64,000 nucleotides of DNA from Paragordius varius (Eukaryota; Animalia; Nematomorpha): NCBI GenBank assembly GCA_964247055.1, contig OZ176052.1:1922001-1986000 (forward strand), read 5' to 3'. The notes beneath the pieces were generated by a model. That model searched no databases. It was not told where the DNA came from and saw only the letters and a program-made list of their open reading frames with translations. Both the position numbers and the translations under genes were made by a program. Below are positions 1-64,000 of this stretch, piece by piece. The stretch's first letter is position 1. The number at the start of each line of letters is the position of its first letter.

Positions 1-83
1 TTTTACGCATTTTAAATTTTGAATAACTTTTGAAATGTTTATAAATCTACTAAAATATAATCCCATTTTAATTATTTTTTTAG

Positions 84-3000
84 CTTTCGAAAAGGATGAA
101 TTTAGTTTCGAACATAACTTTAATAATAAAAATGAAGTGCAAAATCATTCCTTTAATGCGGATTTAATATATTTTGCAACATTTCAATCGCTATGTTTGG
201 ATTACATTGTACAAAAATTCATTACCGAAGATATTTTAACACAAGATGAACTGGTAATTGTTTTATAGTTTTTTTTAAAAAATTTCAATTAGATTTTCTC
301 CTAGTTTAAAATTAAACAAAAATTACAATTTATTTTTGATAGAGCTTAAAAATGTTTAAATATATATTTTTAACTTTTTTTATATATTTTTAATTATTAT
401 TTCATTTTTATTAAACAAAAATTAATTTTAATCCCCCCCCCCCAACTAATCATAAAAATTAATTTATAACATTTATGCAATTTCAAGTTTTATAAAATTT
501 AATTATTAATTTTATAGTTGAAAGAATTTAAGCAAGCCTTTAAATGTGATTCATTTAACATGGTATATACTGAGTGTTGGATCTCTCAAATATTTGCCAA
601 CATTGTAAAACAACCCATTATTTCCTTCACCATGAATAATGATACCAAAAGATCTAATCTTATCAATTTTATTAAAGGTAAATAAAAGCTTATAGAAAAA
701 AATACACTTTTTATACCTAAATATGTCTGAAATTTGCCATTTTTTATCTAAATACCAACGCTTGCTTGCTATTAAAAATGTGGTAAAATTTTAACTATTT
801 TTAAAAAGTTATATTAAAAGTTTTCATTTGGACATTGTTTTATGTCCTGAGATTTTAATTTCTTTTAATGTTAATTGACTTGTACATTGGTATAACTAAA
901 AATACGTCAAAGGGTATATGATTGATAAATATTTTTAGGGCAAGATTTTTTTTGAACTGTTCTCACAAAAAATTATTAATGCTATAATTTCAAAATTAAC
1001 AGATATCCATAAATACGTCTAGAAATTGCAAAAATATATAATTACTGTGAGGCTGATATTCATTAGGTTTTATCGGGTATTATAAGATATCTGGTAACAT
1101 TGCTTTTTATATCATTTCCTAAATTAGATTGCGTAAATAGCGAAAGGTTTGGTTTAAAATCAACTTCTACTGGTAATAAAGATCACGAATGTTTTTGCAC
1201 AAATTTTACCCATTCATATCGAGTATTATGTCAAACAATCAATCCTAACTCACATTGCAACAACTCTCTCGAAGATGGTATTTTAAAACAATTTTATCGG
1301 TTTTTATTAAGTATAGTCTCCAGGGGTGTCCACAACGCGGCCTGCGGAGTTTTTGGAAATCTATCAACTTAACACGGATTCCACAATTCGCAATAATATG
1401 GCTTAATATATCAATAATTTCAAACAAATTTTCAGAATAAGTCTTTTCAATATTAGCAACAAACTAACAGAAATCAGCAAAATAAATAGCACTTGGATTT
1501 TTTCAACAGTAGTATTATGTTTGAAATCTAACTAAATATTTATTAATCCCATATGTATTTATAAAATGCGGCCCGCGAAGCCGTTACCCCTGATATAGTC
1601 AATTAAATATTTTTTATACATGTTAAATTTACCCTTTTTTATATATATCATTTTTAGGTCACCACGATCGAAAGAAAATTTATGCCCAATTTTTAGATCA
1701 GTTCTTTAAAAGTGCATGCGATACTAAAACATTCGGGGGTATCCTAGTACCCAATCGTAAAAACAGCCTTTACAGCGTCATCAATAATCATATTATTAAA
1801 GACAAAGAGCATGTTTTAAATATCTTCATTAATATGCTGTATTTAGAACCGTCGACCTTATTTCACGAAAATTTCTACAACAATATTAATTCTGGAAATA
1901 TATTATCACAATCCTTCTTACCAAGGCAATCATCAGAGAACTCTTATTTGATTCATTTATTACGGAAAATTGAATCAAATTTTATGTTGGTCCAATTAAT
2001 TGCACAATGTGGTAAACCTTCCTTTACAATTTATTAACCTTAAACAATAATTATTGCGAATAAGTAATGTTTTTGAGCAAAGGATAACGGTGCATATATA
2101 ATATTTTTAAACTTGGATATTTAAAATATTCATTTATTTGAACATTTAATATGTAATTAAAAACATTGATTTTAGCCTAATATAATTATTTTTACTAAAT
2201 CACTTGCCCTAAAACAATAAATTTTAGGTTACATATTATAAAAAGTGTCTTTTTTTCCATTTATTATTAGATTACATGGATCATTTATGTTATATGGGTA
2301 ATATGTTTGCTACAATACTACAACAATTTGTTCAATTTTTCTCCACCATTAATTTGTATGATATGCGGTATAGATTTAAATAATATTATATTTTTATAGA
2401 AATATATCAAATTATAATACTTAAAAATTGAATTTATTATCAATTTTATTTACAGACTGCTTATTTTTTACATTTTGTAAAATTAGAAAAGATAATTCGG
2501 TGTTTTAAAATACCAAAAGCCAATTTTTTTTTCATATTCATTTATGAGTATTATATCTTACAGCATTAATATTATATTTTGTCTTAATTTTCAAATAGAT
2601 TGGATATTAATGCCGCCGCCTACTCATCTATTTTGGATGGACAAGTGTCACTTAAAAGACTTGCTAATCGTAAACTCAAACTAATTTTGTCAAAACATTA
2701 CACGAAAAGTACTAAAGAAAAAGAGTTTCAATTTAAACAAAAATCCCAAGAATGCCGTTTGAAACAAACCCATGAGAATATACGAACATCTACGACGAAT
2801 GGTAGAAAAACTTTTGATTTAACTATACTGCCTATTGGTTTATACATTTTATATGGAATACAAAATACGACCAGTAAAATATTTATCTGTAAATCCTTGC
2901 GGCAAGATTCACGTCTATGGTCCCATGTTTTTAGGTTATAGTTTTTTATTTTTTTATATTAATTCTTTGATACTATACCGTTAATATTGAGCCAAATTTA

Positions 3001-3108
3001 AAAATATGGAGATGCTATATTATTTTAGCGCTTTAAAAAACTAAAAAACATGTAAAGTGTTTCAAAATATCTAAAGTATTTTTTGTTAATTACTAACACT
3101 GTCGTTTC

Positions 3109-3139
<31 letters not shown>

Positions 3140-6100
3140 TATTAATTAAAATTTCTTTGAAATATTTATCTGGAAAAAATTTTATATGTAATCATATAAT
3201 GTATAATTATTTTTTTGGTTTAAAGATGTAATGTAATGCTATGTTTAAACATTCTTTTTCCCAATGTTTCAATAGATTTTATGGAATGATTGTTCGGATA
3301 AAAGCTTTTTTTGAGTTGCCAAGTACGCATTTAGAACCATTTGTTAAAGATGTAAGGCAAATTTTGTGCAATCATCAAAAAAATCCAAATACCAATCATA
3401 ATAATAGGTAATTTTATTATTAATAAATGTCATTTTAAATATAGGGAATGGAATTTTCAAATTAAATTTCGGACACAAATTAAATCAATAAAATTTTATT
3501 TTTATTTCATATTTTACAGCCATAATTTAATTATATAGAAACAAATTAAAAGAATATCGGTGTCAATTTTTATATTAAAGACAACTTTTTACGAAAAAAC
3601 CTGCTGACATTTACATTTTATCATTTTAGTGGCTGCTTATATTTCACTTTATATACCATTTGCACTTCAAGAGACTTTTTTGTTTTGTTTTTAACTTTTA
3701 TCAATTAAATCGTCAATAATTCATCTATTTTATTGTTTTTAACATATTTACTATTATTTAACATAATTTTTTAATCGATATCAACTTTTAATCTTTGAGA
3801 AACCGTATATCCTTATTAATTTCTTAAAATAATTTTGGATATTAAAAAGATTTTAACACCAAATGAAAAAATATATAAGTTTTCTGGGTTATTAATTAAA
3901 ATTTTCATTTAAAACATTTAAAAGTCAATAATTTTGTTGAATTGAAAAAAAATAGTTTGAAACAAAAAAGTGGTTTTTCAATAAAAATTTTTATTTTTAA
4001 ATGAATAAATATATAATAAATAAAGAAAATTAGGTTGATAAATAATAAAATAAAAAAATAAATGCAAAAATTATGGTTAAATCAAAATTTATAAATTTTA
4101 AGGACCAACTTGAAGTGTTAAAGGACCAACTTGAAATGTTCAAGGACCAACTTGAAGTGTTCAAGGACACTCTTGAAGTGCCAATGTATAGTAAGGCAAT
4201 TTGCAACACACAGTAGTGTATGAAAAAAACAACAAAATGTTGAATAAACAATTATTTACTTTCCTTTTTTCAATACACCTCCTTTAATGTGAAATAAGCA
4301 ACCGTTTAAAGGCATATACTGTATATTTCATGTTTTAAGATAACTTTTATTTTTTGATAAATCCAAACTATATGCTCACTAATTTTTGTAGAAATGGAAA
4401 TGAAAATCAACCCACAAAAATAGATGATATCAATAATACTTCAAATATTGATTCCACATTTTTTTATGATACACTATTATCACTTATAAAGTTTGGTAAT
4501 GAATGTACCCTACAAGATTTATCCTACAAAAATTTTATGCATTGGATATATAATTTAGATCCTGTACATGAATTCGAATCAAAATCATCACCTCATAGCA
4601 CTAATAATAACCATAGTAATAATATAAATAAATTTCCATTTCATCTTTTCTCACCTGCAATTAATGCCCTTTTCAACCAACTTAACAAGTAAATATTTTT
4701 TGGATTTCGTTAAAATTTGGACATCTAAAATTGATTGATTGGGCTTTAATTTAAATTAGGTTGTTTTTTATTTTATTTTCTGGTATTTACAGCATACGCG
4801 TGTCAAAAAATATCAAACAAAAAATTTTATAATTAAAAAAAATGCTAAATTTTAGCAAAAAAATGATGTTGCTTAAACAAATTTTAATTGAATACATCTT
4901 TCCAAATTTTGGCAATGAACTAACAAAAATTGATATGAATGGTATATTTATATTTAACTTTTTGAATCGATATTAAAGTTTTCAATAATCCTGCTTGAAG
5001 TTTACATTACGCTTGTTTATATCAAAAATAATTGGATAGCTTTTTTGGGGGAGATAAAACAAACGATATTATTTCCATTCCAATTCAGACCTGTCTTTTA
5101 CATGATTTTGAATAATTATAAAAATGGGTAGCATAAATAAAATCTTATCATTATTTTTTTTAATCAATTATTGAATTCAAATTTTTCATTTTCCTTTCCT
5201 TAGAGTTCTTCAAGACCTTTATATTGGAATTGAGTGTGAAAAATTACTAATTTTGGGTCAATCACTGCATTCATATGCCTTGTTTCATATACAAGCTTAC
5301 CGAGATAAATATACAATAATCAGCAGAAAGGGTATTTATTCTATAATTATCTTTTTTATAATTATTCATTTTCATTTTTTTATTATACCATTTACAATAA
5401 AATAAATTATATGTTTTAGAGCTAATATAACTCATCATTAATAATAAATATATTCTTATGGCATAGTTTATTATTTTTTCGGTAATATTATTTTTAAACC
5501 TGATTTCATTTTTTTAAAAATATTTTTAATTCACACCTTCAAATTCACCTACGAATAAATTATGTGTTTTTTAAGATTAAAAATTGTTTTGTATTGTTTG
5601 AAAGAATTTTAATTGTTTAAGGGTGAATTTGAACTGTAAATGGTATATAACCGCTTTATAAAGCACTTTTTCTACTAGAAACATCAAAATCAAAGTCAAG
5701 GACAGCTAATGAGAATCCTGTACAAGGTCATTCAAAACAACAGTCGAAAATGGAAAAATATTTTGATTTATACCATATAAAATGGATCATCCATCAAATA
5801 TATGAACTATTACATCAAACACTAAAATCGGGGAGACCTTTGATACAAATCATGAATATTTGGCAAAATTTTTATCTTAAAACGATGAAACAGGTTGGAG
5901 AGAGAGAAATTTGAGTTTTTTATTTTAATATTAATAATCAGTAAAAATTATATCTACAGAATTTTAATAATGATTAAAAACAAAATTGGCTTTTATAAAT
6001 AAAAATAATACTATTTCAATTGTAGAAGGCATTTTTCTAAAAAAGATTTATATACTGATTTGACTAAATATCAAATGTACTATTTTTTGTGATTTTATTT

Positions 6101-6860
6101 AAATTCTATACTATAGATGGTATATATGGGTTGGGTGATTGGTTGGGAATACTGTAAAACTGTATTAGATATTAACCAAAGGTTAATTGACGCTTTTAGT
6201 TCTACGTTTGCAGAACAGCCAGGATTTCATATAAATCAAAAGGTAATTTTTAAAATAATTTACTCATATGTATCGTTATGAAATAGGCGAATTCTAAAAT
6301 AAAATTCATTCTTGATTGATATGTTTTTTTAGATTTTTGTGATTACAGTTTGGCATTTTAATGGTTGCTTATTTTACACTACAGTAGTGTATGGAAAAAA
6401 CAACGAAATGGTGAATAAACAATTATATTACCTTTCTTTTTTCCATACACTCCTGTGTTGCAAATTGTCTTACTATAGTGTGAAATAAGCAACCATTAAA
6501 ATGCATACTATACTGTATATGATATTTTGGCATATTTTATTGTAATGTTACTTACTTATTAGATTATGTCCATATACTATGAATTTATGATGTTGGCTTT
6601 GGATAATTCCCACATTAATTTGAATGAATCTCCTCTCCATCGCGTTGAAAGAAACAATATGTGTCGACAAAAATTTATGGCTAAGGTAGTAGGATCATTC
6701 ATTTTTGCGTCTAAATTTTTTTATTTTCTTTATAAAATAATCATTTTTTACAAGTTATAAAATATATATATATATCAGTATTTTGACAAATTTTTAGCCG
6801 TTACTTGTTAAAACACCTTGGAATTCTATTTAAATGATTTTGGGGTTAATATGTATACAT

Positions 6861-6892
<32 letters not shown>

Positions 6893-9800
6893 ATATCATA
6901 GATATTTGAACAAATTTACTCGATTATCATTGTCTCATCTCCAACCCAACCTTCAGAGTTTGAAAACAGAACATTTATATCGCAGAATGATAACACTAAC
7001 AATACAGAACACAATTTAGGCTCAGGCCTAATTTCCATATTAACTTGCTTGAAATTATATGTAATTGCGTTTGTGGAAAAACATTTTAGTAAACTAAATT
7101 CGTATAATTTGAAAGAACATTTAAGCTCACCTCATAGTTATATACCTAAGGGGTATGATTTAACCGCTCATGAATGTTCAACCATACTTATGTTAACTAA
7201 AGTATTAACTTCCCTTTCTGCCCATTTGGATATTTTAAACTTTGGCATTTGCAAAGAAGAAATTATAAAATGGTTTGAAAATATAATGGATTTCCTGAGT
7301 CGATTACTGCATTATGGATATGTCCAAAATTTTGTATTTGACAATATTCCATATCTCTATTTCGGCGACAACACTAAAGATGTGGATAGACAAGTTATTG
7401 AAAGTATATAATTTTAAAAATGAATTTCAAACAGCTTACTGTAAAAATTCTTTGCGAATCTATATATGTAATTATGTTTATTGAAATGTTAAAAAAAATT
7501 ATTTTTTGCATTAACATATTGATAGGGATTGTTAGTACTCATGAAGCATTTGCGCCATTATGCCATATATGGACACAGCTTTTCATAAATTTGTGCCGAA
7601 AATCATCAAATAATGTCTTACATTCGGATAACAAATCTTTAAATCACCTGCAAGAGTATAAAATAAAATTTAAACTTTTTTTGAATTATATTTAGACATT
7701 TCAATATAAATTTTTTCCATAGACTTTTAATTAACATTCTTCGACAAAGACGCGAGCAATACTTGAAGAATAATATAAAATCGCAATCTGCAAGCAACAT
7801 AGATTTCATTGCATTTTCTACCCTAATTACTGATTATGACGATATATTTATGGTAATTTTTAAAACTGGTTTTAATTTATTTTCATAAATGTTTTTTTAC
7901 GCTATTTCAAAGGGTCTTTTATATATTGATTTATTTTTTATTAGCCAACTATTTATACCACAAACTCATCCGATAACGATAAAATTGATAAAACGGAGTT
8001 ATGTTTCAATCCAACTGCAAATTTTACCATATCGAATTTCAACTCAAAATTTTTGGATCGTATCTTTGATTTAGCTCTAAATCAATATTATTCTCAAGCC
8101 AAAACTAAAAAACCACAACTTAATGGTAAGTATGTTAAATATTCTAAGAATATTTTTTGATTTGTAATACAAATTTTCAATATTCAACTAATATGTTCTT
8201 TAGATCATGAATCCATATTTGAGATGATTGGGCAATATTTGTCACAACAAGGCACTAATGATAATAACGAGTTATTAATTAATACAAATCTCGTCAACAT
8301 TTATATGGTCGCATTCACCAAACTAAATGATTATATTGTATCTGACACATTTTCACAAAATAATATGAGTATGAATAAGGATAATATTTCCCAAGGTGGT
8401 ACAATATCCAAAAACGGCGAAAAAATGTATAAAAATTACATTGCAAGTCGTGTGGAAAATGTTAAAAGCTTGCTTGCAATCCTAACTGATTCGCTCTTAA
8501 AGATAACTGAGAAATGTTTCGTAAATGAGAAGAAAATACTGAATAGAGCGTTTCAAGATTTACAACGACAGATTAAGGAAGCCATTAACAGCTGTTTAGA
8601 GCTAAATTCCCAATTATTAACCACATATACATTGGCTGTATGTAATGATCGGAGTTTTGCCCTTACAGCGTTTAGCATAAGTAGTTTAAGGTACTTTTTA
8701 ATTTTAGAAATTTAAATATCAAAAATGATTTTAATTAAACTTTTTGCAGAATGACATTTTGTGCCTAAATAGTTTAGTTTTTCCGCGTGAATGTAATATT
8801 TACCCTAAAAACGCTTTTTAGATGTAATTATGTTATTTATGTTTAATAAAAAAAGTTTTATTTAATTTTTTGCCACAAAAAATACTTTTTATATATGGGT
8901 GGGAACTTTATTTAAAAATAGGTTTTTTTACCAAAGTTTGAGCGGTATAGTATTCCACAAATAGGTTTAACCCTAGTTACCTGTTAAAAATTTCTTTAAT
9001 GCTTTCTCTAATTTCAATATATATACTATTTTACAGACACTATTTATTTCAATGGTCATCATCGTTTTTTAACACTGCAATATTGTCCAACACCCATCCT
9101 GATTCTACATTTGTGTCCAATAATAAAAATATAAGTTCCACCAATATAATAAACATTGATAATTTTGACAAAAAACTTTTGATTGATCAAATACTGTTGT
9201 GTCTTTCAGCTTGTCAAAACTATTTATTGCATAAATGTCAATTGATTACAATCATTTTTGAACCAGGAAATTGGAATATGAATGGGAATGAATTAAATTT
9301 CAATATACGATTGGGTATTGTAAAGCATACCAACAAACCACAAAAAGTAGTACCAATTAACCATAATAATAATTCTGAGAATTTATCTTGTGATGATAGT
9401 AAAACAATAGTTAAAGCAGGAAATAAATGGATTAAACGTGAAACAAAGTTACGAATGGATATGATAAAAGAAGTGATATATATACTATTATGATATTTTA
9501 TTTTATATTTTTTGAGACACCTAAAAATGTTTAAAATTAAAATTATTTGTACAGTAAAAATTAAATTTTTAAAGACAAAACCATACTTTCCAAATCTTAA
9601 TATCAATATAAATCATTGTTATAAACTGCAAAGTATAAAATAGAGATGTATATTAATAACACAATCAATTACACTGGACAACAAATTTTTCTGCCACTCG
9701 AGTTTTTTGAATTTTCTGATATTTAGTATCTTTTTAACAGTAAATCTGAAATAAAAATTATAACTCGTTGGAGGAATTTTGTATAATTTGATTTTTTTGA

Positions 9801-12091
9801 TTATGCGCCCTCTTTATCAAAATTTTACTAAAAAATATTTTTCTTTGAAAATATACAGGTAATGCCCATTTGTAATATATCATTCGAAAGAGTAATAAAA
9901 ACTCTATAAAATGCATACTAATATGTATTACATCAACAGTTAATATTGGACACAAAGAGCGACAAACGCGCGAAGCGAGAACATTTTTTTTTAATTATTA
10001 TTTTTTTAAAACTAATGGATGAAAATAGCTCAAATTTTGTTTAGATGGTGATGAATGTCTAAAAAAGATAACACAAGAAAGTTTTTTTGATTAAAACATT
10101 TTTTTATGGCTTTTATGTCACTCAAAACAACCATTTTTAAGTTTTTTGTTTTTTAAAAATTACCATCTCATCAATATTAATTTATTTTCTTTATAAGGCT
10201 GATAATTTCGAAATTTTAAAGATAAAAACAAAGTTTAAGGTATTTTTGATCTTTTAAAGCCATTATGTAATAAATTTACAGTTATAACTATGCATTTTAG
10301 TATCCACTAGGTAAAATATTTATGATAATAATAATTTTTATTAAAAAAGCAAACCAAAAGCTTTTTCAATTATTTTTTTAAAATAAAATATTAATATAAC
10401 CCTAATAATTATACTAAAATAATTTATATGATTTTCAAATTAGTTTGTCTGTGAAAATTCTTGACTTATTTAAGTATTGAAAATTTCGACCATTTAAATC
10501 CAAATAACTTTTACATCCTATTGATTTAAATGACTTACTACCATTTAAAAGATGCAGTTTTTTGCGCTCTTTCGAATGATATAAAATACATGGCTTCTTA
10601 TCTAAAACTTTTAATTGCTAGACCAATTTTCTTTTCAGATATACTAATTATGTACTTTAATGAAATAAATTTTAAATTTACAAGAATGGCAGTTAAAAAA
10701 AGTTAAAATTTGTTGTCTAGTGTTATGCATTTTATGATTGTAATTAATTAATTTATATAGGAAAAATTAAGCTCTAAATTTGTTAAAAAAAATTTGTCTT
10801 TATATTTTTACGTTTGTCCGTATTATAATTACAATTTTTACTGTTCTCATAAAAAAAAGCTTAATTTAATGTTTATATTAAAATCCAAATTTTTATAATG
10901 AATAAAATTATTTTATGATGTTACATAATTAGGTATTTTATTTTGACAATGAAAACTCTGTCATAAAAAGTGCTCATCTACCAGCAAATGCTACACATAA
11001 CGATTCTCCAAAGTTGGATGAAATTATAAGTTTATCCGCATCAGGCAAATACACTAATATAAAGTATTTCACTTTTTTCAATTACGTTTTATTTAAACGT
11101 TTTTTTTATTTGTGATTTTGATCAATATACATGTAAGAATCAAATATATTGTTGCCTCAGATTAAGAAAATAAATTATATGTATAGCATGCTTTGAAACT
11201 AAGTATTTTCTGTAAATTACAAAAATAATTCTAAAGATTTATGATATATATAATTATATTCAATCATTTCCCAAATTTTACTTTTTTGTGGCTTTTAGAT
11301 TCACGATATACATTGAAGAATTTGTTAATTCTTTGCTAGGAATCTGGTTATATACCCAATTATTGGGTGATTTAGCCTTAAAACTTTGTCAAAGTCATTA
11401 CATAATAAATACGGCGCATTTTAACACTGTGCCCAGTCAAGTCAATCTTTTCATTGATCGCAAACAAGGGGGCACAACCATAAATAAGAATATGAATATA
11501 TCGAAAGGATTGAATGAAGCACCTAAATCAAATTATGAATGTTATGATAGAAAATTATTAAAGTAAGGAATTCTTATAATAGATATAACAATTTTTTTAG
11601 GAAGGTATTAAGTATGGTAATTTAAAGGCAATATTGTTACCAATGACTGTATATGGTTGAGACATATTTTATATTTTTTTCAAATTACTTAATATTAAAA
11701 AAATAATCCGCCATGATTCTAAAATGTTATTGTGATATTTTAGTTGTTAACTAATAAACAACTTAAAAAAATAATTTTTTGCACAAATTATATAGTGAAA
11801 TGTAATTATCAAAACGCCATATGTATATATATATGCCATTTACAGTTCAAATTCACCCTTGAACAATCAAGTTCACCCTCGATCAATTCGAATTCATACT
11901 AAAAATAAAATATGTGTTTTTCAGATTAAATTTTATTTATATTTTTTAATATTTTAAAATATGAAATTTTGTCTAAAATTAATAATACTAAAAAAATAAT
12001 AAACTATGCCATAAAAATATATTAAGTATGAATGATGAGTTACATTAGCCCGAAAACACATAAATTATTTTTAGGGTGAATTTGAATTGTA

Positions 12092-12123
<32 letters not shown>

Positions 12124-14379
12124 TCCTCTTATTTTTAGCTTTTTATTGCATGCGCTAACCCAAACATACCATTTAACATGTGCGTTTGATCGAAGACCTG
12201 GTCTCAAATTTTTACTTAAGCGTTGCTTTTATATTCATCAATCCCAAATAATATCCGCTAAAAACAGTAAGGACAATTTTGACAATAAAAATAGCGGCAA
12301 TCCATATGAAAGCGTCCAACATTCTAATCAATCCTACTCAAAGAGTAATTTGGAAAATACTGAATCAACAACTATTTTACCCAATCTATATAGGGTTGGA
12401 AGTTTAGCATTTGCTTACTATGGATTAATTTTGTTCCACATGTCTGTTAAAAGGTATCTTTGAATTATTATTCTAACAAAAAATATTTTTTTCAATTTAA
12501 TATCAACCAAAGACACCAAAATATAACTTATCTTTAGTTAATTTGTAAATTTTTATTTAATGTTCCATACTAATTTTATAATCATTTTTTTCGTAAGTAA
12601 AACTAAAAAAAACATTTAACATTTTAAATGATTTTTAAAATAATTTGCTCTCATTACCATATATACTCAGAAACGATATTGATGGTCTTACAAACGGATA
12701 CTTGAATGATGATTGCAAATTATTTTTGAGTTTTTTGGATTCTCTCCTCACATTTTATTGTGTGCTCAATAACCAAGAAATTAAGTAATCATTTAAATAA
12801 CCAATATAAAAATTTATTTTTCACTATTCTCGCTTTGATTCAACTAAGTTAACCCGAGTTAATATATTTATTGATGCACAATAAATCAGTTTTTTTCCAT
12901 ATAACGACGTTTAATATTTATAACCCTATAAAATTTAAGATTATCATAAAAATAATTTATATCTAGCTTTCCAAAATACAGAAGGTTTAAGTTAAGTTAC
13001 GTGAAAATCGAGAAATTTATTCAATTTACTTTTCCGAGTATGCCGTAAGAAACTATAAAATTTAGAGTTGTAGTAATGCTTCTTAAAATAAATTATTCCC
13101 TTTTAGGTGGATTCGTTTCTATCATAACTGATTTAAGAATTAATATTGACTATGATAAAAATTTAATCTTTTACCATTCAAAGAGATTGGAATCTATAAA
13201 CACGCTATAAATTTTTCAAAAGTCATAAATTATAAGAAACGACTATATAGGTTAGGTCTTCATAAATTTATATTACAGTAAAAACTGAAATTATACGGAT
13301 AAAACCTAAAAATATAAAGTAATATAAAAAATACCATACTTTTTAAACTACATTTTTAAAAGATAACACATTGTTTTAATTTCAAAGTATGAAAAATGAT
13401 ATATTAATTGGATACACAATCAATTATATATGTTACAATCGTAATTATATAATTTATATGAGAAAATTAAGGTTTATAAAAGTATGGTTGTCTTTTGAAA
13501 AAAAATTATTGTCTTTATATTTAACATTTAGTCCGTATAATTTCAAATTTTACTCTATAGTTACCATCCATTATTAATAGAAAATCATCTTTAAAGAAAA
13601 ACAATACGAATGAAAATAAACGCTTTAGTAGTTCTACCACACCACTGACATTTGCCAATCTTTTTTCCAACACTCCCGCCCCTTCAAATAAAAATATTAC
13701 ATTGTCAAACATAACTACACGTGGAATAAAATCTTCGAATTCCACCAATAAAAGATTGGATAAAAATCAAAAATTCATAATACGGAAACAGAAAAGCCTT
13801 AATTTGGAACAAGAAACAAGTCCTGTCGTAAACATTCAACATTTTGATAAATTTATTATGCAACACCATCCTCGACAAATTGAAAGTCATTTGGATTCTT
13901 TACAAAAGGTTGACACAAAAATACTCTTTGAGTTTTATTATTTTTGTTAAAATATTAATTAGTATATATTTTAACTTTCCTTTAAATATAATTATAGGTG
14001 AGCTGAGATTTTCTAATTTGCAAATTTTTAAAAGGCTTTTTGAAAAATTAATTTTTATTTTTCAAAAATTAAAAACGCCGTTAATCTCGCTTTTTTAAAT
14101 TTTTACTAAAACTAAAAACACCATCACTGAAGACATTTTTAATCCCCATAATCTAAACTTTTGTTGGTTATAATTTAAATTTATTATGATTAGGACAATG
14201 AAATGCACAAATGTATATGGATGAAAATTACGTTTGCTTTCCTGGAACTTTTAGTTAAGGAGAAAATACATTTATCTGACATGCTTGTTAATCAATTAAG
14301 CCTCGTGTTTCAACAATTCACTCATATCACTGATTTCATGCATTATTTTAAAAAAATTAATGTTATGTATACAAAATGA
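84..14379 (+). CDS. Large multi-exon gene of unknown identity, copy A (3' half only; 5' part lies before the window)
   Basis: Chain of GT-AG-bounded exons, e.g. 84-253 (FEKDEFSFEHN...), about 1658-2027 (GHHDRKKIYAQF...), about 2600-2934, about 6908-7406, about 8205-8690, about 12142-12452, about 13570-13908 (...QHHPRQIESHLDSLQK) and probable terminal exon 14194-14379 (DNEMHKCIWMK...TK*). Exons are better conserved than introns against copy B. I do not recognise the family; the protein looks helical with N-rich linkers. Confidence 0.8.
1321..1592. mobile_element. hAT (Charlie-like) MITE
   Basis: CAGGGGTGTCCACAACGCGGCC...GCGGCCCGCG..TTACCCCTG, flanked by an imperfect 8-bp repeat (GTATAGTC/ATATAGTC). 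Intronic and shared with copy B. Confidence 0.65.
3654..4188. mobile_element. TA-targeting non-autonomous element with 21-bp subterminal repeats, nested in a family-2 MITE (copy A only)
   Basis: TA|TACCATTTGCACTTCAAG...CTTGAAGTGCCAATGTA|TA, with about four tandem AAGGACCAACTTGAAGTGTTC units at 4100-4180. Empty site TATA in copy B at about 43637. Confidence 0.8.
5386..5645. mobile_element. MITE family 1 (TACCATTTACAG termini)
   Basis: TACCATTTACAA...GAACTGTAAATGGTA flanked by TA. Duplicate at 44862 to about 45163. Confidence 0.7.
6346..6515. mobile_element. MITE family 2 (CAGT..GCATTTTAATGGTTGCTTATTTCACAC TIR; Tc1/pogo-like)
   Basis: TA|CAGT...ACTG|TA with a TIR of about 35 bp. Ortholog at 45903-46093. 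Confidence 0.75.
9552..10843. mobile_element. MITE family 3 interrupted by the Chapaev3-like element
   Basis: Left TA|CAGTAAAAATT at 9552 and right TTTGTCCGTATTATAATTACAATTTTTACTG ending at 10843. Confidence 0.55.
9672..10722. mobile_element. Non-autonomous Chapaev3-like (CMC superfamily) element, copy A only
   Basis: TTA|CACTGGACAACAAATTT...AAATTTGTTGTCTAGTG|TTA. The orthologous empty site in copy B (about 49277) has a single TTA. A second family copy lies at 34081-34951. Confidence 0.8.
11834..12097. mobile_element. MITE family 1
   Basis: TGCCATTTACAGTTCAAATTCACCCTTGAACAAT...GGGTGAATTTGAATTGTAAAT, with (TA)n on both sides. Confidence 0.75.
13276..13555. mobile_element. MITE family 3 (CAGTAAAAATTGAAATTATACGGACAAAA TIR)
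   Basis: TA|CAGTAAAAACTGAAATTATACGGA...TCCGTATAATTTCAAATTTTACT. Ortholog at 51909-52164. Confidence 0.7.
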
Positions 14380-14483
14380 TTTAAAACTGTTTTCTTAAAT
14401 AAATATATTTTGTGTTATCAGAATCTAATATGCCAACGGAAAATTGAGCCTTTTTTACATAAAATAATTATGTTATGTAAATA

Positions 14484-14753
14484 TACCATCTACACCTCAA
14501 ATTTACTCTTGAACATTTTATATTCACCCTAAAATTAAAGTATATTTTTGGGGTTTAATTTGACTCAGTATTGATGTGAATTTTTTCTTTTTTATGTAGT
14601 CTATTTTTCAAGGTTACGTCAATTATAACGAAACTTATTTTTCTTTGAATAACAAAAGATAGGAATTTTTTATTTTTAATTTGAAATCTTGGTCAATTTG
14701 AATTGTTCAATGGTGAATTTAAAATGTTCAGGGGTGAACTCGAGGTATTGGTA
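14484..14753. mobile_element. MITE family 1-related, degenerate
   Basis: TACCATCTACACCTCAAATTTACTCTTGAAC...GGGGTGAACTCGAGGTATTGGTA. Duplicate at about 56197-56466. Confidence 0.6.
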
Positions 14754-14773
14754 TACATAACCAAAAAATAGTA

Positions 14774-15015
14774 CAGTAAAAATTGAAATTATGCGGACAA
14801 AACGTTTAATGACAATTTTTTTTAAAAAGACAACCATATTTCTTAAACCATAATTTATCTTTTAAAATCATTTAATTATCATTGATTAAGTTACCAATTA
14901 CATCTCTATTTTTTTGTTTTGTAGTTTAAAAAAATTTGTTATTATTAAAAGAATAAAGATTAAAAAAAGTGTGGGGCGTCTTTTGGAATTTGTCCCTATA
15001 ATTTAAATTTTATTG
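14774..15015. mobile_element. MITE family 3
   Basis: TA|CAGTAAAAATTGAAATTATGCGGACAAAACG, with internal AAAGACAACCATA. Ortholog at 56487-56746, which has a clean right TIR ending ACTG|TA. Confidence 0.7.
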
Positions 15016-15615
15016 TATATTATGTTGAATTGGAAACGGCTTTAAACCTAGCAAAGACGCCACACTAAAAACAATTTTTGGTACAAAGTTTTATGTGAAT
15101 TGGCCATTTTTACCTTGTAAAAATAAATTACCTTTTTTAGATTTTTTGTTAAATTTTGATTTTTGCATGTAAAGATTAAAAATGATTTTATTTTTTCCCA
15201 TAAAGCTAACAATAAACCGTAAGAAATTTGTGACACATGTCCCACCAATGCATTCTATTTCGATATGGTTTTGACAGAATTATTGTGCCACATAGATGAA
15301 GTTCATCTTATATCTTATGATTAAAAAATAAGTTTTTACACAATATTTATATGTAGAATGAGCCTGATTTTGATTATGGTTTGCTATAAGGGGTTTGATA
15401 TATATATATATATATAGTCTTTGCATGGCACCATTTGGCATAAACAAAACACTTTAAGAACTCATTGAAAGTCACTTTTTTTATAAATCTATCGAATCAA
15501 TTTGAGCTTGACCAATTTAGAAGTAGGATTGGATAAAAAGCTCCACAATCTTTTATAAATTTTCCGCGTTATTTTTTGGACTATTTAAATTATTGGCCGG
15601 GCTTTTTTTTGTATA

Positions 15616-15805
15616 CAGTATATGCATTTTAATGGTTTCTTATTTCACACTGTATGTAGATGGGAAATTTCCCACACAGTAGTGTATGGAAAAACAACAA
15701 AATGTTGAATAACAATTTTTTCCTGTCTTTTTTCCATACACTCACTCGTGTGTTGCGAATCGCCCAACTATAGTGTGAAATAAGCAACCATTAAAATGCA
15801 TACTA
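15616..15805. mobile_element. MITE family 2
   Basis: CAGTATATGCATTTTAATGGTTTCTTATTTCACACT...AGTGTGAAATAAGCAACCATTAAAATGCATACT. Ortholog at 57302-57482. Confidence 0.75.
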
Positions 15806-16929
15806 TATATATTTCTAAGTTTAACGTATTTCAAATTACGGGTCATCGAACCATGCGAAAATGTTTTAAAAACAGATGCCATGCCAATATAAATATAATA
15901 ATCGAGGGTTTACCTAAATAATTTTATATGTTTTTGCCTTAGACAAATCGCTGTTATATTATTTTAACATTTTTTTTATTTTTTACAATACATATTCAAA
16001 TTGAAATATTTTGATATATTTAATATTTTCACCACAAAAAGGATATTTTTATAAGATATTATCATAACCATTTTATAGGACTCAATGAAAATATGCATTT
16101 AAAACAATAATTGGACTGATGTTTTGGTGCAATTTTTTGATTCCGGGGGTTGCATTAGATATAAAAACAGTTCTTGATTAAATGATTTGGGAAGTCACTT
16201 GAAAGTTTAATACTGGTCTATTATTTTTGTTAATAATAATTGGGTTTCATTTTTTGCCACCATTCTCATTAAGATAGTTGCCTTTCGTTAAAGGTAATAA
16301 AATTAACTATTGCTAGGTAGATTTTCATTTGGAATTGAGATTTGCTTTTTTAACATATTTTTCATTATTGGGAATACTAATTTTATTCTATAAACTTTGT
16401 ATGAAATTATTCTCTACTTTTCTCTACCTTATTTTAAATTCTTTTGAGTTGTGTTAACCTATAGATATCTATTTCAAGAGTAATTATTATAAAATTATCA
16501 TTAATTAATTTTCTTTTAAAATATAGACATAAAAATACTTTTATAAATCACATGTTAAAAATAGGTAACAAAGTTTAAATTTTAAACAAGGATTATTCAT
16601 ATCTGTTTTTAGAGAACAATATCATTGTTTGAAACGCTAAAAAGCTATTAGCTCCGGTTCTATATAAACAATTTCGGTTTGAATTCGGATATAAATTCTA
16701 TTGTAATTTTGATAATCACTTAAACAAAAAAAATTCAAACTAATTGCACTCCAATCTTAGTTCCGATTTTAAACTAACTCGATGTTTAATAGACATCCAA
16801 AACTGATTATATCATATAAATATATAATTATCAAATCAAAAAAATTTATTTACAATATTGTAATAATAACAAAATCATTAACTAAATACTACTATCTAAA
16901 AACATTATAATAAAAGGTAAAGCATTTTG

Positions 16930-18460
16930 TTTAAAGAGTTGGTTAGTTTAAGTTGTGGGAAAATAATTGAGTAATGTGAGGTGTAGGTGTTAGAAGGTAT
17001 ATGTAAGGTGAGGTGTGATTTTGTAGGAAGAGAGGATTTGGAGATGTGTTGATGTAATGTAAGAGAATATGGGAATATCAATTCATAAAATAAAAAAATA
17101 TTAAATATAAAAAATGAAAATGCTTAAAAGGTAAATAGGAGAGGTGATGTAATGAGTGTGTGAGATGGAAGGTGATGAATGGGATTGTTAGGAGGTTTTG
17201 TAAAAGGGGTGTAATGTAAGGGAATAAGGGTTTATAAAGTAAAAATATATTAATATATGTTTAAAAGTATCCAAAAATGAGATTTGATGAGTTTGAGGAT
17301 ATATAAGTAAGGTGAGGTGTGTTGGTAAATGTTGGGTATATCGTAAGGATAAGGGAATTTGAAGTAAAAATATATTCATATATAATAAGAAGCGTCCAAA
17401 AATGAGATTTGATGAGTTGATGTATATGTAAGGTGAGGTGATTTTGTAAAGATAGGGATGTAAAGCAAGGGAATATAAAATGAGGGAATATAAAGTAAAA
17501 ATATATTCATATATATAAAAAGTATCCAAAAATGAGATTTTTGATGATGTATATGTAAGGTGAGGTGCGGTGTAATGGTAAATGGTAGGTGATTTTGTGA
17601 AGATAGGTGTGTAAAATTAAATAATATTAATTAAATATAAAGATATGGTGAAAGAAAGAGTAAATTGGAGAGAGGTGATGTGATATGTGGGTTCATGAGT
17701 TGTAAGGTGAGAGTGTGATGAAAGGGATTTCGTATAACATGTGTTGATGTAATATATAAGGTAATATGGGAATAAAATTTAAATAAAATTAAAAATAAAT
17801 CTATTTAAGGTAAAAAGAATGTAATATTCAAAAAATAATGGAATGAGATGAGTTTGTTGTATGTAAGGTAAGTAAGATGAGGTGGGATGGTGAAAGAGAT
17901 GTATGTTGATGTAATTAATGTAAGGTAATATAAATTAAATAGAATATAAAAAGTATCCAAAAAATAGAAAAATATGTGATGAATGGTGAATTTGAAGATG
18001 TTTATGTAAGGTAAAGAGGTATGATGATTAATGGTATGTGATTTTGTAAGGATGGAGAATGGAATGGTTTGATATAAAATAAGGGAATATATTTTTAATA
18101 AAATAAAAAAATAATTTGAATATAGAATAAAAGATAGCGTTTAAAAAATAATGAGAGTGATGATAAAGGTTAAGGTGAATGATATGAGGTATGATGGAAA
18201 TGTTGGGTGATTTTGTAAAGAAAGAATGGAAGATATGTATGTTGATGTAATGTAAGGATGGGTAAAATTAAAAAAAATGTCAAAAGTAGGACATGTGATG
18301 TGTGTGGGTGTGTGTATGGGTGAGATGAGTTGAGGTTTGATGTAAAGGAATGTATTTCGTAGAATAAGAATGAGAATAAAAATATGAATATATGGAATAT
18401 CGAAATAGAAATATGTCAATATATATATGAATAATAATGTTGCATAAAATGTATATAGTG
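16930..18460 (+). repeat. Strand-skewed (G-rich, C-depleted) degenerate tandem array with units of about 125-145 bp
   Basis: G-rich and A/T-rich blocks alternate. AAAAGTATCCAAAAATGAGATTT-like anchors occur at about 17264, 17388, 17519 and 17949. GTAAGGTGAGGTG occurs at about 17003, 17327, 17428 and 17555. Almost no C on the + strand. Confidence 0.85.
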
Positions 18461-18503
18461 TGTGTTTGATATTTTGAATTCATTGAACACACTCCAACCA
18501 ACG

Positions 18504-20827
18504 TCATACACGGGTCTCCAAATAAAAGACCCCTAAATATCAAAAAATAAAAAAATTTTTATATTGTTAATGTAAAAGTGTTATTTAAAACTTACTGTAT
18601 GTTTCTCGAATAATACAATCAGTCATCACAGGTTCATAATCGCATGTACAACCCTTGCATTCCAACAAATCTATTCCTGGTAAGCCTGAATCTAGAGACT
18701 GCTCATCACAAGGTGAAGGGGTCCATGTAAAATACTGAGGTTCGTCATTGAATCTTACTGTTTTTTTCGGAACAGTTTTTTCTACATTTAATTAAATAAA
18801 TTTTGTAGCAATATCGATAATAATAATTGCTTTTTGCATTAATCTCGGTGTTGTAAAAAATGTTTCGAAATATTTATTTTACCGTTTGATTCAGGCGAAG
18901 TACAATCTTCATCGAAGGAATTATCGCTTTCTATTGCATTTATTTCTGCCCAACTAGGTTCTGGATAGAACAGTTCTCCGACAGGGGAAATCGGAGTCCA
19001 ACGGAAATATTGAACGTCTTCATTGAAAACCACTCTTTTTGGAATTGTTTCTAGTTTAATAAATTTTTATTTTATGGATATTATTAAAGTAACATACCCA
19101 AAAATATTTAACTATGTTTTTTAAGTTTTAATAAAAATCATAAAATAGTTTTTTACCATTTTTGCATCTATTTCGACCCTTGATGTTCGATTTCTTTTGA
19201 ATCGCATCAGGCTTACCAGGCGGACAAACAACTAATTCATGCATAATAAAATTGATTTTGTAATATTAAAACCTCATCAATTTTTTAAATAAAATCAGAA
19301 CATTAGAGCATATTGATCTCTCATTTAAAAATTTAACAGTCAATAATGCATGTTTGTCGTATCATGATTCACAAATAAGTATTGACTTAAAATGTTACTT
19401 TAAAATACATCACCTAAATTTTGGTTTTATGGATATAATTTCTAAATATTATAATTTTCACAATAGAGCTTTATGCCCTTTGAGTGTCTTTAAAAAATGA
19501 ACTCATCTCAAATTTATATGAAAAAAAAATGTTTTTTTTATAAAAATTTACATCAAATAAATAAAATATAAATTTTTACCAACTAAAGCGTCATTCTTTT
19601 CCATTTTCCCAAAACAAGGAAACAGACGATTCCACCACTTCTTCAAACCTGTAATTTAAAATTGATATTTAAGAATTTTTTAAAGATTAAACATTTTTGC
19701 AGCCCACGAGAAATTTAAAATATAAATTACAAAATCTGAATAAAATTGACAAACATATTTTTTGAATAAGTTTTTGCGGATTTTGGCAATGAAACAAAAA
19801 TTGTGAAAAATAGTAATTTTTACAGTCTTATGTTTGATTTATAATAAAATATTTCTTAATTCCCATATTTTGGGAAGGCAGCCCGTCGGATTAGATATAT
19901 TTTTTTAAAAAAGCCATTAGCTTTAATTCAAATTTTCATGAAAAATATTTTAAAAGTTCGAAGTTTAAAACATAATGACCTTGTCCGATAACACTTCTTT
20001 CATTATATTTTTTCTTTTGAATACGCTTGCGGATAAAAATATTTTTCATTTAATATACGATGTGAATGTAAATTTTCAGTAAAAGTAAATTATTTATTTG
20101 ATTGTTGCATTCTAAAATGTTTTAATTAGCCAACTTTATATAATGATTATTAAAGCAAAAATATTTTATTTTATATAATAGTGTTGGGTAAAACTTGTTA
20201 TTTAATACTTTTGAAGGAATTGAATGGTTTAAAAATTAGATTTTGAGTTTTATAAAGGATATAATTCGGTTCTCCAAACCAAAAATAGATTTGATTAATA
20301 TTTTGTTATTTGTCAAATGGATAACATTATCTAATAAGACAAATAAGGTGTTTAATAAGATTTCACAATACTCTAAATTTTAAAATATCTCCTTTTGATT
20401 ATAGGGAAAATATGGATAAGAACCGATACGTTCACAACATCTTAACATATTTTGCCCGATGTTTAGTTATTTATGCAATGTTTAAAATTTCAACTAGGCG
20501 CTATTATTGGTTATTGGGTTCTTGTTCGTTAATAGAAAAAAAATAAGCAGGTTTTTCGTTTTTTCTTATATAATCTCAAACTTAAAGATCCGGCAATCTT
20601 TTATAAAAAACTGGCAATATTTTTTAATCATACTGTATATATGGCTGTTTACTGTAGGTTTGGCTTTGACAGTATAGTAAATGTCAAACATATAGGTTAC
20701 ATGACAAAAATTTCAATTAAAATTAGAATAACTCTTTCTGTGGTTTTGAAATATACAAAAATTGTATAAAACCTTTCCCGCTGCCTTTTCTTCCGTCATT
20801 TCTCTTCTTTCGAATCCAAAAAGTCAT
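18504..20827 (-). CDS. Orphan 193-aa protein with two RVxF-like modules and a C-terminal PDZ-type motif (6 exons)
   Basis: Exons 20827-20773, 19648-19580, 19231-19157, 19050-18883, 18781-18596 and 18532-18504. All introns are GT-AG and phase 1, and internal exons are 69, 75, 168 and 186 nt. Spliced ORF: MTFWIRKKRNDGRKGSGKGLKKWWNRLFPCFGKMEKNDALVVVCPPGKPDAIQKKSNIKGRNRCKNETIPKRVVFNEDVQYFRWTP...ESNEKTVPKKTVRFNDEPQYFTWTP...CIIRETYRVFYLETRV*. Exon 1 (GTTTTA donor) is the least certain. Confidence 0.75.
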
Positions 20828-21572
20828 GATGAAAGATTTAATATTTACAATTAGTGATTTCAAAATAAATTTAAATTTTTTAAGTATAAATTGAGGTTTA
20901 TTAAATGATTGTTGCTTTTATCATGCTTAATGAAAATTATATGGTTACCATAAAAAAGTTCTTAAAATTTTAAAAAATATCAATAATTAATTTTATGATA
21001 ATAAACATGGGAATCAACAACCTTGTTTTAATATAAAATTTTCGTAAATATTTGTAATGTTCTTGGGGAAATTTCGTAAACGATGACACCGGCTTTATTT
21101 ACACCCAAAATTAAATTCATAAAATTCGTATCTTATAGACAAATATTTTGTTAAAAAATAACTGTTTTCTGTCTTCTTCAAAATATTTGTCCCTAAATTT
21201 TTATTTGACTATGTGCAAACTTTTTTTGTCATATCATTGATAATCCAATCTTAGTAGGGGAGGGATAACTGTTAGTTGAACCAATCACAATGAGATGAGT
21301 TATTGGGAAAGAATATAAAAAAAGTGTGAATTTTATTTTAATTTTCACTAATTAGTCTTATTTTAATATTTAAACTATTTATACCGATTTGAACGGTTAA
21401 CTTTAATTTGTTGGGCTTAATTATAACATATATATTTTACATTTGTGGTAATGATACCATTTATGACACAGAATGATTTAAATATGCAATCAAAAGGCCG
21501 AAACTCTATCTTACTGTCAAAAAAAGCGTCGGCAGAACATTATATATGTATAATTTCAAAAAAAAAATTTAA

Positions 21573-22430
21573 CACTTCATTTTAAATTGGGGTATCTAAA
21601 TAACCCATATATTTAAGAAGATATTTTAAAATAACTACTGAAAGAAACGGTCTCAATTTTAATTTATGCTTCTATCCTAGTAAAAAATATATAAATAAGC
21701 CGAAATATAATAAAATTAAGTTTTGAAAAAAAAGTTCCATATCAATCTTGACGCCATTTTTATTTTAAAACATTTTTGCGAAATATCGTGTTTATTCAAT
21801 TTTTTAGATAAAATTGAAGCTAATTTTTATATTTTAATCACATTTAACATTAACACTTCGATTCAAATTGGGATATCTAAATACCCCAGACTAAATTTGA
21901 GTTAGGATTTTTAAAAAAGTACCGAAGGAAACGGTCGCAATTCAAATTTATGCTTCTATCCTAATAAAAATTATATAAATATGCCAAAATATCTCAATAA
22001 AATTTTGTTTTGAAAAAAAAAGTTCCATATCAAACTACTTCGACGCCATTTTTATTCTACAAAATTTTTGCAATATCGTCTTCATTTAGTTTTAAGGGTA
22101 AATTTAAATATTTTTTATTTAAATTATATCTAACATTGATAGATTTAGAAAAAGCTGTTTAATTTGTATTATTTTTCAATTTTACTATTGCGCGCATGTC
22201 ATGGTGTCTAAATTTTTACCTCTCGGTTTTAGCTCAAAATAAGTAATATCATGTATTTTTATGAAATTTTTTTTTATATATTTCGGTTTATTAATGTTAT
22301 ATAAGTACAAGATTTTGCCATGGTTTCGATTCATTCCATATTTTTTAAAGAATTTAATTTCAAACAGGCCTGGAGTATTTAACTACCCCAATTTGAATCA
22401 GGACTGAAATGAATGAGTTGTATCCAAGTG
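21573..22430. mobile_element. Possible piggyBac-like non-autonomous element with a tandemly duplicated left portion of about 280 bp
   Basis: TTAA|CACTT...AAGTG|TTAA. The subterminal motif TTCAAATTGGGGTATCTAAATACCCCA occurs at about 21585 and 21862, and inverted at about 22372-22398. 21573-21853 repeats at 21854 to about 22135. Confidence 0.45.
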
Positions 22431-23796
22431 TTAAAAAAGGAATTATTAAATGTGGGCTAAACATTGAAATTACACTAATAAAACATTTAAAATTGTTTTT
22501 TTTCACTAGAAGACAACCATACTTTTTTAATCTTTATTATTATGTATAAACTATATTATTACTCTTGAAAATCCAATTTACATTGCTATTTCCTATTTTG
22601 CAGTTTTAAACAATGAATTACATCCAAAAATTTAGGATGAAAAAAAGAATAGCTGCCTTGAAAATAAATATTTGTTTTTATGTTTTTACATTTTGTCTGT
22701 ATAATTTCAATTATATAATGTAGGCATGCTCAAATGACCATTAATCCACATATGATTATCAATAAACTAAAAATCACTAACATATATGAATTACAACTCA
22801 CACTCAACCCTGACACAATTGAGTAGTATTAAGGCTTTAAATCTACTCTATTTAAAGGAAAAATCAGAAAGATTTTAGACGACAAAAAATTTAAAATAAG
22901 TTTTATATCATCCAAAAATATGGTTTCTTTGAAATTAGGCAAACTTACCAGCGAACTAAACACCAAAAACCAAAATATCAAATAATTTTTTTAAAACGTT
23001 AAAAAAATCATATATCATATTATAAGAATAGATGTGTAAGAAGTTAGTTAAAACACTTCACGTAATGAAACTTTTTTATTTTTATAGGAAAATAGTTTAA
23101 ATTAATTTATGCTACTTTTGTGTATAAATTTGGTTATATTGGGCATGATTATATAAAGATCATACATTGTAGCCGTACCCGCACATCTACGGACGGCGGA
23201 ATTATTCCTCTGCCAAAACACATTTAATATTGTATATTAATTATATTCAATAAAGATATATAGTTTTAAGCTTTTGGAATTCATGAGATGAAGCATAAGA
23301 ATTTTATACAGCTTAAGTGTAATATGCCGCTTATTGAATATTAATAATTAAATATATAGTTTTTTAAATCAAAATAGTAAAAATTAGTCAAAATTAAAAA
23401 ATTTTTTAAAATTATACAATTAATTATGCTACAAACAACGAAATTCAAAAGTTAAAACCGGATTTCCTTAAATTTTTGTAATATACCCATAATATTTTTG
23501 AAAAAAATACGGGTTTTCGGACACTATGTAATACTTTATTGATACTTTCTATATTACAATTTCTAAATAATAATTCAATGTATGAGTGTTGTGTAATGAT
23601 ATCTAGACATAATTGCTTTTGGAAATTTGGCATATATGGTTTACTTCATTGTTATCTGCTTCAATCCGCATCTCATAGCGTCGATTAAACACTCTCATCG
23701 GACTATGTTATAAAAATATGATATAAAAATATATTGCAATTCAATGTTGAGATGGCTTTTTCATGTTTATTTCAATAAAAATACATAAGATATACA

Positions 23797-24053
23797 TACC
23801 ATTTACAGTTCAAATTCACCCTTGAACAATTTAAATTCACATAAAAATAGATTGTGTTGTTTAAGATTTAAAATTACCCATATTTTTAAATATTTGAAAA
23901 AAAATTATTGAGAAATTTATATAATACTGAAAATAATAAACTATGCCATAAAGGTATATTTATTCATGCTGAGTCATATCAGCCCGAAAACATTAAATTT
24001 ATTTTTGGGGTGAATTTGAATTGTTCAAGGGTGAAATCGAAGTGTAAATGGTA
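23797..24053. mobile_element. MITE family 1
   Basis: TACCATTTACAGTTCAAATTCACCCTTGAAC...GTTCAAGGGTGAAATCGAAGTGTAAATGGTA. Confidence 0.8.
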
Positions 24054-24234
24054 TATAAGGGTATTAATTTATCCCAACACATTAAAAATTGTTTATTTTT
24101 CAAGAGGTTGTTTCCACAATTTTCAAAACTAGATCCAATTTGAGTATTTAAAAGTTATTCAGTTCATTAGATAATTATTGTAGAAGACTTTTAATTTTAT
24201 TTGATTTTTACTGAAAATCCTATATTTAAGTGGA

Positions 24235-24720
24235 TTTAGCTTTTTAAAAATTCACAATGAAGTACTTATCATAACTGGCAATGAAATATTTGGAGAGTGT
24301 CGCACTTATTCCATAATCAGCCAAGATTTCTGGAAACAGTTGCCTTTGGAATTTGTGAAGAACCATATGGACCAATATTCTGTGGGAAGGAAAGATAAAC
24401 ATGCTCTGTTTAAAATTTATGATCGCCACCTTATTTTTAAAACAATTTATTAGATTAATAAGCATATAAATTATAATCGAATAAATGCTAAAAATATATT
24501 CATTTATCTAATTGAACTATGTTTCCTTAAAAACAGGATATTAGTCAAATTCCACTGTTTTTAACAGAAGTATTACCGCATCCTCAACTGGTTCTGGGAT
24601 TTAATTCGTGAGACGCATAAAAGTAAATTCGGTAAGTTTTGTCATTGAAAAACCACCAGTCTTCACTTTGATCCGTATTCCACATCATAAAGGGGGAAGT
24701 CAAATTTATTGGTTGACCTT
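24235..24720. pseudogene. Coding-like island of unclear origin
   Basis: Higher-GC patch. The + frame gives FLKIHNEVLIITGNEIFGECRTYSIISQDFWKQLPLEFVKNHMDQYSVGRKDKHALFKIYDRHLIFKTIY*, followed by an AG-GT-bounded KYYRILNWFWDLIRETHKSKF. Minus-strand frames are interrupted by stops. Confidence 0.3.
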
Positions 24721-25950
24721 ATTAAAATAAAATACGTAAAGTGTAAAAACAAATATTATTTTTTCAAACAGCCATATTTTTTAATTATGGAATTTTTCTA
24801 TACAAACTATTTACTTATAATTATAAAATACCAATCTGCAATCTAAAAGGATAATTTATAATTAATAAAATCAGTATGGTTGTTTTTTGAAAAACTTATT
24901 TGCCTTTTTATTTTAACAATTTATATTCAATTTTTACTGTAACTGGTAAAATACAATGCTTTTCCAACTATCACACAACAGGAAACATTTTACTTTAAAG
25001 ATTACTTTACTAAACGTTTTCACTTTTTTAAAATATTAATTTTAATTAAAAATAAGAAGGAAAACCGGGAAATCCGTTGATTTTTAACCAAATCTAAATG
25101 TGTTTGGTCATTATGTTTAAATCAATACTAGACGCTTATAATGATGCTAATTTATTACCTTATTTATTAACTTTAAAGTTTTATATCAGACATAAATTAA
25201 AGCCAAGCAAATCTATATATTCATGTTTTTCAACATTAATTTATTTTAATATAAACAATAAGTTTATCCACCTATGCATTAAAACAACTGGAAAATGGAT
25301 GATATTTTCAAAAAAGTTTTGGAATTTTTGCCTGAGTCAGATAATGATATCTTTAGAGCAATTGAAAGTAATAATTATTTTATATATACTATATGATAAA
25401 CTTCATCTACTTTTATGTGAAGTAATTCATACACATTTTACAAATATAATCGACAATTGTGTATTATTGTGCGATTTTTATGATTTTGATATATAAGAAA
25501 CTCAATATAATAATAATAATAAATAAATTTAACTCAAAAACGCAAATATTTATAAAAAGTTCATAAAACAAAATGTATTTTTTAAAAAAAATTAATCGAT
25601 AAAATTACCTCATTTAACGGAATCGGAACAATAAGATATTTTAAATAAAATTGAAAATAAGGATATTGAACATTATTTAAATCATTATATTTACATGCGA
25701 ATATTAGGTAAATTAATTACAATTGGAACCGTAGGTAAATACATATCAATATATATATATATATATATATCCCAATTATATTTTTTTAAATTCATATTAA
25801 AATAATCAAATTTTTTTATACAAATATATATATAGATAAATTTGGGTATTATTCTTATATTTTTTAAGAGATAAAAATTGTCACACCGATTCATAGTGAG
25901 ATTCGTTGATTTTTATTGAAAAATATTTTATTATACCTTCCGATCATTAA

Positions 25951-26007
<57 letters not shown>

Positions 26008-26252
26008 AAAATATTTTTTTATTCATATAAGGAAACGGTTAAAATTTCACCAAGTTTTATTTTTATAAAAGAGAGAGCTAATAGTGATTATTTTTAATTT
26101 CCTTACACAGCTACATTGAGTTTATTATTAATAGAGATTTATAAATTTTATCGATTTATCTATGGTGGTAAATATTATGATAAATTAAATTAATGACTTA
26201 ATAATAATTTTCATATAATTGTCAAAAATTTTCTGTGGGTTTCGAATAGTTT

Positions 26253-26291
<39 letters not shown>

Positions 26292-27197
26292 GGTCGAACT
26301 AATACACTTTTAACAAATGTTTAACTTGAATCTTATTAATATGGTTATTTAAAGCTATTTTTTTTGTTAATTAAAATTTTAGATAAATTATTATTATGAT
26401 ATTTAAAATCGATAGATTTTCAAACAAGTCGTCCACAAATTGGAAATTATGATTTTATCAGGTATACTTTTTTTACAATCTTTAAAGCATATTTTTTATT
26501 ATAGAATCCTATTATAAGGAAAATTTGGTGAATTATGATTTAAGCAAAAATAACATTTTATATGCCTGAATACACTGACAATAAAACTCTTTCTCCAACA
26601 ATAAACGAATGATTTTTTAAGTCATTAATATTTATTTTGCATTTTGACAATGATTAATTCCCTTTTTCCAATACAATTAAATACCTCTTAATATACTTTA
26701 TTTTAGCTAGTTATACGAATTAGATATAATCAAATAAAGTTAATTTTGTGTTAAAATAAAATTAAGTTTAGATAATTATTTGTATGTATTATAAATAAAG
26801 CCGATAAAAATGATGTAGACACAATTTTAACTGTAACTTTAGCCTGGGAATTAAATACGTTTGGTTGAATGATTAAAAATTTTTTAATTAGATTTTAAAG
26901 TTTTTCGCTTTTAAATCTTATTTATTATTCACGAAAGGCAGGATTTATTATCTAAAAATTTAAAAATATGTCAGTTCTATTCGATATTTTTATTATATAT
27001 ATCTATCATTAGATTAAAGTATATTGAAATTTTGGATTTGATGGTCAAGGGTGGGGATATTCCTTTAGCTATTAATTTGACTGGTTTTGAAGTGATTATT
27101 ACAATTTGTAAATTTTTAATTTTTTAATCAGTTTTTTTTTGATAAAAATCAAAATATTAATGGAAAATGTATCGCAACATATTTATATTATTTCATA

Positions 27198-30100
27198 GAT
27201 TTTAGTGAAAGAGGGCGAAACAGACAGCGAAAAAAAGCTTTTGGTCCACCAAAAAATAGATGGCGTAAAAAATAATGGAGATGAAAGTCGTCCTCCCGAT
27301 TTTGCAAACAACATTTTGATGAGTTTGTCATTTGCTTTAACGCATGGTTTAGTTGAAGAAATAACCGATAAATTTCGAATAATACAGGTTTTTTTATAAA
27401 TTATAAGCACCCATTGCTTTTAAATAAGGGTAGTGTTAAACAAAAATATAAATTTTTATTATTTCCATAAAATTATGATTAATATTCAATTTTTTCCCAG
27501 TAAAACATATTATTTTATTTTTTTATTGTAACAAATTTTGATTGAAAAAATGATGATTTAAAATTTTTTTCTATCGCTTTTGGTAATATTTAAGAATTTG
27601 AGTCATTAAATATTGGAAATTTTATTATTCTCATAAGATGTTTTGTTTAAAAGTGCTGTTTTTCCACGAAAGCTTAGCATAAGAGATTGTCATTACAAAG
27701 CTGTCCACCCTATTTATTTTTTCCAATTTTAAAGGTTTTTATTAAAAATAATAATAAATATTTGGATATATAGTGTAATTGCTATGGGAATCAAAATAAA
27801 ATCACTATATCTAAAAATGGAAATTTGATAGGATATTTAAGCATTCATTGGAATATATATATATATCTATTATATAGAACTTATTTTGCGCTTTCGACCT
27901 ATAAATATAATATAATATAATATATATAAATGCAAGATACCTTCGATATTTTATTGTATTTATTAATATTTTCCTTATAAAATAAATTATTTTTATTTGT
28001 CAATTTAGCTTATCCATAATATAGCCACACTTTACCCTCACCATTTTTCACATCCTGGCCAATTTATCAAAATATATAAGGTAAAATAAAACTTAAATTT
28101 TAATTTTATAGAAATAATAATTTTAATATATAATATATCTAATATACCATTTTCAAATTAAATTTTTACCCTAAAAATACATTATTGGGCCCATTAATAA
28201 GACATATATTCTTTTGGCATAGTTTATTATTTTTTCCGTATTAAGTTAATTTTAAACGTAAATTTCATTATTTGGTAATTTTTAATCTTAAAAAACACCT
28301 AATTGATTTTAATGAATATAAATTGTTTAAGGGTTAATTTGAACTGTAAATGGTATATATTTTAAAATTTTTAGCTGTTATTGCAAACGTACGAAACGGT
28401 GACTCACGAAACGCAACTTACAAAACGCATTAGAATTAATATCTTTCAAATGTTTCAAACTTATATTCATTTTTATCATCAATTGGAAAATGACGCAACT
28501 AATAATACCCCTGATCAAATTAATGATAAAAATTTATATTCACACCTAGAAATAATGGCAAATATTGATAAACTCATTCTTTACGTATCGGATGATTGTA
28601 AATTTTATAATACCAAGTTTGTCGTTTTTATATGGTTTTGTTTTCGATCTCTTAATTTATTTCCTATAGAGAAATTATGTCAAATATGAAACAATTACAA
28701 TAAAAATTTAGAATATAAAGAAAAATATAAAGAGTAAAAGCTAAATTATTTTTTAAAAGTTAACCATATTTTAAGTCCATGATTTTTTTCTACTATTTTA
28801 CCCATGTGATTATAATTGTATGCATGAATTTTAAAGTCCTAGCAATTTAGATCTCTATTGCTTTATGTTTGAAACCCGATATGTGTAAAAATTAAAGTTA
28901 ATAGAGTGTTCTATATTTTTTTTGAAAAAAGCATTATATATATATATATATATATATATCTATAGGTCAAATTCAGCTCTTTGCTGCGTTTTTGAAGCTT
29001 TTAATGGTATACTTACGGTTTTAATGGCTATGAAAAATAATTATATCTATACGTCAAATGTTTTAACGGAAACTCTATGGTAAAAATTATTTTTTATTCC
29101 TCACAAAAAATATAATAAATAGATTTATATAAATATATAATCAATCAATATCTAAACGCAAAATTGTACTCTTAAAATTTATTTAAACTCAACAAACTCT
29201 CTACTACTTATGTTGATTTCCTTTGATTAATAAACAACATTTTAATTATATAATTTAACTTATATAAATTAGTGTCGTTTTGGAAATAATAATCTCATAT
29301 GTAAAATAATCGTGCAATATTTTTATTTCATTTTTTTTTCAAATATTTAAAAAGTATTATATATGTTTTGTTAGGAAAGACGTTTGCCCAGCCCTTGCAA
29401 ATCTTTATAATTTACCCAATTATTATATTATTATGATGAATGGCAAAAATAAAGGATATTCCACCAATATCCCCTCAAGTGATCAAGCTTATTCTGTTCA
29501 ATATAAGCGTCGGAATACTTATGATGATGGTGACACTAAAAGGTATTTAAACAACACTTTTTTGTACATTGTGTTTTTACATTTTAAAATTGGTTTTATT
29601 TTGAATCGGAGTTGTTTATAAATAAGTTTTTACCGGAAATTAACGGACTAATAAATTACAATAATAAGGGCTAAATAACTTGTTCTTTATACAGTAAAAA
29701 TTGTACCTATACGGACAAAGCGTAAAATATAAAGGCAAATATTTTTGTTTAAAAGACAATCATACTTTTTTAAACCTTAAACTTTTCTATATAAGCTATT
29801 TAGACACAATCGTAAACTATAAAATAGATTGTGTTAGTGTTATATAACTCTATTTCACACTTAGCCATCTAAAACAATGAATTATTTCTGAATCAATCAA
29901 GATTTTAGAAGTATCATTGTTTTTTAGAAAAAAATTTTGTCTTTTCATTTTTACGCTTTTTCCTGAAGCAAATTATATTAAACTAATCTATTTCCTACTA
30001 TTGGTAAAGCGATTATAATAAGAATAAATATATTTCCTCGTTTATTTATAAATATTATAGTTGTTTGACAAATGATAAACCCATGGTCTGTTGGAACGGG

Positions 30101-31782
30101 GCAGCTATTTCAATCCCTGAAAGTCCATTATTCCTTAGGCCAGATTATTATTATTCAATCAATCAATTATTGTATCACATTTGTCTTTACATTGGACACA
30201 CTAAAAGTGAGTTAATATTTAATTTTTATTAAAATAATTAATAATTTTAGCATTTTTTTGTAGCTTTACAGGTTTTGGGTTATACACTCTAATTTTTTTA
30301 TGTGTTGAGTAATTAAAATTAACTACGTTTTTACCGCTTTTGTTTTGTAAAAAATAAGTTTTTTTGATCCGTTTTTGTTCAATAAAATTTTTGCACACTA
30401 TGCCCGGCTTGAAATGTTTACTAACGCAAATTGAAAATTTTTTACAACATATTTTAAATGTTTTTCTATTTGAGAAGTTTATATTTACATATATGCTCAT
30501 ACATGAAAAACTTTTTAGTTTGGATTTTTTCTCACGAATAAAGTCCCATTTTGCATTTTTATAACGACAAAGATATAGAAATTCGAAACGTTTTTCTATA
30601 TTGTGTAAAAAATTAAAGTAGATTAACCCGTTTTTTATATTATTAGGGCAAAATAAAAAGGGTGGAAACACTACTGGTGGGGCCCTCAGTTTAATTTGGC
30701 AATCTTTGATTCAATCCGCTCTATGTGCACATGCTAATTATTTCAATTCAACTCTATTACCCAATAATGCTTTTAATGATTCAAATATCTGCAAAGGTTT
30801 AAAGTTATTCATTGAGCAAACAGTGTGCAATTTAATTGAACCGCAAACTTTATACACTATTTTAACTATACATCATCCACCAGAGAGTTTTATGGATCAA
30901 AAAATTGAAATTTCAAGTAAGCAAGAATGTTGGTGGATGTATGTTTTGACAAATGGTTTCTATGATATGGATATGATACAAATGTAATTAATTTAAAAGC
31001 TTTTTATAACTTTTATTAATTTTGTGATGTTGGTTAAATCACTTTTTTTGTGAACTAACTGCAAAGGCTATAGTTTTTCTGGTGATATTTTTCGAAAAAC
31101 TCTACTCTGCAAGAAGTATTTTTATGCATATAGAAAGTAAAAATCGCATCATCTTACATATGCATTTGATCGAAAGATTATGGTAAATTACTTTTTTTAA
31201 GTCCAAGTAAGCACTGCTGCAAATTTTTAATATTACTAATCTACGATTTTTTTGAAGTCAGTGAGTATGTCCAATAATTTCATTCATTAATCCTTTTAAA
31301 AAACTAATAAATAACGGTTTTATAAGGCCGTTATATATACATGGATGAGAACGCCTCAAATTAAAATGGCTGCATAATTAGGAGTAATCTTAGATTATTT
31401 TGAATGATTACAGCTAAATAAATTGTATTTTTGTTGTATTTTATTTTACAAAAAACTTATTTAAAGATCTTTTTCCAACATTATTATATTATTTTAATAC
31501 ACATTTTTTAAACCGTCTTATTATATTTAACTACACCAGGTTAATTCAATTCATATATGTCGTTTGGAATATAATACGTCAATCTCGTAATCCTACCCCT
31601 ATGTTATCATGTGTCAATGTTCAGTATTCTTTCTTAAATGATTCAATTATACATTTTTGTCATCGTTTATTATTATCGCTTCAGTCAATTAAACACAATT
31701 TGGATGGAACTGAAATATTAGGTATACTATTTCTTTCTTTACATTCCAAAAATAGAATTTGTGTTAAAGTGAAAGTTAAAAA

Positions 31783-31847
<65 letters not shown>

Positions 31848-34800
31848 CCTTTATATCAAATGATCAATGCATATAGATTATAAACTTTATGCCAAATTAA
31901 CTATTTAATATCTTCTTGATAAAAATTTAAAAATTGGTACAATTAAATGAACGAAATGATATAAGAAACATATAATTAGGAATTCAAAACTCACACTTTT
32001 ATGAAAACGTAATTCATAGTTAAATAGCACATAGTGATTTTAATAGTTTGTTTTAGATTAATTTTTTAAACATTTTTTTACAATATACCAATTACAACAT
32101 TAATACTAAGTTATCAATCTGTAAGGTTGACTTTTATGCAAATTACTCATTAAACTTATTTATATATATACCATTTACAGTTAAATACCCTCGAAATAAT
32201 TTAAAATTCACCCTAAATAAATTATGTGTTAGTTAATATAAAAAATTATTTATATTTTTGTTTTTTTATAAAAATAATATTTTGTTTAAAATTACAACTT
32301 AATACAGAAAAAATATTAAACTATGGACGGACATATAAAGAAATATTACATATTAATGATACTTTATATTGGCCCAAAAAACACATAATTTATTTTTAGG
32401 ATGGTGAATTTAAATTGTTCAAGGGTGAATTCAATATTAGATATATATATATATATATATATATATATCTTTAATTACATGCTAAATTTTATATATAAAA
32501 TTAAAATTATTTATTGGTAGAAAATACGGCATGTCAAATCAATAACTTGAACAAGGATTATAATGTTGATAATCAAAATGCAAGTTCAATTAACGATAGT
32601 AATCAAACATCTTTCGATACCGAATCGCATTATGAAACACCATCGGACGCTGATGTAGAAATTGATAGTAATATCTTAACAATATCTAATAAATTTCAAT
32701 GTTGCTTTTATAAATACATTTAAAAACCAATTTTTTGTTTTTTAATATATTCAATATAAATTAAAGATTAAAGGAATAAAAATGAAATATCATAATTAGT
32801 TATTTTCGAAAAATTTATTTTAACACATTAAACAGAGGAGTAAATAAATTGACACTTTTTTATAAAATAGTTTTCACTTGCTATATAGGTATAATCTAAT
32901 AAAATATTTTATTGAAATAAATAGCAAATTTAAAAATATTATCAATTTCAGCGAAGCGACTAATTTCCTATCCCAGAAAAAGGATTTATTTTCAAGCCGA
33001 TTATATGAGTGCGTAATTATAATTTACATTCACATACAACTATAAAAATAATTTAAAATACTGTAAAAAATAAAGAGATACACATTAATTGTAGTTAAAA
33101 TATGATTGCGCTTAATTATAAAAACCTTCCATGAAGGATTTATTATATATTTCCTCGTCCGGTTTAAATTATCAAACCGAAATCATATAATTTTCAAACA
33201 AAATTTATTTTGTTTAACATTTCTATATAGAAATTGACTTTTTAACTACTACGGAGGACGCATCAGTTTGTAAGCCGCCAAATGGAGACAATATTGATGA
33301 CAAAAACATCGATAATTTATTTGACAAAAATCACAAAATGAAATATAAAACTTCATCTAATGATTTATCTAGCAATAATAATATGGTAAATTTCCCAGGA
33401 AATGATTTAATCCCTTATGACAATAATGAATCATCGGAAACAGAGGAAGATATATGCGATATCTTTGATTTTGGAACTCAGCTTTCAACTCATGAAACTA
33501 CACCTGGTGTCATTCGGACTTTAGATGGTAATTTTAACTTTTCAAAACTATTTTTATATATGTGATAATTTAATTTTTGTTTTTCGTTTTATATATTGGT
33601 TAAAATCTAATTTTTGTCTAAATTTCAACGTTATTAAATGGAAAAGTGAAATTAACACACAGATCATAATTTAAACATTCAATTTACTAGATTGGTAAAT
33701 AAATTAAAAATCTGAAAAGTCAGGCAAATTTATATAACAATTAGTAATAAAAGTATGTAATATATATTGTTATTAATTTGATTTATTACAACAAACAACA
33801 CTATTTATTCTGAGTGGTTTTTTTACCCGACGCCCCATATTAGATTCAAGCGAACATAATGAAAATAAAATTAACACTGATGAAGTAAATGGGGCAATTT
33901 TCACCGAAATATCTTTGGAACCTGAATTAAATAACCAATTATTAAATTTTAAACAAAAATTAAATCTCACCATGACACAAGGTAAAGGAAAAAACAAGCT
34001 TATGAATGAAGAAATGGTATCTACTTACTTACTTGCATATATATTTCCCACACGTTTTTTTACATTAGTTTTATTAATTACACTGGACAACAAATTTTTC
34101 TGCCATTCGAGTTTTTTGAATTTTCTAATATTTAGTATCATTTTAACAGTTAATTATTAAATTTAAAACTAATGGATGAAAATGGCTCAAACTTTGTTTA
34201 GATGGTGATGAATGTGCAAAAAAGATAACACAAGAAAGTTTTTTTGATTAAAACATTTTTTTATTGCTTTTATGTCACTCCAAACAGCCATTTTTAAGTT
34301 TTTTGTTTTTTTAAACACTACCATCTCATCAATATTAATTTATTTTCTTTATAATGCTGATAATATCGAAATTTTAAAGATAAAAACAAAGTTTAAGGTA
34401 TTTTCATCTTTTATAGCCATTATGTAATAAATTTAAAGTTATAACTATGCATTTTAGTATCCACTAGGTAAAATATTTATGATAATAATAATTTTTATTA
34501 AAAAAAGCAAGCCAAAAGCTTTTTCAAACATTTTTTTTAAATTAAATACTAATATAACCCTAATAATTATATTAAAATAATTTATATGATTTTCAATTAG
34601 TTTGTCTGTGAAAATTCTTGACTTATTTAAGGATTGAAAATTTCGACCATTTAAATCCAAATAACTTTTAAATCCGATTGATTTAAATGACTTAATACCA
34701 TTTAAAAGATGTAGTTTGCGCTCTTTCGAATGATATAAAATACTTGGCTTTATATCTAAAACTTTTAATTTTTGAAATTTCGAGTTTAATGTTAAATCGG

Positions 34801-37800
34801 GGCCAAAAATTATCGATAAACTCTAATATAAAAAAATTCTTCCATGCTAGACCAATTTTCTTTTCAGATATACTAATTATGTACTTAAATGAAATTAATT
34901 TTAAATTTACAAGAATGGCAGTTAAAAAAAGTTAATATTTGATGTCTAGTGTTATTATTACAGTATGCATTTTAATGTATATTAAGTAATTTTATTGCCT
35001 GCCAAATAACATAAATGGTTTATCAAATGCGTAGAATACTGACCCACGAAATTATTTCGTAGTACACATATGAAAGAGGATTGACGTGAGAATTAACATA
35101 GGCTTTAATTTGATGGATATTTTGTAATGTTAAATTTTGAGAATATTATAGCAATTTATGTTAACTTTTGTAATATTGTTGTTACGTATTTAGATGCGGA
35201 ATTTTATGGGTTTTTATCTTTGATAAATTAATAAATAGTAAAATACGTATTTTAAGGTTTTTTATGTGTCCTAAATTAAATAATATATATTTTTTAACAT
35301 GCTATAGTTGTTATTACTAATATAAAAAACAGGTAAATATATATTTGTGAAAATTTAAGTAGATTTTAGATTTTTGTCTTTTATGTTTTGCTTTGTTAAT
35401 TATTAATAATTTTTAAGTATTTCAGACATTTTAATCAGGTAAAAATTGCGGTTTTTAACAAATTTAGTAAAATAGTTTTTTTTTGTTTTTTTAGGTTTTG
35501 CATTGTTAATTGTAACTAACTACTACATATTTTGGACATTTTAATAATTACAGGTAAAAATTGCGGTTTTTAACAAATTTAGTAAAAATTTAATTTTTTT
35601 GTTTTATAGGATTTTCTTTGTTAATTGTAATTAATTAATTTTGGACATAATTAATAAAGGTAAAAAATGAGGTTGTTTTTATATTTAGTAAAAATTTAAT
35701 TTTTTCTTGTTTTTTTATTTAATATTGTTAATTATAATTAATTACTACATATTTGGAAATTTAAATAAATCAGGTGAAAATGGCGGTTAATAACAAATTT
35801 TAAATGTAACATTTTTTGTATTTATCATTGTTATTTAATTAATTACTAAATATTTTGGACATTTAAAAAAATGGTGTAAATTGCGGTTTTTCATAAATTA
35901 GTAAAATTTTATTTTTTGTTCAACCTTGCTAATTTATTTATCACTATATATTTGTGATACATTGATATATACAGGTAAAAATTATGACTTGCGGTTTTTT
36001 AAATTTTTTAAAATATTTTTTTGGTTTTACTTTGATAATTTATATAATTAATATAGTTAACATATCTGAGTAGGTAAAAATGCATGTTACGGTTTTATGT
36101 TTGCCATTTTATTTTCCAAATCAACTATTTATATTTTAACAAACACCTTATGTCACCAAAGATTTAAAATAAGATCAAGATATATAAAACATCTTTTAAA
36201 GTATCTGAATATCGCCAAATATAAATAAATTTATTTAAATTATAAATGTATAATTATACAAAATATTCATATTATGTTTGAAATTAACATTCTTCTTATT
36301 GATATTAATACAGGTAATTTGTTTATATAAATGATGTACGATGCGGTGTGCGTTCATGATGATCATATAGATTGAAGAATAGTATAAGATGCAATAATTA
36401 AATGCAGATAATCCTGAAAAATTTAATCACCATCATTTTTTAGGTAGATTCTATCAACTAAAATATAAGATAATTAATATATTAGAAAATTGATACATGG
36501 ATTCTAGAAGTATTTTCAACATATTTAAATATTGGGGGAAACATTCATAGTTTGAAAGGGAACTCAAAAGGTTGACTTGGCTTTTTAACAACTAAATTTG
36601 CAAAAAAAAATATTTTCTTCGTGATAAAAAATTTAAAAATGATACTTTATGTTTTTTTTTCGTTCTACCATCCTAAACTATAAATATGAAAAAGCTTATA
36701 TGATTTCACCATACCAATGACGTCAAATAGAAAATAGAAACAAATAATTTTTTTCAAAAGCTTGGAGCACTCCAAAAACTAAGCAGACACTAACATTGTT
36801 GGCTTTGGTGAAGAATAATTTTTTATATTTATAGTTTAGGATGGTAGAACGAAAAAAAACATAAGGTATCATTTTTGAATTTTTTATCACGAAGAAAATA
36901 TTTTTTTTTCAAATTTAGTTGTTAAAAAGCCAAGTCAACCTTTTGAGTTCCCTTTCAAACTATGAATGTTTCCCCCAATATTTAAATATGTTGAAAATAC
37001 TTCTAGAATCCATGTATCAATTTTCTAATATATTAATTATCTTATATTTTAGTTGATAGAATCTACCTAAAAAATGATGGTGATTAAATTTTTCAGGATT
37101 ATCTGCATTTAATTATTGCATCTTATACTATTCTTCAATCTATATGATCATCATGAACGCACACCGCATCGTACATCATTTATACAAACAAATTACCTGT
37201 ATTAATATCAATAAAAAGAATGTTAATTTCAAACATAATATGAATATTTTGTATAATTATACATTTATAATTTAAATAAATTTATTTATATTTGGCGATA
37301 TTCAGATACTTTAAAAGATGTTTTATATATCTTGATCTTATTTTCAATCTTTGGTGACATAAGGTGTTTGTTAAAATATAAATAGTTGATTTGGAAAATA
37401 AAATGGCAAACATAAAACCGTAACATGCATTTACCTACGATATGTTAACTATATTAATTATATAAATTATCAAAGTAAAACCAAAAAAATATTTTAAAAA
37501 ATTTAAAAAACCGCAAGTCATAATTTTTACCTGTATATATCAATGTATCACAAATATATAGTGATAAATAAATTAGCAAGGTTGAACAAAAAATAAAATT
37601 TTACTAATTTATGAAAAACCGCAATTTACACCATTTTTTTAAATGTCCAAAATATTTAGTAATTAATTAAATAACAATGATAAATACAAAAAATGTTACA
37701 TTTAAAATTTGTTAAAAACCGCCATTTTCACCTGATTTATTTAAATTTCCAAATATGTAGTAATTACAAGAAAAAATTAAATTTTTACTAAATATAAAAA

Positions 37801-40800
37801 CAACCTCATTTTTTACCTTTATTAATTAAAATGTCCAAAATTAATTAATTACAATTAACAATGAAAATCCTATAAAACAAAAAAATTAAATTTTTACTAA
37901 ATTTGTTAAAAACCGCAATTTTTACCTGTAATTTTAAAATGCCCAAAATATGTAGTAGTTAATTACAATTAACCATGCAAAACCTAAAAAAACAAAAAAA
38001 AAAACTAAATTTTTACTAAATTTCTTAAAAACCGCAATTTTTTCCTGTAATTATTAAAATGTCCGTTACAATTAACAATGCAAAACCTAAAAAAACAAAA
38101 AAAACTAAATTTTTACTAAATTTATTAAAAACCGCAATTTTTACCTGTAATTAAATGTCCAAAATATGTAGTAGTTAATTACAATAAACAATGCTAAACC
38201 TAAAAAAACAAAACTAAATTTTTACTAAATTTGTTAAAAACCGCAATTTTACCCTGATTAAAATGTCTGAAATACTTAAAAATTATTAATAATTAACAAT
38301 GCAAAACATAAAAGGCAAAAATCTAAAATCTACTTAAATTTTTACAAATAAATATTTACCTGTTTTTTTTATTAGTAATAACAACTAAATAAAATTACAA
38401 TACCAATATTAATTAATACAGGTATTTACCATGTTGAAAAATATATATTATTAAATTTAGGAAACATAAAAAATCTTAAAATACGTATTTTACTATTTAT
38501 TAATTTATCAAAGATAAAAACCCATAAAATTCCGCATCTAAATACGTAACAACAATATTACAAAAGTTAACATAAATTGCTATAATATTCTCAAAATTTA
38601 ACATTACAAAATATCCATCAAATTAAAGCCTATGTTAATTCTCACGTCAATCCTCTTTCATATGTGTACTACGAAATAATTTCGTGGGTCAGTATTTTAC
38701 GCATTTGATAAACCATTTATGTTATTTGGCAGGCAATAAAATTACTTAACATACATTAAAATGCATACTGTAATTATATCATATAGTTATTTTATATTTC
38801 ACCTTAAATAATTTGAGAAATTTTATCGTAAATAAGTTTGGTGGATAATGTAAAATTAAAACACATATTTAGCAATTGTATAAATAATAAGAAATCTTAC
38901 TTTTTATCAATTTTAATTTGTTTATTATAATTCTATATTATTTTAGTTGATTTAATCGGTTTTTCAATTAGTTCTAATCTATATAGTTCCAATTCTGATA
39001 TATGTAACCACTATTTCCATCGACTGCCATTAATAAGCATTCTAAATGAAATGAATATCATTTTTCTGGGCGGTCCTATTATAATCTATATATAATTATA
39101 TTTAAAAAACTCAAAAAAAACAATAATTGAAAAAAATTTATTGTGCAACAGGAAATGGAAATAAAAAGTCATTTGATGACAAACCTTCTCACTCAAATAC
39201 GTACTCGTTTGTGTCATCCAGAAACCGGAATTTTAATGCATTTAAGGTCGGGTGTTGAAATCGATTTGGCTTTAATACAGTTTAGTTCACAATTCTACTT
39301 TCAATATCATGGTATGAAACGAAAATATATGTGTTTTAGTAAATGCTCGATTAAAAGAGTATTTTTTGAGGCAAAGAAGTGAATGGGTTGGCTTACTTTT
39401 TTCTGCGTTATAATAAGAACAAAATTAGTTTGAAAGAGAGAATGTGATAAACAGCTGAAATTTTTATCAATATTATATAATTTTACCTAACATAAGAACC
39501 TTATATTGCTTTTATAGTTAAGTTTTTTTATAGCAGCGTTTTTTAATATTTATTATATATTTAATTGTGGTATACAAGAATAGAACTAATTTTTATATAA
39601 ATTTGGTATATTTTGGATATAATAACCTGTGTATCTTATCAGTTTTTTAAATATTTTTTTTAAAAAAATTTATCAAAAATTTTAGCTGCGCAAATTTCTA
39701 CATAATTCTAGAATTTTTTGCTTTTATATAAATATTTATATTTTTTAAATATATTAGTGTAATACTGTTGCATGGATATTTGTGTTGTGATGCCATGTTA
39801 AATTTCCTTCCTTTTGTATTTCTATTATCTGTGATTTTCTTATATGTATCAGGTATTATAAACTTTTCAAATATTGTTATTGAATATTTTCTTTTTTTAT
39901 AATTGTTGACCTTAGGATTTTATTCAATAAATTTATTAAAGGCCTTTGCAAATTATAACTTACATTTTGTTTTTTTTTACTTAAAAATATCTCTAAATTT
40001 GTAATAATTATAAAAAATTGTTTATTTTGTCATTTTTTGTAATGACCACCATCTTTATTTTTATGGATAAATTAATTTAAAGACTTTTTATATTAAAAGT
40101 AGTTTTACGTATTTTATGAATAACTTTTGAAATGTTTATAAATTTACTAAATTATAATAATCCTATTTTAATTATTTTTTTAGATTTCGAAAAGGATGAA
40201 TTTAGCTTTGAACATAACTTTAATAAGAATGAAGTACAAGAACAATCCTTTAATGCGGATTTTATATATTTCGCAACATTTCAATCGCTATGTTTGGATT
40301 ACATTGTACAAAAATTTAATACCGAGGGCAAAATTTTAACACAAGATGGACTAGTAATTGTTTTATAGCTTTTTTTTAGAAATAAATTATATTTCATCCT
40401 AGTTTAAAATTAAACAAAAATAACAATATATATTTAATATGCTTAAAATTTTAATATATATTTTTGATTATTATTTCATTTAACCAAGAATTAATTTTAA
40501 TCCCTCCCCCACTACATAAAAATTAATTTATAACATTTTTTAAATAATATGCATTTTCAAGTTATTTAAATTTAATATTTATTAAATATTAATTTTCATA
40601 GATGAAAAAATTCAAACAAGCCTTTAAATGTGATTCATTTAACATGGTATATACTGAATGTTGGATCCCTCAAATATTTGCCAACATTGTAAAACAACCC
40701 ATTATTTCCTTCACCATGCATAATGATATCAAAAGATCTAATCTTATCAATTTTATTAAAGGTAAATTAAATCCTATAAAAAAGATACTTTTTACCTAAA

Positions 40801-43800
40801 ATATGTTTGAAATTTGCCATTTTTTACCGAAATACCAAGCTTGCTTGCTAGTAAAAAGTCTATTATATTAAAAGTTTTCATTTGTACATTGTTTTATGTC
40901 CTCGAGGTTTTATTTTGGTGTTATATTGCTAATTGACTTGTACATTGGTATAACTAAAAATACGTCAGAAGGCATATGATTGATAAATATTTTTAGGGAA
41001 AATATTAATGCTATAATTTCCAAATTAACAGATATCCATAAATACGTCTAGAAGTTGCAAACATATATAATTATTGTGACGCTGATTTATTTTATCGGCT
41101 ATTATGAGATATCTGGTAACATTGCTTTTTATATCATTTCCTAAATTAGATTGCGTAAATAGCGAATGGTTTGGTTTAAAATCAACGTTGAATAGTAATA
41201 AAGCTTACGAATGTTTGTGCACAAATTTTACCCATTCATATCGAGTATTATGTCAAACGATCAATCCTAACTCACATTGCGACAACTCTCTCGAAAATGG
41301 TAATTTTAAAACAATTTTAGCGGTTTTTATTAAGTATAGTCCGGGGGTGTCCACACGCGGCCCGCAGAGTTTTTGGAAATCTATCAACTTAACACAGATT
41401 TCACAATTCGCAATAATATGGCTCAATATATCAGTAATATTCTACCAAATTTTCGGAATAAGTCTTTTCAATATTAGCAACAAACACGCAGAAATCGGCA
41501 AAATAAATAGCACTTTGATTTTTTCAACAGTAGTTTTATGCTTGAAATCTAATTAAATATTTATTAATTCCCATATGTATTTATCAAATGCGGCCCGCGC
41601 GAAGCCGTTTGTGTTGGAAACCCCTGATATAGTTCGTTAAATATTTTTTTATACATGTTAAATTTACCCTTTTTTGTATTTTATATTTTTTAATGTAATA
41701 TTAGGTCACCACGATCGAAAGAAAATTTATGCCCAATTTTTAGATCAGTTCTTTAAAAGTGCATACGATGCTAAAACATTCGGGGGTATCCAAGTACCCA
41801 ATCGTAAAAACAGCCTTAACAGTGTCATCAATAATCACATTGTTAAAGACAAGGAATATGTTTTAAATATCCTCATTAATATGCTGTATTTAGAACCTTC
41901 GGCCTTATTTCAAGAAAATTACTACAACAATATTAATTCTGGAAATATATTATCACAATCCTTCTTACCAAGGCAATCATCACATAACTCTTATTTGATT
42001 CATTTATTACGGAAAATTGAATCAAATTTTATGTTGGTGCAATTAATTGCACAATGTGGTAAACCTTCCTTTACAATATATTAACCTTAAACAATAATTA
42101 TTGCGAATAAGTAATGTTTTTGAGCAAAGGATACGGTATATATAATATTTTTAAACTTGGTATTTTAAATGTTCATTTATTTTAACATTCAACATGTAAT
42201 TAAAAATATTGATTTTAGCCTAATATAATATTTTTAAACCAACCCTAAAACAATAAATAATATTATAAAAAATGTCTTTTTTTTAATATTTATCATTAGA
42301 TTACATGGATCATTTATGTTACATGGGTAATATGTTTGCTACAATACTTCAACAATTTGTTCAATTTTTCTCCACCATTAATTTGTATGATATGGGGTAT
42401 GAAATCAAATAATATTATTTTTCAAAAAGAGAAAACAATAGAAGAAATATATCAAATTTTGCTTATATTAAAAAATTTATTTTATTATTTTATTGACATA
42501 ATACTTTATTTACATGATACTTATCTACATTTTACAAATTTGAAATGATAATTCGGTTGTTTTAAAATACCAAAAGCCAATTTATTTTTTCCAAATTCTA
42601 TTATGACTATATTATTAGAGCTTTAATATCATATTTTTTCTAATTTTTAAATAGATTGGATATTAATGCTGCCGCCTACCCATCTATTTTGGATGGACAA
42701 GTGTCACTTAAAAGACTTGCTAATCGTAAACTACTCAAAAAAATTTTGTCAAAACATTACACGAAAAGTACTAAAGAGAAAGAGTTTCAATTTAAACAAA
42801 AATTCCAAGAAAGCCGCTTGAAACAAACCCATGAGAATATACGAACATTTACGACAAATGGTAGAAAAACTTTTGATTTAACTATACTGCCTATTGGTTT
42901 ATACATTTTATATGGAATACAATATACGACCAGTAAAATATTTATCTGTAAATCCTTGCGGCAAGATTCACGTCTATGGTCCCATATTTTTAGGTTATAC
43001 TTTTTTAATTTTATCTAATTTTTGTAATTTTTTTTTTCAAAAAAATTAATTCTTTAATACTATACCATTAATATTGAGCCAAATTTAAAAATATGCAGAT
43101 GCAATATTTAGCGCTTTAAAAACCTTAAAACATGTCAAGTGTTTCAAAATATCTAAATCTTTTTCCTACACTTTTTTTCTGTATTTTTTGTTAATTACTA
43201 ACACTGACGTTTCTAAAATATATATATTTATTATTTAATTATAATTTCTTGGAAATATTTTTCCCAATTTTTCAATAGATTTTATGGAATGATTGTTCGG
43301 ATAAAAGCTTTTTTTGAAATGCCAAGTACGCATTTAGAACCATTTGTTAAAGATGTAAGGCAAATTTTGTGCCCTCATCAAAAAAATGAAAATAATAGGT
43401 AATTTTATTATTAATAAATAGCATTTTAAATATACAAGTTGATAATTGTATTTAACAATGAAACAATAAAATTTTATTTTTTATCTTATATTTTACAGCC
43501 ATAATTTAAATTATATAGGAACAAATTAAGAGACTTAGAATATCTGTGTCAGTTTTTATTTTAAAGACAACTTTTTACGCAAAAAACCTGCTGACATACA
43601 CAGTTTGGCATTTTAATGGCTGCTTATATTTCATCTTATAGTAAAGCAATTTGCAACACACAGTAGTGTATGGAAAAAACAACAAAATGAGAGAATAAAC
43701 AATTATTTCCTTTGCTTTTTCAATACTCTCCTGTGTTGCGAATTGCTCTCCTCCTTTAATGTGAAATAAGCAACCATTTAAAGGCATATACTGTATTTTT

Positions 43801-46800
43801 CATGTTTTAACCTAACTTTTATTTTTTGATATTTCCAATATCCAATCCATATACTCACTAATTTTTGTAGAAATGGAAATGAACAACCCACAAAAATAGG
43901 TGATATCAATACTTCAAATACTGATTCCACATTTTTTTATGAAACACTGTTTTCACTTATAAAGTTTGGCAATGAATGTACCCTGCAAGATTTATCCTAC
44001 AAAAATTTCTTGCATTGGATATATAATTTAGATCGTGTTCATGATGAATTCAAATCGAAATCATCTCCTCATAGTACTAATAATAATAACCATAGTAATA
44101 ATATAAATAAATTTCCATTTCATCTTTTCTCACCTGCGATTAATGCCCTTTTCAACCAACTTAACAAGTAAATATTTTTTGCATTTCTCTAAAATTTAGA
44201 CAACTAAAATTGATTGATTGGGCTTTAATTTAAATTAGGTTGTTTTTTATTTTCTGGTATTTACAGCCTACGCGTGTCAAAAAATATTAAACAAAAAATT
44301 ATATATTAAAAAAAATCCTAAATAGAAGCAAAACAATTTAAATTGAATACAACATTTTCCCAAATTTTGGCAATGAACTAGCAAAAATTGTTATAAATGG
44401 TAGTTATATTTAATTTTTTATAAATCGATATAAATATTGTAAATCCCGCTTAAAGTTTATATGGTTATGCTTGTTTATATCAAAGATAATCGGATAGCTT
44501 TTTTATTAAGGAGATGAAACAAACGATATTATTTGCAATTCAATTCAGAGCTGTTTTTTACATGATTTTAAATAATTGTGGTATAAAAATATGTAGCATA
44601 AATAAAATCTTATCATTATTTTTCAGTCAGTCAATTATTAAATGCAATTTTTTTCATTTTCCTTTCCTTAGAGCTCTTCAAGATCTTTATATTGGGATTG
44701 AGTTTGGAAAATTACTAATTTTGGGTCAATCACTGCATTCATATGCCTTGTGTCATATACAAGCTTACCGAGATAAATATACAATAATCAGCAGAAAGGG
44801 TATTTATACTATAATTTTCTTTTTTTATTAAGTTTAATTATCATTTCATATTTTTTTATTATACCATTTACAATAAAATAAATTATGTGTTTTCGGGCTA
44901 ATATAACTCATCATTAATAATTAATATATTTTTATAGCATAGTTTTTTTTATTTTTTCAACATTATATTAATTTTAAACGTGATTTCATTTTTTAAAAAA
45001 ATATTTTAAAATAAGGGTAATTTTTATCTCAAAAAACACAATTTATTCGTGAGTGAATTTGAATTGTTTGAAGGGTGAATTTTAATTGTTTAAGGGTGAA
45101 TTTGAATTGTTCCAAGGGTAAATTTGTATTGTTCGAGGGTGAATTTGTATTGTTTGAAGGATATATAACCCATTGAATTACATTTTCTAGAAAAATCAAA
45201 ATCAAAGCCAAAGGCAGTTAATGAGAATCCTGTACAAGGGCATTATTCAAAACAACAGTTAAAAATGGAAAAATATTTTGATTTATACCATATAAAATGG
45301 ATACTCAGTCAAATATATGAGCTATTACATCAAACACTAAAATCGGGGAGACCGTTGATACAAATCATGAGAATTTGGCAAAATTTTTTTCTTAAAACGA
45401 TGAAACAGGTTGGATAGAGAAATTTGAGCATTTTTTATGAATATAATATTCTAATAATTAATTTTTTAATTAGTAAAAATTATATCTACAGATTTTATTA
45501 TAATTTATATAATTTTTTAAAACAATGATGATGATTAAAAAATTGGCATTTATAAATAAATTTAATAGTCTATTTCAATTGTAGAAGCAATTTCTTCAAA
45601 AAAGATTTATATATTGATTTGACTAAATATGAAATGTACCATTTTGATATTATAATATTGTTTATTTTCTATACTATAGATGGTATATATGGGTTGGGAG
45701 ATAGGTTGGGAATACTGTAAAACTGTATTAGATAATAACCAAAGGTTTATTGACGCTTTTAGTTCTACGTTTGCAGAACAGCCAGGATTCCATAAATCAA
45801 AAGGTAAATTTTAAAATAATTTACTCATATTATCGTTATAAAATGGGCGAATTCTAAAAATAAAATTCATGATTGATATGTTTTTTAGATTTTTTGTGAT
45901 TGCAGTATACATTTTAATGGTTTATTTTACACTACAGTGGAGCAATTTGCAACACACAGTAGTGTATGGAAAAAACAACGAAATGGTGTATAAACAATTA
46001 TTTCCTTTCTTTTTTTCCATACACTCCTGTGTTGCAAATTGTCCGCCCTACTATAGTGTGAAATAAACAACCATTAAAATGCATACTATACTGTATATGG
46101 TATTTTGGCATATTTTATTATAATATTACTTACTTATTAGATCATGTCCATATACTAGGAATTTATGATGTTGGCTTTGGATAATTCCCACATTAATTTG
46201 AATGAATCTCCTCTCCATCGCGTTGAAAGAAACAATATGTGTCGACAAAAATTTATGGCTAAGGTAGTAGGTTCATTTATTTTTGCGTCTAAATTTTTTA
46301 TTTTCTTTATAAAATAATCTTTTACAAGTTATAAACTATATATATATATATATTCAAGATTAAGCTTATATTTTGACAAATTTTTAGCCGTTACATATTA
46401 AATACCTTGGAATTCTATTTAAATGCTTTTGGTCATTGGTAAATTTAATATGTTTATAATATATATTCATAGATATTTGAACAAATTTACTCGATTATTA
46501 TTGTCTCATCTCCGGCCCAACCTTTAGAGGTTGAAAACAGACCATTTATACCGCATAATGATTTTGATAAAACTAACAATACAGAACACAATTTAGGCTC
46601 AGGCCTAATTTCCATATTAACTTGCCTGAAATTATATGTAATTGCGTTTGTGGAAAAACACTGTAGTACACTAAATTCGTATAATTTGAAAGAAAATTTA
46701 AGCTCACCTCATAGTTTTATACCTAAGGGGTATGATTTAACCGCTCATGAATGTTCAACCATACTTGTGTTAACTAAAGTATTAACTTCCCTTTCTGCCC

Positions 46801-49800
46801 ATTTGGATATTTTAAACTTTGGCATTTGCAAAGAAGAAATTATAAAATGGTCTGAAAATTTAATGGATTTCCTGAGTCAATTACTGCATTATGGCTATGT
46901 CCAAAATTTTGTATTTGACAATATTCCATATCTCTATTTCGGCGACAATACTAAAGATATGAATAAAGAAGTTATTGAAAGTATATAATTTTAAAAATGA
47001 ATTTTATGAAGCTTACTGTAAAACTCTCTGCGATTCTATATATGTAGTGTAATTATGTTTGAAATGTTAAAAAAAATATTTTTGCAATAACATATTAATA
47101 GGGATTGTTAGTACTCATGAAACACTTGCGCCAATATGCCATATATGGACACAGCTTTTCATAAATTTGTGCCGAAAATATTCAAATAATGTCTTACATT
47201 CGGATAACAAATCTTTAAATCACCTGCAAGAGTAATAAAATTAATTTTTTTTGAATTATATTTAGACATTTTAATATAAATTTTTCTTTTAATTTTTTCC
47301 ATAGACTTTTAATTAACTTTCGACAACGACGTGAGCAATACTTGAAGAATCATATAAAATCGCAATCTGCAAGCAACATAGATTTTATTGCATTCTCCAC
47401 CCTAATTACTGATTATGACGATATATTTATGGTAATTTTTAGAACTGGTTTAAAATTTTTTCATAAATGTTTTTTTACGCTATTTAAAAGGGCCTTTTAG
47501 ATATTTATTTATTTTTATTAGCCAAATATTTATACTGCAAACTCACCCGATAACAGTAAAATTGATAAAACGGAGTTATGTTTAAATCCAACTGCAAATT
47601 TTACCATATCGAATTTCAACTCAAAATTTTTGGATCGTATCTTTGATTTAGCTCTAAATCAATATTATTCTCAAGCCAAAACTAAAAAACCAAAACAAAA
47701 TGGTATGTACGTTAAATATTGTTTTAATTATGATTTAATACAAATTTTCAAATTCAACAAATATGTTCTTTAGATCATGAATCCATATTCCAAATGATTG
47801 GCCAAGATTTACTACAAGGCACTAACGATCAAAACGAGTTATTAATTAATACATATCTCCTCAACATTTATATGGTCGCATTTACCAAACTAAATGATTG
47901 TATTATATCCGACACATTTTCACATAATAATATGAGCATGAATAAGGATTATATTTCCCAAGGGGGTACAATATCCAAAAACGGCGAAAAAATGTATAAA
48001 AATTACATTGCAAGTCGTGTGGAAAATGTTAAAAGTTTGCTTGCAATTCTAACTGATTCTATCTTGAAGAAAACTGAGAAATATTTCGTAAATGAGAAGA
48101 AAATACTGAATAGAGAGTTTCAAAATTTGCAACCACAGATTAAGGAAGCCATCATCAACGTATGTTTAGAGCTAAATTCCCAATTATTAACCACATATAC
48201 ATTGGCTGTATGCAATGATCGGAGTTTTGCCCTTACCGCGTCTAGCATAAGTAGTTTAAGGTACTTTTTTTATTTTTGAGAATTTTAAACACCAAAAATG
48301 ATTTTTTAATATAGTTAAATTTTGAAACGACATAATATTTTTGCAAAATGACTATTTATGTATGGTTTTTCCGCGTGAATGTAATATTGACATTAAAAAC
48401 GCTTTTTTAGATTTAGTTATGTTGAAATTTATGTTTAATAAAACAAAAAGTTTTATTTTCAAATTTTTTGGCACAAAAAATACTTTTTATATATGGGTGA
48501 GAATTTTATTAAAAAAATAGGTTTTTTTACTAAAGTATCTTGAGCGGTATAGTATTCAACAAATAATTTAACCCTATAGTTACCTGTTAAAATTTTCTTT
48601 TTTATGCTTTCTTTTATTTCAATATGCATATGTATATATATATATATATATATTCCCCATTTAGAAACTATTTATTTCAATGGTCATCTTCGTTTTTTAA
48701 CACTGCAATATTGTCCAACACCCATACTGATTCTACATTTGTGTCCAATAAAAATATAAATTCCACCAATATATTAAACATTGATAATTTTGGCAAAAAA
48801 CTTTTGATTGATCAAATTTTGTTGTGTCTTTCGGCTTGTCAAAACCATTTATTACATAAATGTCAATTGATTACAATCATTTTTGAACCAGGAAATTGGA
48901 ATATGAATGGGAATGAATTAAATTTCGATATACGATTGGGTGTTTTAAAGCATATCAACAATCGACAAAAAGAAGTACCAATTAACCATTATAAAATATT
49001 TGAGAATTTACCTTTTGATAGAAAAACAATGGTTAAAGCAGGAAATAAATGGGTTAAACGTGAAACAAAGTTACGAATGGATATGATAAAAGAGGTGATA
49101 TACTATTATGATATTTAATTTTATATTTTTTTGAGACACCCAAAAATGTTAAAAAATAAATTTGTACAGTAAAAATTGATTTTTTTTCTAACAAAACCAT
49201 ACTTTAATGATTTAATATAAATCATTGTTTTAACTGGAAAATATAAAATAGAGATGCATATGAATAACACAATCATTTACGCATTTTATGATTGTAATTA
49301 ATTAATTTATATAGGAAAAATTTTGTTAGCTTAATTTAATGTTTATATTAAAAATCCAAATTTTTATAATGGATAAAATTATTTTATGATGTTACATAAT
49401 TAGGTATTTTATTTTGACAATGAAAACTCTGTCATAAAAAGTGATCATCTACCAGCAAATGCTACAAATAACGAATCTCCCAAGCTGGATGAAATTATAA
49501 GTATATCCGCATCAGGCAAATACACTAATTTAAAGTATTTTACTTTTATTATTACGTTTTATTTTAACGTTTTTTTAAATTGTGATTTTGATTAAAAAAC
49601 ATGTAAGAATCAAACATATATTGTTGCCTAAATTTAAAACAGTAAATTATATGTATAGCATGCTTTAACACTAAATGATCTGTAAATTACAAAAATAATT
49701 CTAGAGATTTATGATATATATAATTATATTCAATCATTTCCACATATTTTATTTTTTTGCGGTTCTTAGATTCACAATGTACATTGAAGAGTTTGTTAAT

Positions 49801-50690
49801 TCTTTGCTAGGAACGTGGTTATATACCCAATTTTTGGGTGATTTAGCCTTAAAACTTTGTCAAAGTTATTACATAATAAATACGGCGCATTTTAACACTG
49901 TGCCCAGTCAAGTCAATCTTTTCATTGATCGCAAACAAGGGGGCACAAACATAAATAAGATGAATATAAATATATCGAAAGTATTGAATGAAGCACCTAG
50001 ATCAAATTACGAATGTTATGATAGAAAATTATTAAAGTAAGGAATTCTTATAATAGATATGACAATTTTTTAGGGAAAAAAATTTAGTATTTGGCCATTG
50101 ATTAATAATATATATTTTTAGCTTTTATCTTGGTCTAGATATTAAGTATGGTGATTTAAAGTTTATAATATTGTTACAAATGACTTTATATGGTTGAAAC
50201 ATTTTTTTGGCATTCTCATTTTTTTCAAATTATTTAATGTTAAAAAAATAGCAATCAAAAGGCCACGATTCTAAAATGTTATTGTGATATTTTAGTTGTT
50301 AACTAATAAGTAACTTAAATAATTTTTGCACAAATTATATATAGTGAAGTGTGATTATCAAAGCGCCGTATGTATATATATATATATATATATATATACC
50401 ATTTACAGTTCAAATTCACCCTTGAACAATCAAGTTCACCCTCGATCAATTCGAATTCACCCTAAAAATAAAATATGTGTTTTTAAGATTAAATTTTATT
50501 TATATTTTTTAATATTTTAAAATATGAAATTTTGTCTAAAATTAATAATACTAAAAAAATAATAAACTATGCCATAAAAATATATTAAGTATGAATGATG
50601 AGTTACATTAGCCCGAAAACACATTATTACTTTTAGGGTGAATTAGAATTGTTCGAGGGTGAATTTGAATTGGAAATAATATATATATAC

Positions 50691-50745
<55 letters not shown>

Positions 50746-52980
50746 TCTTATTTTTAGCTTTTTATTGCATGCCCTAACCCAAACATACCATTTAACGTGT
50801 GCGTTTGATCGAAGACCTGGTCTCAAATTTTTACTTAAAAGATGCTTTTATATTCATCAATCCCAAATAATATCCGCTAAAAATAGTAAGGACAATTTTA
50901 ACCATAAAAATAGCGGCAATCCATATGAAAATGTTCAAAATTCTAATCAATCCTACTCAAAGAGTAATTTGGAAAATACTGAATCAACAACTATTTTACC
51001 CAATCTATATAGGGTTGGAAGTTTAGCATTTGCTTACTATGGATTAATTCTATTCCACCTGTCTGTTAAAAGGTATCTTTGAATTATTATTCTAACAAAA
51101 ATTTTTTTTTCCAATTTAATATCAACACAAAAGACACCAAAATATAAACACTATATTTGGTTAATTTGTCAAATTTTATTTAATGTCCATATTAATTTTA
51201 TGATCATTTTTTTCCTAAGTATAACTAAAAAAACATTTTAACATTTTAAATGATTTTTTAAAATAATTTGCTCTCGTTACCATATATACTCAGAAACGAT
51301 ATTGATGATCTTACAAACGGGAACTTGAATGATGATTGCAAATTATTTTTGAGTTTTCTGGATTCTCTCCTCACATTTTATTGTGTGCTTAATAACCAAG
51401 AAATCAAGTTATTATCTAAATAACCAATAATAATTATAATTTATTTTTCACTATTCCCATTTATTCAATTAAGTTAACCTTAGTTAACATATTTATTGAT
51501 TCACAATAAATAAGTTTTTTCCATATGACGACGTTTAATATTTATAACCCTATAAAATTTAAGCCAATTATCATATTAATAATTTATATCTAGCTTTCCA
51601 AAACAGAAGGTTTAAGTTAAGTTACGTGAATATCGAGGAATTTATACACTTAACTTTTCCGAGTATGCACCGTAAAAAACTATAAAATTTAGTGTTGTAG
51701 TAATGCTTGTTAAATTAATATTATTTATTCCCTTTTGGTGGATTCTTTTCTATCATAACTGACTGATTTAAGAATTAATATATAGACTATGATAAACATT
51801 TAATTTTTTTACCATACAAAGAGATTGGAATCTATAAACACGCTAAAAATATATTAAAAGTCATAAATTATAAGGAACGACAATATAGGTCTTCATAAAA
51901 TTACATTGCAGTAAAAACTGAAAGTATACGGATATAACCTAAAAATATAAAGTTTTCTTTGAGAGAACCATACTTTTTTAAACTTCATTTTTATGAAGAT
52001 AACTCATTGTTTCAAATTCAAATAAAAAATGATATGTATATTGGTTATACAATCAATAATATATTTTACAATCGTAATTATATAATTTATATGAGGTTGT
52101 CTTTTGGAAAAAAATATTTTCTTTACTTTTCAACCTTTTGTCCGTATAATTTCAAATTTTACTGTATAGTTACTATCCATTATTAATAGAAAACCATCCT
52201 TAGTAAAGAAAAACAAATCGAATAAAAATAAACGCTTTAGTAGTTCTACCACACCACTGACATTTGCCAATCTTTTTTCCAACACTCCCGACCCTTCAAA
52301 TAAAAATATTACATTGTCAAATATAACTACACGCGGAATAAAATCTTCGATTTCAGCCAATAAAAGATTGGATAAAACGCAAAAATCCATAATACGGAAA
52401 CAGAAAAGCCTTAATTTGGAACAGGAAACAAGCCCTGTCGTAAACATTCAACATTTTGATAAATTTATTATGCAACACCATCCTCGACAAATTGAAAGTC
52501 ATTTGGATTCTTTACAAAAGGTATTTGACCAAAAACTTTGAGTTTTATTATTTTTGTTAATATATTTGTGTATATTTTAACTTTCTTTTAATTAGAATTA
52601 TAGGTTAAAATTTTCTACTTTGCAAATTTTTAATGGGCTTTTTGAGATATTAATTTTTATTTTCAAAAAAATCTATTGAAAACGCTGTTAATCTCGCTTT
52701 TTTAAATTTTTTTTACTGAAACTGAAAAAACCTATTACTTCTAAAGACATTTTTAATCCATTATTTACTTTTGTTGGTTATATTTTAAATTTATTATGAT
52801 TAGGACAATGAAATGCACAAATGTATATGGATGAAAATTACGTTTGCTTTCCTGGAACTTTTAGTTAAGGAGAAAATACATTTATCAGACATACTTGTTA
52901 ATCAATTAAGTATCATGTTTCAACAATTCACTCACATCACTGATTTCTCACATTATATTAAAATGATTATTGTCAATTAA
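27198..52980 (+). CDS. Large multi-exon gene of unknown identity, copy B (5' end uncertain, possibly 25-27 kb)
   Basis: Exons 5' of the duplicated block: about 27198-27387, about 27987-28080 (LIHNIATLYPHHFSHPGQFIKIYK), about 28376-28615, about 30648-30983 (GGALSLIWQSLIQSALCAHANYF), about 32519-32690, about 33230-33527, ...34016. Next is 39152-39311 (EMEIKSHLMTNLLTQIRTRLCHPETG...), which ends in phase 1 and joins the first duplicated exon at about 40184 (D-FEKDEF). Probable terminal exon 52804-52980 (...KMIIVN*). The 34016|39152 junction is phase 0 on both sides. Confidence 0.75.
28145..28355. mobile_element. MITE family 1
   Basis: TACCATTTTCAAATT...GAACTGTAAATGGTA, with the shared internal block (ATAACTCATCATTAAT-like, TATGCC/GGCATAG). 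Confidence 0.65.
29692..29970. mobile_element. MITE family 3
   Basis: TA|CAGTAAAAATTGTACCTATACGGACAAAGCG, with internal AAAGACAATCATAC. The right end is degenerate. Confidence 0.6.
31787..31842. repeat. (TA)n microsatellite
   Basis: One of many pure (TA)n tracts. Others lie at about 3109-3135, 6860-6882, 12096-12123, 25955-26003, 26256-26289, 28936-28958, 32442-32468, 50370-50398, 50700-50720 and 58022-58066. Confidence 0.95.
32169..32440. mobile_element. MITE family 1
   Basis: TACCATTTACAGTT...GTTCAAGGGTGAATTC, with (TA)n at both ends. Confidence 0.7.
34081..34951. mobile_element. Non-autonomous Chapaev3-like element, second copy
   Basis: TTA|CACTGGACAACAAATTT...GATGTCTAGTG|TTA. Highly similar to 9672-10722, with an internal deletion of about 250 bp and an extra block of about 75 bp near 34770-34845. 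Confidence 0.8.
34961..38770. mobile_element. Foldback-type DNA element: about 1.7-1.9-kb inverted arms around a roughly 140-bp spacer
   Basis: TA|CAGTATGCATTTTAATG...CATTAAAATGCATACTG|TA. Arms 34961 to about 36685 and about 36830 to 38770 are near-perfect reverse complements. Each has an internal array of roughly 105-115-bp units (GGTAAAAATTGCGGTTTT), 7 in the left arm and 9 in the right. No transposase ORF. Confidence 0.9.
41342..41626. mobile_element. hAT (Charlie-like) MITE, duplicate of 1321-1592
   Basis: GTATAGTC|CGGGGGTGTCCACACGCGGCCCGC...GTGTTGGAAACCCCTG|ATATAGTT. Confidence 0.65.
43601..43793. mobile_element. MITE family 2 (uninterrupted; ortholog at about 3612-4321 carries a nested insertion)
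   Basis: CAGTTTGGCATTTTAATGGCTGCTTAT...AAGCAACCATTAAAGGCATATACTG|TA. Confidence 0.75.
44862..45163. mobile_element. MITE family 1 with expanded 21-22-bp subterminal repeats
   Basis: About five GGGTGAATTTGAATTGTT-like units at 45050-45160. Ortholog of 5386-5645. Confidence 0.7.
45903..46093. mobile_element. MITE family 2
   Basis: Same TIR and internal GTAGTGTATGGAAAAAACAAC core as the other copies. Confidence 0.7.
50397..50681. mobile_element. MITE family 1, ortholog of 11834-12097
   Basis: TACCATTTACAGTTCAAATTCACCC..., embedded in (TA)n on both sides. Confidence 0.75.
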
Positions 52981-53087
52981 TATTATGTATACAGTATGTT
53001 TAAAACTGTTTTCCTAAATAAATATATATATTGTGTTAGAATCTAATTTGCCAACGGAAATTTGTGCCTTTTTTCATAACATAATAA

Positions 53088-56000
53088 TTGAACAGCTGTA
53101 ACCACCATCTTTCTTTATTCGTTTATTTACTTTCCTCCAGATTCTCTGGTTGCCGGTTAGTAAGAGCACGGCGTAAAAAACGGTTGCTCCATAATTTTTT
53201 CAGTATATCGCTAATTCACTTTTCTTGCTTTTTGCTTGTTCTTATCATATCAATACATTATAACGAAACATAAGATGTGTTCGAATCCCACACTCCATAC
53301 TAAACATATCATTCGTCTGGCCACTTGGAATATAACATCTTTAACCAGAAGAAGACAGGAAATAGCAGCTTGCTCTTCTCCAAGAACATCGAAATAGCGT
53401 TTAAGAAACTCGCTGGAAGAACACTGGTTCCAAAAACATTCTAGATTATATATTCTGGTCTGGATCAAATGGCCGTTCATCATGTGTCGGAGTTTATGTC
53501 AAAAACTCCATTGTACCCAATATCATATCCATCGATTACTCTTCTGATAGATTATTAGTATTAAAAATTCAAATCAACAAAAAAGTCTATCATATTTTAT
53601 CCGTATACCCCCTACAAATCAATTGTGATTCAAACTGTAAGGATTTATTCTGGTTGGCTTTATATGAAAAAGTCTCTGCTATTCCACACACTTTCATATT
53701 TATTGGGGGTGACCTAAACTCTCACTTCGGTAAAGAATCGTTACATTCAGTACATGGAGGTTATGGACTGGATGATATAAATGAAAATGGTAAAATATTA
53801 TTAGATTTCGCAAGTAATAATAATTTATCCATCATTAATACTTTTTTTAAAAAAAATGCTAATAACTTGCTAACCTATATATCCGGCACAAATCGCTCGA
53901 TGATTGACATAATTATGTCAAGAAAAGAAAAATCCCATTTTAAAAATATTAGATCTATCCATGCTCTAGAACTACAGCACAAACTCATTATTGCTGAATT
54001 ATACAAATCTACATCAACGCAATCACCCATTGGACAAAATAAACCTAAATTTAGATATAAAAAATTAGTCGATAATAATATCAATAATAATAGATTGAAA
54101 TTCGACACGGAAAGTTCCCTTAAATTAAAAACAACCTCTCCGAACACCTCTGGACCTTAAAATATAGCTGCATTGTATCACTAGAGAAGAATGTTGGCAG
54201 AATGAAATTTAATAAAAAAGTATTTAAATGGTGGTGGCAATATCCTTGATAGATATAATTAAGAAAAAGAAATCTGTTCCAAAAATGGAAAAAAGAAAAA
54301 AGTGCTGACAGCAAATTAAATTACCTCCAAACAAAGAAAGATTGCCGTAAAGCGATCAGAGCATCGATGAGAAAAATGGGTGAAGAAAAAGGGAAAGAAA
54401 TAGAAAAAACCATATCCTCCCAATCTGCATATAGATGGGTAAAATATAAGGGCCGAAACAAATGCAATTAGATTACCCGATAATACTATAACCCACGACG
54501 CCCAAGTTATAAAAGCCACATGGTATAACCATTATTTTAATATTTTTAATAAACCTATAATACCTATGGAAATCTCGAACCCTCACCCAACATATTCTTC
54601 ATTTCAACCATTTACTAATGATGAAATAGAATTTTGTTTAAAGAATTTAAAAAGTAATAAATGCCCAGGTTTATCAGAAATCACAAATGATGTATTCAAA
54701 GCCCTAGATCATAATCTATTTTTGGACTATTTCAAAAATCTTGCGAACAACATAGCATTAAATAATATCATACCCTCCGATTGGCTGAATAACTATACAA
54801 TCCCAATTTATAAGGGCAAAGGAGATCGTTTCAACGTTTCCAACTTCCGTCCCATACGCATCTTAGAACATGGTTTTAAAATCTTTGAAAATCTGATTGC
54901 CAACAGAATCCGTCGACACTGCACCATAGATTCTATGCAATTTGGATTTTAAAAAACAAGGGTACTATAGATGCAATATTTATAATCCGCGAATTACAAA
55001 ATGCTTACCTGAGAAATCTTCCTCTCCACTATGCATTTGTAGACTTGGAACAGGCTTTCGACTCAGTCCCGCAACACCTGATTGCTTGGTCGCTCAGAAG
55101 GCAAGGTATAGAGAAAAATATGATACAAATAATAGAAGCATTATATAAGAACACCTCAACTGGTACAAGCGTTGGCGATACGAACCCCATCCCACTTAAA
55201 AACGGCCCACACCAAGGTTCTATATTGAGCCCCCTTTTATTTATCCTAATTATGGAGAGATCACAAAAGACATACGAAAAGGCTTACCTTTTGAACTTCT
55301 GTAGCTAATGACCTAATATTATGCGCCACATCTGCACCGGAATTAATGGAAAAGTTAAATTTATGGAAGAAAACCCTTAGTAAATTCGGTTTGAAGGTAA
55401 ATACATCTAAGACTAAACTAATGTGCGATGAAAACAGGACAATAAAATGGCCCTGCTCCGTGTGCTCATTATTAAAGTCAAACTCAATAAAGTGTAACAA
55501 ATGTTTAAAGTGGGTACATAAAAAATGCTCCAAAAGTTTATATGATAATAAAAACTTTATCTGCCCCCCGTGCAGTACAACCAATACATTAACCATAGAA
55601 TCCCCCGAATCCTCCACTTTATTCGAAATTGTCGACAAATTTACATACCTAGGCGATACTTTGGATGCTGGTGGTGGTATAGAATCGGCCTTATCGCATA
55701 GAATCAAAGCCGCCTGGAAAAAATATCATAGTCTGCGCACAATAGCAAATCATAAATACGTTTTACTCAGTTCAAAGGCAAAAATTTATGACGGCTATAC
55801 GTCCTGCTATACTATATGGTACGGAAACATGGCCTATGACTTAATCAAATCTACTATTACTGCAAAAGGGTGAGCAAAAGATCCTAAACGCCATTCTTTT
55901 CGCACATAACCCTAACATATACAATTCCAAGCCAAATTTTGCCCCTATCAAACTCTAAAAATTAAACCACTTAATACAGCTATCCGGGAATACCGTTTGC

Positions 56001-56190
56001 GTTGGGCTGGTCACATCCATAGAGCGCAAGACACAAACTGGATAAAGCTCATACAGTCTTATTCAACCAATAATAAAAACAAAAAAGGAAGACCTTATCT
56101 GGCAATCCACCATTCAAGAAGACCTGGATTCCCTTAGTTTCGATATCGAACAAGCTCACGATAGAAACAAATGGAAAAAAAGCGTATAAA
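53088..56190 (+). mobile_element. Decayed near-full-length RTE-clade non-LTR retrotransposon (APE endonuclease + RT)
   Basis: Endonuclease motifs IRLATWNI (about 53310), SDRLL and IGGDLNSHFG. RT motifs KCPGLSEIT, WLNNYTIPIYKGKGD, NFRPIRIL, AFDSVP and GPHQGSILSPLLF. The YADD site reads (Y)AND with a 1-nt loss at about 55300. Downstream are a Cys-rich finger (CSVC..CNKCLKWVHKKC..CPPC), FTYLG and RLRWAGHI. There are multiple frameshifts and stops. Absent from copy A at about 14470. No clear TSD. Confidence 0.93.
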
Positions 56191-57301
56191 GGTGATATCA
56201 TTTACACCTTTTTACCCTTGATCATTTTTAATTCACCCTAAATGGGCGTTAATTTGACTTAGTGTTGATGTGAAATTTTTCTTTATTATGTAGTTTATCA
56301 TTTTTCAAGGTTACGTCAATTATAACAAAACTTATTTTTCTTTGGAAAAAATATAGGTGTTTTTATTATTATAACATTTTGTTTTTAATTTGAAATCTTT
56401 ATGGGTCAATTTGAATTGTACAAGGAATTTAAAATGTTTAGGGGTGAATTCGAGGTATTATTGGTATATATAACCAAATAATAGTACAGTAATCAAAATT
56501 ATGCGGACAAAACGTTTAAAGACAATTTTTTTTAAAAGACAACCATATCTTTTTAACCATAATTTATCCCTTAAAATCATTTAATTACAATCATTGATTA
56601 AGTTACCAATTAACCTCTCTATTTTTAGTTTTGTAGTTTAAAAAATCATTAAAAGAATAAAGATTTAAAAGTGTGGGGTTGTTTTTGGAAAATAATATTA
56701 GTCTTTATAATTTTACGTTTTGTCCGTATAATTTCAATTTTTACTGTATATTATTGAATTGGAAATGGCTTTAAACCTAGCAAAGACACCAATCTAAAAA
56801 CAATTTTTGTTACAAAGTTTATGTAAATTGGACATTTTTACCTTGTGAACTTTTTTTAATTTTTGTTAAATTTTGATTTTTGCTAACGATTAAAATGATT
56901 TTATTTTTTCCCATAAAGCTTACAAAAAAATTTGTGACAAATGTCCCATTCCTTCTATTTCGATATGGTTTTAACAGAATTATTGTTCCATATCGATGAA
57001 GTTTATCTTTTATTTCTTATGATTAAAAAATAAGTTTTTACACAATATTTATGTCTAGAATGAGTCAGATTTTGACTATGGTTTGCGATAAGGGGTTTAT
57101 ACATAGTCTTTGCATGGCACCATTTAGCGTAATAGCAAAACTTTAAAAACTCAAAGAAAGTCAGTTTTTTTTATAAATTTATCGAATCAATTTGGTGACC
57201 AATTTAGAAATAGGATTGGATATAAAAAGCTACAGAAACTTGTATAAATTTTCTGCGAATTTTTTGGACTATTTAAATTATGGCCGGACTTTTTTAGTAT
57301 A

Positions 57302-57482
57302 CAGTATGCATTTTAATGGTTTTTGCTTATTTCACACTGTAGATGAGCAATTTCCTAGTGTATGGAAAAAACAACAAAATGTTGAATAACAATATTTTCC
57401 TGTCTTTTTTCCATACACTCACTCCTGTGTTGCAAATTGCCCAACTATAGTGTGAAATAAGCAACCATTAAAATGCATACTA
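57302..57482. mobile_element. MITE family 2
   Basis: Begins TA|CAGTATGCATTTTAATG, identical over 17 bp to the foldback terminus. Confidence 0.75.
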
Positions 57483-57859
57483 TATATATCTTTCTAAGTT
57501 TAACGTATTTCAAATTTCAAGGCGGCATCGAACCATGCGAAAATGTTTTAAAAACAGATGCCGTGCCAAGATAAATATAAAAATGGAACGTTTACCTACA
57601 TAAGTTTATATGTTTTTGCCTCAGAAAAAAGGCCGTTATATTATTTTAACATTTTTTTTACAATATATAATCTAAATTATTTTGATATATATTTACGAAA
57701 AAAGAGGATATTTTTTTAAGAGATATTATTATAACGATTTCATATGAAGGAAGAGAATATGCAATGCATTTAAAACAATAAATGGACTTTTGTCCTTCTA
57801 TCATATTTTAACGTTTTAGCTGAATAATTAATTTTATTGTAAAATATTCACACAACAAT

Positions 57860-58018
57860 TTATTGGTTGTTCAACAATGATGATGCGTTAAAAGAGTGTA
57901 GATTTTCCATGAGAAAGGTTGGAATGCTTGGACCAAAATAAATTTTAGTGCTTTTGGCCAATGCCTCATACAGTTTTAATTGAAGGTATTGCGATGAATA
58001 AAGGAGCTACATATATAG

Positions 58019-58068
<50 letters not shown>

Positions 58069-61000
58069 ATTTAAATTTAAATTCACCCTTGAACACAAAT
58101 TCACCCTCTTAAGGATTAAAATTCTATATTTTTAAAATAATATGTCTTAAATTAAAATAGTATTGAAATAATAATAAACTATGCCATAAAGATATATTAC
58201 ATATTAATAATGAGTTATATTAGTTCGAAAACACATAATTTATTTTTAGGGTGATTTTAAATTATTCAAGGGTGAATTTAAACTGTAAATGGTATATATA
58301 TATAAATAAAAAATTTGGATGTAAAAAGTTTTAAAAAAGTATATTATTAAAGTATATACTTACTTTATTTGATTCAGCATTTTTGAGGGCTTCATAGTAG
58401 GCCGAATCGGCTTGAGCCTTTTTACGAGCAAACGTGGCTTCATCTAAATAATTATTATCCAGAAAATTGGGTGTGCCTTATAAATTAAATTTACAAATTA
58501 ATCACATGGATAACTGTTTATAATTTTTCTGTCAAGCAAAAATATAGTTTCGCCTATGCACATAAATAGCAAACTGCTACAATAACAATAAAAATATACT
58601 ATTATTGCAATTATTATAATTCAGCTAAAATTGAATGAATTTATATTAGGGTAAATTTTCAATTACTACATACAAGTAATCTTTGTCAAACGTAAAAAAG
58701 TTAAATTAAACCAAAAAATTAAAGTATAAATTAAAAATATTTAATGAGAAATGAAACTAAATAATAACATGTGTAAAAAGTTATAAAGAAAAAAGTAGTT
58801 TGTAATGTTATTTATATTGTTAAAATCTTTCTTTATGTCTATATAATTTGGTTCTTTATTTTATATAAAAACTTTCCTTTAATATTTTTTTTGCTCTATT
58901 TTCTTCTTTAGTTTATTTTATGTTTGCATTTAAAGGCATAATATGCCAAAGCCGAAAGAATTGTTTTATTCTTGTTAACTGCCGTTTTGTTTATGGATTT
59001 TAACGAAATCTAATTTTACCTTTTAAAAGACGACCTATTAAAATTTTTTTAAACATATTGAATTTAAACGGGGCAATCACTAGTGACCACACATTTAAAC
59101 AGTTAGTATTTTATAATCAATACTAAAATATATATAAACTTATATTTTTTTTACTATACCTTCGATTTGAGACATTCGTTTTAGAGATTCTTTTTCCATA
59201 ACCCTTTGTTCTTGCGTTATTTTAGCTACTTGTGATATTTTTTCAGCTTCTAATACATGTAGGAAGTAAATTTATTAATATAAAACAGAGCCATACATGA
59301 AATCCGAATAAAAAGATAAAAATTTAAATGTGAAACTAAAAGTTTAACAACAGTTAGGAATCACGCATTTATAAATCAAGTCAAAGTAAAAGGCAATAAC
59401 GCGTATAAATGATTTTTATCAAATAAATAGTTAATTTATTTAATAAATATCTAATTTTTGGTTTCGATTTCTTTTCTTTATCCTAAATAAGATTATACAA
59501 TTATAACCGAAAATTATAATATTTATTAAATAAATTAACTATTTATTTTTTAAAAATCATTTTAACTTAATTTAAAAAAAGTTATTAATCAGAAAGATAA
59601 CACCAATAATAGCTTTCTTCCGATCAGTTTCGGCCTCCTTTTCCACAACTTTTTGTTTTTGCGTCGAAATCAATAATTTAGTTTTTTCACCTTCCCTTTT
59701 GAAAAAAAAAGTTTTATTAAACAGTTTCCAAATGATAACACATTATTAACGGAAAAAAAACGATAAAATTTTTACATCAATTCATAATTTTTACGAATAG
59801 TTTCGGGTATTTTGGGTTTTGTAACGCGAACTGAAGTTATCGTAAGACCCGGTGCCATAAGGTTTAAATCTTTTTGCAGAGCGTTCTTGAGGTCTTCATC
59901 AATTTTATCTTTCAAATAAATGTGAAATTATAAAAGTATTTTTTATAAAAAATCATATTTCATAAACAATTTTAAAATTTTTGTTCTGGAACTGTTTTTT
60001 AAAAAGTTAGTTAAAAATATCTAAACTTAACTTAAATTTATAATTTCAGACATCATTGTAAATAACCAACAAAACTTATATATAAACACTGTATTCTGTT
60101 CTTTAGTATGTGGAATATTAAGGCGTCAAATTTCGCATTGAGTCAAACAAATATAATTACATTTTACCTCTTTACTGCTCATATGACAAGGTAATTTAAA
60201 AGGCTCATTATATCATTTACATTGTGATTTTGTTTTGTTAAAGTTAATAGGGATATTTAACTATATTTATATTTGTTGATTTTTATGGAGTTTTGGTGAT
60301 TAAACTTAATCAAGACATTCACCAATTTTTACATCTTGGTCTTTTTATTGCACACATGACAAAAATTTGACAGTGCACCTACTATAAAAAAAATTGTTGG
60401 TTGGAATAAACACTAATACCTTTTTTGGAAGTTGTTTCAAAACACGGCAAAAAACTATTTATAAAACTGTTCAATCTGATGTTTAATATATTTAAATTTT
60501 TAATATATCGGTTTCTCATAAGGGATGCTGTTCATATGTATATACCCTGAAAAAAATGGATGTGAAACCCGAACCATTCCGAAAACAATGAATTAAGCAA
60601 AAAAAATTGGAACTTAATCTAATTAGTTCAAAGCCGTTTTTTAACATGTGAAATCGACAAGAAAAAGGTTTATAAGACGCGAGAAAATGTTTATTAGAAG
60701 AAACGATAACCAAAAAAATTACAATATTCAATCACCACGAATCGGCTAATAAATATTTATGTTCCGACCACCCTGTACATGCCATTTCCGACTTAGGATA
60801 TTATATAATAGCGATCCTCAAACTGCGGCCCTATCTTATTTTGAGTATAAGTATCTGAAATGTGACAACCAGTGCATTAAAATTTTATCAATATAGTCGT
60901 CCTTGAAAAAAAAATTTTTGGCCCTTTAAAATTTTTGGTAACTATAACTGATTATCTATTATAAATAACTTCTATGAATTTGGACGTAAGGTTGTAGAAA

Positions 61001-61856
61001 TTTAACATTTATATATTCCTAGCAAAAAATACCTCAAAACCACCTGATTGAAACAAATTTTTCAAAATAAGGCAAATGAACTTTATTTTGAAAATTTCAT
61101 AGAACTCTTATGACCTTGTAATTTAAAAACTGATTATTATATATGCATTTTATAAATGTTGAAGCCAAACCTTTTTTAAATATTATGTCTTATCCGAGCT
61201 CTATTTAACATTATATAAGATGGCATTCGTTAAATACCAGTTTTCCCCTGCTTTTAATATTAATCAGGGTTAAACAATATCTTCAATTAAGACAAGTGTG
61301 TAATATAATATTACCAAATAAATCGATGTACACTTCCTGTAATGTGTGTATGCTACAAAATTGATTTAGTTCATGATGGACTTTGTCAAAGATGAGAGTT
61401 TTGTCATAGTCGGCCGTATAATTTTTAACAATACCATGAACTATGTTTAAAAAAAATGAATAAATAAAATATAAAAATTATTTAAAAACAAATATTTATA
61501 CCACTGTTGGCATTTAACATATTGACGACTTCAATACGGTCAAAATATATCATAACACCCCCGCTTGTTCCACAAGGGACGTCTTTCACTTCATCTGTTT
61601 GTAGAGTCACTTGGACCGATTTATATGAAGTTAAAAAAGGAATCATGAGATGATAGCCTGGCCCATTCGTTGATGATAATAAAGCTCCGCCCTAGTTTAT
61701 TAATTAATTTTTACCCTGTAATATACGGCAATATGACCTAATTAATTAGATATATGAAAAAAATTGCATACCTTCTTCAATTTCGTGTATAGAATAAGAT
61801 ATTAAAAATACACTTAATGGAAGAAGAAAGACTAAATAATTCAAATACGAATCCAT
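57860..61856 (-). CDS. ERLIN: Erlin (ER lipid raft-associated SPFH-domain protein), 9 exons, 321 aa
   Basis: Exons 61856-61772, 61737-61715, 61691-61502, 61440-61315, 59908-59776, 59695-59604, 59249-59160, 58443-58364 and 58006-57860 sum to 966 nt in one frame. Erlin-1/2 motifs are present: [111 protein letters not shown]. Confidence 0.95.
58065..58294. mobile_element. MITE family 1 in the last erlin intron
   Basis: TACCATTTAAATTTAAATTCACCCTTGAAC...GGGTGAATTTAAACTGTAAATGGTA, preceded by a (TA)n tract of about 44 bp. Confidence 0.8.
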
Positions 61857-62599
61857 CCAAATCAAACTTTAAAAACCACGCTAAAAATGTAATCAGCGGT
61901 TATGTTGTATGTAAACAAAATAAGGTGTAAATTATATTGGAATTTACATATAAATATTGTATGGTTATTTTATTGTATTTAATTTTATTTTAGTATATAG
62001 TGAATATGGATATAATATCAAAATCAATTGCGATTTCGCGCATACGACTTTACCATAAATAAGCAATATATTCAAAAATGAACTACAGACATGTTAAATT
62101 GACAAAAATAAATTCAAGAATACAAAGTCATTAAATTAATTCATAAATCTGTAATACCTAATTTATTGATTATTTATACAGTGTCTACAAAAAAATATCC
62201 TGATTCTGATAAAATGTATCAGGATTATCATAATTCTTTCGGTTTTGGTCCTTATGAGTGATTAAAATAGTTATAAAAACTTTTGCGGCAAATGCTCAAT
62301 ATTAGAAAATTGCAAATTTGCCCATTTTTAAAAAAATTGGTGGAAGCCAAATGCCACATTTTAAAATATATGAATAAGAAATATAAAAACTAATTATGAA
62401 AACCAGACTAATATTTTATTACAACATTTTTTTTAATAATGGGTTTCGAAAGTCCTGCTATAAAATGGGCTTCTTTTTTTAATAAACTCAAAAATGCAGT
62501 TGTGGGATAAAAATAAATATATGCTAAATTTTGATATTATCTAAAAATATTTTTAAAAGCATACTTTTTTCAAAATTTAAATTTTAATCAATGAAGGGT

Positions 62600-63900
62600 A
62601 CTTCATATTATTGCATGGTGGAAACGGTAAAAAAAGCTTTTTATACCTAAAACCCTTTTTTTGATAATGTTAAACATTTCTAAGGCCTCAAAATTTAATT
62701 TAAAAATTACTTTGCTTTCTAATTTGTTTGAATTTCTATAAAACACGATTTATTAACATAAATTTGAAGGCGAACTAATTTTTCAATCAAGATACTAATG
62801 GAAATGTTCAGTATCATTGCCTTATATAGAAAAACTGTTTTTATAATAACATGCATTTTTATTCCGTTTAATGAAGTTTTGTTTAACAAAATTTTGGTGA
62901 AAATTAAATTTTCAATAAAATGTGTTAAAAATATTTAAAATTTTTATCGCGCGATCTCGCGGCATTTTTATGTAAGAGCCCTTGTTTTTTCCATTCTTTA
63001 CCAAATATATATACCCATTTAACGAGAGAAAATAAATTGATAAAATAAAGGATACATGACTGTATTGCAAAAGAACAGCCAATATTAGACAAGCGAATTT
63101 GACTCTTTCGGAGCTAACATCTAAAAATTAAATTTTTTTAATATTGTTTTTTCTTTTCTTATGTAGTTAATGATATATTTATTAAAATTTTTCGAATGCA
63201 TTAAGCATTTTAATAAAAAAACAACAAATTTTGTTATTTTCTGATAATGAAGCAGCTACCAAAAGTTTTTCTAAAATCACTTGTAAAAGCCATAACCAAA
63301 AGCACCATGATAAACCATACATTTTCCTATCAAAATATTATAATATTTTTCGTTAACACTGTGTGTTAAACATTAAGGATATTATATTCTAAATTTAAGT
63401 AAAGGAGGTTACTCCAAAGGAATCTATATTAAAAATAATACCTGATTTATGTAATCCAAAAAATTGATATATATAACAATTTTCTTAAGAATTTGTTTGA
63501 AAATTGGTCTATTACAGAAAAGGATTGAGAAGAGGACTCCTAATTTTACATTAAAAAACGTGTCAAAAAGTCATTAAATGCATTTTAGAAATCTACTTTG
63601 TATTGGAATGACTGCTCTACAGGAAATATGGAATAAACGGCGTCGTCGTATTTATCACCAAATTTATAATTTTACAAATTGCTGCTAAAGCTTCTTGAAG
63701 AACATTTCATATTGCATCAAGGTTAGTTGTTTTCCAATACCTACAATTTTTAACCAAACACTAATTGTTGTACTACTATTTTCGTCGAGTTCCCCATTCA
63801 CATTGTTAATACATGATCTATCTGGCAGGATAGGATCACAACTATAGGTCAATACATAAATCTTGGATATTTTATTCAATTTTAGCATAACTGACAAAAC
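62600..63900 (-). CDS. Partial, divergent adhesion/secretin-family (7tm_2) GPCR-like exons
   Basis: Exon 63120-63015 spliced to the exon starting at 62646 gives CLILAVLLQYSHVSFILSIYFLSLNGYKKLFLPF. This aligns without gaps to the adhesion-GPCR TM3-ICL2 pattern as I recall it (C...AV.L.Y, then Y..L...F). An upstream hydrophobic exon (ENVWFIMVLLVMAFT, about 63325-63280) could be TM2. I could not build a full model. Confidence 0.45.
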
Positions 63901-64000
63901 TTTTTACTTTTAATGATTTTTAAGGGCTATATTTATAAATATTGGAGAAAAGAAGATTTTTTTCATTCTGAAATTAATATTTACCTACCATATTCATTAC

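Follow-up and report, generated by a model that had tools for sequence, protein, structure and literature searches.

Proteins that dock onto PP1 through an RVxF motif are the closest described parallels to the gene analyzed here. They include small disordered regulators (inhibitor-2, inhibitor-3, KNL1, and PNUTS), the PPP1R15A/B proteins with their viral counterparts ASFV DP71L and HSV ICP34.5 (PF10488), and cofactors with an RVxF-phiphi-R-W string (Phactr1, spinophilin/neurabin, and PNUTS). A SILK element, with the consensus [GS]-I-L-[KR], lies N-terminal to RVxF. Spinophilin and neurabin couple PP1 to PDZ recognition, and class I PDZ ligands of the form E-[ST]-x-V are found, for example, at the tails of NMDA receptor NR2 and Kv1.4. 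The RVxF consensus is [K/R]-x(0-1)-[V/I]-x-[F/W], where x is not Pro (PMC6406801; PMC10731240). PP1 cofactors lengthen this motif by a phi-phi beta-strand about five residues on; in Phactr1, the motif Phe is F522, phi-phi spans 527–530, and the Arg and Trp of the string are R536 and W542, approximately 14 and 20 residues after F522 (PMC7599070).

We analyzed a 64,000-nucleotide stretch of the genome of the nematomorph Paragordius varius (the window), in which a minus-strand gene encodes a protein that shares several of these characteristics. It is likewise small, is predicted to be largely unstructured, and has the [KR]-[KR]-V-x-F core of the disordered PP1 regulators, with the same basic N-flank and acidic C-flank, followed by hydrophobic and aromatic residues that could extend a PP1 beta-sheet; a conserved basic-Ser element lies upstream. 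However, no homology to these regulators was detectable, the upstream element (KKSN[ILM]K) is not SILK, and the module that carries the core has here undergone exon duplication and spread to about 20 loci. As in PPP1R15A/B, DP71L, and ICP34.5, Val and an aromatic pair occur no more than a few residues after K-V-x-F, but PF10488 gave no HMMER match and the eIF2-alpha/actin-binding C-terminal half was not recognized by eye. Compared with the RVxF-phiphi-R-W cofactors, the window copy literally reads RVVF-NEDVQ-YF-R-W. Its Arg and Trp were rejected as those of the string because they lie at +8/+9 after the Phe, off the Phactr1 register; the Arg after YF also varies among the paralogues described below (R/C/N/T/S). 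Unlike spinophilin and neurabin, the protein carries a candidate PDZ ligand, not a PDZ domain: its ETRV-COOH end, the product of a conserved terminal micro-exon, fits x-[ST]-x-V and has Glu at -3, whereas the paralogues on one other contig (C4) differ, ending in EIDV.

The gene consists of six exons joined by five introns (window positions 20827–18504, minus strand), all introns being GT..AG and in phase 1. The spliced ORF of 582 nt encodes 193 amino acids and a TGA stop (18506–18504), and its script-made translation includes KKWWNRLFPCF, KKSNIK, TIPKRVVFNEDVQYFRWTP, and TVPKKTVRFNDEPQYFTWTP, with ETRV at the C-terminus. This is exactly the model of the first-pass annotation, including its exons 1 and 6, and it recurs in 11 other intact paralogues; the recurrence of exons, phases, and splice dinucleotides lifts the model above chance. 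In all 12 copies, exon 1 reads M[TNS]FW..K.[KR]N and ends in a GT donor (in the most distant copies, MTFWIRKKRNGERK.. on contig C5 and MNFWSKKKKN.. on C4), exon 2 retains an invariant KW..R...CF, and exon 6 encodes [FY]Y[LW]E[TI][RD]V-stop after a conserved AG acceptor, in support of the terminal exon proposed earlier. After module 2, exon 5 continues into an acidic stretch with Cys residues, LECKGCTCDY...DC..RETY. The net charge is strongly asymmetric: the N-terminal third, rich in basic and aromatic residues, carries +15, and the acidic remainder -14. The window is strongly AT-rich (~24% G+C) and unmistakably eukaryotic, and the stop codon is TGA in 12/12 copies in a genome of 24% G+C. Read-through of this TGA was considered and rejected, the frame beyond it being broken by indels among the copies on C3, the contig of the window. 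The features are listed in Table 1.

Table 1. Exons of the window gene, its relatives elsewhere in the genome, and other features of the window (window positions unless a contig is named)
Feature	Position	Strand	Description
Exon 1	20827–20773	minus	ATG + 18 codons + 1 nt; MTFWIRKKRNDGRKGSGK; donor G/GTTTTA
Exon 2	19648–19580	minus	phase 1-1; LKKWWNRLFPCFGKMEKNDALV; basic/aromatic, invariant Cys-Phe
Exon 3	19231–19157	minus	phase 1-1; VCPPGKPDAIQKKSNIKGRNRCKN; KKSNIK at 19196–19179
Exon 4	19050–18883	minus	phase 1-1, 168 nt; module 1; core PKRVVFNEDVQYFRWTP at 19042–18992; KRVVF at 19039–19025
Exon 5	18781–18596	minus	phase 1-1, 186 nt; module 2; PKKTVRFNDEPQYFTWTP at 18770–18717; KTVRF at 18764–18750
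Exon 6	18532–18504	minus	terminal micro-exon, 8 codons; (R)VFYLETRV + TGA; ETRV at 18518–18507
Paralogues on C3	1.61–1.94 Mb		n = 8, window copy included
Paralogues on C4	near 11.13/11.14 Mb		n = 2
Paralogues on C5	near 7.40/7.42 Mb		n = 2
Module-only loci on C4	3382848–3458654		n = 7 (3.38–3.46 Mb; L020–L024)
Module-only locus on C4	12670370		n = 1 (L025)
Duplicated block	17–16117 and 40113–57788		82–92% identity
Long ORFs in duplicated block	2600–9493 and 42656–49118	plus	multi-exon gene; no Pfam match
Gap in second block copy	53085–56243		~3.1 kb; relative to 14468–14549
Non-LTR retrotransposon	53654–55873		fragmented
Foldback	34953–38778		inverted repeat with internal direct repeats
Foldback, first arm pair	34953–35304 / 38778–38427		97.7%
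Foldback, second arm pair	35739–36693 / 37766–36819		98.4%
Dispersed repeat	9991–10616 and 34150–34770		0.63 kb, 93.6% identity, direct orientation
G-over-C skewed region	16001–18340		GC skew 0.50; GT/GGT-rich simple repeats

A six-frame search of the organism's own 110.6-Mb genome with exon 4, and also with exon 4 and exon 5 profiles, identified 12 loci that contain both modules, eight of them clustered on C3 and two each on C4 and C5. All 12 share the same architecture of six exons with every intron in phase 1 and AG/GT at each boundary, so that 120 splice dinucleotides are kept, and their open frames are intact at 187–194 amino acids even though the protein identity among them falls to ~40%. 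Two C3 loci (L013 and L015) that could have been taken as truncated copies were rejected as such, because insertions, one in intron 2 and one in intron 1, have moved their 5' exons ~4 kb away. The same insert enlarges intron 2 of one (L013/L028) and intron 1 of the other (L015/L029) by ~4 kb and encodes ..RKKRDKSEKG.. and ..FGEEEKNLAL.. in a single frame, and probably represents a mobile element. At eight additional loci, the similarity is confined to the module exon, with the same phase-1 exon start, AG/AA CCA, and a K-x-V-x-F...Y[HYF].WTP.SP core; most read EPKKSVTFSEVNQYHSWTPVSPV, and the one at 12.67 Mb on C4 reads EPKKKVRFNENRLYYVWTPDSP. The remainder of the gene at these loci has no similarity to the window gene. 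About 20 loci thus have the module exon in common. The earlier description of the locus as an orphan gene holds insofar as it was matched only within its own genome, but the singular was wrong, there being a 12-member family with eight single-module relatives. The window gene is an intact copy in a real family of small genes that is restricted to this lineage and has been amplified in tandem.

The tandem amplification is visible within the window itself. A block of ~16 kb near its start is repeated about 40.1 kb downstream, and the gene copies on C3 at 1823, 1863, 1901, and 1940 kb are spaced at 38.5–39.4 kb. Taken together, the duplicated block and the spacing of the copies indicate that the window gene is carried in a tandem segmental duplication with a unit of ~39–40 kb, which also bears the paralogues at 1823, 1863, and 1901 kb. 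The last tandem unit in the window is without a gene copy.

Exons 4 and 5 are homologous to each other (hhalign probability 97.5%, E = 5e-12, 48 columns) and both are in phase 1-1, which confirms that their paralogous modules derive from the duplication of one symmetric exon, as had been proposed. The two modules are conserved to different degrees. All 12 paralogues share P-K-R-V-x-F-N in exon 4, which forms the longest invariant block of the protein (alignment A1); F15, P19, S21, P22, and G24 are also invariant, and module 1 as a whole, E-P-x-x-P-K-R-V-x-F-N-[DE]-x-x-x-[YF]-F-x-[WF]-x-P-x-S-P, is the most constrained element. In exon 5, only P-K...F...F..T.S is invariant (alignment A2), and the motif differs between subfamilies: K[KR]TVRF on C3, KRVTF on C4, and KNDIF on C5. 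In the window copy, KRVVF and KTVRF both satisfy [K/R]-x(0-1)-[V/I]-{P}-[F/W]. The two RVxF docking motifs that the first-pass annotation had read here therefore fared differently: the first fits the consensus, and is conserved as PKRVxFN, in all 12 copies, whereas the second is retained in 10/12 and no longer fits in the C5 pair, so that it is not family-wide. Module 1 has a basic N-side flank and an acidic C-side flank, and the hydrophobic pair that had been noted after RVxF is present throughout, as an aromatic [YF]F at +6/+7 from the Phe in 12/12 paralogues.

Outside the modules, KKSN[ILM]K in exon 3 is invariant in 12/12 paralogues and, for this reason, is probably functional. Its earlier reading as SILK-like has to be abandoned: all copies have S-N-[ILM]-K, with Asn in place of the first hydrophobic residue, and none fits the consensus. 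A basophilic-kinase site would be an equally good guess. The C-terminal tail is ETRV in 10/12 copies and EIDV in the C4 pair, with Glu at -3, the terminal Val, and an upstream Tyr invariant. The proposed class I PDZ ligand is therefore kept in most copies, but the Ile at -2 in the C4 pair means that the class-defining Thr is not family-wide; such a C-terminus arose in 2.9% of shuffles of the window protein. The N-terminal third contains an invariant Trp, Phe, and one Cys (..CFG..); membrane binding, nuclear targeting, or nucleic-acid binding would each be possible.

The divergence of the paralogues has the form expected of coding genes under moderate purifying selection. The dN/dS values (Nei–Gojobori), calculated, like the alignments, from the joined translation, were below 1 in 66/66 pairs of the 12 paralogues; they ranged from 0.15 to 0.66 within the C3 cluster (median 0.31), and were 0.27 and 0.51 for the C4 and C5 pairs, respectively. 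Within C3, exons 3–6 were 93.6% identical and introns 3–5 77% identical, with ~10% gaps, an intron divergence ~3.6 times that of the exons. The stronger conservation of exons than introns, together with dN/dS < 1, supports the splice model. The same values bear on the view that the gene is non-functional, either as part of a young amplified segment whose frames are open by youth or as a member of a never-expressed family. Its product was not found in a collection of 15 billion proteins and its copies lie within young ~39–40-kb segmental duplications, but the C3, C4, and C5 subfamilies are separated by dS of 0.4–0.9, and yet every copy retains its frame, intron phases, and splice dinucleotides with dN/dS below 1, and the introns have diverged faster than the exons; we consider this view very unlikely.

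As regards function, it is plausible that the members of this family are PP1-interacting proteins, and we assign a probability of roughly 0.42 to the reading of the window gene as an intact member of an amplified family whose product docks onto PP1 through RVxF. Four STPPase_N matches represent the PP1-type catalytic genes of this genome. Module 1, in an extended strand, would dock into the RVxF pocket of the PP1 catalytic subunit, an interaction to which we give slightly less than an even chance, and its downstream aromatic pair would act in the manner of phi-phi. On this reading, the protein would serve PP1 as a regulator or targeting subunit, or else be a substrate that docks onto it and has TP/SP sites nearby. 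Module 2 would add another docking site, weaker or dispensable, and the conserved Y-x-E-x-x-V tail would be recognized separately as a C-terminal motif, of the PDZ type in most copies. The pattern itself is degenerate: among shuffles of the 193-amino-acid protein, 39% had one or more matches to the general RVxF pattern and 10% had two or more, whereas a stricter pattern was matched two or more times in 0.5%. The argument for PP1 therefore rests on conservation rather than on the match itself. The frequency of chance matches also favors the idea that the module serves as a compact structural or interaction element, folded as a beta meander and binding a partner other than PP1, in which the RVxF match is coincidental. 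The conservation of exon 4 reaches well beyond the motif (P19, S21, P22, G24, P29, and P31), and AlphaFold2 (AF2), given the exon 4 paralogue alignment, produced a model with a pLDDT of 64 in which residues 1–30 (72–79) form a three-strand beta meander; if this meander is real, the Val and Phe could be buried instead of offered to PP1. Exon 5, treated likewise, had a pLDDT of 51 and was predicted to be effectively disordered. However, the exon 4 model was built on a shallow alignment containing only paralogues and had no significant structural neighbor with Foldseek against the PDB or in a shape search of the ESM Atlas, the nearest structures being generic chromodomain- or WW-like three-strand sheets with E > 1. 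Sequence searches, which were run exon by exon, likewise provided no link to known PP1 regulators. Pfam (HMMER) had no family for any exon or for 24 module sequences, PF10488 at E <= 10 included, and the profiles of both modules found among PDB sequences only a chance match to a HIT protein (E = 0.009). When 1.84 billion representative proteins were searched exhaustively by HMMER with the exon 4 profile, no relatives were recovered; fragments of the organism's own genome are absent from this set, which therefore covers the lineage poorly, and the blank holds for that collection only. The search returned 24 weak matches, all rejected: four are translated bacterial repeat arrays (FNPRSPCGER...) aligned to positions 12–30, and a like pattern of multiple matching stretches is seen in the remaining 20. 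On the other hand, the invariant block coincides exactly with the K-R-V-x-F core and its usual basic and acidic flanks, and the ESM-Atlas look-alikes of both modules are clusters bearing PP1c_bdg. A non-PP1 module consequently seems to us a possible but somewhat doubtful account.

These ESM-Atlas clusters also bear on a possible relationship to a described family. In the feature search with exons 4 and 5, the top results were small viral clusters with scores of 0.82–0.84, in which 29–41% of members carry PF10488 (PP1c_bdg), and the order of residues in the modules, K-V-x-F and then x-E-x-V-x-[YF][YF], resembles that of PPP1R15. Shuffled proteins reach the same score range a third of the time, and the search therefore points the modules only weakly to PPP1R15-type PP1-binding regions. 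PF10488 matched none of the 24 module sequences and nothing in the whole genome, although in the latter search the controls were equally silent, which makes it uninformative, and the C-terminal substrate-binding half was not recognized in a comparison by eye. We accordingly consider it highly improbable that the family is remotely related to the PPP1R15/GADD34/DP71L PP1c-binding region and recruits PP1 to eIF2-alpha. The scaffold put forward in the first-pass annotation combines several elements: a palmitoylated or membrane-bound N-terminus, two PP1 molecules held simultaneously, and a PDZ tether through ETRV. Ten of the 12 paralogues do have two RVxF-type modules, ten have a class I PDZ-type end on a conserved terminal micro-exon, and the invariant Cys of ..CFG.. 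lies inside the +15 basic/aromatic N-terminal third. Each of these claims is nevertheless a short-motif resemblance, and the C5 pair no longer has the second RVxF and the C4 pair has Ile at PDZ position -2; we regard the bivalent, membrane-anchored PDZ scaffold as mostly speculation and improbable as a whole. Fast-evolving tandem families are often gamete-specific, and it is conceivable, at long odds, that these genes encode small adaptors specific to this parasite lineage, a new and fast-evolving class of PP1 targeting subunits. Their exon-duplicated RVxF-phiphi module would bind one or two PP1 molecules, which the basic head, by binding membranes, and the tail, as a PDZ ligand, would bring to a membrane or PDZ scaffold, perhaps in gametes.

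The gene family is well supported and unlisted, and its proposed function is a guess. If the module does bind PP1, a single docking exon invented in this genome would have become the core of about 20 amplified genes. This would be a clean natural case of a short linear motif that spread through the duplication of exons, and would give a parasitic animal that has been little studied its own set of lineage-specific PP1 regulators. The window contributes one more copy of the family, together with the family census and a table of motif conservation.

Several other features were observed at these loci and in the rest of the window. Immediately 3' of the gene, ~40 nt of flank can be aligned across the C3, C4, and C5 subfamilies. 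Both C4 paralogues (L016 and L019) contain a perfect inverted repeat of 9–10 bp, GAATGATTG...CAATCATTC, that starts a few bases past the TGA (folding z of -3.5 and -4.3). A post-stop hairpin was rejected as a feature of the family, being strong only in this pair, weaker in the C5 copies (L017 and L018), and prominent in none of those on C3. The duplicated block of the window contains a multi-exon plus-strand gene with long ORFs in each copy. Its second copy is split by a gap occupied by a fragmented non-LTR retrotransposon, in which one ORF encodes an endonuclease/RT with a sub-threshold Exo_endo_phos_2 match and a second has weak, Cys-rich, PHD/FYVE-like matches. Between the gene and this second copy lies a large foldback with two pairs of nearly identical arms, and the window also contains a dispersed repeat pair. 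The region immediately 3' of the gene is characterized by a strong skew of G over C.
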